Assembly: GCA_965250675.1 (NCBI GenBank)
Contig: CBDFPH010000003.1
Length of the DNA: 64,000 bases
DNA from: Leptothrix sp. (in: b-proteobacteria)
Lineage (GTDB): Bacteria > Pseudomonadota > Gammaproteobacteria > Burkholderiales > Burkholderiaceae_C
Reading direction: 5' to 3' (one strand)
Shown: positions 1-64,000 of the stretch, piece after piece
Layout: the number at the start of each line of letters is the position of its first letter
Position numbering within the stretch: the first letter of the stretch is position 1
Notes under the pieces: model-generated
Seen by the model: the letters and a program-made list of their open reading frames with translations, nothing else
Told to the model about the DNA's origin: nothing
Databases searched by the model: none
Made by a program: the position numbers and the translations under genes

Positions 1-1264
1 CCTTGGCAGCGCGCGCCACGCGCAGCGACACCGGCTTGCGCTCGGGCAACTGGGTGGTCTGGTCGTCGATCGGGCCGGCATCGCCGCCGCAGATCGACTG
101 GATCAGCGCGGTGATGTGCTCGAGGTGCTCGACTGTCAGCGCCGGATCGACGCCGCGCTCGAAGCGGTGGCCGGCGTCGGTGCTGAAGTTGTAGCGGCGC
201 GAGCGGCCGGCCACGGCGTCGGGCCACCAGAAGGCGGCTTCGACGTAGACGTTCGTCGTGGCGTCACCCACAGCGGTGGCGTCGCCGCCCATGATGCCGG
301 CGAGCGATTCGACTTCGCGCTCATCGGCGATGACGCCGACTTTTTCATCGAGCGTGACGGTATTGCCGTTGAGCAGCTTGAGCGTCTCGCTCGGGCCACC
401 CCAGCGCACCGTGAGGCCGCCGTGGATCTTGTTGAGGTCGAAGATGTGGGTCGGGCGGCCGAACTCGAACATCACGTAGTTCGAGATGTCGACCAGCGCG
501 CTGACCGGGCGCTGTCCGCAGCGCGCCAGGCGCTCGACCATCCACGCGGGCGTCTGGGCCTGCGGGTTGATGCCGCGCACGACACGGCCGGAGAAACGGC
601 CGCACAGGTCGGCGGCTTCGATGCGCACGGGCAGCGTCTGGTCATGCGCGGGCGCAATCGCGGCGTGCACCGGTGTTTTCAGCGGCGCGCCGGTGAGGGC
701 GGCCACTTCGCGGGCGATGCCGTAGACGCTCAGGCAGTGGCCCAGGTTGGGTGTGAGCTTGAGGGTGAACAGCGTGTCGTCGAGGTTCAGGAACTGGCGG
801 ATGTCCTGGCCAACGGGCGCGTCGGCGGGCAACTCCAGCAGGCCGCCGTGGTCTTCAGCCAGCTTCAGCTCACGGGCCGAGCAGAGCATGCCGTAGCTCT
901 CGACGCCACGCAGCTTGCCGACCTTGATCGCAAAGGGCTTGCCATCATCGCCAGGCGGCAACTCGGCGCCGACCAGCGCCAGCGGAATGCGGATGCCGAC
1001 GCGGGCGTTGGGCGCGCCGCAGACGATCTGCAGCGGGCCGTCCGGGCTGTGTGCGCCGGCGTCGACCTTGCACACGCGCAGCTTGTCGGCGTTGGGATGC
1101 TTGTCGGCTTCGAGGATTTCAGCGACAACGATGCCGTGGAAGGCGGGCGCGACCGGGCGCAGCTCTTCGACTTCCATGCCGGCCATGGTCAGCAGGTCAG
1201 CGAGTTGCTGGGTGTTGAGTTCAGGGTTGCAGAACTCGCGCAACCAGGATTCGGGGAATTGCAT
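1..1264 (-). CDS. pheT: Phenylalanine--tRNA ligase beta subunit (runs off the window's left edge)
   Basis: Reverse-strand ATG at 1264 gives [14 protein letters not shown]...; lies directly downstream of pheS; not in the ORF track because it is open-ended. Confidence 0.95.
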
Positions 1265-1298
1265 TGCTTCTAACCTTGCGTCGTACGGGGGCAGGCGG

Positions 1299-2342
1299 TC
1301 ACTTGAACTGGCTCAGGAAGCGCAGATCACCTTCAAAGAACAGGCGCAGGTCGTTGACACCGTAGCGCAGCATGGTCAGGCGGTCCGGGCCCATGCCGAA
1401 GGCGAAGCCGATGTAGCGCTCAGGGTCGAGGCCGAAGTTGCGCACCACGTTGGGGTGCACCTGGCCGGAGCCGGCGACTTCGAGCCAGCGGCCTTTCAGC
1501 GGGCCGGACGAGAAGGCGATGTCGACCTCGGCCGACGGTTCGGTGAACGGGAAGAACGAGGGCCGGAAGCGCAGTTGCAGATCGTCCGTCTCGAAGAAGG
1601 TGCGGAAGAAGTCGGTGAAGACGGCCTTCAGGTCCTTGAACGAGACGTTCTCGCCGATCCACAGGCCTTCGCACTGGTGGAACATGGGCGAGTGGGTGGC
1701 GTCGCTGTCGACCCGGTAGGTGCGGCCCGGCGCGATGACGCGGATCTCGGGCATCGGATCGGTGCCGAGGTGCGTGGCAGCATGCTGGCGGGCGTAGCGC
1801 ACCTGCATCGGCGAGGTGTGCGGGCGCAGGCAGAGCGGGCGGCCGGCTTCGTCCTGCATGTCGACGTAGAAGGTGTCCTGCATCGAACGCGCCGGGTGGT
1901 TTTCCGGGTTGTTCAGGGCGGTGAAGCTGTACCAGTCGGTCTCGATCTCGGGGCCGTCGGCGACATCGAAGCCCATGGAGCCGAAGATCTGCTCGATGCG
2001 TTCGAGCGTGCGCGACACCGGGTGCAATCCGCCCGTGCCACGCAGGCGGCCGGGCAGGGTGACATCAAGCGCCTCGGCCTTGAGTTGCGCCTGCAACTCG
2101 GCCTCGGCCAGCGCGTGGCGGCGCTCGGTGAGCGCGGCCTCGATCGCCTGCTTGGTCTCGTTGATCGCGGCGCCGCGGGTTTTCTTCTCTTCTGGCGATA
2201 GCGTGGCCATGCCCTTGAGCAATTCGGTCACGCGGCCGGACTTGCCGGTGTAGCGCGCCTTGGCGTCTTCAAGCTGAGCCGGCGTAGCGGCGGTGGCGAA
2301 GTCGGCACGGGCGGCCTGCACGAGTTGTTCGAGATCGTTCAT
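1299..2342 (-). CDS. pheS: Phenylalanine--tRNA ligase alpha subunit
   Basis: Class II motifs [32 protein letters not shown]. Confidence 0.98.
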
Positions 2343-2380
2343 CGACGGACGGCTTCAGGGACGGATTCGGAGGCGGCAAT

Positions 2381-2408
2381 AAAAAAGGCCGAACGTGGTG
2401 TCGGCCTT
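2381..2408 (-). terminator. Rho-independent terminator after rplT
   Basis: Minus strand AAGGCCGA-loop-TCGGCCTTTTTT. Confidence 0.7.
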
Positions 2409-2458
2409 ATCGGTTCAATGTCCGGGCAACGCTTGCAGCGGTACCCGGAGCATCAGAC

Positions 2459-2815
2459 TCAAGCGAGTTGAGCCTTGACCTTGTCGACGATGCTGCCGAA
2501 AGCGGCCGGATCGTTGATGGCCATGTCGGACAGGACCTTGCGGTCGATGTCGATCTGGGCCTTCTTCAGGCCGGCCATGAACTTGCTGTAGGTCAGGCCG
2601 AGCGAACGGCTTGCAGCGTTGATACGTGCAATCCACAGGCGGCGGAATTCGCGCTTCTTGGCACGGCGGTCACGGTAGGCGTATTGGCCTGCCTTCATCA
2701 CCGCCTGTTTGGCGATGCGATAGACGTTCTTGCGGCGACCGCGGAAACCTTTGGCCAGGGCCAGGACTTTTTTATGACGAGCGCGGGCAGTTACACCACG
2801 TTTGACGCGAGGCAT
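2459..2815 (-). CDS. rplT: 50S ribosomal protein L20
   Basis: [18 protein letters not shown]...WIARINAA. Confidence 0.99.
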
Positions 2816-2842
2816 GTGTTGACTCCTTCAGTGCGTGGTGAA

Positions 2843-3046
2843 TTACAGACCGGCGAACGGCAGCATTTGTGCGATGTGACCCATATTGGTCTCATGCACT
2901 GCAACCGTACCGCGCAGGTGGCGCTTGTTCTTGGTGGTCTTCTTCGTCAGGATGTGACGCTTGAAGGCTTGACCGCGCTTGACGGTGCCACCGGGACGAA
3001 CGCGAAAACGCTTTTTCGCGCTGCTCTTGGTCTTCATCTTGGGCAT
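2843..3046 (-). CDS. rpmI: 50S ribosomal protein L35
   Basis: [14 protein letters not shown]... Confidence 0.99.
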
Positions 3047-3168
3047 GACTGCTCCTTTTAATGTTCCCGTGAGGCGCCGCGAACTACTCGCGGTCTTGGG
3101 GGCCTACGGGCACTGAGTCGTTGCAGCGACCAAACCGCAACAACCTCATCCTTCAAAATATGTCTGAG

Positions 3169-3717
3169 TTACTTCTTGCGCTTGGCGGCCAGCACCATGA
3201 TCATCTGACGGCCTTCGAGCTTGGGCATGTTCTCGACGACGCTGACATCGGTCAGTTCATCGCGGATACGCTCCAGCAGGCGCATGCCGATGTCCTGGTG
3301 GGTGATCTCGCGACCGCGGTAACGCAGCGTGACCTTGCCCTTGTCCCCGTCTTCCAGGAACTTGCGCAGGTTGCGCATCTTGATCTGGTAGTCGCCTTCG
3401 TCCGTGCCCGGGCGGAACTTGACTTCCTTGATCTCGATGACGTGCTGCTTGGCTTTCGCTTCAGCGGCTTTCTTCTGTTCCTGGTACTTGAACTTGCCGT
3501 AATCCATCAGGCGGCAGACCGGGGGCTGAGCGGTGGCAGCAATTTCAACCAGATCCACGTCCTGCTCGGCAGACAGGCGCAGAGCTTCCTGGATACTCAC
3601 AATGCCGAGAGGCTCGTTCTCTTGCCCGTTCAGACGGACTTCAAGAGCGGTGATCTCGCGATTGAGACGGTGCTTGCGCTCGGCGTTGGGCGTGCGGCGA
3701 TCAAGAAAAGTAGCGAT
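3169..3717 (-). CDS. infC: Translation initiation factor IF-3, non-canonical ATC start
   Basis: IF3 sequence ([12 protein letters not shown]...). The frame extends 39 codons upstream of the track's ATG to ATC GCT ACT at 3717, preceded by an AAGGA Shine-Dalgarno. Confidence 0.93.
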
Positions 3718-3814
3718 GGTCGGATTCCTTCAGGGCATCTGCCCTATAAACAAAAAACGCACCCGAGGTGGGCAAGACCGGTGGCTGCAGCTCAGAACTG
3801 GTTTGACGCCAAGT

Positions 3815-5737
<1,923 letters not shown>

Positions 5738-5906
5738 CTCTCATCCTCTGTGGCGCTGTTGACAGCACCTTGTCGTATCAATAAAAAAGCGCGGTAGGGC
5801 CGCGCATTCATTCTTGACTTCAAGGCGGCGATGTTAGCCGGCTCTTAACCCGGCCTGAACCGCACCGCATCAGTACTTGGCCTGAGGGCGGTTACAAGGG
5901 GGTTCC

Positions 5907-9751
<3,845 letters not shown>

Positions 9752-9815
9752 GCCTGGCTTGAAGTTTCCCGTTTGATTGTTTGACTTTTCCAATAGCCCA
9801 CCCCAAAGAGGAGAC

Positions 9816-11099
9816 ATGATGGACATCACCAAAATCGCGGGCAGCCGCGCCATTGCACGCCGCACCCTGGCCCTGGTGCTGGCCGGTGGCCGCGGATCGC
9901 GCCTGAAAGACCTGACCGACCGCCGCGCCAAGCCGGCGGTGCACTTCGGCGGCAAGTTCCGCATCATCGACTTCGCGCTGAGCAACTGCATGAACTCGGG
10001 CATGCGCCGCATCGGCGTCATCACGCAGTACAAGTCGCACTCGCTGCTGCGCCACCTGCAGCGCGGCTGGAGTTTTCTGCGCAACGAGATGAACGAGTTC
10101 GTCGACCTGCTGCCCGCGCAGCAGCGCGTCAACGAGGAAAGCTGGTACCAGGGCACGGCCGACGCGATCTACCAGAACCTCGACATCATCCGCAACTCGA
10201 CGCCGCCCGAGTACATCGTCGTGCTGGCCGGCGATCACATCTACAAGATGGACTACTCGATCATGCTGGCCGACCACGCCGCCAGCGGCCGGGGCGTGAC
10301 GGTGGGTTGCATCGAGGTGCCGCGCGAAGAGGCCAAGGGCTTTGGCGTGATGGCGGTCGACGAGAACCGCCTGATCGTCGACTTCGTCGAGAAGCCCGCC
10401 GATCCGCCGCCGATGCCGGGCAACCCCGAGCTGTCGCTGGCCAGCATGGGCATCTACGTTTTCACGGCCGAGTACCTGTACCGCCTGCTGGAAGAAGACG
10501 CGGTCGACCCGAACTCCGAGCACGACTTCGGCAAGAACCTGATTCCCAAGGCCGTGGCCGAGCAGCAGGCGCTGGCGCACCCGTTCTCGATGTCGGCCAT
10601 CGCCAACCCGCCGTACTCGCGCGCCTACTGGCGTGACGTGGGCACGGTGGACGCCTACTGGGCCGCCAACCTCGACCTGGCGTCGGCCTCGCCCGAGCTG
10701 AACATGTACGACAAGGACTGGCCGATCTGGACCTACCAGGAGCAGCTGCCGCCCGCCAAGTTCGTGCACGATCTGGACGGCCGCCGAGGCGAGGCGATCA
10801 ACTCGCTGGTCTCGGGTGGTTGCATCGTGTCGGGCTCGACGATCCGCAATTCGGTGCTGTTCTCCAACGTGCTGGTGCGCTCGTACAGCCAGATCGACCA
10901 GGCCGTGATCCTGCCGGACGTGCAGATCGGCCGCGGCTGCCGCCTCAACAAGGTGGTGATCGACCGCCGCGTCCAGCTGCCCGACGGCCTCGTGATCGGC
11001 GAGGACGCCGAGCTCGACGCGCAGCGCTTCTTCCGCAGCGAGAACGGCGTCGTGCTCGTCACCCGCAAGATGATCGAGGCGCTCAAGGCGAGCGCCTGA
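9816..11099 (+). CDS. glgC: Glucose-1-phosphate adenylyltransferase
   Basis: [23 protein letters not shown]; GAGGAG SD before ATG 9816. Confidence 0.97.
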
Positions 11100-11136
11100 T
11101 TCCCTCATCCATCCACCTCCACGGAGTCAGCCCCTG

Positions 11137-12606
11137 ATGCGTATCCTGCAAGTCTGCGCCGAGATTTTCCCGCTGCTCAAGACCGGAGGCCTGGCCGATG
11201 TGGCCGGCGCGCTGCCCCCGGTGCTGCGGGCGCAGGGGGCCGACGCCCGTGTGCTGCTGCCGGGCTTCGCGCCCATCCTGGCCGGCCTGCAGGACGCGAC
11301 CGTGGTGGCGGAACTGCACCCGCCGGCGGCCTTGCTGCCGCCGGGCGGGGCGCGGCTGCTGTATGGCCGGCTGCCAGCCTGCGACGTGGCGGGTTACGTG
11401 ATCGACGCGCCGGCGTTCTACCAGCGCGCCGGCGGCCCTTACAACGACGCAGCCCAGCAGCCGTATGTCGACAACCACCTGCGCTTTGGCCTGCTGGGCT
11501 GGGTAGCGGCGCAGCTGGCTGCCGGGCTGGATGCGCATTGGTCGGCCCAGGTCGTGCACGCGCACGACTGGCACGCCGGCCTGGCGCCGGCCTACCTGAA
11601 GGCGCTCAACGAAGAGCGCGGCGAGCGCCTGGCCGGCAGCGTCTACACCGTGCACAACCTGGCCTACCAGGGCGTGTTCGCCGCACATCATCTGGGTGAA
11701 CTCGGCCTGCCGGCGAGCTATTTCCAGCTCTATGGGCTGGAGTTCCACGGCCAGATCAGCTTCATGAAGGCCGGGCTGTTCTACGCCGACAAGATCACCA
11801 CCGTCAGCCCGACCTATGCGCGTGAAATCCAGCAGCGCGACCAGGGCTGCGGCCTGGACGGCCTGCTGCGCGAGCGCACCCAGGACCTGATCGGCATCCT
11901 CAACGGCGTCGACGAGGCGGTGTGGAACCCGCGCACCGATGCGCTGATTGCCAGTCCTTTCGAAGCGCGCAAGCTGCCCGGCAAGGCGCGCTGCAAGGCC
12001 GCGCTGCAGCAGGAACTCGGCCTGGCCGAGGACGCTGCGGCGCCGCTGTTCTGCGTCGTCAGCCGCCTGACGCATCAGAAGGGCCTGCACCTGGTGCTGG
12101 AGGCGCTGCCCGGCCTGATCGAGCGCGGCGCGCAGTTCGCGCTGCTGGGCAGTGGCGACGCCGACATGGAAGCGGCCTTCCGCGCTGCCGCGCAGGCCCG
12201 GCCGGCGTCGGTGGCCGTGCGCATCGGCTATGACGAGCCGTTTGCGCACCGGCTGATCGCCGGCAGCGACGTCATCATGGTGCCGTCGATGTTCGAGCCC
12301 TGCGGCCTCACGCAGCTCTACGGCCTCAAGTACGGCACGCTGCCGCTGGTGCGGCGCGTGGGTGGCCTGGCCGACACTGTGGCCGATGCGCAACTGGAAA
12401 CGCTCGACACCAGCGCCACCGGCTTTGTCTTCGACGACTTCAGCGCCGCCGGCCTGCTGGGCGCGGCCCGCCGGGTGCTGGCCCTGCACCGCCGCCGCGC
12501 GGACTGGCAACTGGTGCAGCGCCGCGCCATGCAGCAGCCGTGCGACTGGGCCGGCGCTGCGGCGCAGTACCTGGCGCTTTACCGGCAGGTCAGCCCGCAG
12601 TCCTGA
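11137..12606 (+). CDS. glgA: Glycogen synthase
   Basis: KTGGLADV, HAHDWH, EPCGLTQL. Confidence 0.97.
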   Translation: MRILQVCAEIFPLLKTGGLADVAGALPPVLRAQGADARVLLPGFAPILAGLQDATVVAELHPPAALLPPGGARLLYGRLPACDVAGYVIDAPAFYQRAGGPYNDAAQQPYVDNHLRFGLLGWVAAQLAAGLDAHWSAQVVHAHDWHAGLAPAYLKALNEERGERLAGSVYTVHNLAYQGVFAAHHLGELGLPASYFQLYGLEFHGQISFMKAGLFYADKITTVSPTYAREIQQRDQGCGLDGLLRERTQDLIGILNGVDEAVWNPRTDALIASPFEARKLPGKARCKAALQQELGLAEDAAAPLFCVVSRLTHQKGLHLVLEALPGLIERGAQFALLGSGDADMEAAFRAAAQARPASVAVRIGYDEPFAHRLIAGSDVIMVPSMFEPCGLTQLYGLKYGTLPLVRRVGGLADTVADAQLETLDTSATGFVFDDFSAAGLLGAARRVLALHRRRADWQLVQRRAMQQPCDWAGAAAQYLALYRQVSPQS

Positions 12607-12713
12607 CCCCCCAAGGTGGCGGGGTCGACCCCGTGCAAACCCCGAGGCGGCAACGCTGACCACGGGGGTGCAATCGTTTACGCTCCTACTCGCTTTCAGC
12701 TAAACGCGCCACG

Positions 12714-15215
<2,502 letters not shown>

Positions 15216-15242
15216 ACAGAAGCGGGGCGGACCTGGCCCGCC

Positions 15243-16658
15243 TCAGGCTGCGCGCAGCAGCTTGACGTGCGCCACGAAGCCGCTGCCCGGAATGCTGCCC
15301 AGTTCCAGGTGGCCGCCCATGCGGGTGATGGTCTTGTCGACGATCGCCAGCCCCAGCCCGGCGCCTGTGCTGCTGGTGTGGGTGCGGGCCTTGTCGCCGC
15401 GGTAGAACGGCGTGGTCAGGCGGGTGAGCTGCTCGGCGCTGACACCCGGGCCGTGGTCGCGCACGCTGACCACCACCCACTGGCCGGTGCGGGCGTAGGT
15501 GACGGTGACGTGGGCGATGCCGTCGTCGGACTGGGCGTAGCGGCGGGCGTTCTCGAACAGGTTGGTGAAGACGCGGTCCAGGTCGGTCTCGTCGGCCAGC
15601 ACCTGCACATTGGTGGTGACGCGGGCAGTGATCTTGAGGTGCTCGTTGCTGACGCGGCGGATCACGGTGTCCAGCAGCACCGCCAGCAGCACCGGCACCA
15701 GCTGCACCTCGGTGGGCCGGGCGTAGTCCATGAACTTGTCGATGATGGCGTCGAGCTGGTCGATGTCCATCGCCATGTTCTGGCGTGCTTCCTCGTCGAC
15801 CACGCTCATTTCGGTCTCGAGCCGGATGCGCGCCAGCGGCGTGCGCAGGTCATGCGAGATGCCGGCCAGCATCACGGCGCGGTCGTCCTCGATCTTGGCG
15901 AGTTCGCGCGCCATGCGGTTGAAGCCGCGGTTGACCTCGCGGATTTCCATGGTCGCGGTGTCTTCATCCAGGCGCGGTGAAAACTCGCCGCCCCGGATGC
16001 GGCTGGCCGCCGACGACAGTTCGCGCAGCGGCAGGTTGATCTTGGCCGCGATATAGGCCGAGACCACCAGCGTGGCCAGGAACGTCAGGCCCATGACCAG
16101 GAAGTAGGTGACGCCGGTGATCATCGTCTGCACCCGGTTCGGGTCAGCCTGCAGCCAGTACTGGTCGGTCTCGATCAGGAAACCGACCCACAGCCCCGAT
16201 TTGCCGTTGACGCTGCCGGCCACCACCGTCTGCGGCCCGAGCCGGCTGCGCAGCTGCGCGCCGATGGTGCGGGTGAAGCGATCGACCTCGAACGGTTCCC
16301 AGCGGTCGCCCGGCTCGCGCGGCTGCAGCTTGACAGCCTCCTGCTCGGCAATGTTCTTGACCAGCGCCACGCGGTTGACCTGGTCGGTGTAGCGCAGCGC
16401 CGCGCGCGACAGGTTGACCAGGCTGGCGATCTGCTGCGAGGCCTGGATGGCGCGCGGCTCCAGTTCGAAGTAGCGCAGCACATAGGTCCAGCTCAGGATG
16501 CCCGCGCCCAGCATCAGCGACAGCAGCAGGAAGGTGCGCCAGAACAGGCTCAGCATGACGGTGCGCTGTAGCCACACCTGCCAGCGCCGCCCCCGCGAAA
16601 GCGCAGGCGGCGGCACCACGCTGGCCGAGGAGGGGAAGGCAGAGGAGCTGGAAACCAT
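15243..16658 (-). CDS. EnvZ/RisS-like sensor histidine kinase
   Basis: Two TM segments, HAMP, ISHDLRTPL H-box, GAGLGLAI G-box. Confidence 0.92.
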   Translation of the reverse strand: MVSSSSAFPSSASVVPPPALSRGRRWQVWLQRTVMLSLFWRTFLLLSLMLGAGILSWTYVLRYFELEPRAIQASQQIASLVNLSRAALRYTDQVNRVALVKNIAEQEAVKLQPREPGDRWEPFEVDRFTRTIGAQLRSRLGPQTVVAGSVNGKSGLWVGFLIETDQYWLQADPNRVQTMITGVTYFLVMGLTFLATLVVSAYIAAKINLPLRELSSAASRIRGGEFSPRLDEDTATMEIREVNRGFNRMARELAKIEDDRAVMLAGISHDLRTPLARIRLETEMSVVDEEARQNMAMDIDQLDAIIDKFMDYARPTEVQLVPVLLAVLLDTVIRRVSNEHLKITARVTTNVQVLADETDLDRVFTNLFENARRYAQSDDGIAHVTVTYARTGQWVVVSVRDHGPGVSAEQLTRLTTPFYRGDKARTHTSSTGAGLGLAIVDKTITRMGGHLELGSIPGSGFVAHVKLLRAA

Positions 16659-16693
16659 GGCGAACGTGTCCCGTCAGGCAGAGTGGAGGAGTG

Positions 16694-17437
16694 TCAGGCC
16701 GCGCCGTCCGGCACGAACACGTAGCCCACGCCCCAGACGGTCTGGATGTAGCGCGGCTGCGAGGGATCGGGCTCGATCATCTTGCGCAGGCGCGAGACCT
16801 GCACGTCCAGGCTGCGGTCGAAGGGCTCGAACTCGCGGCCCCGGGCCAGTTGCGCCAGCTTGTCGCGGCTGAGCGGCTGGCGCGGGTGGCGCACCAGCGC
16901 CTTGAGCATGCTGAACTCGCCGGTGGTCAGCGCGATGGCCTCGCCGTCGCGCGTCAGGCGGCGCAGGCCGAGGTCGAACTCGAACGGGCCGAACGTGACA
17001 CTCTGTGCTTCGCGCGAGGGCGCACCGGGCGCCTCGAACAGCGGCCGGCGACGAAGCACGGCGTTGATGCGGGCCAGCAGTTCGCGTGGGTTGAAGGGCT
17101 TGGGCAGGTAGTCGTCGGCACCGACTTCCAGGCCGACGATGCGGTCGACGTCATCGACCTTGGCCGTCAGCATGATGATGGGCGTGGCGTCGTTGGCCGA
17201 GCGCAGCCGGCGGCAGATCGACAGGCCGTCTTCGCCCGGCAGCATCAGGTCGAGCACGATCAGGTCGACCGTCTCGCGCGTCAGGATGCGGTTGAGCGCC
17301 TTGGCGTCCTCGGCCAGCAGCACCTCGAAGCCTTCCTGCGTCAGGTAGCGGCGAAGCAGATCGCGGATGCGCGCGTCGTCGTCGACCACGACGATGCGGT
17401 CAACGCGGTCCGCCCGGGGGGTGTTGGCAGGGGTCAT
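16694..17437 (-). CDS. ompR: OmpR-family response regulator
   Basis: Receiver (VVDDD, LDLMLP, KPF) plus wHTH (DRSLDVQVSRLR, YIQTVWGVGY). Confidence 0.92.
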   Translation of the reverse strand: MTPANTPRADRVDRIVVVDDDARIRDLLRRYLTQEGFEVLLAEDAKALNRILTRETVDLIVLDLMLPGEDGLSICRRLRSANDATPIIMLTAKVDDVDRIVGLEVGADDYLPKPFNPRELLARINAVLRRRPLFEAPGAPSREAQSVTFGPFEFDLGLRRLTRDGEAIALTTGEFSMLKALVRHPRQPLSRDKLAQLARGREFEPFDRSLDVQVSRLRKMIEPDPSQPRYIQTVWGVGYVFVPDGAA

Positions 17438-17614
17438 GGAAGCGGCTCCTTAATTTGTAACAGCCGCGATTGTGCGCAGGTCAGACCGGTGATTTTGGCT
17501 GATTTGACTGGCTGTTACATTTCTTGCGCGTCAGGTTCGTGCTGCAAATCAAGTTTCAGTGGTCGCTTGCCGGCACAGTGGCGCCTCACCCGCTCATCAC
17601 TTCAAGGAGTCGCT

Positions 17615-18355
17615 GTGTTACAAATTTTCTGCCGTTCGTGGACCCGCTCCAGCCTGTTGGCGGCCAGTGCCTGTCTGATCGCTGCGGCCAGTTCGGCCCA
17701 GTCGGTGCAGGCGGCCGAACTGGCCCGCGACAACCAGGTCACGCTGGCCGCCAGCGCCAGCACCGATCTGGCCTTCGACACGCTGGGCATCACGCTGCGC
17801 GTGCAGCGCGAAGGCGCTGACGCGGTGGCGGTGCAGGCGCAGCTCAAGCAGGCGCTGGATGCGGCGCTGACCGAGGCCAGGAAGGGCGCGCAGGCCGACG
17901 CCATGGACATCAGCACCACCGGCTTCAGCCTGTCGCCGCGCTACGGCCGCGAGGGCAAGCCCACCGGCTGGTCGGGCAGCGCCGACCTGCTGCTGGAAGG
18001 CCGCGACATCGCCCGCGTGGCGGCCACGGCCGGCAAGCTGAGCAGCCTGAACGTGGTCGGCACCCGCTACACGCTGTCGCGCCAGGCGCGCGAGCAGCAG
18101 GAGGGCGAACTCGCCGCCCAGGCGATTCGCAAGTTCAGGCAGCGCGCCAGCGAGATCGCTCGCCAGTTCGGCTTCAACAACTACACGCTGGGTCAGGTGC
18201 AGGTGGGCACGACCAGCACCGATACCGAGGTGCGCCCGCAATTGGGCGTGATGCGCACGCTGGCCTCGCCGGTGAGCGACGCGCCGGTACCGGTCGAGGC
18301 CGGCAAGACCAGCCTGAGCGTGACGGTACAGGGCTCGGTGCTGCTGACGCGCTGA
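17615..18355 (+). CDS. SIMPL (DUF541)-like periplasmic protein
   Basis: GTG at 17615 after AAGGAG; signal peptide; ISTTGFSLSPRY; ends VPVEAGKTSLSVTVQGSV. It is the 3' part of the track's 554-aa ORF. Confidence 0.82.
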   Translation: MLQIFCRSWTRSSLLAASACLIAAASSAQSVQAAELARDNQVTLAASASTDLAFDTLGITLRVQREGADAVAVQAQLKQALDAALTEARKGAQADAMDISTTGFSLSPRYGREGKPTGWSGSADLLLEGRDIARVAATAGKLSSLNVVGTRYTLSRQAREQQEGELAAQAIRKFRQRASEIARQFGFNNYTLGQVQVGTTSTDTEVRPQLGVMRTLASPVSDAPVPVEAGKTSLSVTVQGSVLLTR

Positions 18356-18395
18356 AACGGGACGCGCCGATCAGCGCGTCACCCCGTTCCCTTTA

Positions 18396-19166
18396 TTACT
18401 GTGCCGTCCAGCCGCCGTCGACGTTCCAGGCCACGCCGCGCACGTTGTTGGCGGCCTTGGAGCACAGGAACACGGCCAGGTCGCCCAACTCTTCAGGCGT
18501 GGTGAATTGCAGCGAGGGCTGCTTTTCACCCAGCAGGCGGCGGGTGGCTTCGGCAATGTCCACGCCTTCGGCGGCGGCACGCGCATCGACCTGCTTCTGC
18601 ACCAGCGGCGTCAGCACCCAGCCGGGGCAGATGGCGTTGGCGGTGATGCCGGTGGTGGCGTTCTCCAGCGCCGTGACCTTGGTCAGGCCGATCACGCCGT
18701 GCTTGGCCGCCACGTAGGCCGACTTGTTGGTCGACGCCACCAGGCCATGGACCGAGGCCACGTTGATGATGCGGCCCCAGTTACGCGCCTGCATGCCGGG
18801 CAGCGCCAGCCGGGTGGTGTGGAAGGCCGAGCTGAGGTTGATGGCGAGGATGGCGTCCCAGCGCTCGGCGGGGAAGTCCTGCACCGGCGCCACGTGCTGG
18901 ATGCCTGCGTTGTTGACCAGGATGTCGACGCCGCCAAACTCGGCCGCCGCGTAGGCCATCATGGCCTCGATCTCGGCGGGCTTGCTCATGTCGGCGCCGT
19001 GGTAGCCGACCTTGACGCCCAGGGCTTCCACCTCGGCGCGCGGGCCGCTGGCGTCGCCAAAACCATTGAGCACGATGTTGGCGCCTTCGCGCGCCAGGCT
19101 GAGCGCAATGCCCAGTCCGATGCCGCTGGTCGAGCCGGTCACGAGTGCAGTCTTGCCTTTGAGCAT
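18396..19166 (-). CDS. bdhA: 3-hydroxybutyrate dehydrogenase (SDR)
   Basis: TGSTSGIG, NNAGIQH, YVAAKHG, ICPGWVLT. Confidence 0.9.
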   Translation of the reverse strand: MLKGKTALVTGSTSGIGLGIALSLAREGANIVLNGFGDASGPRAEVEALGVKVGYHGADMSKPAEIEAMMAYAAAEFGGVDILVNNAGIQHVAPVQDFPAERWDAILAINLSSAFHTTRLALPGMQARNWGRIINVASVHGLVASTNKSAYVAAKHGVIGLTKVTALENATTGITANAICPGWVLTPLVQKQVDARAAAEGVDIAEATRRLLGEKQPSLQFTTPEELGDLAVFLCSKAANNVRGVAWNVDGGWTAQ

Positions 19167-19276
19167 GTCGATATACCCCGTCAGTTGGTTAGGATTGATT
19201 ATCAGCCGCGCTCATGGCGGGTCCCTGACAGGGCCGCCCAGGCGTTTGTCTCCTCTCAAAGCCTGTGCCGACACCC

Positions 19277-20176
19277 ATGTTTGAACCTCGCCTGCACCAC
19301 GTCAACTGCCTCGACAGCCAGGGCCTGCACCGCATGGCCTATTGGGAATGGGGCGATGCGGCCAATCCGCGCGTGGTGGTCTGCGTCCACGGCCTGACGC
19401 GCCAGGGCCGCGACTTCGACACGCTCGCCCGCACCCTGGCGCCCGATTGGCGCGTGATCTGCCCCGATGTGGTCGGCCGCGGCCAGTCCGACTGGCTGCA
19501 CGACCCGATGGGTTACCAGATTCCCGCCTACGTGGCCGACATGGTCACGCTGCTGGCACGGCTGAACGTGGAGCGCGTCAGCTGGGTCGGCACCTCGATG
19601 GGCGGGCTGATCGGCCTGGGGCTGGCGGCGCTCAAAAACAGCCCCGTCGAGCGGCTGCTGCTCAACGATGTCGGCCCGGCGCTGGAATACCCGGCGCTGC
19701 AGCGCATCGGCGCCTATCTGGGCCAGCCGGTGCGGTTTGCCAGCGAAGAGCAGGCGGCGGACTACCTCTGGAGCATCTCCAGCAGCTTCGGCCCGCACAG
19801 CCGCGAGCAGTGGCTGGCACTGACGCGGCCGCAGCTGCAGCCCGCGCCCGAGGGCGGTTTCATGCCGCATTACGACCCGGCCATCGGCGTGGCGTTCCGC
19901 ACCGTGACGCCGGAGTTGGCGCAGGCCGGCGAGGCCATGCTCTGGGCGGCCTACGACCGTGTCACCTGCCCGACGCTGCTGCTGCGCGGCGCGGACTCTG
20001 ATCTGCTGACGGCGGCCACCGCCCAGGCCATGACCCAGCGCGGCCCGCGGGCGGAGCTGGTCGAGGTGGCCGGCGTCGGCCATGCACCCACGCTGGTCGC
20101 GCCGGATCAGGTGGCATGTGTGGTTGATTTCCTGAGCGCGCCAAGCGCATCTCTTAGCTCATCACCGAGCGCATGA
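19277..20176 (+). CDS. Alpha/beta hydrolase
   Basis: CVHGLTR, GTSMGG nucleophile elbow, GVGHAP. Confidence 0.88.
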   Translation: MFEPRLHHVNCLDSQGLHRMAYWEWGDAANPRVVVCVHGLTRQGRDFDTLARTLAPDWRVICPDVVGRGQSDWLHDPMGYQIPAYVADMVTLLARLNVERVSWVGTSMGGLIGLGLAALKNSPVERLLLNDVGPALEYPALQRIGAYLGQPVRFASEEQAADYLWSISSSFGPHSREQWLALTRPQLQPAPEGGFMPHYDPAIGVAFRTVTPELAQAGEAMLWAAYDRVTCPTLLLRGADSDLLTAATAQAMTQRGPRAELVEVAGVGHAPTLVAPDQVACVVDFLSAPSASLSSSPSA

Positions 20177-22419
20177 AGACGGCAAGTTCCGAGGTCGTGG
20201 GCGTTGAGGAGGTCCCGGTCGCGCCGGTCATCGCCCTGCTGGCGGTGGACGACACCGACGACCGCCTGCAACGCGCCCGCGTCTTTGCCGAGCCGCTGCT
20301 GACCGGGCAACGCTTCGACACCGGCGAGGACGCGCTGGAGCACGCCGACGGCGTGGCCGCCATCCTGAAGGCCGTGGGTGCGGCGCCTTCGATGCAGGCC
20401 GCCGTCTACTTGGTCTACGCCGGTGACTACCTGACCGACCCCGAAGTGGTGGTCAGCAAGGCCTTCGGGCCGTCGTACGCCAGCCTGGTCTCGCACACCC
20501 GCAAGCTGGTGCGCATCCAGCGCAACGCCCGCGACGCGCTGGCCGATGAGACCGACCGCGAGGTGCTGGCCCAGCAACTGGAGCGCGTGCGCAAGATGCT
20601 GCTGGCGTTCTCGCACGATCTGCGCGTGGTGCTGCTGCGGCTGGCCTCGCGCCTGCAGACGCTGCGCTACTACGCCGCCAGCAAACAGCCGTGCCCGCGC
20701 GCGATGGTGCGCGAGACGCAGCAGGTCTTCGCGCCGCTGGCCAACCGGCTGGGCATCTGGCAGATCAAGTGGGAGTTGGAGGACCTGTCCTTCCGCTTCC
20801 TGCAGCCCGAGCAGTACAAGCAGGTGGCGCGGCTGCTGGATGAGAAGCGCGTCGAGCGCGAACAGGGCATCGAGCGCGCCCGCGCCCAGCTGACCGAGGC
20901 GCTGGCGCAGGCGGGCGTGGTCGCACAGGTGCAGGGCCGGCCCAAGCACATCTACAGCATCTGGAAAAAGATGCAGGGCAAGCGGTTGGATTTTTCGCGC
21001 GTGCTTGACCTGCAGGCGCTGCGAGTGATCGTGCAGGACGTGCCCGACTGCTACGCCGCGCTCAGCCGCGTGCATGAGCTGTGGCATGCGCTGCCGGAGG
21101 AGTTCGACGACTACATCGCCCGGCCCAAGCCCAACGGCTACCAGTCGCTGCACACCGTGGTGCACGACGACGCCGGCCGCGCGCTGGAAATCCAGATCCG
21201 CACGCGCGAGATGCACGATCACGCCGAAAGCGGCGTGGCCGCGCACTGGGCCTACAAGGAGGCGGGCACCAAGGGCTACGCCGGTGTGAGCGCAGCGGGT
21301 GACTTCGAAGGCCGTGTCGCCCAGGCCCGCCGTGCCGTGCTGCAACAACTGCTGGCCTGGGAGCGTGACTTTGCCGGCCAGAGCGCCGCGCAGGACAAGG
21401 ACGGTGCAGGGCAGGGGCAGGGTCTGTTCGAGGACCGCATCTACGTCTTCACGCCGCAGGCCAGCGTGATCGAGCTGACGGCGGGCGCCACGCCGGTGGA
21501 TTTTGCCTATCAGCTGCACTCCGACCTGGGCCACCGCTGCCGTGGCGCCAAGGTCGACGGCGCGATGGTGCCGCTCAACACGCCGCTCAAGAGCGGCCAG
21601 ACCGTCGAGATCACGGCGGTGAAGGAGGGCGGGCCGTCGCTGGACTGGCTCAACCCGCAACTCGGTTATCTGCAAAGCCAGCGCTCGCGCGCCAAGGTGC
21701 GTGCCTGGTTCAATGCGCGGGCGCTGCAGGAAACCATCGCGCGGGGCCGCGAGGCGGTCGACAAGCTGCTGCAGCGCGAAGGCCGCACGGCCATCAAGCT
21801 CGACGAGCTGGCTGCGCAGCTGGGGTTCCGCAATGCCGAGGCGCTGTTCGAGGTGGTCGGCAAGGACGAGTTCTCGCTGCGCAACATCGAGGGCGTGCTG
21901 CGCCCGGTCGAGCCGGCGCCGGCTGAAGATCAGCCGCTGCTGCGGCGCTCGCGCAGCCAGGAGTCCGGCAAGGGCGTGCTGGTGGTGGGCGTGGAGTCGC
22001 TGCTGACGCAGCTGGCGCATTGCTGCCGGCCCGCGCCGCCGGACGCCATCGGCGGCTACGTGACGCGCGGCAAGGGCGTGGCAGTGCACCGGCGCGACTG
22101 CGTCAACTTCCGCCAGATGAGCGCCCGCAACCCCGAGCGCGAGATTCCGGTCGCCTGGGGCGAGGCCCGCAGCGGCCCGCAGGCGGCGCTCTACCCGGTC
22201 AATGTGGCGGTGATGGCGGCCGACCGCCAAGGCCTGTTGCGCGACATCACCGAAGTCTTCGCCAAGGAGAAAATGAACGTCACCGGCGTCAACACGCAGA
22301 CCATCAAAGGCGCGGCGTCGATGGCGTTCACTCTTGAGGTGGCCGACTCGGCACGGCTGGCTCACGTGCTGGGCCTGGTGGCACAGGTGCGGGGCGTGAT
22401 CAGTGCGCGCCGGCGCTGA
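20173..22419 (+). CDS. relA: (p)ppGpp synthetase, RelA type with degenerate HD domain
   Basis: APLANRLGI, GRPKHIYSI, EFDDYI, NGYQSLHT, TGS and ACT domains; no HD motif in the N-terminus. Confidence 0.92.
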   Translation: MKTASSEVVGVEEVPVAPVIALLAVDDTDDRLQRARVFAEPLLTGQRFDTGEDALEHADGVAAILKAVGAAPSMQAAVYLVYAGDYLTDPEVVVSKAFGPSYASLVSHTRKLVRIQRNARDALADETDREVLAQQLERVRKMLLAFSHDLRVVLLRLASRLQTLRYYAASKQPCPRAMVRETQQVFAPLANRLGIWQIKWELEDLSFRFLQPEQYKQVARLLDEKRVEREQGIERARAQLTEALAQAGVVAQVQGRPKHIYSIWKKMQGKRLDFSRVLDLQALRVIVQDVPDCYAALSRVHELWHALPEEFDDYIARPKPNGYQSLHTVVHDDAGRALEIQIRTREMHDHAESGVAAHWAYKEAGTKGYAGVSAAGDFEGRVAQARRAVLQQLLAWERDFAGQSAAQDKDGAGQGQGLFEDRIYVFTPQASVIELTAGATPVDFAYQLHSDLGHRCRGAKVDGAMVPLNTPLKSGQTVEITAVKEGGPSLDWLNPQLGYLQSQRSRAKVRAWFNARALQETIARGREAVDKLLQREGRTAIKLDELAAQLGFRNAEALFEVVGKDEFSLRNIEGVLRPVEPAPAEDQPLLRRSRSQESGKGVLVVGVESLLTQLAHCCRPAPPDAIGGYVTRGKGVAVHRRDCVNFRQMSARNPEREIPVAWGEARSGPQAALYPVNVAVMAADRQGLLRDITEVFAKEKMNVTGVNTQTIKGAASMAFTLEVADSARLAHVLGLVAQVRGVISARRR

Positions 22420-22453
22420 AATCGTTGTTCATGAATCTTTTTTGAGAAAAAGT

Positions 22454-22481
22454 TTGACGCTTTTCAATTCAGTGCTATAGT
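22454..22481 (+). promoter_or_regulatory. Sigma70 promoter of tRNA-Val
   Basis: TTGACG-N16-TATAGT with extended TG, 13 nt upstream of the tRNA. Confidence 0.65.
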
Positions 22482-22494
22482 AGCGTTCTTCGTT

Positions 22495-22571
22495 AGGCGC
22501 GTAGCTCAGCTGGTTAGAGCACCACCTTGACATGGTGGGGGTCGGAGGTTCGAGTCCTCTCGCGCCTACCA
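22495..22571 (+). tRNA. tRNA-Val(GAC)
   Basis: AGGCGCG acceptor stem, CCACC-TTGACAT-GGTGG anticodon arm, GGTTCGAGTCC, CCA end. Confidence 0.97.
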
Positions 22572-22584
22572 AAATTGGTAGGGA

Positions 22585-22618
22585 AAAAGGTTCAAGTCAC
22601 AAGCTTGAACCTTTTTTT
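22585..22618. terminator. Terminator hairpin after tRNA-Val
   Basis: AAAAAGGTTCAAG-loop-CTTGAACCTTTTTT. Confidence 0.75.
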
Positions 22619-22681
22619 ACGTCTGTCGCACAGTGAGCGCTGCCTAAAATATTTGTGCAGTTGCACCCAGGAGAGTCTTGC

Positions 22682-23221
22682 ATGCCCACGAATCGCCGCG
22701 CCACCGAGACCGACACCGGCGCCCCGGAAGGGCTGCGTGTGCTCAAGAAGTATCCCAATCGTCGCCTCTACGACACCCAGACCAGCAGCTACATCACGCT
22801 GGCGGATGTCAAGAAGATGGTGCTGGACTCCGAGCACTTCGAGGTGCGTGACGCCAAGACCGGCGATGACCTGACACGCAGCATCCTGCTGCAAATCATT
22901 CTGGAAGAAGAGACCGCCGGCGTGCCGATGTTCTCGAGCCAGATGTTGGCGCAGATCATCCGCTTCTACGGCCACACCATGCAGGGCGTGATGGGGGCTT
23001 GCATGGAGAAGAATCTGCAGGGTTTCATCGACCTGCAGAAGAGCTTCACCGACCAGACGGGTGGCCTCTACGAAGGCAAGGGCTTCAATCCCGAGGCCTG
23101 GAGCCAGTTCCTGGCCGGCCAGACGCCGGTGGTGCAGGGCTGGAACGTCTTCACGCAGATCCAGGAGCAGATGCAAGAGCAGATCAAGAAGCAGGCCGAG
23201 AGCTTCTTCCCCAAGCGCTGA
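22682..23221 (+). CDS. phaR: Polyhydroxyalkanoate synthesis repressor
   Basis: KKYPNRRLYDTQTSSYITL...DLTRSILLQIILEEE. Confidence 0.95.
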   Translation: MPTNRRATETDTGAPEGLRVLKKYPNRRLYDTQTSSYITLADVKKMVLDSEHFEVRDAKTGDDLTRSILLQIILEEETAGVPMFSSQMLAQIIRFYGHTMQGVMGACMEKNLQGFIDLQKSFTDQTGGLYEGKGFNPEAWSQFLAGQTPVVQGWNVFTQIQEQMQEQIKKQAESFFPKR

Positions 23222-23236
23222 ACCGCGTACTGCTCG

Positions 23237-23908
23237 TCAGGCCTTGAGCCAGGGTCGCATCACCCGCCAGACGTTTTCCATGATGCGCGGGTGTGCCGCT
23301 TCATTGGGGTGGATGCGGTCGGCCTGAAACCAACGCAGCGAGTCGGCGTCATCTGCCACGCCTGCCAACAGAAACGGCACCAGCGCGGCGCCATCGGCCT
23401 TTGCGACCTTGGGAAACAGGGCCGCAAAGTCGCGTCCGTACGCCGCGCCGTAGTTGGGCGGCAATTGCATGCCGACGATCATGACATGCGCGCCCACCGC
23501 CTTGCTGGCCTGGCTCATGGCACGCAGATTGGCCTCGGTCATGCTGAGCGGAAGGCCGCGCAGCGCGTCATTGCCGCCCAACTCGATCACCACGTGACTG
23601 GGCTGGTGTTGCTTGAGCAGCGCCGGCAGGCGCGATCGTCCACCGGAGGTGGTGTCGCCGCTGATGCTGGCGTTGATCACCGTGGCGCCCAGCTTCTGCT
23701 GGTCGATGCGCGCCTGCAGCAGCGCCACCCAGCCGCTGCCACGCTGCAGGCCGTACTCGGCCGACAGGCTGTCGCCCACGATCAGGATCTTGCGTGGTGC
23801 AGGGGACTTGGCTGCGGCAGAAGCCGGCACTGCCGTGCTGCCAAGACAGCCTGCGATCAGTGCCCCGACGCCAAGCGAGATACATTCGCGTCGCGTGCGA
23901 AGACGCAT
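23237..23908 (-). CDS. tesA: Arylesterase / acyl-CoA thioesterase I (SGNH)
   Basis: GDSLSAEYG, ELGGNDALRG, DRIHPN; start uncertain. Confidence 0.88.
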   Translation of the reverse strand: MRLRTRRECISLGVGALIAGCLGSTAVPASAAAKSPAPRKILIVGDSLSAEYGLQRGSGWVALLQARIDQQKLGATVINASISGDTTSGGRSRLPALLKQHQPSHVVIELGGNDALRGLPLSMTEANLRAMSQASKAVGAHVMIVGMQLPPNYGAAYGRDFAALFPKVAKADGAALVPFLLAGVADDADSLRWFQADRIHPNEAAHPRIMENVWRVMRPWLKA

Positions 23909-23939
23909 GAGACCAGGGGTGCCAACACGGCGAGCGGAC

Positions 23940-24611
23940 ATGAGTGAAACCATTATTGAAGTTCAGGACGTCACCAAGCAGGTGAGCGATGCGGGCGGGT
24001 TGCTGACGATACTGCATCAGATCAGCTTCACGCTGTCGGTGCGGGAATCGGTGGCCATCGTCGGGGCCTCCGGCTCGGGCAAGAGCACGCTGCTGGGGAT
24101 TCTGGCGGGGCTGGATGTGCCGAGTTCGGGCCACGTCAGGCTCGCCGGCGTCGATCTGTTTGCGCTGGATGAAGATGCACGCGCCGCCGTGCGGGGCGAG
24201 AAGGTCGGTTTCGTCTTCCAGAGCTTCCAGCTGATGGCGCATCTGACGGCGCTGGAGAACGTCATGCTGCCCCTGGAGTTGCGCGGTGAGCGCGACGCCC
24301 GGCGCATGGCTGCCGACATGCTGCGCCGCGTCGGCCTGGGCGAGCGGCTCGGCCACTATCCGCGTCTGCTGTCGGGCGGCGAGCAGCAGCGGGTCGCGCT
24401 GGCACGGGCGTTTGTCGTGCGCCCGGCCTTGCTGCTGGCCGACGAGCCCACCGGCAGCCTCGACCACGCCACCGGCGAGGCTGTGATGCAGCTCATGCTG
24501 GAACTCAACCGCGAGGCCGGCACGACGCTGGTGCTGGTCACACACGACCCGGCGATTGCTGCGCGCTGCGACCGGCAGATCCGGCTGGACGCGGGCCGCA
24601 TGGTGGCTTGA
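23940..24611 (+). CDS. ABC transporter ATP-binding protein (YbbA-like)
   Basis: [25 protein letters not shown]; divergent from the tesA-like gene. Confidence 0.9.
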
Positions 24612-24651
24612 TCGGCCCGACCGGCCTCTATCGACCGTTACCATCACCGCC

Positions 24652-25392
24652 ATGTCTGCAACCCTTCTTTTCGGCTTCCATGCCGTCACCGTGCGCCTCA
24701 AGATGGCGCCGGCCTCCGTCCGCGAAATCCATGTCGACGCCACCCGGCGCGATGCGCGCATGCGCCAGTTCACCGCCCGCGTCAAGGACGCCGGTGTCAA
24801 GCTGATCGAGAGCGACGACACCCGCCTGACCCAGCTGGCCGGTAGTTCGCGCCATCAGGGCGTGGTGGCGCGCGTCACGCAACTGGCCCAGAACCATTCG
24901 CTTGATGACCTGCTCGACGCCGTGCCCAACGAGCCTCTGCTGCTGGTGCTTGATGGCGTGACCGATCCGCACAACCTCGGCGCCTGCCTGCGCGTGGCCG
25001 ATGGCGCTGGCGCCCAGGCCGTGATCGCGCCCAAGGACCATGCAGTGGGCGTCAATGCCACCGTGGCCAAGGTCGCCAGCGGGGCGGCCGAAACGGTGCC
25101 GTACTTCATGGTCACCAACCTGGCGCGCACGCTGGGCGAGTTGAAGGAACGCGATATCCGCGTCATCGGCACCAGCGACGACGCCGAACAGTCGATATAC
25201 GACATCGACCTGACCGGTCCGGTCGCCCTGGTGCTGGGTGCCGAAGGGCAGGGCATGCGGCAACTCACGCGCAAAACCTGCGACGAGCTGGTGCACATCC
25301 CGATGCACGGCGCAGTTGAAAGCCTTAACGTATCGGTGGCCTCGGCCGTGTGCCTGTATGAAGCGCTGCGCCAGCGCAGCCGCAAGAACTGA
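24652..25392 (+). CDS. rlmB: 23S rRNA Gm2251 methyltransferase
   Basis: SPOUT motifs DPHNLGACLR, GAEGQG, ESLNVSVA. Confidence 0.92.
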   Translation: MSATLLFGFHAVTVRLKMAPASVREIHVDATRRDARMRQFTARVKDAGVKLIESDDTRLTQLAGSSRHQGVVARVTQLAQNHSLDDLLDAVPNEPLLLVLDGVTDPHNLGACLRVADGAGAQAVIAPKDHAVGVNATVAKVASGAAETVPYFMVTNLARTLGELKERDIRVIGTSDDAEQSIYDIDLTGPVALVLGAEGQGMRQLTRKTCDELVHIPMHGAVESLNVSVASAVCLYEALRQRSRKN

Positions 25393-25403
25393 GGTCCTGA
25401 GCC

Positions 25404-26030
25404 ATGCCTGTCATCGCCGTTCAACATCCGCTGGTGCGTCACAAGGTCGGTTTGCTGCGCGAAGGTGACATCTCGACCAAGAAGTTCCGTGAGCTGACCG
25501 GTGAGCTCGGCCGGTTGCTGGCCTACGAGGCCACGGCTGACTTTCCGCTCGAGACCACCACGATCGAAGGCTGGAACGGGCCGGTGGAGATCGAGCGCAT
25601 CGCTGGCCGCAAGGTCACGGTGGTACCCATCCTGCGCGCCGGGCTGGGCATGCTCGACGGCGTGCTCGACATGATCCCCAACGCCAAGGTCAGCGTGGTG
25701 GGCGTGGCCCGCAACCACGAGACGCTGCAGCCTGAGCGCTATTTCGACAAGTTCGTTGGCCATCTGGCCGAGCGCACCGCGCTCATCATCGACCCGATGC
25801 TGGCTACCGCTGGTTCCATGATCGCCACCGTCGACCTGCTCAAGGCGCGCGGCTGCAAGGACGTGCGCGCGCTGGTGCTGGTCGCCGCACCCGAGGGCAT
25901 CGCCGCGTTGCAGGCGGCACATCCGGACGTGCGCTGCTGGACGGCGGCCATCGACAGCCATCTCAACGAAAACGGCTACATCATTCCCGGCCTGGGCGAT
26001 GCGGGCGACAAGATTTTTGGCACCACCTGA
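25404..26030 (+). CDS. upp: Uracil phosphoribosyltransferase
   Basis: [30 protein letters not shown]. Confidence 0.97.
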
Positions 26031-26040
26031 GAGCCCTTTG

Positions 26041-26385
26041 ATGCGCAGCATTCCTCATTTGATGACGGCACTCGCTGCCGGCTTGCTGTTGGTGGGTTGC
26101 ACCCAGGAAAAGCAGAACGAGATCCGCCGCAGCATCCAGAACTGGACCGGTACCAACGGCGTGATGGAAATTTACGCTGGCGACAAAGTGGTGCGTCGAT
26201 TCATCAGAATCGACAAGATGAGCACCGCTTACGGCACCGATGACAACAAACCGCGGCCGTATCGCTACGGTTACGGTGTGCTCGATGAAAACCTCAACAA
26301 CACGGTCGATGGCGGCGAGAAGCGCGTCTACTTCGAAGTCAGCGACTACGGCAGTAACTACATTTTCTTTGAAAGCCCGCGCTGA
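26041..26385 (+). CDS. Hypothetical lipoprotein
   Basis: Lipobox LLVGC after a hydrophobic stretch; natural-looking composition. Confidence 0.7.
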   Translation: MRSIPHLMTALAAGLLLVGCTQEKQNEIRRSIQNWTGTNGVMEIYAGDKVVRRFIRIDKMSTAYGTDDNKPRPYRYGYGVLDENLNNTVDGGEKRVYFEVSDYGSNYIFFESPR

Positions 26386-26418
26386 CGCCGTTTTGACGTC
26401 GCGCCGGCATCCGCTACA

Positions 26419-27435
26419 TCAGGGCCGCACCAGACTCAGCGCTTCAGGGTTGACGATATTTGTTGGCTGACCCTTGAGGTAATTCGCTACGTTCTCGAAC
26501 GCCGCTGCGAAATACTGGTCGTAGTTGTCCTGCTCGACATAACCGATGTGCGGCGTGCACACTGCATTTTCCAGCCGCAGCAGTGGGTGGCCTTGCAGGA
26601 TCGGTTCGCTTTCGAACACGTCTACCGCAGCCATGCCGGGCCGGCCGCGGTTGAGAGCACCCACCAGTGCACTGTCTTGCAAAAGTTCCGCGCGTGAGGT
26701 GTTCACGAACAGCGCTGTCGGCTTCATCCGCGCCAAGTCCTCCGGACCAATGCAGGCCCGCGTGGCGTCTGCCAAGCGCAGGTGCACACTCAGCACGTCG
26801 CTGGTCTCGAACAATTCGGCACGTGACGCAAAAACGCTCAAACCATCGGCAGCGGCACGCTGGCGGCTGGCTTCGCTGCCCCAGATGCGCACCGTCATGC
26901 CAAACGCCTGGCCATAGCGCGCCACCAACTGTCCAATACGGCCGTAGCCCCAAATGCCCAGCGTCTTGCCTTGCAACAACATGCCGAGGCCGAAATTAGG
27001 TGGCATCGAGCCGGCTTTCAGACCCGATTGCTGCCACGCACCGTGCTTGAGGTTGCTGATGTACTGCGGCAGGCGCCGCATGGACGCCATGATCAGCGCC
27101 CACGTCAATTCAGCCGGCGCCACCGGTGAGCCCACGCCTTCGGCCACCGCAATGCCCAGCTTGGTGCAGGCTTCAATGTCGATGTGAGATCCCGCACGGC
27201 CGGTTTGCGAAATCAGCCGCAAGCGCGGCAATTTTTCCAGCAACTGACGCGGAAACTGCGTCCGATCACGAATCAACACCAGAACTTCCGCGTCCTTGAG
27301 TCGGATCGAGAGTTGACCAATGCCTTTGACCGTATTAGTGAAGATCTTGGGCGTGTGAGGCTCAAGCAGTGACGCGCAGGACAGCTTGCGCACCGCGTCC
27401 TGATAGTCATCGAGGATGATGATATTCATGTGCAC
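26419..27435 (-). CDS. D-2-hydroxyacid dehydrogenase family protein
   Basis: GIWGYGRIG Rossmann motif, NTSRAEL, AAVDVFESEP, TPHIGY. Confidence 0.93.
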   Translation of the reverse strand: MHMNIIILDDYQDAVRKLSCASLLEPHTPKIFTNTVKGIGQLSIRLKDAEVLVLIRDRTQFPRQLLEKLPRLRLISQTGRAGSHIDIEACTKLGIAVAEGVGSPVAPAELTWALIMASMRRLPQYISNLKHGAWQQSGLKAGSMPPNFGLGMLLQGKTLGIWGYGRIGQLVARYGQAFGMTVRIWGSEASRQRAAADGLSVFASRAELFETSDVLSVHLRLADATRACIGPEDLARMKPTALFVNTSRAELLQDSALVGALNRGRPGMAAVDVFESEPILQGHPLLRLENAVCTPHIGYVEQDNYDQYFAAAFENVANYLKGQPTNIVNPEALSLVRP

Positions 27436-27447
27436 CAGCGTCTAAAA

Positions 27448-27475
27448 ATGCATGCCAATGCATATTATGTCAACC
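27448..27475 (+). other. dif-like site = attL of the prophage
   Basis: ATGCATGCCAA-TGCATA-TTATGTCAACC. The right arm resembles the XerD arm of E. coli dif (TTATGTTAAAT), and the 17-bp core recurs at 39466-39482 with one mismatch. Confidence 0.8.
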
Positions 27476-27586
27476 CGACTACGTGCCCGCACGCGCCCTG
27501 CGATCGCACTTGGCGCTTTGCTATCTTCTGTTAAGTCCCGCGATTTCACTCGATTTGCCCTTATCTGAGCCGGGGATGATTGATTC

Positions 27587-27994
27587 ATGTCAATCCACCT
27601 CATCCCCAAACACACGCCGAAGTTGTCCATTATCGTGGACGATCTTGCATGCTCTCCCGCTGCGGCCGCTGCCGCGCTGGGTGTCTCAGAGCGCACGCTG
27701 AAACGCTGGCTCGCCGATGACGAGGCGCCGCGGGCGGCGTGCCTCGCGCTGTATTGGGTGTCGCGCTGGGGACTGTCGGCGCTGGATTGCCACCTGCACC
27801 AGGCCGCGCAGATCTACGGCAACCAGGTGCGCGGCTTGGAGCGTGAGTTGCAGCGCGTGCGCGGCGAGCTGGCCCGCGTGCTGCACCACGCCACGTTTGA
27901 AAGCGCAAACGCCCCGACGATGATGGCGCCGGGGCGTCTGCCCTTGGTGTCTGCAGAGGTGGTGCAGCTGCGGCCGCGCCGGGTCAGGGGTTGA
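27587..27994 (+). CDS. Phage HTH (XRE-like) protein with C-terminal coiled coil
   Basis: AAAALGVSERTLKRW helix-turn-helix; GGGGA SD upstream. Confidence 0.75.
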   Translation: MSIHLIPKHTPKLSIIVDDLACSPAAAAAALGVSERTLKRWLADDEAPRAACLALYWVSRWGLSALDCHLHQAAQIYGNQVRGLERELQRVRGELARVLHHATFESANAPTMMAPGRLPLVSAEVVQLRPRRVRG

Positions 27995-28388
27995 GTGCCA
28001 CCCAGCCAGTGAGCTGGCAATTCTTGTTCGGCGGCACCACGGCGTTGTCCTGCAGGACGGCCGCCCGGTAAGCGCCCTCCTTCGCCATGGCGGCGACGAT
28101 CATTTCGTAGGGCGTGGCTGTGAAGCCGCCCGCGAACTTGATGCGCATGACGATCGACGACGTGGCGCCGTACTTCTCATGCTGGGGCCACGGGCCGCCG
28201 ATCACGTCAGCGTCAACAAAGCGCGCCGTGCGGTGGTAGCACTTCAGCGTCTGCTGTGCGAAGTCGATCACGCTGGCGTCCAGGGACAGCGCCTGCACTT
28301 GCCCGGGCTTGTTGAACTCGCTGATCCCCTGCTGCAGCACTGCGGGGTTCTGCATCATCATGGTCACGATGGTTGTAATGGGGTCCAT
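27984..28388 (-). CDS. Hypothetical phage protein (134 aa)
   Basis: AGGTGAG SD; natural composition; two Cys; no recognised family. Confidence 0.65.
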   Translation of the reverse strand: MDPITTIVTMMMQNPAVLQQGISEFNKPGQVQALSLDASVIDFAQQTLKCYHRTARFVDADVIGGPWPQHEKYGATSSIVMRIKFAGGFTATPYEMIVAAMAKEGAYRAAVLQDNAVVPPNKNCQLTGWVALNP

Positions 28389-28605
28389 GGCTCACCTGAG
28401 TTGTTCGCCCGGATTGGTGCACATCTGCAGCAGCGACGGCATCCCCCGGATGGGCGATTGACGCTTTGGCATCCAGGCGCTGTTCGATGCGCATCAGCGT
28501 GCGCTCGATGGCGTCGACGCGGCCGCCCAGCGTCAGGGCGTTGCCCGTCCAGCCGATCAGCAGCCCGGCCAGCGCCACGCCGATCTTCACCAGCATTTCA
28601 TTCAT
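28213..28605 (-). CDS. Putative lysis-accessory membrane protein (TM plus coiled coil); 3' end uncertain
   Basis: MNEMLVKIGVALAGLLIGW...RVDAIERTLMRIEQRLD; ATGA-coupled to the upstream holin-like gene; the tail overlaps the next gene and looks out of frame. Confidence 0.55.
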   Translation of the reverse strand: MNEMLVKIGVALAGLLIGWTGNALTLGGRVDAIERTLMRIEQRLDAKASIAHPGDAVAAADVHQSGRTTQVSHGPHYNHRDHDDAEPRSAAAGDQRVQQARASAGAVPGRQRDRLRTADAEVLPPHGALC

Positions 28606-28769
28606 CGGGCGCCCTCCTTCATCAGCACAGCTGCGGCGCCGGCCAGCGCGCCGGCCCACGCCTGCGGGTCTGCGCCCTTGCTGGCCAGCAGCGCGGCCAG
28701 GCTCTGACAGATCAGGCCCATGCCGGCCCAGGTCGAGGGTTCACGAAGTCGGTAGATGATTTTGCTCAT
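28602..28769 (-). CDS. Putative holin (55 aa, below the track cutoff)
   Basis: MSKIIYRLREPSTWAGMGLICQSLAALLASKGADPQAWAGALAGAAAVLMKEGAR: two hydrophobic segments, an REPSTW motif seen in small phage membrane proteins, charged C-terminus. Confidence 0.6.
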   Translation of the reverse strand: MSKIIYRLREPSTWAGMGLICQSLAALLASKGADPQAWAGALAGAAAVLMKEGAR

Positions 28770-28885
28770 TGATAGTGGTTTGTGGGTGGGGGGGATTCAA
28801 TACTCACCGGCAGGGGCTTGGAAATTTGGCGAGGCTGGTGGCACGGGCTGCAAAAGATGGGTTAGCGTTCCGCGACGAATAACAT

Positions 28886-29836
28886 TTGGGAAAACTGAAC
28901 ATGGGCGGGGACACTTCTACCCAACTCTCGGTGGAGCACTTCACGAGTGCAGCCGACTTTTTGCTTGCTTTGCAACCTGAACGCTGGGTTGACAGACAGC
29001 AGTGGAAGACGCCTTGGGTATTCCGCGGTCAGCTGCGGTCCGAATGGCCGTTGTTGCCCTCCGCATGGCGACCCACCGACGCTCTGATGACGAAGCTTGT
29101 AAGGAGCGCTGTCGATACCGTTGATCCGTTGTGCCTCACGCCGTGCTTCCCAGCGACGTCGCCAATTTCTGCCGAAACCTCGAATCGACTCCGGATTGCG
29201 TTGGCCACTGCAGCCATTGAGCAGAAAATCTGCAGAGAGTTTGCAGACTTGGCGAACTCTGCTGGTCAATACGTCCGCCGAATCCCTGGAGAACTTCCTC
29301 TGATCCGCCTTTTGGAACAGGGACCGCCAATGCGCCTCACCGGAGTGTCTGCTCCCGATGCGCTCACTGCGATGGCTCAACACCACGGGATGCCCACCAG
29401 CCTGCTTGACTGGAGCGGGAGCGGCCAAGTGGCCGCATATTTCGCTGCCGCGGCTGTGCCAGAAGCCAGTTCGGTGGCCGACGAACGCCTCGCCGTCTGG
29501 GCAATCAATAGAACGCGCATCGGCGCCAACTTCAAGGAAGTTCCTGTACATCGGTCCGAGTTGCCCTATTTGCATGCACAACACGGCACCCTTACCTACT
29601 TCTCCGATGGGGACGACTTTGGGCACGCTCATTTCGCGGAGAAGGGGGTGTGGCCCGACATAGCAACTTACGCACAGCCAGGCGCAATCAAGAAGCTCAC
29701 CCTTGCACACAGCGAAGCAGGAGAGTTGCTTAGGTTGCTTTGGCTGAGAGGTGTCTCGAAGGTTCACTTAATGCCCATCTTGGACAACGTCTCGGAAACC
29801 TTGAAGTTGCAGTGGAAGTGGAGCGGCATAACCTAG
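28886..29836 (+). CDS. FRG domain-containing protein (prophage cargo)
   Basis: WVFRGQ...WPLLPSAWR and AQHHGMPTSLLDWS...AAYFA are FRG-domain motifs; lower GC; antisense to the structural operon. Confidence 0.85.
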   Translation: MGKLNMGGDTSTQLSVEHFTSAADFLLALQPERWVDRQQWKTPWVFRGQLRSEWPLLPSAWRPTDALMTKLVRSAVDTVDPLCLTPCFPATSPISAETSNRLRIALATAAIEQKICREFADLANSAGQYVRRIPGELPLIRLLEQGPPMRLTGVSAPDALTAMAQHHGMPTSLLDWSGSGQVAAYFAAAAVPEASSVADERLAVWAINRTRIGANFKEVPVHRSELPYLHAQHGTLTYFSDGDDFGHAHFAEKGVWPDIATYAQPGAIKKLTLAHSEAGELLRLLWLRGVSKVHLMPILDNVSETLKLQWKWSGIT

Positions 29837-31029
29837 CCCAGAGGGATGAACTGCATCGTGATGGGCTTATTGGCTGCAATGCTGAAGGAGTCGCCTGAAC
29901 TGCCCCCTGGGCCAGCGCTGTTGGCCCACAGTTGGCAGTTGACCGGTTTTGAGGATGCGACGGCCTGCACCATCTCCAGCGTGAACGGACCCGCATAGGC
30001 GGCGACGTCCGGCGCGGTGTAGCCGAACATGTAGGGCTGCGCCACCACGCCCCCGTCAATGTCCACGAATCGGGGCGCCAGGATCAGGCTGCGCCCGGCC
30101 GCCAGGTTGACCCAGCCGGTGAACCGGCAAATCACGTTGGCTGCCCCCGTGGGGCCGCTGTAGACCGGGCACACCGCCGCGCTGTCGATGATGGCCGCGC
30201 TGGTCCCGATGGCTGTGCTGGTCAGGCTGGTGAGTTGCAGTGCGGTCGGTCTGCGCGGAATGTCCAGCATCCCGGCTGTCATGGCCGGCGCTGCCTCGAC
30301 CGCTTGATCGCCATCGCTGAACCAAGCGCGTCGAATCTCTACAACATCGTCGGTCGCTCCATCGAACTGGTAGAACTCGACGCCCGGGTACGCACAAACC
30401 ACGTCCGCAATGGCCGGGTTCTCGCCAACCGCGGTCGTGCCATCTGGCAACAGGATGTATGCCTTCCCGCCATCAAGCGAAAGCTCGACCGTGTACCACT
30501 TGTCAACGTCCAGCGCCTTGTTGTACCGACCGGTCTTGTAGTTGGTGATGGTGCCGTTTGTATTCGGCAAGTTCCCGATTGACCAGCCCCACCGATTGAA
30601 AACCAAGTGCGCCGGAGTCGGCGGAATATTGGCGCTAGCCGTCACGCTGTCCCGCCATGGGATCAGTGCCGCGGCCCCGTTTCTTCCTCCCGAGCCAGCC
30701 CGAAAGCGAATCTCCGCCCTGATGCGCTTGCAGCCGGCTGGCATTGGCATATCTGAGTACCACGCGCGCTGCCCGGCGCCTGCCGACGATGTGAGCACGC
30801 CGCCGGATGCAATGAGTGGAGCGCCGTTAGACCGAAAGGAGATTGCGCGGCCAGCCGACGACAGCACCGGCACACCGCTGGCGGGGTTCATCAGGTCAAC
30901 CGAATTTCCAGCCCTTGACACCGAGGATTGAATCGGCAGGATCTCATTTACCCCCGCCATCTGCTGCACCAGGCCGATCAGGCGGCCGTCGTCGTCGAAC
31001 TGGCCTTCTAGGTTTTGAATCGTCGTCAT
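29833..31029 (-). CDS. Putative spike / receptor-binding protein
   Basis: 398 aa, beta-rich and G/A/S/T-rich, with a lectin-like-looking middle (KWYTVELSLDG); last gene of the structural run. Confidence 0.55.
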   Translation of the reverse strand: MTTIQNLEGQFDDDGRLIGLVQQMAGVNEILPIQSSVSRAGNSVDLMNPASGVPVLSSAGRAISFRSNGAPLIASGGVLTSSAGAGQRAWYSDMPMPAGCKRIRAEIRFRAGSGGRNGAAALIPWRDSVTASANIPPTPAHLVFNRWGWSIGNLPNTNGTITNYKTGRYNKALDVDKWYTVELSLDGGKAYILLPDGTTAVGENPAIADVVCAYPGVEFYQFDGATDDVVEIRRAWFSDGDQAVEAAPAMTAGMLDIPRRPTALQLTSLTSTAIGTSAAIIDSAAVCPVYSGPTGAANVICRFTGWVNLAAGRSLILAPRFVDIDGGVVAQPYMFGYTAPDVAAYAGPFTLEMVQAVASSKPVNCQLWANSAGPGGSSGDSFSIAANKPITMQFIPLG

Positions 31030-31038
31030 GCGGGGCTT

Positions 31039-31158
31039 TCAGTTCATTCCGGCTTGCGATCGCAGCCAGGCGCGGAGTTCGGGGATTTGGCCGATGACGA
31101 ATGCCACGGTCATCGTCACGGCCAGCTGGCGGGCCACGTCGCGCACGAAACGGTTCAT
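31039..31158 (-). CDS. Small phage membrane protein (39 aa)
   Basis: MNRFVRDVARQLAVTMTVAFVIGQIPELRAWLRSQAGMN; ATGA overlap with the upstream gene; fills the gap between genes exactly. Confidence 0.65.
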   Translation of the reverse strand: MNRFVRDVARQLAVTMTVAFVIGQIPELRAWLRSQAGMN

Positions 31159-31613
31159 CGGAAGAGGCTGCCGGCGTAGAGGTTGTAGGGGTCTTCGCTG
31201 CCGCTGCCGCTGGCGAAGGTGCCGGCCTGCTCATAGACGGCAGTGCTGGCACCGGTGCGGCCCATGTCGGCCAGGCGCTGCAGGTCGTTGCCGAACAGCA
31301 GGGATGCGCTCGACGGCTGCACGGCTGGGCGCAGGGTGATCGGCTCGGTCAGGGCACGCTCTGCGGCCACGGTGCTGGGGTTCATCAGCTCGAAGATGCG
31401 GGAGCCGAGATTCCAGCTGTCGTCGCCGCTGGCAGCAGCACCCACCGCGTTGACGCTGCGGGCCGCCACGTTGTTCGGGCTGGCCGGGTTGATGGCGCCG
31501 TTGCTGACGGCTTCGCCAACGGTGCTGGCGCCCTTCCAGAGCACCCAGGCCGCGCCGCCCACGGCGGCCGCAATGGCGAACACCTGCATGTCGCCGAGAT
31601 TGAGCGCCTTCAT
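31155..31613 (-). CDS. Phage membrane protein (N-terminal TM)
   Basis: TM segment, then INPASPNN...VNAVG...WNLGSRIFE, a pattern I recall from PM2-like prophage proteins. Confidence 0.7.
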   Translation of the reverse strand: MKALNLGDMQVFAIAAAVGGAAWVLWKGASTVGEAVSNGAINPASPNNVAARSVNAVGAAASGDDSWNLGSRIFELMNPSTVAAERALTEPITLRPAVQPSSASLLFGNDLQRLADMGRTGASTAVYEQAGTFASGSGSEDPYNLYAGSLFR

Positions 31614-32263
31614 GCCAGCACCCCACCGGCTGTTTCGTACTTCGCCAGCAGCGTCGACAACTTGCGCTCAGGCTGGCCGTAGCCGGCGCCCGGCAGGCTC
31701 GCCCATTCGGCTTTGCACTTGCCGATGGCTGCTTCGATGCGACCGGCTTGCACGTCGCCCATGGCGCCACGGTTGCGGATCAGCCAGCACGCGGCCGCGT
31801 CCTGGTTCATCGGGCTGAAGTCCGCCAAGCCCAGGGCGCGGCGGGCGCTCAGCCAGGTTGCGCGGATGATCTGGTAGCGGCCGGCCGCAGTGCTCACCAT
31901 GCCGGCGTACTGGCTGCCGAGGTGCGCGATGCTCTCGCCGGTCCATTCGCGAGTCACGGCGGGGTGATCCGTGAACGACTGGATGGTGTGGCGGTAGCCG
32001 AAGCAGACGCGGTACGGGTCAGAGCGCAGGTCAGTGCCTTCAGCGGCTGCAATCATGCTCAGGAAGGCCCGCGTGTTGGTATCTCGCATGTCGGTGTCCA
32101 GGTTGCTTTGATCCATGAATCGGTCGATCGCGCCGATCGGATCGACGTAGTCCAGCGCGGTGGAGCCGTCGTCAGATTCAGCAGCGGCGGCGTCCGCTTG
32201 TGACCGCACCAGGAGCACGCCCAGCAGGGCGGCACCGGCGGCGATCACTATTTTTTTGTTCAC
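31610..32263 (-). CDS. Lambda-type lysozyme / lytic transglycosylase with N-terminal membrane anchor
   Basis: RAFLSMIAAAEGT, STAAGRYQII..TW, DFSP.NQD.AA, EWASLPGAGYGQ. Confidence 0.9.
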   Translation of the reverse strand: MNKKIVIAAGAALLGVLLVRSQADAAAAESDDGSTALDYVDPIGAIDRFMDQSNLDTDMRDTNTRAFLSMIAAAEGTDLRSDPYRVCFGYRHTIQSFTDHPAVTREWTGESIAHLGSQYAGMVSTAAGRYQIIRATWLSARRALGLADFSPMNQDAAACWLIRNRGAMGDVQAGRIEAAIGKCKAEWASLPGAGYGQPERKLSTLLAKYETAGGVLA

Positions 32264-33024
32264 AGCGTCTCGACTTCAAACCGCACGTTCAGGTTTGCGC
32301 CGTTGGTCAATGCCTTGAAAAGCAGATAGCTGCCAGGCGGAAGGACGAACGGGGATTTCGAGTAATCGAACTCGTTCTGAACTGCCGGCTGAATCAAATA
32401 ACTGTGCCGAGATTTTGAGCTTGGAAACTTGGCATCGAATGCACCCAGCGTTGCGTAGCTGTTTGCAAAAATGTCGCACTGGCCCACCGGCAAATCAGGG
32501 CTGCCAATCAATTTATTGAAAACCGTATCGGTCGCCAAAAACCCAGCGGCAACAATGTTTGAGCCAGATATTGCAGAAACCAATGCGGCAGTGTCTGAAG
32601 AAATGTTCAGATTGGTAATTGCCAGCGGTGTCGTCCCATTGTTTCGAATGCCGGCGATAGGCTGATTCCCAGCAGTGCCGCTGATACCGATCGTGCCGAT
32701 GTAGCTTTTGCCAGCGAGGGTCTTTTCGGCGCTGCTGTCGATCACCCGCACGTTGCCGGGCTGTCGACGGCTACCGCCCCGGCCGGTTTCCATCACCAGG
32801 ATCTGCACGGTTTGAGCCGTGGGCGAGTAGATGACGAACGCGCCGTAGGTGTCTTCCAGGAACAGGCCGGAGACGGCGTTGACCATCTGGTCAGACTGGC
32901 GGCCGCTGGCTTCGTAGAAGTCGATGCGCACCGGGCCGCTGGACTCGATCAGCTCGAAGTAGCGCCCTGCCCGCTCGAAACGCTTGGTCTCGCCCGCAGT
33001 CAGGGTGATGGACAGAAGTTCCAT
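32260..33024 (-). CDS. Putative penton/spike protein
   Basis: Beta-rich N-terminal ~100 aa at host-like GC; visibly AT-richer C-terminal domain; position in the structural module. Confidence 0.55.
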   Translation of the reverse strand: MELLSITLTAGETKRFERAGRYFELIESSGPVRIDFYEASGRQSDQMVNAVSGLFLEDTYGAFVIYSPTAQTVQILVMETGRGGSRRQPGNVRVIDSSAEKTLAGKSYIGTIGISGTAGNQPIAGIRNNGTTPLAITNLNISSDTAALVSAISGSNIVAAGFLATDTVFNKLIGSPDLPVGQCDIFANSYATLGAFDAKFPSSKSRHSYLIQPAVQNEFDYSKSPFVLPPGSYLLFKALTNGANLNVRFEVETL

Positions 33025-33027
33025 GGA

Positions 33028-33834
33028 TCAGGCTTTCTTGAAGAACGAGAGGGCCACCAGGCCGGCAATGGCGAACATGGCGTACTTCATGACGTCCGCG
33101 CTCTTGTTCTCGGCCGGCTGATAGGTGCTCATGGCCGATGTGGCGATGCCCTGAGCGGCTTTCAGCGTGCCGTCGGCACTGCTGAAGATGCGATCGAGCG
33201 TGTCGCCCGAGATGTCGAGCGTGTGCCCCCAGGCCTGCGCGCTGTTGCTCTGCGCCTGCCCGAACATGGACGTGACCGACTCACCCGAGGTGCGCAGCGC
33301 GTCATAGCCGAAACCGGCCAGCACGCCCACGGCGTCGCCGTTGGCTTCAGCCTGCGCGCCCACCAGCTGCGCGCCGATCTCTGCAAACCGCACGGCGCCG
33401 GGGTCGGTGCCGGTGATGTTGGTCGAGCGGTTGGAGTAGTCCGCGAACGTGCTGGCGTAGCTGTCGGCGTCGTTGACCGAACGGTTCGAGGTATCCGACC
33501 AGGTCGACGTGTCCTGGTCGAAAACGGTGGTTGACCGGTTCGAGGTGTCGGACCAGGTCGACGTGTCCTGGTCGTAGACGTTGGTCGAGCGGTTCGAGGT
33601 ATCCGACCAGGTCGACGTGTCCTGATCGTTGACGTTGGTCGACCAGTTCGACGTGGTCGTGTTGTTGCGGTTGCTGCCGGCGTTGGTGTTGTCGGTGCTG
33701 TAGTCGAGGTACTGGCTGTTGTCGGACGAATCGAACGTGTTGGTGTTCGTCGTCGAGACGTAGTTGCTGCTCGTCTGCGCACTGGTGGTCTTGTTGCCAC
33801 CACTGCCGATTCCCAGGAAGCTCAAGAGGCCCAT
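33028..33834 (-). CDS. Phage membrane protein with 18-aa tandem repeats (candidate DNA delivery protein)
   Basis: S/T/D/N-rich; (NVxDQDTSTWSDTSNRST)x3; C-terminal TM followed by KKA. Confidence 0.75.
   Translation of the reverse strand: MGLLSFLGIGSGGNKTTSAQTSSNYVSTTNTNTFDSSDNSQYLDYSTDNTNAGSNRNNTTTSNWSTNVNDQDTSTWSDTSNRSTNVYDQDTSTWSDTSNRSTTVFDQDTSTWSDTSNRSVNDADSYASTFADYSNRSTNITGTDPGAVRFAEIGAQLVGAQAEANGDAVGVLAGFGYDALRTSGESVTSMFGQAQSNSAQAWGHTLDISGDTLDRIFSSADGTLKAAQGIATSAMSTYQPAENKSADVMKYAMFAIAGLVALSFFKKA
33482..33643. repeat. 54-bp tandem repeat, 3 copies plus a degenerate fourth to the left
   Basis: CGGTTCGAGGT(A/G)TC(C/G)GACCAGGTCGACGTGTCCTG starts at 33482, 33536 and 33590. Confidence 0.92.
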
Positions 33835-34292
33835 CAGGATTTCGCTTTCTTGGCCTTGAGGATGACCAGCACCATCAAGCCCAGCATGATGTAGGTGGTG
33901 GTATTGCCACCCGCCTGAACCAGCGCGAACGGCTCAGCACCATCACCGGTGATGGAGTCGAACCCGCTCAGCGCCGGCACGCCGTAGGCGTACTGCGTGG
34001 CCTGCGCTTGGCTGACCTCAAACGGGTTGAAGCCCGCCGTAGGCGGCAGGGGCAGCGCTGCAGCGCCCACGCGCTGCGTGGCCGTGCCGCGACCCGTCGC
34101 CACGTTGATGCCCAGGGTCGGCCCGCCGTTGGAGATGCCACCGGTGTTGGCCGGGCCGCTGTAGCCGTCGTTGAACGACAAGCCCAGGCCACCGGCCGCG
34201 CCTCCACCCGGCATGCCGGGCATGCCAGGGGGCACGCCCATGGCGGCCATGCCCATGCTGGCGAGCAGCGCCGTCTGCTGACCGTTCGCCAT
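33834..34292 (-). CDS. Phage membrane protein (G/P-rich, C-terminal TM)
   Basis: Ends YIMLGLMVLVILKAKKAKS. Confidence 0.75.
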   Translation of the reverse strand: MANGQQTALLASMGMAAMGVPPGMPGMPGGGAAGGLGLSFNDGYSGPANTGGISNGGPTLGINVATGRGTATQRVGAAALPLPPTAGFNPFEVSQAQATQYAYGVPALSGFDSITGDGAEPFALVQAGGNTTTYIMLGLMVLVILKAKKAKS

Positions 34293-34295
34293 AGG

Positions 34296-34700
34296 TCACG
34301 CCATCGCCAAGTAGGCGACCAGGGCGGCAATGATGAGCGTGGTGGTCGAGCTTTGCGCGGCAGGCGGTTGCGCGGCGCCGGCCTGGTTGCCTGCGCCGTT
34401 CTGGTACGTGCGGCCGTTCTGGCCGGAGAACGTGCCGGGGTTGGTGTTGCCGCCAATGCCGGCCACCTGCCCCGGCATGGCGTTGTCGATCGCACGGGTG
34501 GCGCCGTACATCACCAGGCGCTCCCACCACGGCGCGGCCGGGTTGCTGTTGACCGGTGCCGGGGTGTAGGGGTTCATGCGCTGAGCTTCCGCACCATCGC
34601 CCGGCATGAAGTACGGATTGCCCAGCAGCGTCTGTTGCTCAGCGGGGAGACCGGCCACGTAAGCGTTCGCGTCGCTGGCGAAAAGGTTGTAGTCGCTCAT
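34296..34700 (-). CDS. Phage membrane protein (C-terminal TM)
   Basis: Ends TLIIAALVAYLAMA; directly downstream of the capsid gene. Confidence 0.75.
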   Translation of the reverse strand: MSDYNLFASDANAYVAGLPAEQQTLLGNPYFMPGDGAEAQRMNPYTPAPVNSNPAAPWWERLVMYGATRAIDNAMPGQVAGIGGNTNPGTFSGQNGRTYQNGAGNQAGAAQPPAAQSSTTTLIIAALVAYLAMA

Positions 34701-34712
34701 CGCATGGTCCGA

Positions 34713-35546
34713 TCAGAGCTGGCTGTTCAGCGCGTAGCCTTCGACGTAGATCCCGATCGTGTCCGCGCCGCTGGTGCGCAGGCGAATGTCCAGGTTCTGC
34801 ACCGGCACGGCCTTGCCGGCCGCGACGGTGAACGCGGTGTTGAACGCGTTGGACTGCAGCACGTCGGGCATGAAGTCCACGATGTGGAAGCCAGCCTGCG
34901 GCAGGTTGCCGAAGTCCTGTTCGCGGAAGTTGGCCAGGGCCACGGGCACGTCTTCGTAGATCTCGACGCCGTCGCGGCGCACGCGGGCCGCAGCCAGGTT
35001 GCCGCCGTGCTTGAGCACCAGGCGCTTGACTTGGAAGCCTTGCGCACCGAACGGCAGGTAGATCATTTCTTCGGCGGCGGCCGCGATCACCTTCTGTTGG
35101 TACATGACGCGGTGCACGATCGTGTTCGCGCTGGGGGATTCCACGTCGGCATACACCGTGATGCCGCTGCCTGCGGCCGGCACGTAGGTGCCCAGGTCGA
35201 ATTCAAGGGTGAAGTCCTGCACGCCGGCCTCTTGGCACGCGGCGATGGTGCCCAGCGTCATCGCGACTTCTTCACGGGCGCGGCGCTCGGTGAAGTCGAT
35301 CACGAAGAAACCGGCGTTCAGCGTGTTGCCCTTGTACGCGTTCAGCGCGTCCAGGTCAGTCGCCAAATTCCAGCGCTGGAATTCTTTGTTGTTGAGGCGC
35401 AGCGTGATGTTGCTCATCAACGCCTTGGTGATGTTCGTGCCCAACACGAAGTACAGCTTCTGGTAGACCACACCCAGGGGCAGGCGCAGCGAAACCCGCG
35501 TGTTCGGGCTGACGTTCTGAAGGGCGGGGAGCTTGATGATGCGCAT
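34713..35546 (-). CDS. Double jelly-roll major capsid protein, PM2 P2-like
   Basis: 277 aa. LQNVSPNTRVSLRLPLGVVY matches the pattern of PM2 P2 IPNVAAGNSCSIKLPIGQTY as I recall it; also FFVIDF, HIVDFM...QNLDIRL...IYVE; adjacent to the packaging ATPase. Confidence 0.88.
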   Translation of the reverse strand: MRIIKLPALQNVSPNTRVSLRLPLGVVYQKLYFVLGTNITKALMSNITLRLNNKEFQRWNLATDLDALNAYKGNTLNAGFFVIDFTERRAREEVAMTLGTIAACQEAGVQDFTLEFDLGTYVPAAGSGITVYADVESPSANTIVHRVMYQQKVIAAAAEEMIYLPFGAQGFQVKRLVLKHGGNLAAARVRRDGVEIYEDVPVALANFREQDFGNLPQAGFHIVDFMPDVLQSNAFNTAFTVAAGKAVPVQNLDIRLRTSGADTIGIYVEGYALNSQL

Positions 35547-35570
35547 TGTTTTCCTTGGGTGTGAAGTCGA

Positions 35571-35687
35571 TCAGCCCATCAGCGCCTTGTCGACCAGCGG
35601 CTTGGCCGGGCCGATCTTGCGGAGCACAAAAATGGTGAGGAGGACGACACCGGTCGTCATCAGGGCGTCTTTGACTTTGCTTTGCAT
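35571..35687 (-). CDS. Small phage membrane protein (38 aa)
   Basis: MQSKVKDALMTTGVVLLTIFVLRKIGPAKPLVDKALMG; single TM; just upstream of the capsid gene. Confidence 0.7.
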   Translation of the reverse strand: MQSKVKDALMTTGVVLLTIFVLRKIGPAKPLVDKALMG

Positions 35688-35799
35688 GGGGTGTTCCGTT
35701 CTGGATTTGAGGGGGTGAAGAGCCGCCAGTAAACCCCCGCCGAACGTCACGAACAACCCCCCGCCAACGTACCCGTATACGTATGGAAAACGCGCTGAA

Positions 35800-36483
35800 T
35801 CACCGCCCCGTGAACGGGGTTGATCGCTCCGTGAACTTGCCGTTGCGAATGTGGATTTCGCCCGCGATCAGCGTCTTCTCGCGCCTGTCACGTTGCAAGT
35901 AGCGGATCACCACGCCGGTCGGCGTGTCGTCGGTCTGAAGCAGGCCCATGGCCGAATCAGGGCAGTCCAACTCACGTGCCATCGCGCGGCGGTCGGCCTC
36001 ATAGCCCAGGCCGAAGCACCTCACGCGGGTGCAGTTGCCAAGGAAGGTTTTGTCGATCAGGGATGGCCGCTGCGCCGCGCCCAGCACCTGCAGGCCCCGG
36101 TGCCGGCCCTGCGTGGTGATCCGGCGCCAGGCGGGCGGCGCATAGCCCGGTGTCGTCACGTCGGACAGCTCTTCGGCCAGGAAGCACAGCGCGCCCGCCT
36201 CGAACGCCAGCGCGCACACCAGCCCGAAGGCGTCGGCCAGCTTCAGGGCCGATCCCGGCACGTAGCGCACGCGGATCGGCCCGGCGCCGGCCTTGCGGAA
36301 TGCGGCCACCAGCGCCGGCAGCGTGCGCACGGCCGGGGCCTGCTTGGCGTACTCGTCGCGGGGATCCCAGATCAGCAGCCGGGGCGGTGCCAGCTCGGCG
36401 AGCCGGCGATTGATGCTCACGCCCTTGCCGCTGCCCGAGGCGCCGATGTAGGCCTCGATCTGGGGGCGGTTGGTGACGCTCAT
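35800..36483 (-). CDS. Genome packaging ATPase (FtsK/HerA superfamily, A32/P9 type)
   Basis: Walker A GASGSGKG, LIWDP, Walker B FLAEEL, QGRHRG...AAQRP; ATG 36483 overlaps the upstream stop. Confidence 0.9.
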   Translation of the reverse strand: MSVTNRPQIEAYIGASGSGKGVSINRRLAELAPPRLLIWDPRDEYAKQAPAVRTLPALVAAFRKAGAGPIRVRYVPGSALKLADAFGLVCALAFEAGALCFLAEELSDVTTPGYAPPAWRRITTQGRHRGLQVLGAAQRPSLIDKTFLGNCTRVRCFGLGYEADRRAMARELDCPDSAMGLLQTDDTPTGVVIRYLQRDRREKTLIAGEIHIRNGKFTERSTPFTGR

Positions 36484-36908
36484 GCGCGGCGCTTGCGCTC
36501 TTCGGCGGCCAGCTCCATCTGTCGCTGCTTGAACGCGAAGTAGGTGGCGACGCACGGCGGGATGATTGCGCACAGCATGGCGATATACGGCCCGTATTTG
36601 CTGGCAACTTCGCCCATGTTCCAGCCGTGCTGCTCCATGATCGCGGCCGCGCTGTCAGCGATCTGGCGTAGCTGATGGTCGCTCCAGACTGCCGCGAACT
36701 GCGGCCACCAGGTGACAGCAGGCGCCGCGATCATGCGGCCCATCTGCATGAATGCGATCAGCTCATCAGCCGTGCTCATGGCCGGCGCAGCGCCGGGCAG
36801 CGCGGCGGGCGCGGCCGCAGATTCCAGCGCGGCCGCTTGGGCTTCCAGCGCGGCCAGGGGATCGCCAGCGGGGGCGGGCTGGTCGATGATTTCGGTTTCA
36901 GTGGTCAT
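36480..36908 (-). CDS. Phage membrane protein upstream of the ATPase
   Basis: C-terminal TM (YIAMLCAIIPPCVATYFAF) followed by a basic tail. Confidence 0.72.
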   Translation of the reverse strand: MTTETEIIDQPAPAGDPLAALEAQAAALESAAAPAALPGAAPAMSTADELIAFMQMGRMIAAPAVTWWPQFAAVWSDHQLRQIADSAAAIMEQHGWNMGEVASKYGPYIAMLCAIIPPCVATYFAFKQRQMELAAEERKRRA

Positions 36909-36912
36909 GGGT

Positions 36913-37218
36913 TCACCAGCTCATCAGGGATTTGCGCGCCGGCGCCGCAGGGGCTGCAGCGGGCGCGGTTGAGGGGGTAGGCGCGGCCGGTGCTGGTGCG
37001 GGCGCTGGCGGTGCCATTGCGGGTGCCGGCGCCGGCTCGGCAATGTGCCTCGCCCGTAACGAGGAGTCGGACGCGTCGCCGCGCGCAAACGTCTGCGATT
37101 TGCAGTCGCTGCACGTCACGTAGGGCAACAGCTTTTTCGACACACGCAGGCGGGCCTGTTCGGACCCGCACACCGGGCAGCGGCACCGCCCGATTTCGTT
37201 TTCGCGGGCGGCGGTCAT
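36913..37218 (-). CDS. Zinc-ribbon protein (candidate late transcription activator)
   Basis: CPVCG...YVTCSDC...TF; A/P-rich tail. Confidence 0.72.
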   Translation of the reverse strand: MTAARENEIGRCRCPVCGSEQARLRVSKKLLPYVTCSDCKSQTFARGDASDSSLRARHIAEPAPAPAMAPPAPAPAPAAPTPSTAPAAAPAAPARKSLMSW

Positions 37219-37415
37219 CAGTCGACCAGGACGGGAGCCACGGGTTCCGTGCGGGCCTGCGCCACGGCCAGGGTTTCCAGCGCGGCGGCAGTGGCGGTCA
37301 TGAACTCTGCGGCCAGTTCGCCCAGGCGGACGATGGGCGCCGGGACGAATTGCCGGCTGGAGTTGTCGACCAGGTGCTGTGCCTCAGCGGCGATTTCTGC
37401 GGGGGTGCGGTTCAT
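37218..37415 (-). CDS. Hypothetical phage protein (65 aa)
   Basis: Tightly coupled to both neighbours. Confidence 0.6.
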   Translation of the reverse strand: MNRTPAEIAAEAQHLVDNSSRQFVPAPIVRLGELAAEFMTATAAALETLAVAQARTEPVAPVLVD

Positions 37416-38302
37416 GGGTGGTTCTCGGGTGGGTGGCTCGGTTCAAGAGCCGGGGTGGACCGCCGTTCAAGTTCTTTGAACGGTCGGGGAATTCCTTGTC
37501 CTACTGGTGACGGGGTTACGGGCTGCTGGCGTTGCTCAGGATCAGGCCGTAGAGCCGTTTTGGGGGGCGTGGGTGCCCTACCCCCTTGGGGGTCTGTTTT
37601 TGAGCGCAGGAAGCGCTCCCTGAGCGCCTGAGCGCGCATGACTGCCGTGCGGCTGTCGACGGCGGGCGCTTCGTCGCTGGCAGGCGGCGGGGGGGCGTGC
37701 CGCGCAGCGGCTTCATTCAACCCCCCTCGGGGGGTCTGTTGAACCCCTCCCTCGACTGCTTCAGTCTGTGGATAACTTGCGGTCTTGGGGGTAGGGGGTT
37801 TTAAGAAATTCTTCTTGAAAGAGCTGTTCTCTTTCGTGTTTTCTTCGTGTTGTGAACTTGAAGAATTCGTTGCTGCGTAAGGGGTTGATGCACGTTTGTG
37901 GCTGTTTTCATCCCTGTTCAATTTTTCCGTGGACGTGCTTTTCCAGACCCTGGGTGCGATCTGAAAAAACAGGACTTGCTCGGTCTCCGACCGGCCCTTG
38001 TCACGCGCCAGGATCAGCAGCTTCTCGAAGGCCGCCAGCATCGTGCGCACCTGCTGCAGGCTGATCGTGGGGAGCCGCTTGCCGCGTGCGGGCTGGTCGG
38101 GCTGCAGGGCGTTCAGCAGCTCGCCGTAGCTGGTCTTCACGGTGCCCTTCTTGAAGTCGCTGAAGGCGGCCAGGCACATGAACAGGCGCGTGCCCCACGC
38201 CGGCAGGCCCCAGAGGGCTTGCCACTCGTGTTCCAGGACGGGAAGAAAAAGGGCCGAACCCGGCCCGAAGTTGTGGGAGCGAACGAGCTGCATCACCATC
38301 AC
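37412..38302 (-). CDS. Putative replication initiator (wHTH-like N-terminus, low-complexity C-terminus)
   Basis: Largest early gene; helical N-terminal ~120 aa; AT-rich internal tract; no HUH or polymerase motifs seen. Confidence 0.55.
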   Translation of the reverse strand: MMVMQLVRSHNFGPGSALFLPVLEHEWQALWGLPAWGTRLFMCLAAFSDFKKGTVKTSYGELLNALQPDQPARGKRLPTISLQQVRTMLAAFEKLLILARDKGRSETEQVLFFQIAPRVWKSTSTEKLNRDENSHKRASTPYAATNSSSSQHEENTKENSSFKKNFLKPPTPKTASYPQTEAVEGGVQQTPRGGLNEAAARHAPPPPASDEAPAVDSRTAVMRAQALRERFLRSKTDPQGGRAPTPPKTALRPDPEQRQQPVTPSPVGQGIPRPFKELERRSTPALEPSHPPENHP

Positions 38303-38520
38303 ACGTCCAGCCTGATGAAGCGCACCACGGCGGCCTGGTGGTCGTAGCCGGTGTCCCAGAGGTAGGCCACGCGGGCCTTCTCTTCCGCGTCCAGGACGCT
38401 GCGGGCCATGCCCGACCAGAGGAAGCCCGATGCTTCGTCAGGGTGGCTCAGGCAGACGGCGTACCGCAGCTGCTCGGCACGTGGCCGGGCGCGCAGGAGG
38501 GGGAGGATGGCGGCCTTCAC
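38299..38520 (-). CDS. Hypothetical phage early protein (73 aa)
   Basis: Overlapping start and stop codons with neighbours. Confidence 0.6.
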   Translation of the reverse strand: MKAAILPLLRARPRAEQLRYAVCLSHPDEASGFLWSGMARSVLDAEEKARVAYLWDTGYDHQAAVVRFIRLDV

Positions 38521-38705
38521 AGGGCGCCCTCAATGTGCTCTGCTGCAGCGCGGATGACGCCAGCACGGCGGCGCAGCTCGCGGCGCTTGCTTTCGTCCGG
38601 CTCGTAGGCGGCAGCTTGCTCCAACTCGCCGTATTTCTCCCATGCCGCTTCCATGGCTTCGCGGGCTTCTTCGTCGGTCAGCTTGTAGAGCTTGAAGTTC
38701 TTCAT
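38517..38705 (-). CDS. Hypothetical phage early protein (62 aa)
   Basis: Charged helical peptide, coupled to neighbours. Confidence 0.62.
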   Translation of the reverse strand: MKNFKLYKLTDEEAREAMEAAWEKYGELEQAAAYEPDESKRRELRRRAGVIRAAAEHIEGAL

Positions 38706-38929
38706 GCTTCCACCCCTGCCCGCGCAAACAGCCGGCGGCGCTCGACGGCGGGCTTGACGTTCTCCAGCGGCTCGACGTGCTTCCAGGTCGGGAAGCCTGC
38801 GACGCGGATCAGCGCGGCCGGGCGGCCTGCGCGGTCACGGCAGAGGTTGGCCAACGTGCCGAAAAGCTCGGTGTCGGTGCAACCGAAGGTGAACCGGACT
38901 TGATCGCCCGGCTGGAATGCTGCGTTCAT
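38702..38929 (-). CDS. Hypothetical phage early protein (75 aa; may start at 38995)
   Basis: FQPGDQVRF start resembles small SH3/KOW-like beta-barrels. Confidence 0.55.
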   Translation of the reverse strand: MNAAFQPGDQVRFTFGCTDTELFGTLANLCRDRAGRPAALIRVAGFPTWKHVEPLENVKPAVERRRLFARAGVEA

Positions 38930-39044
38930 GGTGATGGCCTCTTGCGCCGGCCCCGTCTTGCCCCTTGCCCCCTCGGAGGGGGCCGCTGCGCTCACGGTGA
39001 CGGGGCCAGCCGTCAGAAACCGTGAATTGCGCAGCGACGGCGAG

Positions 39045-39116
39045 AGGATACGTACAGCGTCGCTAGACAGTCAAGCGACGCTGTACCTTGCCCCATGGTT
39101 TTCTAGGGCGTAAAGT
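39045..39116. promoter_or_regulatory. Divergent promoter/operator region of the prophage
   Basis: Leftward TTGACT(39074-39069)-N18-TATCCT; rightward TTGCCC(39088)-N17-TAAAGT(39111); perfect 13-bp inverted repeat 39052-39064 / 39074-39086. Confidence 0.65.
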
Positions 39117-39146
39117 GTCACTAGACGTTTCAACCGGGGCCAGCCA

Positions 39147-39479
39147 ATGAAGACAGTCGAATTTCTGGACGCACTCAAGCGTCAGCACTCGATCGAGAGC
39201 GATTACGGGGTTTCCAAGCTGCTGGGGATCACCCGCCAGCGCCTGAGCAACTACCGCTCAGGGCGCGATTTTTTCGGGGATGAGATCGCAAGCCAGGTTG
39301 CGCAGATGCTCGGGCTTGACCCGGGCTATGTGATGGCCTGCGCCCACGCAGAGCGGGCCGCTACAGCAGAGATTCGGGCGGTGTGGGAGAGCGTCGCGGC
39401 CAAGCTGGCCGGCGTGGGCGCCGTTGCAGCGCCCGCCCCGTCAAAGGCTCAGAAGAAGGAGCCTTTGCATATTATGTAA
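39147..39479 (+). CDS. Prophage repressor (XRE-like HTH), 3' end overlaps attR
   Basis: SDYGVSKLLGITRQRLSNYRSG HTH; divergent from the early operon; the last codons H-I-M-stop are the att core. Confidence 0.82.
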   Translation: MKTVEFLDALKRQHSIESDYGVSKLLGITRQRLSNYRSGRDFFGDEIASQVAQMLGLDPGYVMACAHAERAATAEIRAVWESVAAKLAGVGAVAAPAPSKAQKKEPLHIM

Positions 39480-39482
39480 ACC
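39455..39482 (+). other. dif-like site = attR of the prophage
   Basis: GAAGGAGCCTT-TGCATA-TTATGTAAACC; 16 of 17 bp identical to 27459-27475. Confidence 0.8.
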
Positions 39483-39506
39483 AAAACAGCATTCCAGGCC
39501 CCCTGT

Positions 39507-40034
39507 TCAGGCCGCTGGTGCTGCACCCATCAGAAAATCGACCTTTCCCAGGTCGACGCCGTTGTGGCGCAGCAGCGCGTAGGCGGTCGTGACGTGGAAG
39601 TACACGTTGGGCAGCGCCCATTGCAGGAGGTAGGCCTCGCCCTTCATCGTGCGCGTTTTCTCGCGACCGATGGGGAACGTGACGTCCTTGTCTTCCGTGC
39701 CATTCACGGCGCTGGCGGGCACCGTGGCGATCCAGGCCAGGGTTTTGGCGATGCGCTCTTTCAGCTCGACGACCGTCGTTTCGTTGTCGTCGAACTTGGG
39801 CGCTTCCAGGCCGCTGAGCCGGGCCACGCAGAGCTTGGCCATGTCGCAGGCGATGCGCACCTGCGACGCCAGCGGCAGCATGTCGGGCGCCAGGCGCATG
39901 GGCACCAGCACGTTGACGTCGAACTTGCGCACTGCCGCATTGGCGATCGCCTTGTCGAGGCAGTGATCAAGGTTGGACAGCGCGGAGTGGAACACCGGCA
40001 GGCTGCAGCTGGACATCGAGATGGTCATGGTCAA
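39507..40034 (-). CDS. DUF1993-like protein
   Basis: RLAPDMLPLASQVRIACD, LPNVYFHVTTAYALLRHNGV. Confidence 0.85.
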   Translation of the reverse strand: MTMTISMSSCSLPVFHSALSNLDHCLDKAIANAAVRKFDVNVLVPMRLAPDMLPLASQVRIACDMAKLCVARLSGLEAPKFDDNETTVVELKERIAKTLAWIATVPASAVNGTEDKDVTFPIGREKTRTMKGEAYLLQWALPNVYFHVTTAYALLRHNGVDLGKVDFLMGAAPAA

Positions 40035-40055
40035 GTTCCTGGGTTCAGTCGTGAA

Positions 40056-42683
40056 TCAAAGTCGTTCGGCGACCCAGGCCTGCACACCAGCCAGGGCGCT
40101 GTCGAGCTTGCTCGGGTCGGTACCGCCGGCCATCGCCATGTCGGGCTTGCCGCCACCCTTGCCGCCCACTTGCTGAGCGACAAAGTTGACCAGCTCGCCG
40201 GCCTTGAGTTTTCCGACCGTGTCGGCGGTGACGCCGGCGGCGATCTGCACCTTGCCGCCCTCCACCGCCGCCAGCACGATGGCTGCGGTCTTGAGCTTGT
40301 TCTTGAGCTGGTCCATCGCGGTGCGCAGACCGGTGGCGTCCGCACCTTCGAGCAACGCAGCCAGTACCTTGACGCCGTTCACATCGACTGCCTTGGCCAC
40401 CAGATCATCGCCCTGGCTCGACGCCAGCTTGCCCTTGAGCGCAGCGACTTCCTTCTCCAGCGCCCGCAACTGGTCCTGCAGGCTGCTGATGCGCGCCGGC
40501 ACTTCGGCGGGCGATGACTTGAGCGTGCCGGCCACGCCGTTCACGGTCGCTTCCAGCCCTTGCAGGTACGCCAGCGCGTTGTCGCCGGTGATGGCTTCGA
40601 TGCGGCGAATGCCGGCGGCCACGCCCGATTCAGCCACGACCTTGAACAGGCCGATGTCGCCCGTCGCCTTGACGTGCGTGCCGCCGCACAGCTCTTTGGA
40701 GCTGCCGATGGTCAGCACGCGCACGGTTTCGCCGTACTTCTCGCCGAACAGCATCATGGCGCCGGACTTCTGCGCGTCATCAATGGCCATCACCTGCGAG
40801 GCGGCGGCGGCGTTGGCCAGAATTTCAGCGTTGACGATCGCCTCGACCTGGCGGATCTGCGCGTCCGTGACGGGCGCGTTGTGGGCGAAGTCGAAGCGCG
40901 TGCGCTCGGCATTCACCAGGCTGCCCTTCTGCTGCACGTGCGCGCCCAGTACCTCGCGCAGTGCCTTGTGCATCAGGTGGGTGGCGCTGTGGTTGCGCAC
41001 GGTCCTGGCGCGCACTTCGGCGTTGACGCGGGCGCTGAAAGCGTCACCCACCCTCACCTCACCCTCGACCACGCGGCCGTGGTGGCCGAACACATCGGCC
41101 TGGATCTTGAACGTGTCGCCCACCACCACGCGGGTCGTGCCATTGCGCAACTCGCCCGAGTCGCCCGCCTGACCGCCGCTCTCGGCGTAGAACGGCGTGT
41201 GGTCCAGCACGATGGCAGCGTCGTCACCGGCCTGCGCCGCTTCGACCGACGTACCGTCGACGTAGACCGCCACCACCTTGGCCGTGTCGCAAACCAGGTG
41301 CTCGTAGCCGTGGAAAGTGGTCGGGGCGCCGGTGTATTCCAGCCCGGCGGCCATCTTGAACTTGCCGGCGGCGCGTGCCTGGCTGCGCTGGTGTTCCATG
41401 GCGGCGTCGAAGCCGGCCTGGTCGACCGTCACGCCGCGCTCGCGGCAGACGTCGGCGGTCAGGTCGACCGGGAAGCCGTAGGTGTCGTGCAGCTTGAAGG
41501 CGGTGTTGCCGTCGATCTGCTTCGTCTCACCGGCCAGCGCGTGCTCCAGGATTTCCATGCCGTGCTGGATGGTCTGGAAGAAGCGCTCTTCTTCCTGCTT
41601 GAGCACCTCGGTGACGCGGGTCTGCGCCGCGCGCAGTTCCGGATAGGCCTCGCCCATCTGGTTGACCAGTTCGGCCACGATCTTGTGGAAGAACGGCGTG
41701 CGCGCGCCCAGCTTGTAGCCGTGGCGGATGGCGCGGCGGGCGATGCGGCGCAGCACGTAGCCGCGGCCTTCGTTGCCCGGGATCACGCCGTCGACGATGG
41801 TGAACGAGCAGGCGCGGATGTGGTCGGCGATCACCTTCAGGCTGGGCGATTCAGCATCCACGTCCTTGCCACCGCCGCTCTCGACCGCCGCCTTGGCCGC
41901 CGCCAGCAGCGCCACGAACAGGTCGATCTCGTAGTTGCTGTGCACGTGCTGCATCACCGCCGTGATGCGCTCCAGGCCCATGCCGGTGTCCACGCTGGGC
42001 TTGGGCAGCTTGTGCATCACACCGTCTTCGGTGCGGTTGAACTGCATGAAGACGTTGTTCCAGATCTCGATGTAGCGGTCGCCGTCCTCGTTCGGGCTGC
42101 CCGGCGGGCCGCCGGGGATGCCTTCACCGTGGTCGAAGAAGATCTCGGTGCACGGGCCGCAGGGGCCGGTGTCGCCCATCATCCAGAAGTTGTCGGACGC
42201 ATAGCGCGCGCCTTTGTTGTCGCCGATGCGGATGATCCGCTCGGCCGGCACGCCGACGACCTTGTTCCAGATGTCATAGGCCTCGTCGTCCTCGGCGTAG
42301 ACCGTGACCCAAAGTTTCTCGACCGGCAGCTTGAAGTGCACCGTCAGCAACTCCCAGGCGTAGGAGATGGCGTCGTGCTTGAAGTAGTCGCCGAAGCTGA
42401 AGTTGCCCAGCATCTCGAAGAACGTGTGGTGGCGCGCGGTGTAGCCGACGTTGTCGAGGTCGTTGTGCTTGCCGCCGGCGCGGATGCACTTCTGGCTGGT
42501 GGTGGCACGCGTGTAAGCGCGCTTGTCGAAGCCCAGGAACACGTCCTTGAACTGGTTCATGCCAGCGTTGGTGAACAGCAGCGTCGGGTCGTCGCCTGGG
42601 ACGACCGGGCTGGAGCCGACGATCTGGTGGCCCTTGGACTCGAAAAACTTCAGGAAGGTGGAGCGGATTTCTGCGGCTTTCAT
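40056..42683 (-). CDS. alaS: Alanine--tRNA ligase
   Basis: [46 protein letters not shown]. Confidence 0.99.
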
Positions 42684-42768
42684 GCGGTCTCGCGGTAGTT
42701 GCGCTGATTTTAAGTGGCGCCGCGAGGACTATCGGGCCGTCCCCGCACGAGAACGGCCCGTGATGCCC

Positions 42769-44061
42769 TTACTTCATGCCCATGCAGTTGGCATAGAAGG
42801 TGACCGTGGCGGGCCAGTCCGAGAAGATGCCGATGACGCCGACGTCCCGGGCCAGCACATCGACCACCCGCATCATGTCGCCTTCACGCGTGATGGCCGA
42901 GTCGAAGCTCTGGTAATAGAAGCCGTTGTTGCCATCGGCGAGGATGCCGCTGCGCTCCAGGCTCCAGGTGATCATGTTCAGTCCCATGGCCTTGGCGTCG
43001 CGCGCCGACTGGGACGGCACGATGTTCTTGTTGGCGTCCACGGCCAGCAGCGCAAAGATCGGTGGTGCCCAGATGTTGATGCCGTCGGCCTTGTAGCTGG
43101 CCAGTTCTGCGGCGCTGGGCAGGTCTGCTGCGGTGGCGGCGTCGTCCAGATAGACCGCCTGCTTGCCAAAGGCCGCCTCGTTGCGCACCCAGTAGAGGAC
43201 ATCGTTCTTGTTGAACGACTGCGGCCAGACCCGGCGCGGCGAGACGCCGGCTGCCTTGTACTCGTCGATCATCTTCTGCGCGTAGGCTTCCTGCGTGAAG
43301 CCGTCGAACGGCATCGTGACGGAGGCCGACTTCAGCTCGGGCGTCATCTTGACGCCAAGTTTCTTGAACAGCTCGATGCTCTCCCGGTGCGTCAGCAGCG
43401 TGCCGCTGGACGGGCCGGAATACAGGTCGGTGCGGAAATTGGCCGTGCCGCCCAGGTACTCCGCCGGCGTGCGGGCCGCCGGGTTGAAGGCATCCATCTT
43501 GCCCCGCAGCGTCTTGAACTCGGCCAGCGTGATGTCGCTGGCGCGGCACTCGGCAGCGGCCGGTGCGGTCATCTTGCCGGTGGCGTCGTAGGTGGCGGCG
43601 ACGAAGGGCTTGGTGCACTTGGCGGCCAACTCAGGCACCACCAGGATGTTGGTCGTGGTGTGCAGGTCGTTCTGGGCGTGGCGGCAGACCAGCTCCTTGT
43701 CCTTGGTGAAGGTCACGTCGCATTCGACGATGCCCGCGCCCATGCGCGCTGCGGCTTCATAGGACTCCCGGGTGTGCTCGGGAAACTGCAGCGCGGCACC
43801 CCGGTGGCCGATGGAGAAGTCGCTCTTGCGGAACTCCGTGATGCGGCTGGCGCAGGACTGCAGCTTCTGCCTGAGCTTGCTGTCGCTCATGTCGTTGACC
43901 AGGAAATACGGGCGCGGGCCAACCTGCACGGCCGGGCCGTACGAGGCTTCGGACGCGCGACGACCCTCATGTTGCGGCGCCGCCATGACAGCGGGAGCCC
44001 AAGTGGGCAGCAAGACCGCTGCCACGGTGGCGGCGATGGCGGGAATCAGTGAGCGGCGCAT
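42769..44061 (-). CDS. Secreted glycerophosphodiester phosphodiesterase
   Basis: Signal peptide; IGHRGA..QFPEHT, IVECDV, GIFSDW. Confidence 0.9.
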
Positions 44062-44150
44062 GAAAACTCCTCTTGACGTTGAACCGGACGGCCTGGTGGG
44101 GCCGCCCGATCCACTCTAGGAGTGGGTCATGTCAGGGGCATGACCCCTGC

Positions 44151-45080
44151 TCACTCGTCGTTGGCTGCGTCCATGCCGCCTGCCGTCATGCCCACGCGCG
44201 AGCCGGCGCTCTGCGCAGCAGCCCCTTGCGCCAGGCCCAGCAATTCCTGCGCGTGCTGGCCGTGCTGCGGGTAATTGGCCACGCCCAGCGCCACACTCAG
44301 CACCGCCTGCTGGCCGCTGATGATGTAGGGCTGGCTCATGGCGGCCGCCAGCTTGGCACCGACCTTGTCCGCGTCCTGCGGTTTCTCCAGGCGCAGCAGG
44401 ATGGCCGCGAGCGAGTCCTCGCCCAGCACGCCCACTACATCGCTGGCGCGCAGGCCGGCGCGCAGCCGCACGGCAGCCTTGCGGCGCAGCGAGTTGGCCA
44501 TGACCTCGCCGTGTTCGCGCCGCACGCGCGCCAGGCCGTCCAGGCGCAAGACCAGCAGCGCCATCGCCGCCGGCTCACGCTCGCGCAGCGCGCACAGCTG
44601 GTTGAGCATCTCCAGCCACAGCGCCTGGCTGGGCAGACCGGTGTTGAGGTCGATCGACCAGCCGCGCCGCTGGGTGGCTTCCAGCCGCTTGCGCTCCACG
44701 CCCAGGCGCAGCGCACGCCAGGTGGCGACAGCGTCTGAAGGGGTGTTGCTGGCGCTGTCGATCACCTCCTGCACGCCCGCCCGCAGCAACTGCAGCTGCA
44801 GGGCGGGTGTCACGCCGGCACACCTCAGCACGACGGCAGTTTCCTGCAAGGCCTGCGGCCAGTGGGGCGCACTCAAGAGGGCCTGGAGTTGATCGGCGCC
44901 GGCCAGGCTGACCTGCAGCGCGTCCGGAAACGCTTCATGGGACGACCGTGCCTGCCACGCCGCCCAGTCGGCGAAGTGCGTCACGATCCAGCGGCCCCAG
45001 GAGGCTGGCGCTGCGTCCGGTCCGGCCTCAAGGGCGGCCGGGCCAATCAGATGGACGGTGTAAGCAGTGGAGTCGGGCAT
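44151..45080 (-). CDS. Degenerate GGDEF-domain protein
   Basis: DLNTGLP; LRASDVVGVLGEDSLA in place of the GG(D/E)EF motif. Confidence 0.75.
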   Translation of the reverse strand: MPDSTAYTVHLIGPAALEAGPDAAPASWGRWIVTHFADWAAWQARSSHEAFPDALQVSLAGADQLQALLSAPHWPQALQETAVVLRCAGVTPALQLQLLRAGVQEVIDSASNTPSDAVATWRALRLGVERKRLEATQRRGWSIDLNTGLPSQALWLEMLNQLCALREREPAAMALLVLRLDGLARVRREHGEVMANSLRRKAAVRLRAGLRASDVVGVLGEDSLAAILLRLEKPQDADKVGAKLAAAMSQPYIISGQQAVLSVALGVANYPQHGQHAQELLGLAQGAAAQSAGSRVGMTAGGMDAANDE

Positions 45081-45203
45081 GGCAGGCAGTGCGAGCGTCC
45101 GGCAAGCCGGGCTGAGTCAATGATGGTACAGGCCGCACAGCGCCTGAATGCTGCGCCAGCGGCGACAATTCCGGCCCGCGCCACTCTTGCCTGACCTCCC
45201 GAC

Positions 45204-46067
45204 ATGACACCCGATCGCCTGCCCGCCGACCTGACTTTCACCGTGCACCATGCGCTGTCCGAGGACATCGGCACCGGCGACGTCACCGCCCTGCTGATCG
45301 ATGAACACCAGCGCGCTGCCGCGCGCGTCATCACCCGCGAAGCGGCGGTGCTGTGCGGCCAGCCGTGGTTCGAGGCGGTGTTCCGCGCGCTGGAGCCGTC
45401 GGTGCGCATCCAGTGGGCCGTGGCCGAAGGCGCCAGCGTCGAGCCCGAACAACTGCTCTGCACCATTCACGGCACCGCCCGCACCCTGCTGACGGCCGAG
45501 CGCACTGCGCTCAACTTCCTGCAGACGCTCTCGGGCACCGCCACCGCTGTACGCCGCTACGTGGACGCCGTGGCCGGCACCGGCGCCCGTATCGTCGACA
45601 CCCGCAAGACCCTGCCCGGCCTGCGCAATGCGCAGAAATACGCCGTGGCCTGCGGCGGCGGCCTCAACCACCGCATCGGCCTGTATGACGGTTTCCTGAT
45701 CAAGGAAAACCACGTCGCCGCCGCCGGCGGCCTGCGCTCGGCCATCGTGCGCGCCCGCGCGCTCGGGCTGGAACTGCCCTTGATGACCGAGGCGGAAACG
45801 CTCGACGAGGCCCGTACCGCGCTGGACGAAGACGTCGACCTGCTGCTGATCGACGACTTCCCCCTGCCCCAGATCCGCGAAGCCGTCACCCTGGTGCGCG
45901 AGCACCGCGCCTGCGGCGGCAAGACCCTGCTCGAATATTCCGGCGGCGCGACGCTGGAGACCATCCGCGCACTGGCCGAAACCGGCGTCGACCGCATCTC
46001 GGTCGGCGCCATCACCAAGCACCTGCGCGCGCTGGACCTGTCGATGCGGATGATCGAGAACGACTGA
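45204..46067 (+). CDS. nadC: Quinolinate phosphoribosyltransferase
   Basis: AERTALNFLQ, DTRKTLPG, NHRIGLYD, IKENH. Confidence 0.95.
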   Translation: MTPDRLPADLTFTVHHALSEDIGTGDVTALLIDEHQRAAARVITREAAVLCGQPWFEAVFRALEPSVRIQWAVAEGASVEPEQLLCTIHGTARTLLTAERTALNFLQTLSGTATAVRRYVDAVAGTGARIVDTRKTLPGLRNAQKYAVACGGGLNHRIGLYDGFLIKENHVAAAGGLRSAIVRARALGLELPLMTEAETLDEARTALDEDVDLLLIDDFPLPQIREAVTLVREHRACGGKTLLEYSGGATLETIRALAETGVDRISVGAITKHLRALDLSMRMIEND

Positions 46068-46074
46068 CGCCGGC

Positions 46075-47165
46075 TCAGCTCTCGCCCTGCTGTGCCTCGC
46101 GCTCCAGCAGGGCGCGCTTGCGCTCGACGCCCCAGCGGTAGCCGGACAGCGCGCCGTCGCTGCGGACCACGCGGTGACACGGAATGGCCACCGCCAGCGC
46201 GTTGGCGCCGCAGGCCTGCGCCACGGCGCGGAATGATTTTGGCGCGCCGATGCGCTCGGCAATCTCTGCGTAGCTCGCGGTTTGCCCGGCGGGGATGCGC
46301 TGCAAGGTCTGCCAGACGCGCTGCTGAAACGCCGTTCCCCGCACGTCCAGCGGCAGGTTCAGCCCCAAGGCAGGGGCTTCCACGAAACCGATGACCTGCG
46401 CCACCCATTGCTCGAACCCGTCATCGCCGCCCACCAGAGTCGCCTGCGGGAAGCGGTCCTGCAGATCACGCGCCAGCGCGTCGGGGTCGTCGCCCATCAG
46501 GATCGCACACACCCCCCGCTCGCTGCGCGCCACCAGAATGGCACCGAGCGAACACTGGCCAATGGCGAAGTGGATGGCCGCGCCCGCCCGCCTGACCGAT
46601 AGCGCGTCGGCGTCATGCCCAGGACCTGGTCGGCCTCGGCGTAGAAACGGCTGCCGGAGGCGTAACCGGCGCTGTAGATGGCCTCGGTCACCGTGCTGCT
46701 GTGGCCGAGTTCCGTGCGCAGGCGCTGGCTGCGGTGCGCTTGTGCGTAAGCCCTGGGCGTCAGCCCCGTGACGAGCTTGAATACCCGATGCAGATGATGC
46801 GGGCTCAGTTGCGCCTGCCGTGCCAGTTCGTCCAGGCTCGGCGTGGGCTCTGAGGTTTCAAGCACCTGGCACAGCCTCGTGACCAGCGCGGCGTGCTGGA
46901 CTGCCAGCGGCGGCTGATCCGGCTTGCAGCGCAGACAGGCCCGAAAGCCGGCGCGCTGCGCATCGGCTGCGCTGGCATGGAACGCCACGTTCTCCGGTCG
47001 GGCTTGCCGTGCGGCGCAACTGGGTCGGCAGTAGACCCCCGTAGTGCGGACCGAGTAAAAAAACGTGCCGTCGCACTGCGTGTCGCGTGCCAACACGGCC
47101 GCCCAGCGCGGATCGTTCACCGTGGCCAGCGCCAGAATTTCAGCCGGCGTGTTCATGCTCATCAT
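46075..47165 (-). pseudogene. ada: Bifunctional Ada regulator / O6-methylguanine methyltransferase split by a 1-nt deletion (pseudogene or sequencing error)
   Basis: N-part: Ada Zn site YCRPSC...CLRC and AraC HTH. C-part in another frame: IHFAIGQCSLG...IPCHRVV. Junction near 46581-46590. Confidence 0.82.
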
Positions 47166-47287
47166 CTGCCTTTCGAATGCCCGGGTTGGTGGCTTCACTG
47201 TAGAGCGCCGTGGCGGTACCCGCACCCCGGCTCTTGCTTTTGAATTCTGGAGTAATGTGCTGCCAATTCCGCAAGACGTCCGCCCCC

Positions 47288-47843
47288 ATGCCTCCAGCAC
47301 CACACGAGCCCGAAGCCATCCTTGATTTCTGGTTCGAAGAGAATCGATCCCAAGCAATGGTGGGCGAAATCCGAGCCGTTCGACCGGCAGATCGAAACCC
47401 GCTTTGGCGCTGTCCACCGGGCCGCAGCGCGGTGTGAGCTACACAGCTGGCGCGCCACGGCGCCCGGTCGCCTGGCAGAAATCATCGTGCTCGACCAGTT
47501 CTCACGCAACATCTACCGCGATCAGTCCCAGGCGTTTGCCTGCGACGCCTTGGCGCTCGCACTGGCTCAATGCGCCGTGGCGGCCCAGGCCGATATCGAA
47601 CTCGACCTCGCGCAGCGAGCTTTTCTCTATCTGCCCTACATGCACAGCGAATCGCTTGTGATTCACGAAACCGCGCTGACTTTATTCAGTGCGCCGGGCC
47701 TGGAAAACAATCTGAACTTCGAGCGCAGGCACCAGGCCATCATCGACCGTTTCGGGCGCTATCCGCACCGCAATGCCATCCTGGGTCGAACATCCACGCC
47801 CGACGAGCTTGAGTTCCTGACGACACCGGGCTCGTCGTTCTGA
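47288..47843 (+). pseudogene. DUF924-like protein split by a 1-nt insertion
   Basis: MPPAPHEPEAILDFWFEE in one frame continues as IDPKQWWAKS...LAEIIVLDQFSRNIYR...FGRYPHRN in another; extra A at 47342-47343. Confidence 0.78.
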
Positions 47844-47892
47844 AAAACAAAAAGCGCCCTGAGGCGCTTGATCGATGTTCTTCAGTGTGTTT

Positions 47893-47966
47893 TGGAGCGG
47901 GTGAGGGGAATCGAACCCCTGTATGAAGCTTGGGAAGCTGCCGTTCTACCATTGAACTACACCCGC
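47893..47966 (-). tRNA. tRNA-Gly(CCC)
   Basis: GCGGGTG acceptor stem, TTCCCAA anticodon loop, GGTTCGATTCC, CCA end. Confidence 0.95.
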
Positions 47967-48065
47967 AGCAGCGCGCATTATAAGCATCGCATTCGGGCAG
48001 AATCGCGCACCCTGGCGGCGCCTGATGCGTCGGCCCTTCCCTCACGAACTGCTCTGTGCCGCACG

Positions 48066-48797
48066 ATGTCCGATCCCGTCGAAACCATCATCCCCGAGTC
48101 ACCCGACAGCCCGGAGGCGTCTGCCGCGCCGCGCCGCGCGGTGCGCAGTTTCGTGTTGCGCGCGGGCCGCATGGGCACGGGGCAGCAGCGGGCGCTGGAG
48201 GAACTCGGGCCGCGCTACGTGCTGCCGTTCGCGCCCCAGCCCCTCGCGGTCGAGTCGGTCTGGCAGCGCACCGCGCCGCTGGTGCTGGAAATCGGTTTCG
48301 GCATGGGTGACGCCACTGCACAGATTGCAGCAGCGCGGCCTGAGACCCTGTTCCTGGGTGTCGAGGTGCACACGCCAGGCGTGGGCGCCCTGCTCAAGCA
48401 CATCGGCGAGCGTGGGCTGGAGAATCTGCGCATCGTGCAGCACGACGCGGTCGAGGTGCTCGATCAGATGATCGCCCCCGGCAGCCTGGCCGGCGTGCAT
48501 GTGTTTTTCCCGGACCCGTGGCACAAGAAGAAGCACAACAAGCGCCGGCTGATCCAGCCGGAGTTCGTGGCAAAACTGGTATCGCGGCTGGCGCCGGGCG
48601 GCTATCTGCACTGCGCTACCGACTGGCAGGACTATGCCGAGCAGATGCTCGCCGTGCTGAGCGCCGAACCCGGCCTGCGAAACACCGCCGACGGCTACGC
48701 GCCGCGCCCGGACTATCGCCCGCTGACCAAGTTCGAGAACCGCGGCCTGCGCCTCGGCCACGGCGTGTGGGACTTGATCTACACGCGCGCAGCCTGA
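48066..48797 (+). CDS. trmB: tRNA (guanine-N7)-methyltransferase
   Basis: [26 protein letters not shown]. Confidence 0.96.
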
Positions 48798-48819
48798 GGG
48801 GCTGCGTTCGGTCTTTCCG

Positions 48820-49644
48820 TCAGTCCGTCCAGACGATCGTGCCGCTGTAGGCCGTGGCCAGCACGATCAGGCCGAATGCAATGCGGTACCAAGCAAACGG
48901 CACGAAATTGTGGGTAGCGATGTAGCGCAGCAGCCAGCGCACGCACAGCCAGGCCGAGATGAAGGAGAACAGCAGGCCGACGACAAACATCGGCAAATCC
49001 GCCATCGACAGCAGCGCGCGCTCTTTCCAGAGGCTGTAGGCGCCGGCGCCGACCAGCGTCGGAATGCCCAGGAAGAAGCTGAAATCGGTCGCCGCCTGGC
49101 GCGACAGCCCGAGCATCATGCCGCCGATGATGGTGGCGCCCGAGCGACTGGTGCCTGGAATCATGGCAAAGCACTGCACGAGGCCGACCTTGAGAGCGTC
49201 CAGCGCGCTCATCTGGTCGACGTCATGAATGCGCACGGCCTTCGGGCTGCGCCGCTCGACCCACAAGATAATCAGCCCCCCGATGATGAAGGTGGACGCC
49301 ACGACAACCGGCGTGAACAGGTGGGCCTTGATGACCTTGCCGAACAGCAGGCCCAGCACCACGGCCGGCAGAAAGCCGATCAGCACGTTGCGCACGAAGC
49401 GCTGTGAGGACGGGTCACGTGGCAAACCCGCCATGGTGGCGCGAAGTCGCTGGGCATAGACCAGGATCACGGCGAAAATCGCGCCAGTCTGGATGGCGAT
49501 CTCGAACACCTTGCTCTTGTCGTCGGTGAAGCCCAGGAGCGATCCTGCCAATATCAGGTGCCCGGTGCTGGAGATGGGCAAAAACTCGGTCAGCCCCTCC
49601 ACGATGCCCATCAGGGCGGCCTTGATCAAGATGACGACGTCCAC
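48820..49644 (-). CDS. uppP: Undecaprenyl-diphosphate phosphatase
   Basis: [24 protein letters not shown]. Confidence 0.96.
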
Positions 49645-49824
49645 TGAATCACTCCGTTTCCGGTCGGACTGACCGGCTTGATTTACTTCAAATAATCAAC
49701 AAAAAGCCCCGCTCGGCGGGGCTGATCTACAACGGAAATCACGATAGCACAGCCGTGTTTCCACCCTCTTCACGCCGGGTTGCCTCGGTGCGATCCCGCT
49801 TCAATACACCTCAGGTTTGCCGAT

Positions 49825-51537
49825 ATGGTCACGCTCAAGCTCACGAAAAAACCCGGCGCCAAGCCGTCCTCGCCTTCATCGCCCTCCTACCGCTCACCTG
49901 TCCGTGGCGGCCAGGGCGCGCGCGGCCGGCCGACGCTGGCGCAGGCGCAGGCCGACCGCGAGGTCCGTGCCAAAGAAAACGAAGCCGCAGCGGGGGATCG
50001 TCGTCCGTCGCAGAACCGGCCAGACCGACAGGATCGCCCGCCGCGTTTTGATGCGCGGCAAGATGAGCGCCCGGCGTTCCGCTCGGAGCCCCGCCAGGAG
50101 TTCCGCTCCGGCCCACGCCCGGATGCCCGTCCTGATTCGCGTCCGTTCCAGCGCGACGAAGGCCCGCGCCGTGGCTTTGACGATCGCCGCAACGAGGGCC
50201 CGCGCCCGTCGTTCGGCCACGCGGATCGCCCGCGTCCCCAAGGCGAAGGCTGGCGCGACGAGCAGCCGCGCCGTGACCGTGACCCACGTGACGCGCGCCA
50301 GGCACCACGCTTCGATCCGCGCCAGCAGGGCGCAGGCCAACGCAATGATTTCCGCCAGGGTGAGCAGCGTCCTGCCGCGCCCTGGGGTGGCGAGCGCCGT
50401 GACCCGCCACGCCAGTGGCAAGACCAGCGCCCCAACGATCATCGTCAGCCCGACAACCGCTGGCATGACCGGCCGGCGCCGGATGCGCGCGGGGGCTATC
50501 GCAACGACCAGCGCCCCGATCCGCGCAGCCAGGCCCAGCGCCCGGCGCCGCGCTTCGAGCCGCGTCATGAACAGCGCCCGGACTTCCCGCGCGCCGATCA
50601 GCGTGGCGACTATCGCAGCGAAAGCCGCAGTGATGCGCGCAACGAAGGCCGCACCGAAGAGCGCATCGCCCGCCCCTATCGCCCGCCGCTGGCTCCGGCC
50701 CGTCCGGTGCAATCGGGGCAGGACCGCTCCTACTCGTCGCGCCCGGAACGGCTGACGGGCCCGAACCCGAACCGCCGCGAGCCGTCGGAGCTGCACACCG
50801 GCGAGCGCCTGTCCAAGCGCATGACCGCGCTCGGCCTGGCGTCGCGCCGCGAGGCCGATGAGTGGATCGAAGCCGGCTGGGTGCGGGTCGACGGCCGCCT
50901 GGCGGTGCTGGGCCAGCGCGTCGGGCCGGAGGCGCGCATCACGGTCGACCCGCTGGCGCACAAGCAGCAGGCACAACGCATGACCATCCTGGTCAACAAG
51001 CCGGTCGGCTACGTCAGCGGCCAGGCCGAAGACGGCTACGAGCCCGCCATCGCGCTGATCCGCCCCGAAAACCAGTGGGCCGAAGACAAGTCCGGCTTCA
51101 GCTGGCACCCCGGCCACATGCGCAGCCTGGCGCCCGCCGGGCGGCTGGACATTGACTCCATCGGCCTGCTGGTGCTGACGCAGGATGGCCGCGTCGCCAA
51201 GCAACTGATCGGTGACGACTCGCAGGTCGAGAAGGAATACCTGGTGCGGGTCGAGTACATGGGCGACGGCGACTTCCCCGAGTCCGCCATGGCGCTGCTC
51301 AACCACGGCCTGGAAATCGATGGCGAGCCGCTCAAGCCCGCCAAGGTCAGCTGGCAGAACGAAGACCAGCTGCGCTTCGTGCTGCGCGAAGGCAAGAAGC
51401 GCCAGATCCGAAGAATGTGCGAAGCCGTCGGCCTCAACATCCTGAGCCTCAAGCGCGTGCGCATCGGCAGCGTGCCGCTGGGCCACCTGCCTGTGGGCCA
51501 ATGGCGCTACATGCGCCGGGATGAGTTCTTCATCTGA
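49825..51537 (+). CDS. rRNA pseudouridine synthase (RluB/RluF-like) with a long disordered N-terminus
   Basis: S4 domain (GERLSKRM..SRREAD), catalytic GRLD, EGKKRQIRRM. Confidence 0.88.
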   Translation: MVTLKLTKKPGAKPSSPSSPSYRSPVRGGQGARGRPTLAQAQADREVRAKENEAAAGDRRPSQNRPDRQDRPPRFDARQDERPAFRSEPRQEFRSGPRPDARPDSRPFQRDEGPRRGFDDRRNEGPRPSFGHADRPRPQGEGWRDEQPRRDRDPRDARQAPRFDPRQQGAGQRNDFRQGEQRPAAPWGGERRDPPRQWQDQRPNDHRQPDNRWHDRPAPDARGGYRNDQRPDPRSQAQRPAPRFEPRHEQRPDFPRADQRGDYRSESRSDARNEGRTEERIARPYRPPLAPARPVQSGQDRSYSSRPERLTGPNPNRREPSELHTGERLSKRMTALGLASRREADEWIEAGWVRVDGRLAVLGQRVGPEARITVDPLAHKQQAQRMTILVNKPVGYVSGQAEDGYEPAIALIRPENQWAEDKSGFSWHPGHMRSLAPAGRLDIDSIGLLVLTQDGRVAKQLIGDDSQVEKEYLVRVEYMGDGDFPESAMALLNHGLEIDGEPLKPAKVSWQNEDQLRFVLREGKKRQIRRMCEAVGLNILSLKRVRIGSVPLGHLPVGQWRYMRRDEFFI

Positions 51538-51572
51538 CGTGAACTGATCCGATCTTGATCGGATCGGAAAAG

Positions 51573-51602
51573 AAAAAACGGCCGCATCAAGCGGCCGTTT
51601 TT
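51573..51602. terminator. Bidirectional terminator between the pseudouridine synthase gene and purL
   Basis: AAAAAACGGCCGC-loop-GCGGCCGTTTTT. Confidence 0.8.
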
Positions 51603-51639
51603 ATTGGCGTTTCAGCGTCAGGGCTTGATCAGCCCGCCC

Positions 51640-54600
51640 TCAACCCACCCACTTGCGTGCATTGCCGAACATGCGCTGCCATGGGCTGGCAGCGCTCACG
51701 TCGCCACTCGTCCAGCTCATCTGCACGTTGCGGAAGACGCGTTCCGGGTGCGGCATCAGCACCGTGAAGCGGCCGTCGGCGGTGGTGACCGAGGTCAGGC
51801 CGTCCGGGCTGCCGTTCGGGTTGAACGGGTAGGCTTCGGTCGGCGCGCCGGTGGGGTCGACGAAGCGCATGGCGCGCTGGACCTTGGCGGAATCACCGCG
51901 CTGCGAAAAGTCCGCAAAGCCTTCGCCGTGGGCCACCGCGATCGGCATGCGACTGCCTTCCATGCCCTGGAAGAAGATCGACGGGCTGGCCAGGATCTCG
52001 ACCTGGCTCAGGCGCGCCTCGAACTGCTCGCTCTTGTTGCGCGTGAACTTGGGCCAGTCCTGCGCACCGGGGATGATGGGCGACAGCGCCGCCATCATCT
52101 GGCAGCCGTTGCACACGCCCAGCGCGAAGGTGTCGGTGCGGCCGAAGAAGGCCGCGAACTGCTCGGCCAGCTGCGGATTGAACATGACCGAGCGCGCCCA
52201 GCCCTCGCCCGCGCCCAGCGTGTCGCCGTAGCTGAAGCCACCGCAGGCGACAAAGCCCTGGAACATGTCGAGACGGGCGCGGCCGGCCTGCAGGTCGGAC
52301 ATGTGCACGTCGAAGGTGTCGAAGCCCGACTTCGCCATCGCGTAGCTCATCTCGATGTGCGAGTTGACGCCCTGCTCGCGCAGGATGGCGACCTTGGGGC
52401 GCGTCAGGTTCAGGAACGGCGCGGCCACGTCCTGCGCGGCGTCGAAGGTCAGCGCCACGTGCAGGCCGGTGGCGTCGGCGGCGCCCGTGGCGGCGTGTTC
52501 GCTGTCGGCGCAGGCCGGGTTGTCGCGCAGGCGGGCGATGCGCCAGCTCACGTCGTCCCAGGCCTGGTGCAGGTCGCGCAGCGGTGCGGTGAACACGCTC
52601 TTGGCATCGCGCCAGACCTCGACCGCCGCGCGGTCGTTGGTCTTGCCGATGACGTGGCTGTGCTTGCTCAGGCCGTGGGCGCGCAGCGTTTGCATCACTT
52701 CGTTGCGCACGGCGGTCGGCACCTGGATGACGGCGCCGAGTTCCTCGTTGAACAGCGCTTTCAGCGTCAGCTCGTTGCGGCGCTCGCCGACCTGCGTGGC
52801 CCAGTTCTTGGAGTCACCCGTGTCGGCGCGGCTGTCGCTGATGCCGTCGCCTTCAGTGACGAGCATGTCGACGTTCAGGCTGACGCCCACGTGGCCGGCA
52901 AAGGCCATTTCGCAGGCCGCTGCCCACAGGCCGCCATCGCTGCGGTCGTGGTAGGCCAGCAGCCTGCCCGCGGCGCGCAGCGCGTTGATGGCGCTGACCA
53001 GGCACTTGAGCGCTTCGGCGCTGTCCACGTCCGGCACTTCATGGCCGAATTGGTTGAGCACCTGCGCCAGCATCGAACCGCCCATGCGGTTCTTGCCGTG
53101 GCCCAGGTCGATCAGGATCAAACTGGTGTCGCCCGTCTGCAGTTGCGGCGTGAGCGTGCCGCGCACGTCGTCGAGCGTGGCAAACGCCGACACGATCAGC
53201 GACACCGGCGCCACGACCTGCTTGGCTTGCTCGCCGTCGCTCCACTTGGTGCGCATCGACAGGCTGTCCTTGCCGACCGGAATGCCGATGCCCAGCGCCG
53301 GGCACAGCTCCATGCCGATCGCCTTGACGGTCTCGTACAGCGCGGCGTCTTCGCCGGCTTCACCACAGGCGGCCATCCAGTTGGCAGAGAGCTTGATGCG
53401 GCTCAGCTCGATCGGTGCAGCCAGCAGGTTGGTGATGGCCTCGGCCACCGCCATGCGGCCCGAGGCGGGCGCATCCAACGCGGCCAGCGGCGTGCGCTCG
53501 CCCATGCTCATGGCTTCGCCGCGGAAGCCGGCGTAGTCGGCCAGCGTCACGGCGCAATCGGCCACCGGCACTTGCCACGGGCCGACCATCTGGTCGCGGT
53601 GGCTCATGCCGCCCACGGTGCGGTCGCCGATGGTGATCAGGAAGCGCTTGCTCGCCACCGTCGGGTGGCGCAGCACCTGGTAGGCCACGTCTTCGAGCTT
53701 GACGCCGGTGAGGTTCAGCGGCGCTTCGGTGCGCTCGACGCGCTTGACATCGCGGTGCACCTTGGGCGGCTTGCCCAGCAGCACGTCCATTGGCATGTCG
53801 ATCGGACGTGCGCCGCCCTTGCCTTCTTCGAGGATCAGCTCACGGTCGTCGGTCGCCACGCCGATCACGGCGAACGGGCAGCGCTCGCGCTCGGCCATCG
53901 CGGTGAAAATCGGCAGGCTCTCGGGCGAGATCGCCAGCACGTAGCGCTCCTGGCTCTCGTTGCACCAGATTTCCTTCGGCGCCAGGCCGGTTTCTTCCAG
54001 CGGCACCTTGTTGATGTCGAAGGTCGCGCCCTTCTCTGCGCCGTCGACCAGTTCCGGGAACGCATTGCTGATGCCGCCCGCGCCCACATCGTGGATGGCC
54101 AGGATCGGGTTCACCGCACCCAGCGCCCAGCAGTGGTTGATGACCTCCTGCGCCCGGCGCTGGATCTCGGGGTTGCCGCGCTGGACCGAGTCGAAGTCCA
54201 GCGACGCGGCATTGGTGCCCGCCGCCATCGAGCTGGCCGCGCCGCCGCCCATGCCGATGCGCATGCCGGGGCCGCCGAGCTGGATCAGCAGCGTGCCGGC
54301 GCCAAACGGCAGCTTGTGCGTCTGGCTGTCGCTGATTTGCCCCAAGCCGCCGGCAATCATGATGGGCTTGTGGTAGCCGCGCTGTACGCCGGCAACTTCC
54401 TGTTCGAAGACGCGGAAGTAGCCCGCCAGGTTGGGCCGGCCGAATTCGTTGTTGAACGCGGCGCCGCCCAGCGGGCCCTCGGTCATGATCTGCAGCGCGC
54501 TGGCGATGTGCTCGGGCTTGCCGATGGGCGACTGCTCCCACGACTCTGCCGTGTCGGGCAGGTTCAGGTTCGAGACGCTGAAGCCCGTCAGGCCGGCCTT

Positions 54601-55653
54601 GGGCTTGGAGCCGCGGCCGGTGGCGCCTTCATCGCGGATCTCGCCGCCCGCGCCAGTCGAGGCGCCCGGGAAAGGGCTGATGGCGGTCGGGTGGTTGTGC
54701 GTTTCCACCTTCATCAGCACATGCATGGTCTCGGGCTGCGCGGTGTACTGCGGCGCATTGGTGTAGCCCTGCGGTAGCCAGCGCTCGACCGGGCCGCCGC
54801 GCATCACCGAGGCGTTGTCGCTGTAGGCGACCACGGTGTTCTGCGGGCTGAGACGCTCGGTGTTGCGGATCATGCCGAACATGCTCAGCGGCTGCGGCAG
54901 GCCGTCGATGGTGAAGTCGGCGTTGAAGATCTTGTGGCGGCAGTGCTCGCTGTTGGCCTGCGCGAACATCATCAGCTCAACATCGCTCGGGTTGCGGCCG
55001 AGCTTGGTAAATGCGGCGACCAGGTAGTCGATTTCGTCGTCGCTCAGCGCCAGGCCGTAGGCCTTGTTGGCGACTTCCAGCGCAACGCGGCCACCGTTCG
55101 GGCCATGGCCCAGCACGTCGACATGTTCCAGCGGTTGCGCGGGTTGTTCGTCGAACAGGTGGCGGGCGGCGTCGCGCTCCAGCGCAGCCGATTCGGTCAT
55201 GCGGTCGTGCAGCAGCAGCGCGCAGGCCTGCAGTTCTTCGGCGCCGAGGTGCTTTTGCGTGTCGCTCTTGAAGGCATCGAACAGGCCGGTCTTGAGCGTC
55301 AGGCGGAACTCGGTCACGCGCTCGACGCGGTGGATCGACAGGCCGCAGTTGTGCGCGATGTCGGTGGCCTTGGACGCCCAGGGTGACACGGTGCCCAGGC
55401 GCGGCATGACGACGATCAGTTCGCCCTCACCTGATGCCGCATAGGCGTCACCATAGGTCAGCAGCGCGGCAAGTTTGTCGATGGCGGCTGAGGGCAGCGC
55501 GGCGTCGCTCCAGACCCAGTGCACATGGCGGGCGGACACCTCGACGATGCGGGGGCTGATCGCTTGCAGGCGCGGCAGCAGCGCCTGGGCGCGGAAAGTG
55601 GACAAGGCGTTGCCGCCTTCGAAATGCATCAGGTGCTTGGAGGAAGAAGACAC
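51640..55653 (-). CDS. purL: Phosphoribosylformylglycinamidine synthase
   Basis: [34 protein letters not shown]. Confidence 0.98.
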
Positions 55654-55816
55654 TTAGAGCGAGCCTGCAGGAAGGTGAACGATGTCGCGGCCGGAGGCCA
55701 CGAACGCAACCCATGATTTTAGGCGGTGACGCAGCGTCAGAAAAATCCTTGCCGACGCGGCTCGTCTAGAAAGCAGAATCAAGCCTGATCTGAAACGTTG
55801 CCGTTAGTATGTTTTC

Positions 55817-56884
55817 ATGAAGTCTTACCCGCTGTTCCCGTCGATCGAGGCTGAAGACCTGCGCACGGAGTTGCTGGCGCTGTTCGAGCGCTGGCTGGCC
55901 TCCAAGCCCGGGCGCAGCCGTCAGAAAGTGCATGCGCTGGCCAATGAGTCGGCCCATGTCTATCGGGACATGTGGGGCGCGTTCGCATCGTTCTGCATTC
56001 CGCTCGATGAGGAAGGGTTGCACTACGTGCGGGTTAACCCGCTGCAAGGCGTGCGCCGGGAGCAGATGCAGCTTTTCCTGTCACTACCCAACCCGGGGCC
56101 GCGAGCGCCTGGTCGGGGCCGCGTCCGCAATGACGCGCTGGCGCTGCGCTACGCCTGGCGCATGCTGCACCTGATCGACCGGGTGCTGACGTTCCACCGC
56201 ATCCGCAAAAAGGAAAAAAGCGCCGGTCCCACGGCGGCTGCAGCGCTGTTGCTGGAAGCGCCCTACCGCTACGCCAACTCGGCCGCGCTGAATCCTGAGA
56301 CGGAAATCCTCAGCGACGGCGAACTGAGGCGGCTGATGGCGCTGTTGACTGCCCCGTTGCCAAGCAACAGTTCGCCGCGCGGTGAATGGCGCCTGGTGCG
56401 TGACCGGGCGCTGGTGGCGCTGATGCTGGGCGCCGGGCTTGGCCCCGGCGACGCGCAAGGCCTGCTGCTGGACGGGCTGGCGCTGGAGGATGGCCCCGTG
56501 CCCGGCGTGCCGTGGCGCTTGACCGTGCCGGCCGATGGCCTGTCGCCTGAACATCAGACGCCGGTGGCGCAATGGGCGGGAGAGTTGCTGGCACGTTGGC
56601 TGGCGTTGCGCACGGCCAAGGCCATTGCCGGCGACTTCGTGTTTCCGTCCACCCTGAGCGGCAAACAATTGTCCCGGCCGGCGGTGCACAGTGCGGCCGT
56701 CAGCGTGCTGGAAGCAGCCGAGGTCATGGGCGGCGCTCCGTTCCGTTTGCGGCACACTTTTGCCGTGCGGCAGTTGACCAAGGGCTACTCGGAAGAACAG
56801 GTGGGCGCCTGGATGGGCATGGTCGAGTTGCGCACCATGCAGCGCTACCGCAAGTACGTCGTCAAGGCGCAGGATCTGGCCTGA
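55817..56884 (+). CDS. Tyrosine recombinase-fold protein with degenerate active site
   Basis: RDRALVALMLGAGLG, LRHTFA, TMQRY align to the XerD boxes. Confidence 0.8.
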   Translation: MKSYPLFPSIEAEDLRTELLALFERWLASKPGRSRQKVHALANESAHVYRDMWGAFASFCIPLDEEGLHYVRVNPLQGVRREQMQLFLSLPNPGPRAPGRGRVRNDALALRYAWRMLHLIDRVLTFHRIRKKEKSAGPTAAAALLLEAPYRYANSAALNPETEILSDGELRRLMALLTAPLPSNSSPRGEWRLVRDRALVALMLGAGLGPGDAQGLLLDGLALEDGPVPGVPWRLTVPADGLSPEHQTPVAQWAGELLARWLALRTAKAIAGDFVFPSTLSGKQLSRPAVHSAAVSVLEAAEVMGGAPFRLRHTFAVRQLTKGYSEEQVGAWMGMVELRTMQRYRKYVVKAQDLA

Positions 56885-56909
56885 AACCCGAATGCGATAA
56901 TTCACAGCT

Positions 56910-57713
56910 ATGTCGATCACGATCAAGACCGCCGAAGATATCGCCGCCATGCGCGTGGCCTGCCGCCTTGCCTCCGAGGTGCTGGACATGCTGACGCCTC
57001 ACGTCAAGGCCGGCATCACCACCAACGAACTGGACCGCCTGGCGCACGACCACATCGTCCATGTGCAGAAAGCCATTCCCGCGCCGCTCAACTACGCCCC
57101 GCCCGGCTACACGCCGTACCCGAAGTCGATCTGCACCTCGGTCAATGACCAGATCTGCCACGGCGTGCCCAACGACAAGGCGCTGAAGAACGGCGACATC
57201 GTCAACATCGACATCACCGTCATCAAGGACGGCTGGCACGGTGACACGAGTCGCATGTTCATCGTCGGCGAGGGCTCGATTGCTGCCAAGCGCCTGTGCA
57301 GCATCACGTACGACGCCATGTGGCGCGGCATCATGAAGGTCAAGCCGGGAGCGCGTCTGGGCGACATCGGCAACGCGATCCAGACTTTCACCGAAAACCA
57401 GGGCCTGTCGGTGGTGCGCGAATTCTGCGGCCACGGCATCGGCAAGAAATTCCACGAAGAGCCGCAGGTGCTGCACTACGGCCGCCCGGGCACGCTCGAC
57501 ACGCTGGTCACCGGCATGGTGTTCACCATCGAGCCCATGATCAACGCCGGCCGGCGCGAGATCAAGGAAGCCGGCGACGGCTGGACCATCCGCACCAAGG
57601 ACCGCTCGCTCTCCGCGCAGTGGGAACACACCGTGGTGGTGACTGAAACCGGCTACGAGGTCATGACGCTCTCGGCCGGCAGCCCGCCTGTGCCTGATTT
57701 CGTCGGAGCCTGA
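56910..57713 (+). CDS. map: Methionine aminopeptidase type I
   Basis: SICTSVN..ICHG, GHGIG, FTIEPM, SAQWEHT. Confidence 0.98.
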
Positions 57714-57718
57714 CCGCC

Positions 57719-60367
57719 ATGAGCGCCACCCCGACCAACGCAGTGGCCGGGGTGGCCACTGCAACACCCCCAGCCCCGCTGCCCCTGCCGGAACTGCGCC
57801 GCATGTTGCGCGATGGCCGGCAGGCGCTGATCGATGAATTCAAGGCCGCCCGCGCCACCGTCCCCGCTGCTGCGCGGCTGACACGCCTGCTGACGCGTCA
57901 TGTCGATGACGTGTTGAAGCGGCTGTGGGAGCAGTCCACGCTGCCCAAGGGCGCCGCTCTGGTTGCAGTGGGCGGCTACGGCCGGGGCGAGCTTTTTCCG
58001 TATTCCGACGTCGATGTGCTGCTGCTCCTGCCGCAGCCGCTGCCCGAGCCGAGCGAAGTCGAGGCCGGCGTGCTGGCCACGCAGCAGGCGCACATCGAGG
58101 CCTTCATCACCGCGTGCTGGGACATCGGGCTGGAGATCGGCTCCAGCGTGCGCAGCCTGGATGAATGCGTGGCCGAGGCGCAAGCCGACGTCACCGTGCA
58201 GACCTCGCTGCTGGAGTGCCGCCACCTGTGCGGCGCCAAGCGGCTGTTCGAGCAGCTGCGCCGGCGCATGCACGAAACGCTCGACCCCGCCGCCTTCCTG
58301 GTTGCCAAGTCGCTGGAGATGCACCAGCGCCACACCAAGTACGAGGACACGCCCTACTCGCTGGAGCCCAACTGCAAGGAAAGCCCTGGCGGCCTGCGCG
58401 ACCTGCAGGTGGTGCGCTGGGTCGCCTTGGGCGCCGGCCTGGGACGCAACTGGAACGAACTGGTCGCCAAGGGCCTGATCTCGCGTTTCGAGGCCCGCGC
58501 ACTGGCGCGCAACGAAGGCCTGCTCAAGCTCATCCGCGCCCGGCTGCATGTGATTGCCGGCCGGCGCGAAGACCGGCTGGTGTTCGATCTGCAGACGGCG
58601 GTGGCCGAGAGCTTCGGCTACACCTCGACCAGCGAACGCCGTGCCAGCGAGGCGCTGATGCGCCGCTACTACTGGGCCGCCAAGGCGGTGACGCAGCTCA
58701 ACCAGATCCTGATGCTGGGCATCGAGGAGCGCGTCAACGGCTCGCAGGACGCACCGATGCGGCCCATCAGCGAGCGCTTCTTCGACCGCGCCGGCATGCT
58801 CGAAGTCGCCAGCGACGATCTGTACGAGCGCGATCCACACGCCATCCTCGATACCTTCGTCACCTACCAGAACGCGGTCGGCATCAAGGGACTGTCGGCG
58901 CGCACGCTGCGCGCGCTCTACAACGCGCGCGAGCTGATGGATGCCAAGTTCCGGGCCGACCCCGAGAACCGTCGCCTCTTCATGGCCATCCTGCAACAGC
59001 CGCGCGGCCAGACGCACGCGCTTCGGTTGATGAATGACACCTCGGTACTGGGGCGTTATCTGTGGGTATTCCGGCGCATCGTCGGCCAAATGCAGCATGA
59101 CTTGTTCCACGTCTACACCGTGGACCAGCACATTCTGATGGTGCTGCGCAATGTGCGGCGCTTCTTCATTCCCGAGCACACGCACGAATACCCGTTCTGC
59201 TCGCAACTGGCCGCGCACTGGGACAAGGCCTGGGTGCTGTACGTGGCGGCGCTGTTCCATGACGTGGCCAAGGGCCGTGGCGGCGATCACTCCGAGCTGG
59301 GCGCGGTGGAAGTGCGGCGCTTCTGCCGTGACCATGGCATCGAGCGCGAGGACACGCGGCTGATTGAATTCATGGTCAAGGAGCACCTGACCATGTCGCG
59401 CGTGGCGCAGAAAGAAGACCTGTCCGACCCGGACGTGATCCAGGCCTTCGCCCAGAAGGTGCAGGACCCGCGCCGCCTGACCGCCCTCTACCTGCTGACG
59501 GTGGCCGACATCCGCGGCACCAGCCCCAAGGTCTGGAACGCCTGGAAGGGCAAGCTGCTCGAAGACCTCTACCGCGCCACGCTGCGGGCGCTGGGCGGCG
59601 CGCAGCCGAACATGGACGCTGAAATCGAGCAGAAACGCCAGGAAGCGCGCCAGCTGCTGGCGCTGCATTCGATGCTGCCCGGCGCCGAAGAAACGCTCTG
59701 GAAGACGCTGGACCTGAACTACTTCGCCCGCCATGACAGCGGCGAGATCGCCTGGCACGCCCGCGCGCTCAACCGCAAGGTCGAAGGCACCGCGCCGCTG
59801 GTCAGCGCGCGACTGTCGCCAGTGGGCGAAGGCCTGCAGGTGCTGGTCTACGCGCCCGATCAGCCGGACCTGTTTGCGCGCATCTGCGGTTATTTCGACA
59901 CGGCGCAGTTCAGCATCCTGGACGCTCGTGTACACACCACGCGGGCCGGCTACGCGCTGGACACTTTCCAGGTCATCACGCCGTTTTTCGATCAGGCCTA
60001 CCGCGACCTGATCGCGCTGGTCGAGAACCAGCTGACGCTGGCGCTGGCCCAGGACGGCGTCCTGCCCGAGCCGAGCCGGGGCCGGCAATCGCGCCGGGTC
60101 AAGTCCTTCCCGGCCACGCCGCGCGTGCAACTGCGCCCGGACGAGAAGGCGCAGCGCTGGCTGCTGTCGGTGTCGGCGGCAGACCGTTCAGGCCTGCTCT
60201 ACTGCATCGCCCGCGTGCTGGCGCGCTACCGCATCAACCTGCAGCTGGCCAAGATCAGCACGCTGGGCGAGCGGGTCGAGGACACGTTTCTGGTCGATGG
60301 CGCGGTGTTGCAGAACAACCGCAGCCAGATCGAGTTCGAGACTCAGTTGCTCGACGTGATCGCCTGA
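57719..60367 (+). CDS. glnD: PII uridylyltransferase
   Basis: [28 protein letters not shown] motif, ACT domains; canonical map-glnD order. Confidence 0.97.
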
Positions 60368-61809
60368 GCAGTGTCGGTCGGGGCAGTTTCTGCTTCGACC
60401 GGCGCAGCCACTTCAGGCTCGGGCAACGGCAGTACCCAGCCGTCCACGCGCTCGAACACCGCAATCGACTCCACGTGCGCGGTGTGCGGGAACATGTTGA
60501 CCACGCCCGCTGCCGTGCAGCGGTAGCCGGCCTGGTGCACCAGCAGGCCGGCGTCGCGCGCCAGCGTGGCCGGGTTGCAGCTGACGTAGACGATGCGCTG
60601 CGGCGGCTCGAAGCCTTCGTGCGCGGCCGGGTTCTGGCGCAGTTCGGCCAGCGCCTTGATGAGCGCAAACGCGCCTTCGCGCGGCGGATCGATCAGCCAG
60701 CGCTGGGCCGGGCCGTAGGCGGTGACATCCGCTGGGCTCAACTCGAACAGGTTGCGCGCGGCAAAGCTCGCCTTGCCGTCGAGCTGGTTGAGCTTGGCGT
60801 TGTCGCGTGAGCGCTGCACCAGCGCCTCGCTGCCCTCGATGCCCAGCACCTCGCGCGCTTGCGTGGCCAGCGGCAGTGTGAAGTTGCCCAGGCCGCAGAA
60901 CCAGTCGATCACGCGCTCATCGCGCTGCACCTGCAGCAGGCCGAGCGCCTTGCCGACCAGCACGCGGTTGATGTGGTGGTTGACCTGGGTGAAATCGGTC
61001 GGCTTGAAGGGCATGACCACGCCGTATTCCGGCAGGGTGTAGGCCAGCGCCGGACCACCTTCGTCGAGCAGATGTGCCGTGTCCGGGCCCTTGGGCTGCA
61101 GCCACCATTGCACGTCGTGCGCAGCGGCAAAGTCGCGCAGGCGCTGCTTGTCGGCGTCGCCCAGCGGCTCCAGGTGGCGCAGCACCAGGGCGTTGATCAA
61201 GCCGTGCGGGGATTCACCCAGCGCGACCTCGATCTGCGGCAGGCGGTCGCGCTCATCGAGCGTGGCGATCAGCGCGCGCAGCGGCACCAGCAGCGCGCTG
61301 ATGTGCGGCGGCAGCACCGCGCAGGTCTTCATGTCGGCGACGTAGCGCGACTTGCGCTCGTGGAAGCCCACCAGCACCTCGCCCTTCTTGGTCACGTAAC
61401 GCACCGACAGGCGCGCGCGGTAGCGGTAGCCCCAGGTCGGGCCTTCGATCGGCCGCATCATGCGTTCGGACTTGACCTTGGCCAGGTGCCAGAGGTTGTC
61501 CTCCAGCGTGCGCTGCTTGACCGCCACCTGCGCCGATGCGTGCAGGTGCTGCATCTTGCAGCCGCCGCAGGCACCGGGGTGCAGGCCGAAGTTCTCACAG
61601 CCGGGGCGCACGCGCTGCGAGCTTTCGCGGCCCATGACGGTCAGCGTCGCCTGCTCCCAGTTGTTCTTGCGCCGGTTGGTGTGCGCCTGTACGCGCTCGC
61701 CGGGCAGTGCGCCTTCGATGAAGACGACCTTGCCGTCAGTCTTGCGGGCCACGCCCTGGGCGTCGAGGTCGAGCGACTCGACCATCAACCATTCAATGCT
61801 GTTTGTCAT
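60343..61809 (-). CDS. rlmD: 23S rRNA (uracil1939-C5)-methyltransferase
   Basis: TRAM domain, CGGC Fe-S motif, [23 protein letters not shown]. Confidence 0.95.
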
Positions 61810-61863
61810 CGTGAAAACCGGAAGGGTGAGGCGTGCCGAACGCCCGCGCGTTCAGCGTTCAGT

Positions 61864-62841
61864 TCAGCGCGAGGGCAGCAGCTTGACCGGGTCGAGCGGC
61901 TTGCCGCGACGGCGGATCTCGAAGTGCAGTTGCACCCGGTCGGCGTCGCTCGAACCCATCTCGGCGATCTTCTGGCCGCGCCTGACGGTCTGGTCCTCGC
62001 GCACCAGCAGCGCCTGGTTGTGGGCGTAGGCGCTCAGGTAGCTCTCGTTGTGCTTGACGATGATCAGGTTGCCGTAGCCGCGCAGGCCGGAGCCGGCATA
62101 GACCACCCGACCATCGGCTGCGGCCAGCACGGCGTCGCCCGCCTTGCCGGCAATCGACACGCCCTTGTTGCGGGTTTCGTCGAAGGCGGTTGTGACGCCG
62201 CCGCTGGCCGGCCACATCCAGTTGGGTTCTTCGTCGCTGTCGCGGGCGGCGGCAGTCTCGCGGGCAGGGATGACGGCAGGTGTCGGTGCGGTCACCGCCG
62301 TGCTGGCGGAGCCGATGGCCGATGCCGGCGCACCTGCTGCGCTGCCTGCAGCCGTCGATGACGCGGCGACCGTGGCACCCGAGGTGGCGGGCGCTGCCAC
62401 GCGCGGCTCCAGCGGCCGGGTCTCCAGCGCGCGCGCATCGACGCGTGCGCTGCTCACCGGCTTGGCCGCCGTGCTGGTCGGGTCCTGGCCTGGGGCGACC
62501 ACGCGCAGCACCTGGCCGATTTCGATGCGGTCGGGGTTTTCGAGGTTGTTCCAGCGCTGCAGGTCGCGCCAGTTCTGGCCGCTCTCCAGGCCGACGCGGA
62601 TCAGCGTGTCGCCGGGGCGAACGGTGTAATAGCCGGGCTTGCCGGCGTTCTCAGCGCCCGGCAAGGGCTTGGAGGCATCGGTCGTTCCCGAGGAGGAGGA
62701 CGCCTTGCCTGCGGAAGCCGAGCGTTCTTCGACCGGCGCTCTGGGCTTGAGGTTGGAGGAGGCGCAACCGACCAGCGCGAAAGCCGCGCAGACGAGGAAG
62801 ACAAATCGCGAGACGGACGCGAACGTGCGGTGATTGATCAT
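61864..62841 (-). CDS. nlpD: LysM/M23 lipoprotein
   Basis: ATG 62841; lipobox LVGC; LysM YTVRPGDTL; M23 YGNLIIVKH and LHFEIR. Confidence 0.9.
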   Translation of the reverse strand: MINHRTFASVSRFVFLVCAAFALVGCASSNLKPRAPVEERSASAGKASSSSGTTDASKPLPGAENAGKPGYYTVRPGDTLIRVGLESGQNWRDLQRWNNLENPDRIEIGQVLRVVAPGQDPTSTAAKPVSSARVDARALETRPLEPRVAAPATSGATVAASSTAAGSAAGAPASAIGSASTAVTAPTPAVIPARETAAARDSDEEPNWMWPASGGVTTAFDETRNKGVSIAGKAGDAVLAAADGRVVYAGSGLRGYGNLIIVKHNESYLSAYAHNQALLVREDQTVRRGQKIAEMGSSDADRVQLHFEIRRRGKPLDPVKLLPSR

Positions 62842-62906
62842 GGAATCCGTGGGAGGGCTGGCGGTCTGTGTGGAGCGAGGCGGCTCCGAACTGCCCTGGA
62901 ACCGCT

Positions 62907-63791
62907 TCAGATCAGCCCGAAATCGCTGACGCCGGATTCTAAAGGGACGAACCGCACCGCCTCGTGGCTGCTGTGGCGCAGCGTGCCGTCGGTCAGCCGG
63001 TCGATCACCAGCAGCACCTGGCCGCCCAGCCGGGCGTCGTCCATCGGCGCCACCAGCCGGCCGCCGGGCGCGAGCTGGTCGATCCAGGCCGGCGGCACCG
63101 AGCGGCCACTGGCTGCGGCAATGATGCCGTCGTAGGGTGCATTCGGGCCATGGCCGAGCATGCCGTCGCCATAGATCAGGCGCAGATGGCTCGGGCGGGT
63201 GGCAGCGAGGTTTTCGCGCGCTTTCTCGTGCAGCCCCTTGAGGCGCTCGACCGAATAGACCTGCCGCGCCAGCAGGCACAGCACCGCCGCCTGATAGCCG
63301 CAGCCCGTGCCGATTTCCAGCACGCGGCCCAGCGTCGGGCCACCGGTGCGGGCGCGCAGCAGTTCGGTCATGCGGGCGACGACCGAAGGCTTGGAAATCG
63401 TCTGCCCCAGCCCGATCGGCAGGCTGGTGTCTTCATAGGCCTGCGCGGCCAGCGCGCTGTCGACAAACAGATGGCGCGATACGCTGCCCATGGCCTGCAG
63501 CACCTGCACGTCGGTGCAGCCGTCGCGCTTGAGGCGCTCGACCATGCGGGCGCGGAACACATCGCTGTCGAGGCCCAGCCCGGCCGGCGCGCTGGTGCGA
63601 GCCTGCTCACGCACGGCATCCGACAGGGGGCGCTGCGGGCGCAGCACGCCGTCGGGCGTGGCCGGTGCCTGGGCAGCGACATCCTTGCGCGGCGGCGGGC
63701 CTTCGGCGTGGACGAAGCGGCGCAGCGTCGGCTCGGTCTGTTGCAGGCGGAGCGGGAAACGCGCGCGCTTGGCCGGCGGGCCGGATGTCAT
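62907..63791 (-). CDS. pcm: Protein-L-isoaspartate O-methyltransferase
   Basis: [24 protein letters not shown]. Confidence 0.95.
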
Positions 63792-64000
63792 GCGCGCGTG
63801 CCTGCCAGGCGTTGCGACCACAGGCCCAGCCGGGCGTGATCGGTCAGGTCGACCTGCAGCGGCGTGACCGAAATCTGGCCGTTGGCGCAGGCATGAAAAT
63901 CGGTGCCTTCGCCGGCTTCGCGGGCGTCACCGGCAGCGCCGATCCAGTAGATCGGCTCGCCGCGTGGGCTGAACTGGCGCACGACCGGCTCGCTGGCGTG
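63788..64000 (-). CDS. surE: 5'/3'-nucleotidase SurE, 3' part only
   Basis: YWIGAAG...GTDFHA...[11 protein letters not shown]; canonical surE-pcm-nlpD order. Confidence 0.9.

Follow-up and report, generated by a model that had tools for sequence, protein, structure and literature searches.

Dif-type double-jelly-roll (DJR) phages with a 17-bp one-armed attP, PM2 included, have been described in Vibrio and Pseudoalteromonas (Commun Biol 2025, PMC12715192), and the NO16 'Asemoviridae' are of this kind as well (PMC9966536). [quoted passage not shown] The element resembles the Vibrio dif-type DJR prophages, PM2 and Cr39582 (Pseudoalteromonas), which are about 10–12 kb in size, tailless and integrase-less, carry a P2-type capsid and a P9-type ATPase, and reside at dif. 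It also shares with them a 17-bp one-armed attP with the P16 repressor gene on one side and the P15-position gene on the other, these two genes as the sole opposite-strand operon, and variable cargo between the P15 position and the lysis genes. Unlike these phages, it has a betaproteobacterial host and a dif with a non-canonical XerC arm, its P15-position protein lacks the DUF3653/XafT core, and its replication module belongs to no recognised type.

[quoted passage not shown] However, TLC-phi is a filamentous-type satellite encoding a DUF3653 protein, whereas the present element is a DJR virus in which none is detectable, and the TLC-phi attP keeps the XerC arm and is devoid of the XerD arm, the mirror image of the arrangement seen here; the good XerD arm, the degenerate XerC side and the lack of a detected DUF3653 protein rule out a TLC-type IMEX (integrative mobile element exploiting Xer). 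A CTX-type IMEX (filamentous ssDNA, attP folded from two inverted sites) is ruled out by the DJR capsid genes, which are present instead of inovirus genes (none in family searches), and by a hairpin at 39442–39467 that is not conserved in relatives. Rhodobacter phage Jorvik (PMC10589892) is comparable as a membrane-containing, integrase-less circular dsDNA phage with dif-like attP and attB and proposed XerCD use, but its host is an alphaproteobacterium and its attB lies in the cbbII operon, not at the terminus dif. Corticoviral elements of the Betaproteobacteria Methylibium, Ralstonia eutropha H16 and Methylobacillus share the PM2-like capsid and ATPase core as chromosomal elements whose modules for replication and lysis have been exchanged (Krupovic and Bamford 2007, PMC1950889); att sites and dif were unmapped in that study, which only raised CTX-phi/XerCD as a possibility for recombinase-less elements.

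Gene content and boundaries of the element

The element is bounded by a 17-nt direct repeat comprising the central region and the XerD arm, with one mismatch between the copies and a repeat unit length of 12,007 bp. Its features are as follows.

27448..27475, + strand: attL, regenerated as a complete dif (XerC arm ATGCATGCCAA from the host, central TGCATA, XerD arm TTATGTCAACC from the phage)
27587..27994, + strand: P15-position gene; 135-aa product with an XRE-type HTH at the N-terminus and a long helix after it, weak HTH Pfam matches
27984..28388, - strand: orf134, variable cargo region; high GC3 ORF, no family matches, absent from relatives
28886..29836, + strand: FRG-domain cargo, candidate anti-phage defence (PADLOC PDC-S15); Pfam FRG 9e-14, phrog_4962, PDC-S15 9e-23; absent from related prophages
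29833..31029, - strand: orf398, variable region; no Pfam, PHROGs, PADLOC or NCBIfam match, no conserved copy in relatives
31155..31613, - strand: orf152, lysis-module position; the S. mobilis prophage has a partial match
31610..32263, - strand: endolysin; phrog_90 1.7e-42, 59–61% identity to counterparts in the prophages of S. mobilis and G301
32260..34700, - strand: four structural or membrane/spike-position genes (32260–33024, 33028–33834, 33834–34292, 34296–34700)
34713..35546, - strand: double-jelly-roll major capsid protein, PM2 P2 type; Pfam P2_N 3e-31, P2_C 1.6e-25, phrog_8536
35800..36573, - strand: genome-packaging ATPase, PM2 P9 type; phrog_2666 1.2e-21
36480..37415, - strand: orf142, zinc-ribbon P14-like factor (36913–37218) and orf65; weak Lar_restr_allev zinc-ribbon match, conserved in relatives
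37412..38995, - strand: variable early/replication module with orf296 (37412–38302), orf73 and orf97; no family or PDB matches
39147..39479, + strand: P16-type HTH repressor, 110 aa in the prophage; DUF3693 and HTH matches, phrog_638
39455..39482, + strand: attR, crippled (pseudo-arm GAAGGAGCCTT from the phage, central TGCATA, XerD arm TTATGTAAACC from the host)

The PM2-like P2_N and P2_C domains of the capsid protein bear out the tailless phage proposed in a preliminary description of this DNA. The packaging ATPase exhibits 31% identity to the PM2 genome (tblastn) and 64–68% to the closest prophages, and the capsid identity to the PM2 genome was under the tblastn threshold. The P16-type repressor, the gene of which overlaps attR with its 3' end at one prophage end, is 40% identical to PM2 gp c/P16 (E 8e-14). 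The four genes at 32260–34700 follow the capsid gene as an unbroken series of high-GC3 ORFs and yielded no family matches; with the exception of 33834–34292, they are partly conserved in the closest prophages.

Relatives carry a Phage_GPA Rep, whereas the element has no recognisable replication initiator, and no HUH Rep could be recognised in the module at 37412–38995. Together with an attR devoid of an XerC arm, this would fit an element that was once integrated by Xer and is now a fixed, non-mobile remnant giving rise to neither excision nor virions; indeed, excision is expected to be inefficient because attR has no XerC arm. We nevertheless regard such a remnant as improbable. The conserved core genes (capsid, ATPase, P14-like, endolysin, P16 and P15-position) are all intact and uninterrupted, the att sites differ by one base only, orf296 homologues occur at the Rep position on 11–13.5-kb contigs resembling whole phage genomes, and interchangeable replication modules are known in this group (PMC1950889).

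Recombinase search and host Xer proteins

A six-frame HMM search of the element (C3:147759–159793) gave zero matches for PF00589 and PF00239, and no recombinase family was found on any element ORF in Pfam, PHROGs or NCBIfam, which agrees with the earlier observation that no recombinase is recognisable inside the element. The host encodes XerD (355 bits, over the cut-off), a XerC-like paralogue (309 bits, the best match and just below the cut-off) and FtsK (FtsK_gamma, 95 bits).

It is very unlikely that the phage targets dif by an unrecognised site-specific recombinase of its own (orf398, orf296 or another ORF) with host Xer uninvolved. Several ORFs are without matches in Pfam, PHROGs, NCBIfam, PADLOC and PDB, no function can be assigned to orf398, orf296, orf268 and orf254, and some dif-located tailless prophages of Vibrio do encode integrases (PMC11630473). 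However, besides the negative six-frame searches for tyrosine and serine recombinases, the att design is kept across related dif-integrated prophages, whereas orf398 and orf296 are not, and the AF2 model of orf296 (pLDDT 48) has no more than one small helical domain, about 100 aa long, plus disorder. Moreover, when 17 recombinases were used as phmmer queries, neither the 13 XerD-armed elements nor their 5-kb flanks gave a match, with 16/16 tyrosine recombinases recovered in the leave-one-out control, and wider related loci were also negative except for one marginal flank match. Finally, the crossover falls in a dif central region next to a genuine XerD arm, as Xer recombination requires.

The insertion site is the chromosomal dif

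Exact matches of TGCATATTATGTMAACC are found twice in the window, at 27459–27475 (C variant) and 39466–39482 (A variant), with zero expected by chance (100 shuffles of the window), and the whole 3.93-Mb assembly holds only these two copies of TGCATATTATGT[C/A]AACC when up to two mismatches are allowed. The motif at both element ends, as well as the 28-mers at the two junctions (27448–27475 and 39455–39482), are as given in the preliminary description. The attP reconstructed from the junctions is a 17-bp one-armed site, TGCATA-TTATGTCAACC, located between the P16-type and P15-position genes. As proposed earlier, the XerC-side arm of the phage is also coding sequence: translation places it in the last codons of the repressor gene (39147–39479), the TAA stop of which is inside the XerD arm.

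The left junction represents the true dif of the Sphaerotilus host chromosome. The attL XerC arm agrees with the genus dif consensus ATGCATGACGA at 9/11 positions (our own count), and the pattern GCATGACGA-TGNNNA-TTATGTMAA, with 0–2 mismatches, identifies a single site per genome in 12 other Sphaerotilus genomes, a tally that becomes 14 if G017 (3 mismatches) and the window itself are included. Matches with 3 mismatches in other genomes were not dif-like, and the reversed-pattern control gave no match. The same unusual type of XerC arm has been published for Rhodoferax (PMC2731167). The left flank displays the gene order phaR-GDSL-SpoU-upp-HADH-dif, which is shared with four relatives (G016, G013, G021 and G041); HADH denotes a 2-hydroxyacid dehydrogenase. 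Each of these genomes contains one dif-like site and no phage genes, with an HADH-dif junction orthologous to attL, and the search for an empty site in relatives that had been proposed at the outset thus revealed an unoccupied dif in syntenic position on the left flank. Cumulative GC skew along the contig peaks 4.7 kb to the right of attR, and the counts of KOPS-like GGGNAGGG motifs change from 20(+)/2(-) on the left side of attL to 4(+)/34(-) on the right side of attR, both polarities switching at the locus. Together, the single-copy genus-conserved site, the left-flank synteny with empty sites and the GC-skew/KOPS switch establish the insertion in a real dif that had been proposed before. 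A chance or target-duplication repeat at a site other than dif would fit the 2/11 positions at which the reconstructed XerC arm agrees by eye with that of E. coli and the lack of a canonical dif in the assembly by the E. coli consensus, but is ruled out by the genus dif search, the KOPS polarity switch and the left-flank synteny, as the non-canonical XerC arm is used by genus and family, the site is single-copy, and zero random matches are expected.

Related prophages and the P15-position gene

At least 17 related prophages of Betaproteobacteria show an integrase-less, dif-flanked layout. The XerD-armed geometry is present in 13 related prophages including the element itself (e.g. Sphaerotilus mobilis, Cupriavidus, Burkholderia, Rhodocyclus, Rubrivivax), and four further related prophages have the mirror XerC-armed geometry; no recombinase homologue turned up inside or close to any of these 17. 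The integrase-free dif layout was found in Sphaerotilus, Cupriavidus, Burkholderia, Paraburkholderia, Rhodocyclus, Rubrivivax, Roseateles, Duganella and Telluria. Across the relatives, the common design is a good Xer arm adjoining the P15-position gene, the other arm being given up to repressor coding sequence. An intact counterpart of the reconstructed attP, GCCTCGCAGTC-TGTATA-TTATGTAAAGT, occurs in an unintegrated 12.1-kb relative (L240), where it lies inside the P16-like gene at its 3' end and the P15-like gene comes directly after it, in support of the form proposed for attP. PM2 is arranged in the same way, with the XerD-armed attP CGTGCTTACGA-TTTATA-TTATGTTAAAT (also PMC12715192).

The P15-position gene is the first after attP in the circular form, and its product gives a local match to PM2 P15. 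Its hhalign comparison with DUF3653-type P15s (82%) reflects the HTH and the following helix, which are common to both, whereas the DUF3653 core is absent; PF12375 (DUF3653) had no match in the host genome at E up to 10. The AF2 model (pLDDT 74.5) returned generic HTH matches only in Foldseek. A true DUF3653 gene occupies the P15 position in one relative (L225). We consider the P15-position gene a candidate regulator or Xer helper. No XafT/DUF3653 affiliation could be demonstrated for this protein, so the element lacks a recognisable agent for the FtsK-independent activation step known from TLC-phi and VGJ-phi.

Proposed integration route

In the proposed route, the phage enters with a one-armed attP consisting of the 6-bp central region and a good XerD-binding arm. 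This site overlaps the end of the P16 repressor gene, the small HTH gene in the P15 position comes next, and the XerC side is coding sequence only. Host XerC/XerD would recombine this attP with the chromosomal dif by a crossover inside the central region, generating attL and attR. With the host XerC arm and the phage XerD arm, attL would form a complete dif still able to resolve chromosome dimers, whereas attR, combining the phage pseudo-arm and the host XerD arm, would be a poor Xer substrate and should shield the prophage from FtsK-driven excision, by analogy to TLC-phi attP variants. We infer the Xer dependence of the insertion, and the recombinase acting first and help from the P15-position protein likewise belong to the conditional part of this route.

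An XerD-armed attP without an XerC arm may also use a biochemically uncharacterised Xer route, although we judge this unlikely. XerD would be anchored on both partners and XerC held by protein contacts alone, in this betaproteobacterial lineage with the DUF3653-less HTH/coiled-coil protein in the P15 position as a new Xer activation factor, or no phage factor, serving as helper; integration, by splitting the P16-attP-P15 operon and changing the repressor C-terminus, would act as a switch sensing the integrated versus the free state.

Implications

The suggestion in the preliminary description that the route may differ from the known IMEX classes is weaker than supposed there, since one-armed 17-bp attP sites are already catalogued for Vibrio and Pseudoalteromonas DJR phages including PM2; to our knowledge, however, no one has worked out the biochemistry of such a site. 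Its remark that dif-integrated tailless prophages are known from Vibrio and not from Betaproteobacteria holds only in part, as that class was already reported to contain corticoviral elements (PMC1950889) as well as IMEXs bearing DUF3653 (PMC6744903), whereas we found no published report placing a corticovirus at a betaproteobacterial dif. The prophage extends a kind described in Vibrio (2023–2025) to a new host class, and its mechanism is not new. As judged from sequence, one genuine difference from the known dif-type DJR phages is an attP-adjacent gene without the XafT/DUF3653 core.

Prophage finders readily overlook small dif prophages or misplace their boundaries; in draft genomes, such prophages flag the position of dif and of the terminus. 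The presence of both arm polarities in one virus group provides natural mirror-image substrates for half-site handling by XerC/XerD. Beyond marine Vibrio, integrase-free, dif-parasitising tailless membrane phages are common in freshwater and soil Betaproteobacteria.

Junctions of the prophage

The 17-nt sequence TGCATATTATGT[C/A]AACC has two exact matches in the window (27459–27475 and 39466–39482), where none would be expected by chance, and no further copies with up to two mismatches were found in the entire assembly (3.93 Mb, 12 contigs). The two copies define a repeat unit of 12,007 bp and form part of two 28-mers, attL (ATGCATGCCAA-TGCATA-TTATGTCAACC) and attR (GAAGGAGCCTT-TGCATA-TTATGTAAACC), which on rereading the sequence were identical to those of the preliminary description. 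The crossover falls within the 6 bp at the centre of dif, leaving attL as a complete dif and attR without a XerC arm. The matches listed in a 17-mer scan of metagenomes were unrelated sequences, none with common flanks, and when proteins from the two host flanks were looked up by exact match, allowing three alternative starts, no further assembly of the species emerged. A nine-pair hairpin at 39442–39467 extends over the phage pseudo-arm, with the T-rich central region and XerD arm coming after it, an order that resembles a terminator of the repressor gene P16. We rejected this hairpin as a functional part of attP, as it is not kept in 14 related sites.

The integration site is the dif of the genus

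Neither the E. coli dif nor its core had a match in this genome. The XerC arm of the genus is divergent, and the genus dif was recovered only by XerD-arm scans of relatives. These scans yielded the site (AT)GCATGACGA-TGNNNA-TTATGT(C/A)AA, present once per genome at 0–2 mismatches in 12 other species genomes, or 14 when Sphaerotilus mobilis (G017; three mismatches) and the window are added; a reversed control of the pattern gave no matches. The attL XerC arm agrees with the genus dif at 9/11 positions, and attL is the orthologue of this site. The genus XerC arm, ATGCATGACGA, is non-canonical compared with the betaproteobacterial xxTTCGCATAA (L045–L057, L063, L064), and the same odd arm type is carried by the dif of Rhodoferax ferrireducens, ACTTGATACGA-TGTATA-TTATGTTAAGT (PMC2731167). 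Central regions vary across the genus (TGTATA, TGTGTA, TGAATA, TGTTGA, TGTTTC, TGTGCA, TGTGTC and TGCATA).

The left flank, comprising phaR, a GDSL lipase, a SpoU methylase, upp and a 2-hydroxyacid dehydrogenase, is syntenic in four Sphaerotilus genomes (G016, G013, G021 and G041). The dehydrogenase adjoins dif in G016 and G013, as in the window, and lies 2.6–4 kb from it in G021 and G041. Each of the four carries one dif-like site, and the 15–20 kb examined hold no phage genes; these are empty sites at the genus level. The cumulative GC-skew maximum of the contig is at position 164,449, 4.7 kb to the right of attR, and the KOPS-like octamer GGGNAGGG is distributed 20(+)/2(−) to the left of attL and 4(+)/34(−) to the right of attR; an unbiased scan placed GGGCAGGG among the most skewed octamers. 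Together, the skew maximum and the flip in KOPS polarity indicate that the locus is the convergence point of the replichores.

The XerD-arm scans also returned a second genus-wide motif, ATTATGTCAAAGCC / ...CGATTATGTCAAAGCC..., at one site per genome (C6:6418–6427 in this assembly; L015, L017, L018 and others in the genus). We rejected it as a Xer site, as a conserved Ser/Thr-kinase-like gene starts there (ATG TCA AAG CC).

Gene content and absence of a recognisable recombinase

Open reading frames were chosen by third-position GC, giving a compact arrangement in which the minus strand predominates.

Assigned genes of the element (window coordinates)
27587–27994, plus, left end: 135-aa HTH protein at the P15 position
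28886–29836: FRG-domain cargo gene; PADLOC candidate defence family PDC-S15, E 9e-23
31610–32263: endolysin; phrog_90
34713–35546: PM2-type double-jelly-roll capsid protein; Pfam P2_N 3e-31, P2_C 1.6e-25
35800–36573: P9-type packaging ATPase; phrog_2666
36913–37218: zinc-ribbon P14-like factor
39147–39479, plus, right end: P16-type HTH repressor; DUF3693; 40% identity to PM2 gp c/P16, E 8e-14

In the circular form both plus-strand genes become neighbours with attP in between, the same arrangement as the P16-attP-P15 lysogeny module of PM2-like phages (PMC12715192). The cargo region spans 28000–31100; here the FRG-domain gene sits in a variable region flanked by the P15-position gene on one side and the lysis genes on the other, and it is missing from all related prophages compared, as are two further cargo ORFs that received no assignment. 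Whereas PM2 has a rolling-circle early module, orf97, orf73 and orf296 of the element are not of that type. Homologues of orf296 were found on 11–13.5-kb contigs, and its AF2 model was poor (pLDDT 48), with a small helical domain only.

Six-frame searches of the genome gave 18 matches to PF00589 and one to PF00239, none of them inside the element (C3:147,759–159,793), which has no recognisable recombinase of its own. The nearest match is a weak tyrosine-recombinase-like ORF (PF00589, 39 bits; window 56396–56854, C3:176707–177165), solitary, 17 kb to the right of the prophage and unrelated to it. A phmmer search that used 17 host-genome recombinases as queries likewise found none in 13 XerD-armed elements and their 5-kb flanks, and none in the wider related loci except for one marginal flank match; its leave-one-out control recovered 16/16 tyrosine recombinases. 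In the host, XerD scores 355 bits, above the curated cut-off, and a XerC-like paralogue scores 309 bits; an FtsK that carries the gamma domain is also encoded.

Related prophages share a one-armed attP

Sphaerotilus mobilis DSM 10617 (G017/L215) carries a related prophage at its own dif, with a capsid identity of 72% and the sites ATGCGCAACGA-TGTTGA-TTATGTCAACT and GCGGGGCTGTC-TGTTGA-TTATGTCAACT separated by 11,050 bp. Scanning species-representative genomes with a capsid profile gave 24 loci, 23 of which belong to Burkholderiales, Rhodocyclales or unclassified Betaproteobacteria; viral contigs scanned with a single capsid protein gave no match. From the scan loci and two family-search loci we obtained 13 elements of the same geometry, counting the one described here. 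One end is a full dif in which the XerC arm comes from the host and is good; at the other end the central region is identical or nearly so, the XerD arm is good and the XerC side looks random. The sites are spaced 10.0–12.5 kb apart and lie without exception on the strand opposite the capsid gene.

Four loci show the mirror design: L217 (Telluria), L218 (Duganella), L235 (Burkholderia sp. SRS-46) and L221 (Cupriavidus sp. U2). These phages keep the central region and a XerC-type arm (TTATGCGAA, operon strand) and have a degenerate XerD side, so that the regenerated dif has the prophage on its XerC side. In XerD-armed and XerC-armed designs alike, the good arm is proximal to P15, and the last part of the P16 coding sequence stands in for the sacrificed arm. 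In Roseateles violae (L228), the capsid gene is bracketed by sites at 5004 and 16518, both with degenerate XerC sides (GGTCTGGGCTC, CCGTAACAGTC), which suggests a tandem array of Xer-exploiting elements (IMEXs) with the true host dif further out.

Two contigs, L240 (Logan SRR25018334, 12,103 bp) and L242 (11,377 bp), represent near-complete unintegrated corticovirus-like genomes with a Phage_GPA Rep. In L240 the genes are continuous from Rep through capsid; its P16-like gene contains an intact one-armed attP, GCCTCGCAGTC-TGTATA-TTATGTAAAGT, at the 3' end, and the P15-like gene follows after 75 bp. L242 showed no recognisable dif-like site. PM2 has CGTGCTTACGA-TTTATA-TTATGTTAAAT at the equivalent place. 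Since the L240 and PM2 sites match it, the one-armed attP reconstructed in the preliminary description corresponds to the usual design of this virus group.

Repressor and P15-position protein

The P16 frame of the prophage (39147–39482 region) ends at a TAA inside the host-derived XerD arm and encodes 110 aa. Reconstruction of the circle puts TCA, from the phage arm, at this position, and the ORF then extends to 27568 (27465–27568 joined), giving 142 aa; integration is predicted to alter the C-terminus of the repressor. Among related elements reading the site in the P16 frame, 4/5 stop at the attR TAA, with C or T in the attL copy (the elements compared include L219, L230, L231 and G301); in other related elements the site is read as VYYVK and the P16 frame runs through.

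P15 of dif-type DJR phages is reported to be a homologue of XafT (PMC12715192). XafT of TLC-phi and XafV of VGJ-phi are products of small attP-adjacent genes that activate Xer without FtsK (PMC6744903; bioRxiv 10.64898/2026.06.12.731946). The HTH and next helix of the 135-aa protein are also present in PM2 P15 and in a genuine DUF3653 P15 of a related prophage; the DUF3653 core (W-G-W/F...L-x-x-P-x-G) is missing from the 135-aa protein, and a six-frame search of the whole genome with PF12375 gave no match at E up to 10. Its AF2 model was good (pLDDT 85–95, residues 10–105), and Foldseek against BFVD matched only generic XRE HTH proteins. None of the approaches used (Pfam, six-frame PF12375, hhalign, Foldseek/BFVD) placed it convincingly in the Xaf families. 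Lacking the DUF3653 core and matching generic HTH proteins, the P15-position protein is a positional candidate only.

Proposed integration route

We infer that integration of the element depends on Xer. Following established Xer biology (PMC5357621, PMC9226527), XerD would be bound to its arm on both partners and XerC to the host arm, from where cooperativity would recruit XerC to the phage side. After integration, the crippled attR may evade FtsK-driven excision, by analogy with degenerate TLC-phi attP variants, for which such escape is reported from experiments (PMC9226527).

Relation to known dif-integrated phages

Earlier proposals of XerCD/dif integration by tailless membrane phages concern Vibrio NO16 (PMC9966536) and Rhodobacter Jorvik (PMC10589892); the question was left open for some integrase-carrying Vibrio tailless prophages (PMC11630473). 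In December 2025, "dif-type DJR phages" were systematised, with 28-bp or 17-bp left-armed or right-armed attP and a P16/P15/attP module, and excision of the Pseudoalteromonas phage Cr39582 was demonstrated (PMC12715192). Betaproteobacterial corticoviral elements had been listed in 2007 without att sites (PMC1950889), and a 2019 study noted IMEXs with DUF3653 close to dif in beta- and gammaproteobacteria (PMC6744903); in the literature searched we found no paper placing a corticovirus-like prophage at a betaproteobacterial dif. Dif-integrated tailless phages were already known as a kind, so the element extends this kind of prophage and is not the first of it. What goes beyond the print we found is how widely the design occurs in Betaproteobacteria, the XerD-armed and XerC-armed versions side by side in this group, and a P15-position gene without DUF3653.

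Follow-up and report, generated by a model that had tools for sequence, protein, structure and literature searches.

A likely PM2-type tailless prophage at the dif site of a Leptothrix-like bacterium

Gene content of the locus

The window is a stretch of 64,000 nucleotides from contig CBDFPH010000003.1 (assembly GCA_965250675.1). It contains an element at 27459-39482 (inserted length 12,007 bp as a circle) that has the 17-bp direct repeat TGCATATTATGT[C/A]AACC at both ends, 27459-27475 and 39466-39482 (Table 1). A search of the whole 3.93-Mb genome found the 12-nt core of this repeat only at the two ends. The host is a Leptothrix-like Burkholderiales, a freshwater betaproteobacterium, and its AlaRS falls into one cluster with that of Leptothrix cholodnii at 90% identity or more.

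Table 1. Features of the element, by position in the window
Feature	Position	Strand	Basis or remark
attL, hybrid dif	27459..27475	+	central region TGCATA, then phage-side XerD arm TTATGTCAACC
135-aa HTH protein, terminal gene adjoining attL	27587..27994	+	probable PM2 gp a (P15) homologue
Hypervariable cargo region	27984..31029	.	between lysis genes and P15-like gene, ~3 kb
Unique 134-aa ORF	27984-28388	-	cargo region
TM/coiled-coil gene fragment	about 28400-28605	-	conserved with relatives
Low-GC FRG-domain gene, PADLOC candidate PDC-S15	28886-29836	+	FRG Pfam 9e-14; PDC-S15 9e-23
398-aa possible receptor-binding protein	29833-31029	-	cargo region
152-aa protein, N-terminal membrane span	31155..31613	-	late operon member
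Lysozyme-like muramidase	31610..32263	-	hydrophobic N-terminal signal or anchor; phrog_90 endolysin 1.7e-42
254-aa candidate vertex/penton protein	32260..33024	-	two beta-sandwich domains; PM2 spike P1 position
Three virion-membrane-type proteins (134, 152, 268 aa)	33028..34700	-	C-terminal anchor in each
Major capsid protein, PM2 P2-type double jelly roll	34713..35546	-	Pfam and profile matches
61-aa membrane protein at PM2 P7 position	35571..35756	-	position
Packaging ATPase, PM2 P9 homologue, FtsK/HerA type	35800..36489	-	Walker A GASGSGKG
142-aa membrane protein at PM2 gp h position	36480..36908	-	position
101-aa zinc-ribbon protein resembling the equally long late-transcription factor P14 of PM2	36913..37218	-	
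65-aa ORF, positional analogue of PM2 P13	37218..37415	-	position only
296-aa early protein, putative replication initiator	37412..38302	-	position corresponds to Rep P12 of PM2
Three small early ORFs (97, 62, 73 aa)	38299..38995	-	stop/start codons overlap
Candidate operator, perfect 13-bp inverted repeat GTACAGCGTCGCT-N9-AGCGACGCTGTAC	39052..39086	.	divergent intergenic region
Repressor, PM2 gp c homologue (P16/RstR-type)	39147..39479	+	final codons encoded by att core
attR	39466..39482	+	central region TGCATA and host-side XerD arm TTATGTAAACC

The element encodes five homologues of PM2 proteins in PM2 order: the capsid protein, the ATPase, the repressor, the zinc-ribbon protein and, probably, the P15-like regulator. 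The capsid protein matches Pfam P2_N (3e-31, 108 bits) and P2_C (1.6e-25, 90 bits; cut-off 25 bits), and a profile of 32 homologues matches two solved double jelly-roll (DJR) capsids in the PDB, 9t9v_A (1.1e-9), which we take to be the NO16 capsid, and PM2 P2 (2vvf/2w0c, 6.7e-7). Its identity is 21% to PM2 P2 and 23-27% to the capsid proteins of Vibrio isolates, and a long branch of 2.1 substitutions per site sets the clade of the element apart from all isolates. The ATPase has PM2 P9 as its best match (32.5% identity over 200 aa) and otherwise matches phrog_2666 (1.5e-21) and HerA-type proteins only; we therefore place it in the FtsK/HerA "A32-like" group and not with VirB4/TraG. The preliminary description had proposed a PM2-like DJR prophage in a Burkholderiales chromosome, with a P2-like capsid and an A32-type ATPase. 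Capsid, ATPase, colinear gene order and host AlaRS bear this out, and the sequences point away from the two findings that it said would refute it, a capsid of another fold and a conjugative-type ATPase.

There is next to no probability that the element is a conjugative or plasmid-like island whose ATPase is of FtsK/VirB4 type and whose capsid likeness is due to chance. The P9 homologue of one related phage is automatically annotated as [quoted passage not shown], but the two independent capsid-domain matches lie far over threshold and, with the solved-capsid and PM2 P9 matches, effectively refute a non-viral origin. Also against it are the five PM2 homologues in PM2 order, the existence of relatives as 10.5-11.9-kb circular contigs, and profile searches of the element that found no relaxase, T4SS or plasmid replication families.

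No ORF of the element matched integrase, portal or tail families in family profile searches, and the nearest Phage_integrase match elsewhere in the genome is weak and 17 kb off. The sole "terminase" label (phrog_2666) spans just the ATPase domain of the 229-aa protein, and a true terminase is absent, as judged from sequence. The preliminary description had also predicted this lack of tail, portal and terminase, translational coupling (in the leftward gene series, neighbouring genes overlap by 1-10 nt at 9 of 16 junctions), and at least eight TM proteins (about eight ORFs encode small proteins with one hydrophobic span each, by hydropathy and reading by eye). It was right on these points, and on its repressor, zinc-ribbon and lysozyme genes.

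Regulatory, structural and cargo genes

The repressor is 40% identical to PM2 gp c over 88 aa (E 8e-14) and belongs to families phrog_638 (5e-29) and DUF3693. The inverted repeat upstream overlaps a -35-like hexamer of the leftward promoter. Two of the three small early ORFs have homologues in L001, the closest relative in our comparison set of 22 related loci. The 296-aa protein has a conserved 120-aa helical N-terminal domain and a disordered tail; its AF2 model is poor, and its seven other homologues, all unnamed, are in related elements. Profile searches gave no family or PDB match, and it is not an HUH Rep. The zinc-ribbon protein weakly matches PM2 P14 (38% identity over 42 aa) and Lar_restr_allev (22 bits, under the cut-off), and its gene is kept in 21 of 22 relatives.

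The 135-aa HTH protein matches only generic HTH families in Pfam, with no match to DUF3653 (presumably the XafT family). Its family profile aligns with PM2 gp a (hhalign probability 56%, E 1.1e-4; BLASTP 2e-3), so by sequence it is probably a homologue of P15. P15 was named a XafT homologue by Ma & Zhang (PMC12715192).

The 268-aa membrane protein contains 3.4 copies of a 54-nt (18-aa) repeat (33471-33651). For the two genes previously called spike-like, the spike role is putative, suggested by position and a two-beta-domain model. The AF2 model of the 254-aa protein has pLDDT 81.6 (over 90 for the N-terminal 80 aa), and in Foldseek it matches uncharacterised phage proteins, including those of autolykiviruses, and the STIV turret protein A223; hhalign against the P1 N-terminus is weak (probability 14%, E 0.002). 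The gene described as holin-like matched no family; L001 has a GTA_holin_3TM gene, which the element lacks. This absence is uninformative, since the family is detectable in just 5 of 22 relatives.

The cargo region differs from that of L001, whose holin and 52-aa genes are replaced here by the 398-aa and FRG genes. Neither these two genes nor the 134-aa ORF was found in any of the 22 relatives. Homologues of the 398-aa protein sit among very large genes (up to 1976 aa). Within an ORF at 28213-28659 the coding signal (GC3) shifts frame near 28390, which could be a lesion.

The element may descend from a PM2-type phage and now be defective or domesticated, staying integrated and making no infectious particles, with the host perhaps keeping it for the FRG/PDC-S15 cargo or for superinfection immunity. 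The missing holin family, the exchanged L001 genes, the frame change and attR, whose lack of a XerC arm could make excision a rare event, all fit such decay. We consider it unlikely, as the tight gene overlaps are preserved, all 12 core genes common to free circular metagenome genomes are present, unbroken and of similar length, the absence of the holin is uninformative, and one-armed att sites are normal in dif-type DJR phages that can excise, Cr39582 among them. From these intact, conserved ORFs the prophage appears to be complete.

Insertion at dif and proposed life cycle

The 17-bp repeat is equivalent to the dif central region plus the XerD arm. The host XerC arm AATGCATGCCAA (27447-27458) lies directly upstream of attL, and 10 of its 12 positions agree with the dif consensus of the genus, AATGCATGACGA; attL probably still serves as dif. 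Upstream of attR is the phage sequence GAAGGAGCCTT, with no XerC-arm likeness, and the phage sequence preceding attR forms a 9-bp hairpin (39442-39467). There is no recognisable XerC arm in attP. The motif AATGCATGACGA-TGTRTA-TTATGT[CA]AAAT occurs in exactly one copy in 6 of 32 congeners searched, and the reversed control gave none.

KOPS (GGGNAGGG) counts are 20(+):2(-) to the left of the element and 4(+):34(-) to the right, with the last left "+" copy at window position 25246 and the first right "-" copy at 45610. Cumulative GC skew peaks where KOPS polarity switches, at the location of the element. The host encodes XerD (355 bits, cut-off 330) and a XerC-like protein (309 bits, under the equivalog cut-off of 335). 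Because of the repeat structure, the KOPS and GC-skew switch and the XerC arm at attL, we interpret the element as a Xer-exploiting "dif-type DJR prophage". No empty-site version was found among closely related genomes; the two flanks are 43-128 kb apart in other species of the genus.

Dif-like repeats also flank prophages in Leptothrix (Sphaerotilus) mobilis, Aquabacterium and Piscinibacter MAGs and the contigs L001, L012 and L016 (assembled or metagenome), and are weaker in L007 and L013. The 135-aa HTH gene is found in 13 relatives, always with a dif-like site adjacent, and a circular 11.8-kb metagenome genome (L011) has one dif-like site between the repressor and P15-like genes.

A conventional tyrosine integrase, acting in trans or since lost and targeting an AT-rich site, could have replaced XerC/XerD; L001 carries a Phage_integrase gene (761-1903) ~150 bp outside one att copy, and the genome studied here has 18 tyrosine-recombinase matches. 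This is improbable. The L001 integrase lies outside the repeats, and neither this genome nor any of the 21 other related loci has a homologue of it. The att core consists of the dif central region and XerD arm and lies at the KOPS convergence point, and relatives in different hosts and with different flanking genes again end in dif-like sites. Also against the integrase reading, IMEXs are reported usually to form tandem arrays of unrelated elements at dif.

Overall, the element is likely to be a temperate dsDNA phage of PM2 type (order Vinavirales), tailless and with an internal membrane, whose genome is integrated in the host dif. In circular phage DNA, the repressor and P15-like genes would flank a one-armed dif-like attP, and host XerC/XerD, possibly helped by the P15/XafT-like protein, would recombine this attP with dif, so that attL would be a full dif and attR a crippled site. 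The P16-like repressor may keep the leftward early operon off via the inverted repeat over its promoter. Upon induction, the early genes (the orphan initiator and a P13/P14-like activator pair) would turn on the late operon, predicted to form a membrane-lined icosahedral capsid with vertex spikes; the muramidase may act in lysis or entry. The cargo hotspot would now hold a candidate defence gene (FRG/PDC-S15) and a swapped candidate receptor-binding gene.

Comparison with known phages

The preliminary description suggested an undescribed lineage. This was overstated, as Beta-proteobacterial PM2-like prophages and the dif-type DJR architecture were published in 2023-2025. The Jorvik survey lists such prophages, including Leptothrix mobilis L002; XerCD use was proposed for NO16 and Jorvik (2023); and Ma & Zhang (Commun Biol 2025, PMC12715192) described "dif-type" DJR prophages of Vibrio, in which P16 and P15 are encoded at the two ends, attP is a one-armed site of 17 bp and a hypervariable region adjoins p15.

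PM2 (Pseudoalteromonas phage, Corticoviridae, Vinavirales) shares the colinear order, P2, P9, gp c (P16), P14 and probably gp a (P15), and a 17-bp att of central region plus XerD arm between p15 and p16; we confirmed ATTTAACATAATATAAA at 747-763 of its genome. Unlike PM2, which was isolated as a lytic phage, the element is integrated, lacks the P12 rolling-circle Rep, and has a recognisable lysozyme and a further cargo region of 3 kb. Vibrio phage NO16 ("Asemoviridae") and Rhodobacter phage Jorvik are likewise temperate tailless DJR phages with no integrase and dif-like att. Their hosts are of different classes, tblastn gave no match to either at 1e-3, and the attB of Jorvik is in the cbbII operon, away from the terminus, whereas the element sits at the KOPS convergence point.

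The prophage of Leptothrix (Sphaerotilus) mobilis DSM 10617 (L002, SGWV01000008.1) has 72% capsid identity, the same late operon and no integrase, and a dif-like direct repeat of 35 nt bounds it on either side. It differs in having a 677-aa Phage_GPA rolling-circle Rep in place of the 296-aa protein, in lacking the FRG and 398-aa genes, and in its site between nadC and nap genes. The Vibrio dif-type prophages share the lack of an integrase, IMEX integration at chromosomal dif with 17-bp one-armed dif-like att, P16/RstR-type repressor and P15 regulator as terminal genes, ~2-3 kb of hypervariable cargo with anti-phage candidates from p15 to the lysis genes, and a size of ~12-13 kb. In contrast to these, the element has a host with one dif of different XerC arm, an orphan 296-aa replication gene and FRG/PDC-S15 cargo. 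Particular to the element are its uncultured Burkholderiales clade, its orphan replication protein, and a variable region with an FRG/PDC-S15 defence candidate.

Extent and viral genes of the element

The element is a 12-kb block with a gene orientation of its own, bounded by the direct repeat TGCATATTATGT[C/A]AACC. The two copies define a repeat-to-repeat unit of 12,007 bp and agree exactly with the limits proposed in the preliminary description (27459-39482), which also placed the host correctly in the Burkholderiales: its AlaRS clusters at at least 90% identity with Leptothrix cholodnii SP-6 and Leptothrix MAGs. Beyond the two element ends, the 12-nt att core has no further copy in the 3.93-Mb, 12-contig genome.

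Positions of the element's attachment sites and genes and of neighboring features in the window
Feature	Position	Strand	Remarks
2-hydroxyacid dehydrogenase gene	26419-27435	-	left neighbor
attL	27459-27475		direct repeat
P15-like gene	27587-27994	+	135-aa HTH protein
134-aa ORF	27984-28388	-	unique to the element
148-aa ORF	28213-28659	-	overlaps the 134-aa ORF
FRG-domain gene	28886-29836	+	low GC, opposite orientation; PADLOC candidate PDC-S15, 9e-23
Lysozyme gene	31610-32263	-	phrog_90, 1.7e-42
54-nt tandem repeats	33471-33651		within the gene for the 268-aa protein
Major capsid protein gene	34713-35546	-	277 aa
ATPase gene	35800-36489	-	229 aa
Inverted repeat	39052-39086		likely operator
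Repressor gene	39147-39479	+	110 aa when integrated
Hairpin	39442-39467		9-bp stem
attR	39466-39482		direct repeat
DUF1993 gene, then alaS	39507-42683	-	right neighbors
Weak Phage_integrase match	56396-56854	+	39 bits; outside the prophage

The capsid gene product matches the Pfam families P2_N (108 bits, 3e-31) and P2_C (90 bits, 1.6e-25), for which the cut-offs are 25 bits. A profile built from 32 homologues matched two solved double jelly-roll (DJR) capsids in the PDB, 9t9v_A (1.1e-9) and PM2 P2 (2vvf/2w0c, 6.7e-7). By these sequence-profile matches, the major capsid protein is a member of the PM2 P2 double jelly-roll family. The ATPase is 32.5% identical to PM2 P9 over 200 residues, and its other matches are to HerA-type ATPases only; one small gene lies between the ATPase and capsid genes, as in PM2. 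These matches place it with the FtsK/HerA packaging ATPases and outside the VirB4/TraG group.

The genes lie in the same order as in PM2 (repressor, early genes, P13/P14 positions, gp h, P9, P7, P2, membrane proteins, gp j, P1, lysis). No ORF of the element matches portal, tail, integrase, transposase, or relaxase families, and the phrog_2666 “terminase” label spans the ATPase fold alone. The preliminary description had called the locus a PM2-like DJR prophage with no tail, portal or terminase, and had named a capsid protein of another fold or an ATPase of the VirB4/TraG type as grounds for abandoning that reading. Both points went in its favor, and the call is borne out by the P2-type capsid, the P9-type ATPase, and the gene order. 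PM2-like viruses have small circular dsDNA genomes of ~8-13 kb, a range that includes the repeat-to-repeat unit, and three relatives (L011, L014, and L015) assemble as circles, with terminal overlaps of 94-127 nt.

Within the leftward gene series, genes overlap at nine of the 16 junctions, in each case by 1-10 nt. The rightward HTH repressor shares 40% identity with PM2 gp c (E 8e-14), and a 101-aa zinc ribbon resembles PM2 P14, which is likewise 101 aa; this protein and the lysozyme had both been recognized from the sequence at the outset. About eight small ORFs with one hydrophobic span each, at PM2-equivalent positions, encode putative virion membrane proteins. The family profile of the P15-like protein at the left end aligns moderately well with PM2 gp a (hhalign probability 56%, E 1e-4). 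Against Pfam, this family matches generic HTH families only, with no match to Pfam's XafT family, which we take to be DUF3653. For a 296-aa early protein, the searches gave no match to a family or a PDB entry and, apart from itself, only seven homologues, all unnamed. Its AlphaFold model (8 sequences) was poor (pLDDT 48.8); by position only, it is a putative replication initiator. The replication module is swapped among relatives, and the prophage of L. mobilis (L002) carries a Phage_GPA Rep.

The 254-aa protein at the PM2 P1 position was modeled as two beta-sandwich domains (pLDDT 81.6). A Foldseek search of this model against the PDB gave generic jelly-roll/cupin matches only (TM 0.17-0.27), with the STIV turret protein A223 at rank 35, and the BFVD search gave uncharacterized phage proteins. 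From its position and the model, this protein may be the spike. The 268-aa membrane-anchored protein at the gp j position contains 3.4 tandem copies of a 54-nt unit that encodes 18 aa, rich in S, T, N, D, and W.

Between the late operon and the P15-like gene is a variable region of ~3 kb, which includes three genes (398-aa, FRG-domain, and 134-aa) found in none of the 22 relatives. The 398-aa protein has few homologues, among very large genes (up to 1976 aa) in other contigs, and is possibly a receptor-binding protein. The FRG/PDC-S15 gene looks like a moron in a hypervariable region because it is absent from all related elements. In the overlapping minus-strand ORFs of 134 and 148 aa, the GC3 coding frame switches near 28390. 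The longer ORF has coding GC3 only at ~28400-28600, a stretch with homology to a 73-aa TM/coiled-coil gene in the relatives; the switch may reflect a normal overlap, or else a lesion in a small lysis-region gene of the TM/coiled-coil type. The GTA_holin_3TM gene of the closest relative, L001, is absent from the element and detectable in 5 of the 22 relatives. An Rfam scan of the region found no RNA family.

Attachment sites and predicted Xer recombination

The direct repeat consists of TGCATA followed by TTATGTNAACC, corresponding to the dif central region and XerD arm, and matches E. coli TGTATA-TTATGTTAAAT at 14 of 17 positions. The KOPS (FtsK-orienting) motif GGGNAGGG occurs on contig C3 in 20 plus-strand and 2 minus-strand copies left of the element and in 4 and 34 copies, respectively, to its right; the last plus-strand copy on the left is at 25246 and the first minus-strand copy on the right at 45610. 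Cumulative GC skew peaks at the same place, and the element is therefore at the convergence point where dif must lie.

Apart from the two prophage ends, no dif-like site was found in the 3.93-Mb assembly. E. coli dif has no match in the genome even when 7 mismatches are allowed, owing to the different XerC arm in this genus. Of 32 congeners searched, 6 have exactly one copy of the genus-type site AATGCATGACGA-TGTRTA-TTATGT[CA]AAAT; a reversed control gave none, and no PM2-like genes are near these copies. The 12 nt left of attL (AATGCATGCCAA) match the genus XerC arm at 10 positions. From this comparison, attL is composed of the host XerC arm, the central region, and the phage XerD arm, which together make a complete dif, and attR is composed of unrelated phage sequence, the central region, and the host XerD arm.

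The host genome encodes a XerD that exceeds the equivalog cut-off (355 bits) and a XerC-like protein that falls short of it (309 bits). No ORF of 27459-39482 matches Phage_integrase, serine recombinase, or transposase families. We predict from sequence that integration and excision occur via host XerC/XerD. As in IMEXs (Xer-exploiting elements without their own recombinase), no recombinase is self-encoded, and the insertion is at the chromosomal dif, with dif-like flanks and an attL that regenerates a full dif. A joined-flank query for the empty site found none in 30 relatives, all of them different species with 74-79% nucleotide identity and rearranged terminus regions; in seven, the 2-hydroxyacid dehydrogenase gene has no dif-like site up to 1.5 kb away.

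A hairpin (CAAAGGCTC...GAGCCTTTG) abuts the att core of attR on its phage side, in the place expected for a XerC arm, and could terminate repressor transcription or affect recombination. The weak Phage_integrase match, in a 358-aa open frame, is 17 kb from the prophage; it had earlier been described as possibly catalytically dead.

Repressor gene and attachment core

A 13-bp perfect inverted repeat, its arms 9 bp apart, overlaps the -35-like hexamer of the leftward early promoter (TTGACT-18-TATCCT) and is likely the operator of the repressor. The last codons of the repressor gene come from the att core. The integrated ORF ends in ...EPLHIM-stop, with the stop supplied by the host arm. With the ends joined as in the circle, the ORF continues through 27471-27568 to a length of 142 aa and ends 18 nt before the P15-like gene. 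The repressor ORF also reads through the dif-like site in relatives L011, L023, and L005 (..LYIMST.., ..CIMST..).

The location of attP in the repressor 3′ end might act as a built-in sensor of integration state that couples the lysis-lysogeny switch to Xer recombination, an idea we consider unlikely. The integrated prophage would produce the 110-aa repressor with its host-supplied stop, and the excised circle would produce the 142-aa form and would bring the P15/XafT-like gene immediately behind the repressor gene, within one transcription unit. The added repressor tails show no sequence conservation, and this speaks against a specific function.

Relatives and known systems

The capsid protein has 425 homologues. 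The best 120 of these are 61-81% identical, many on contigs of 10-11.5 kb, and the few named homologues are from Sphaerotilus mobilis, Aquabacterium, and Burkholderiaceae. A core of 12 genes is conserved in the 22 fetched related loci. In the capsid tree, the window sequence groups with Burkholderiales and metagenome sequences, and a branch of 2.1 substitutions per site parts this clade from PM2, PG21, an autolykivirus, and two other Vibrio phages. The tblastn capsid identity to any isolate is 23-27%. IMG/VR pattern scans with the capsid protein and its alignment returned no relatives, which may reflect the patterns chosen and not true absence.

Prophages flanked by dif-like direct repeats occur in L. 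mobilis, in MAGs of Aquabacterium and Piscinibacter, and on the assembled or metagenome contigs L001, L012, and L016; L007 and L013 are weaker cases, with a 10-13-nt match at the dif core only. In L011, a circular metagenome genome with a terminal overlap of 127 nt, there is one dif-like site, between the repressor and P15-like genes. The attP of some relatives keeps the XerD arm, as in the element, and that of others the XerC arm: the center and XerD arm are present in L001, L005, L006, L011, and L012, and the XerC arm and center in L007, L013, and L016. The direction in which the site faces, relative to the phage genes, also varies among related elements.

L001, which has 81% capsid identity and the same dehydrogenase flank, encodes a 380-aa tyrosine integrase just outside its dif-like repeat (L001:761-2068). 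We rejected this gene as part of the phage lineage, given its position outside the repeats and the lack of a homologue in this genome or the other loci. It probably belongs to a neighboring element, a second one in tandem at dif.

PM2-like prophages were first catalogued by Krupovic & Bamford (2007), and the PM2 group is the largest DJR group (Yutin et al. 2018). XerCD use has been proposed for NO16 and Jorvik; the Jorvik survey covered 849 prophages in Alpha-, Beta- and Gammaproteobacteria, and the L. mobilis element is among those in its supplement. Ma & Zhang (2025; Commun Biol, PMC12715192) described dif-type DJR prophages as IMEXs with 28-bp or 17-bp one-armed attP sites, terminal genes p16 and p15 (a XafT homologue), and, adjoining p15, a hypervariable region rich in anti-phage genes. 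They also reported a 17-bp attP in PM2 itself at 747-763, which we confirmed in the PM2 sequence. The suggestion in the preliminary description of an undescribed lineage goes too far: the element fits the class of Ma & Zhang (2025), and its L. mobilis relative is already in the Jorvik supplement.

If Xer use holds, a lifestyle known from marine Vibrio and Pseudoalteromonas would reach freshwater, iron-oxidizing, sheath-forming Burkholderiales of the Leptothrix/Sphaerotilus group. The clade is abundant in metagenomes, by the number of capsid homologues, and is without a cultured representative; the apparently intact copy in a 12-contig assembly is a start for isolating its first phage. The element could also serve as a test system for one-armed attP recombination with a non-Vibrio XerCD and as a start for asking if a lysogen gains protection from the FRG/PDC-S15 gene. 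It is worth running prophage finders together with dif predictors, as the only dif-like sites of this assembly are prophage ends.

Compared with PM2 (Corticoviridae), the element has a P2 that is 21% identical, and the 296-aa orphan stands where PM2 has the P12 rolling-circle Rep. With this identity, no HUH/Phage_GPA Rep, and the long capsid-tree branch, we classify it from its sequence as a PM2-like virus prophage (order Vinavirales) outside Corticoviridae sensu stricto (genus Corticovirus). The element agrees feature for feature with the dif-type DJR prophages of Ma & Zhang (2025), the p15 homologue being moderately supported, and it joins this already described type and is not a new one.

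Follow-up and report, generated by a model that had tools for sequence, protein, structure and literature searches.

What becomes of a phage repressor when the attachment site of the phage lies inside the repressor gene? The question is raised by a 12-kb prophage in the window, the 64,000-nucleotide stretch of Leptothrix DNA analyzed here, in which the repressor gene ends within the right-hand attachment site. A preliminary description had proposed that host XerCD recombines the phage at dif, that a single mismatch between the two attachment cores makes or removes a stop codon, and that the tail gained by the circular form resembles a degradation tag. We assess this proposal using the window itself, the host genome, relatives of the host genus, and a survey of related repressors.

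A PM2-like prophage at the replication terminus

The prophage and its principal structural genes are as follows.

27459..39482, no strand: 12-kb prophage assigned to the integrase-less PM2-like (dif-type double jelly-roll) type, with P2_N and P2_C capsid domains, an endolysin, and an ATPase; recombinase-free
34713..35546, minus strand: major capsid protein of the PM2 P2 type (Pfam P2_N 3e-31, P2_C 1.6e-25)
35800..36573, minus strand: packaging ATPase (phrog_2666, E 1.2e-21; homologs in L032 and L034)

Together with an endolysin gene (PHROGs match) and numerous small membrane-protein genes, this content identifies the interval, as judged by its genes, as an integrase-less, dif-type, PM2-like double jelly-roll prophage of a tailless phage. 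Profile searches of the whole genome for XerC, XerD, and Resolvase gave nothing within the element (C3:147770-159792), and no integrase domain was found among the element ORFs scanned with Pfam and PHROGs. The host encodes a XerD scoring 355 bits, over the cut-off, and a XerC-like paralog at 309 bits, just under its 335-bit cut-off. The earlier statement that recombination is left to host enzymes agrees with both results. A weak tyrosine-recombinase-like match at about 56306-56854 (C3:176617-177165; XerD E 3e-6) lies ~17 kb to the right of the prophage and is unrelated to it. Within the element, an FRG-domain gene (28886-29836; Pfam 9e-14) is located on the opposite strand amid the late genes and is likely accessory cargo. 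A tandem array of four 54-nt units, which share 60-84% identity with the reference copy, occupies 33409-33655 inside a 268-aa S/T/N/D-rich gene (33028..33834).

The prophage is bordered by a 17-bp direct repeat, TGCATATTATGT[C/A]AACC, at 27459-27475 and 39466-39482. The window holds these two matches against none expected, and no further copies were found in the 3.93-Mb genome at ≤2 mismatches. As previously described, the copies differ at a single base, C at 27471 and A at 39478, which is the middle base of TCA/TAA and makes or removes the stop. This toggle base is position 24 of the 28-bp dif; it falls within the XerD arm, outside the central region. The two junctions are composed as follows.

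27448..27475, plus strand: attL, a complete 28-bp dif, with host XerC arm ATGCATGCCAA, central region TGCATA, and phage-derived XerD arm TTATGTCAACC (C at 27471)
39455..39482, plus strand: attR, with phage sequence GAAGGAGCCTT, central region TGCATA, and host XerD arm TTATGTAAACC (TAA at 39477-39479, toggle A at 39478)

The left arm of attL equals the dif consensus of the genus, ATGCATGACGA, at 9 of 11 positions, and a full dif is regenerated at this junction. On its left side, attR consists of phage coding sequence that does not resemble a XerC arm, matching at 2 of 11 positions. We interpret the 17-bp core as the dif central region plus the XerD arm, i.e. a ‘half dif’ attP. A perfect 9-bp inverted repeat (CAAAGGCTC-N8-GAGCCTTTG, 39442-39467) lies within the 3′ end of the repressor gene and abuts the core where the XerC arm would be. 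It was rejected as a terminator or Xer accessory structure, given a z of -1.4, no other copies, and no conservation in 11 relatives.

The chromosomal position of the element is that expected of dif. Along the contig, cumulative GC skew reaches its peak at the element, and the FtsK-orienting KOPS motif (GGGNAGGG) changes polarity across it, with 20 forward and 2 reverse copies to the left and 4 forward and 34 reverse copies to the right. By these two measures, the element lies at the replication terminus. Thirteen relatives in the genus carry one site apiece of the form ATGCATGACGA-TGTRTA-TTATGT[C/A]AA. Their XerC arm (loci L017-L029) is atypical, lacking the usual CATAA beside the central region, and for this reason a query with an E. 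coli-type dif gave no good match in the genome. Skew, KOPS, and the match of the left arm of attL to the genus XerC arm all bear out the earlier placement of the site at host dif.

A joined-flank search found no unoccupied attB in the genus relatives, where the flanks lie 50-100 kb apart or on different contigs as a result of rearrangement of the terminus region. The genus dif consensus was therefore used in place of an empty attB. Position 24 is polymorphic in this consensus, being C in 10 of the 13 relatives. In hosts with C at this position, integration would give the repressor a host-encoded tail and no clean stop. Positions 23-24 of the XerD arm are also the variable part of dif according to Carnoy and Roten (PMC2731167).

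Short and long forms of the repressor

The two segments that encode the repressor are 12 kb apart in the prophage.

39147..39479, plus strand: prophage form (110 aa) of the putative repressor, a member of the XRE-HTH + DUF3693 / PM2 ORF c / phiRSS0 ORF13 family (Pfam DUF3693 1.5e-8, phrog_638 5e-29)
27470..27568, plus strand: tail-coding segment of 32 codons plus TGA (27566-27568), continuing the repressor frame only when the genome is circular (attP form)
39052..39086, no strand: candidate operator, a palindrome with 17-nt arms (GTACAGCGTCGCTAGAC / GTCAAGCGACGCTGTAC, 94% complementary) located between the early operon and the repressor gene, in their divergent control region

At attR, the prophage form ends CAT ATT ATG TAA (HIM-stop), the stop being supplied by the host arm. 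When attL is read in the repressor frame, it gives CAT ATT ATG TCA followed by 31 more codons, and the resulting tail is STRLRARTRPAIALGALLSSVKSRDFTRFALI (32 aa). XerCD strand exchange occurs at the borders of the dif central region. Since the mismatch is at position 24 of the arm, it should stay with its own flank; as a consequence, the circle is predicted to carry TCA and the empty site TAA. A crossover to the right of the mismatch is implausible because only four identical bases are available there, which is too few. A crossover in the central region would thus yield a circular-form repressor of 142 aa (HIM-TCA plus 31 codons). These readings coincide with the earlier statements on the 110-aa end at attR and the 32-aa in-frame extension from attL, and we consider it very likely that the two repressor isoforms exist.

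The short form is expected to be functional. The window repressor is 40% identical to PM2 ORF c (E 8e-14), and the PM2 homolog consists of the 91-aa domain alone, so the 110-aa form should be competent. In an AlphaFold model of the closest long-form relative, the helical domain at residues 1-90 has a pLDDT of 93-98, while the region beyond scores 47-63. This low confidence past residue 90 suggests that the tail is probably flexible and exposed. The tail of the window phage has a net charge of +6 and the C-terminus FALI, and it has no clear similarity to the tail of the nearest relative. A transmembrane anchor was rejected for this tail, as the 142-aa form contains no TM-grade segment (maximum KD19 1.14). 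Upstream of the gene, a promoter-like site on the minus strand (39074-39045) overlaps the region of the candidate operator, and a third AGCGACG half-site lies nearby at about 39033.

Relatives are found in both states. We compiled 45 loci from protein and family-alignment searches, along with further contigs for individual homologs; these sequences are mostly metagenomic, and integrated or free state was assigned only where there was enough flanking DNA. Six loci are unintegrated (L032, L036, L072, L082, L083, L085): they are flanked by phage genes left and right, arranged as the window predicts for a circle. In these loci the arm is TTATGT[T/C]AA, and the frame continues through it as IM[S/L] plus 23-28 codons. 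Short-form copies stop exactly in the arm with the host-type base (TTATGTAAA): L077-80 end ...FCIM-stop, with a host DUF1178 gene directly next in L077; L073 and L074 end ...PMSIM-stop; and L084 ends ...LCIM-stop. As L077 is a close relative of L072, the two constitute a natural short/long pair. A complete chromosome of the same family (L091) encodes ...RLCILC-stop, in which a canonical host arm (TTATGTTAA), read in frame 0, supplies TGT TAA. If the window toggle is real, IM-stop and IM[S/L] endings are expected in integrated and free relatives, respectively, and this is the pattern that the relatives display.

The outcome at position 24 depends on the frame in which the arm is read. In frame 1 (ATG TNA), A gives a TAA stop, whereas C or T is observed to be read through; by the genetic code, G would give TGA. 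In frame 0 (TGT NAA), T stops and A is seen in DNA. Under the genetic code, A, C, or G would be read through in this frame, and a Q-encoding C is implied by protein motifs. From these codon tables and the sequences in hand, position 24 of dif is interpreted as a stop/read-through toggle in two frames.

This arrangement is widespread in the family. A profile search of 1.84 billion representatives recovered 5,662 family members. The XerD arm is encoded inside the C-terminal region in 91 of 162 diverged representatives, and all three frames are used: the motif IM[S/L] occurs in 43 and an exact ...IM end in 7, ILC[K/Q/E] in 14, and VYYV[K/N] in 27, of which 9 stop right after it. In other members, including PM2, the att site is found 30-95 nt past the stop, and it is outside the gene in about 40% of loci. 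Overlap of attachment site and repressor is therefore common in the family, though not obligatory.

Several variants of this layout were also noted. In PM2 (L086), two small annotated ORFs, b and b*, extend across attP (663-773); ORF b starts at the ATG of the XerD arm (MLNN...), in the same frame as the arm of the window repressor. Five IMG/VR viral contigs (L050, L052, L053, L055, L056) have repressor homologs ending ...QCALYVKGLI-stop. We take their end codons to hold a XerC arm of the V. cholerae dif1 type (AGTGCGCATTA) and a central region, followed by a degenerate XerD arm, and on account of the dif1-like arm we assume that their host is a Vibrio. The attP of these contigs is of the opposite arm type and is likewise inside the ORF. 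In two further loci, L039 and L065, the repressor gene includes, at its 3′ end, dif-like XerC-arm sequence in reverse (…NTDYAKQRRR… and …DLYIMRTRRRKAA-stop). The RRRKAA end of the L065 tail resembles ClpX signals of the MuA and ssrA types.

Proposed consequences of integration for the tail and the operon

Integration also separates the repressor from the gene that follows attP in the circle.

27587..27994, plus strand: HTH gene, 135 aa, putative counterpart of the PM2 P15 / XafT-like regulator (weak Pfam HTH matches)

This gene starts 18 nt past the tail stop; it is co-directional with the repressor gene in the circle and 12 kb from it in the prophage. Its product shares an HTH block with the PM2 DUF3653 protein (local BLASTP E 1e-4). 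Pfam did not detect DUF3653 in the product even at an E of 10, and an hhalign comparison of its relatives with DUF3653/XafT, a weak comparison, gave 15% probability. A clear homolog is present in L085. In PM2, annotation assigns the product of the gene after attP to DUF3653, which is the XafT family, and a 2025 study groups P15 with XafT (PMC12715192).

As a whole, the locus is best explained, with a likelihood that we place slightly above even, by XerCD integration at dif that both retails the repressor and splits an operon, with the tail altering repressor behavior. In this mechanism, a tailless PM2-like phage would use host XerC/XerD to integrate at chromosomal dif. The circle would carry a single leftmost operon comprising the 142-aa repressor, attP, and the XafT/P15-like HTH gene. 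A central-region crossover would then swap the phage XerD arm and the 32-codon tail for the host arm; its A at position 24 of dif would create the TAA and hence a 110-aa repressor that retains the whole DNA-binding domain. The same crossover would shift the XafT-like gene 12 kb from the repressor promoter. We infer that the tail may change the stability, localization, or activity of the repressor, such that full immunity and a stable prophage would follow integration, as in mycobacteriophage BPs.

It is possible, at somewhat less than even likelihood, that operon splitting is the main effect, the prophage being locked in when the XafT-like gene loses the repressor promoter and the tail serving as an attP spacer. 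This reading is compatible with the best explanation above. It draws on the presence of a co-directional gene after the tail in every unintegrated double jelly-roll relative and after attP in PM2, on the similar rep-attP-int logic of BPs (PMC3694055), and on our finding no promoter-like site between attL and the HTH gene. However, phiRSS0, a filamentous phage discussed below, has a tail without a co-directional gene and instead has a terminator-like hairpin. Gaps of 18-96 nt are too long for translational coupling of the repressor to the downstream gene, which was rejected accordingly. Operon splitting also leaves the conservation of tails unexplained.

That conservation bears on whether the overlap could be neutral, i.e. 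whether attP must sit between the repressor and the XafT-like gene, so that a loose C-terminus simply runs on into it and the isoforms behave alike. Several features are in keeping with this account. The C-terminal region is predicted to be disordered and is highly variable in length and sequence, the arm frame differs even among close relatives (e.g. L057 vs L091), and the site is outside the gene in PM2 and the two-fifths or so of loci noted above. The window tail is not visibly conserved with the nearest relative. By estimate, tails of 14-54 aa fit chance open frames at this GC, and 32 open codons at 66% GC are not unlikely. Tail length was consequently rejected as evidence of selection, as the classes are themselves defined by read-through.

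Comparable tails are nevertheless conserved at the protein level. The motif FGQLLA near the tail end is common to L036 and L072 despite 7 nucleotide differences, all of which are synonymous; random sets of 7 substitutions retained it in 5 of 10^6 trials (5e-6). Between P0034 and P0062, the tails are identical at 19 of 21 residues (z = 15), whereas identity between the DNA-binding domains is 49%. Homologous TM-helix tails are joined to the repressor via the arm in frames 1, 0, and 2 (z 6.8-10.6), which indicates that the fusion has been kept by selection despite indels. Arg/Lys runs also tend to open the tails in frames 1 and 2, immediately after the arm. Tails thus appear, from these comparisons, to be under protein-level selection in several lineages, and we regard neutral overlap as unlikely. 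For the window phage itself, we judge the chances that the tail matters functionally to be about equal either way.

The preliminary description likened the non-polar -FALI end to a degron. Ala-ending tails do exceed the expectation from composition (22/71, p 4e-5). The same ending occurs in 18 of 74 members without an att motif in the gene, so C-terminal Ala was rejected as a tail-specific degron signature. The presence of an Ala or non-polar C-terminus in both classes points to a habit of the family and not to a mark of the viral form, although an ancestral tag, lost on integration in lineages where site and gene overlap, would fit it as well. The window tail ends FALI, not AA. It seems rather unlikely that this tail acts specifically as a proteolysis tag.

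An alternative that we consider quite improbable for the window phage is that its tail is functional but no degron, acting as an extra basic DNA- or protein-binding arm in a viral form with another job, or elsewhere as a membrane tether; its net charge of +6, the well-defined class of tails in which basic residues follow a TM helix, the TM-like segments that adjoin the att motif in phiRSS0, L073, and P0067, and the hypothesis of Yamada for phiRSS0 ORF13 (PMC3816273) speak for it, whereas the lack of a TM-grade segment in the 142-aa form speaks against tethering here. Across the family, a TM-grade segment lies just before and/or after the att-encoded motif in P0067, P0143, P0107, P0127, P0086, P0131, P0151, P0060, phiRSS0 ORF13, and L073. 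In those lineages, the viral-form repressor could be membrane-tethered, and such tails point to at least one function other than that of a degron.

Returning to integration that retails the repressor and splits the operon, we tentatively extend it to a selected strategy that would be general among Xer-exploiting phages, filamentous and tailless alike, with an ORF13/P16/RstR-DUF3693 repressor. Recombination at dif would strip a functional C-terminal module, a degron or a membrane anchor depending on lineage, with position 24 toggling two of the three frames. This generalization is somewhat doubtful at present. If it is true, the repressor isoform made by a lysogen would depend on the host dif allele. 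Phages that borrow XerCD lack an integrase of their own to control, which raises the question of how integration is tied to the lysogeny decision. On a practical level, prophage and viral copies of such repressors will be annotated at different lengths, and prophage borders that lie inside a gene matter for border prediction.

Comparison with known systems

The parallel drawn in the preliminary description was with integration-dependent immunity in mycobacteriophage BPs (Broussard et al. 2013; PMC3694055, PMC4557955). Its layout stands: in both systems the repressor ORF contains attP, and the C-termini of the two forms differ, with the shorter form made by the prophage. The recombinase does not carry over. 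BPs relies on a tyrosine integrase of its own and on a tRNA attB, while the window phage would use host Xer at dif. In BPs, a recombination gene past attP is severed from the repressor promoter on integration; in the window, a putative XafT-like HTH gene occupies this place and there is no integrase. Given that the gene after attP is also cut from the repressor promoter, the parallel is in this respect closer than was stated. The two repressors belong to unrelated families, and the BPs tag has been experimentally shown to cause proteolysis, whereas such a role for the window tail is putative. If removal of the tail stabilizes or relocates the repressor, the window phage would represent a second, independently evolved integration-dependent immunity switch.

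The closest relatives in particle type are the dif-type double jelly-roll phages. Use of XerCD by tailless phages was reported between 2023 and 2025, for example in NO16 (PMC9966536) and Jorvik (PMC10589892), and a lysogeny module of the order P16/RstR - attP - P15/XafT was described in 2025 (PMC12715192). Such phages resemble the window phage in being integrase-less and PM2-like, in integrating at dif through a 17-bp ‘left-armed’ attP with one junction forming a full dif, and in having a repressor gene at one prophage terminus; their other terminal gene is XafT-like, as that of the window phage may be. They differ in that the published cases are from Vibrio, Pseudoalteromonas, and Rhodobacter and that attP is placed ‘between’ the two genes. 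The searchable text of PMC9966536, PMC10589892, and PMC12715192 makes no mention of an attP within an ORF or of an altered repressor C-terminus. Likewise, the PM2 repressor homolog stops about 90 nt ahead of attP, whereas the window repressor runs through it.

The claim that this combination was undescribed does not hold, as it had already been published for a homologous repressor. In the Ralstonia filamentous phage phiRSS0, a dif-type attP is located inside ORF13, a putative immunity repressor, and XerCD integration makes a new stop that shortens ORF13 from 156 to 130 aa; different roles were proposed for the two forms (Yamada 2013, PMC3816273), and the case was restated in 2015 (Askora and Yamada, PMC4471427). 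ORF13 is homologous to the window repressor, at 31% identity over 96 aa (BLASTP E 2e-17). The phiRSS0 sequence reproduces the toggle in frame 0, with ...FILCK followed by a 26-aa basic tail and the phage arm TTATGTAAAAT. In both phages, the 3′ end of the repressor gene contains a dif-type attP comprising the central region and XerD arm, the host arm gives the stop, position 24 decides, and the host belongs to the Burkholderiales. In contrast to the double jelly-roll prophage in the window, phiRSS0 is an inovirus. Its arm is read in frame 0 (ILC-K vs ILC-stop, host T giving TAA), that of the window phage in frame 1 (HIM-S vs HIM-stop, host A giving TAA). In addition, phiRSS0 has no co-directional XafT-like gene after the tail, the terminator-like hairpin being found there instead.

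A similar case is the Xanthomonas filamentous phage XacF1 / Cf1c, in which attP is inside the regulator gene ORF12 (PMC4076744). As in the window, a XerCD/dif attP in the coding region of a putative regulator is split by integration. The XacF1 attP is of the XerC-arm type and belongs to an inovirus, and the likeness of ORF12 to the window repressor drawn here is one of layout. No functional test of any such isoform pair was found in the literature. The window case is ordinary in kind, and its value resides in the family-wide survey, the evidence for selection on tails, and the clean, small test system that it offers. Compared with these precedents, it is apparently the first from a double jelly-roll phage and the first in frame 1. 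If the switch is real, it would occur in two virus realms that are unrelated but have one lysogeny module in common, and it would respond to one polymorphic base in the host dif.
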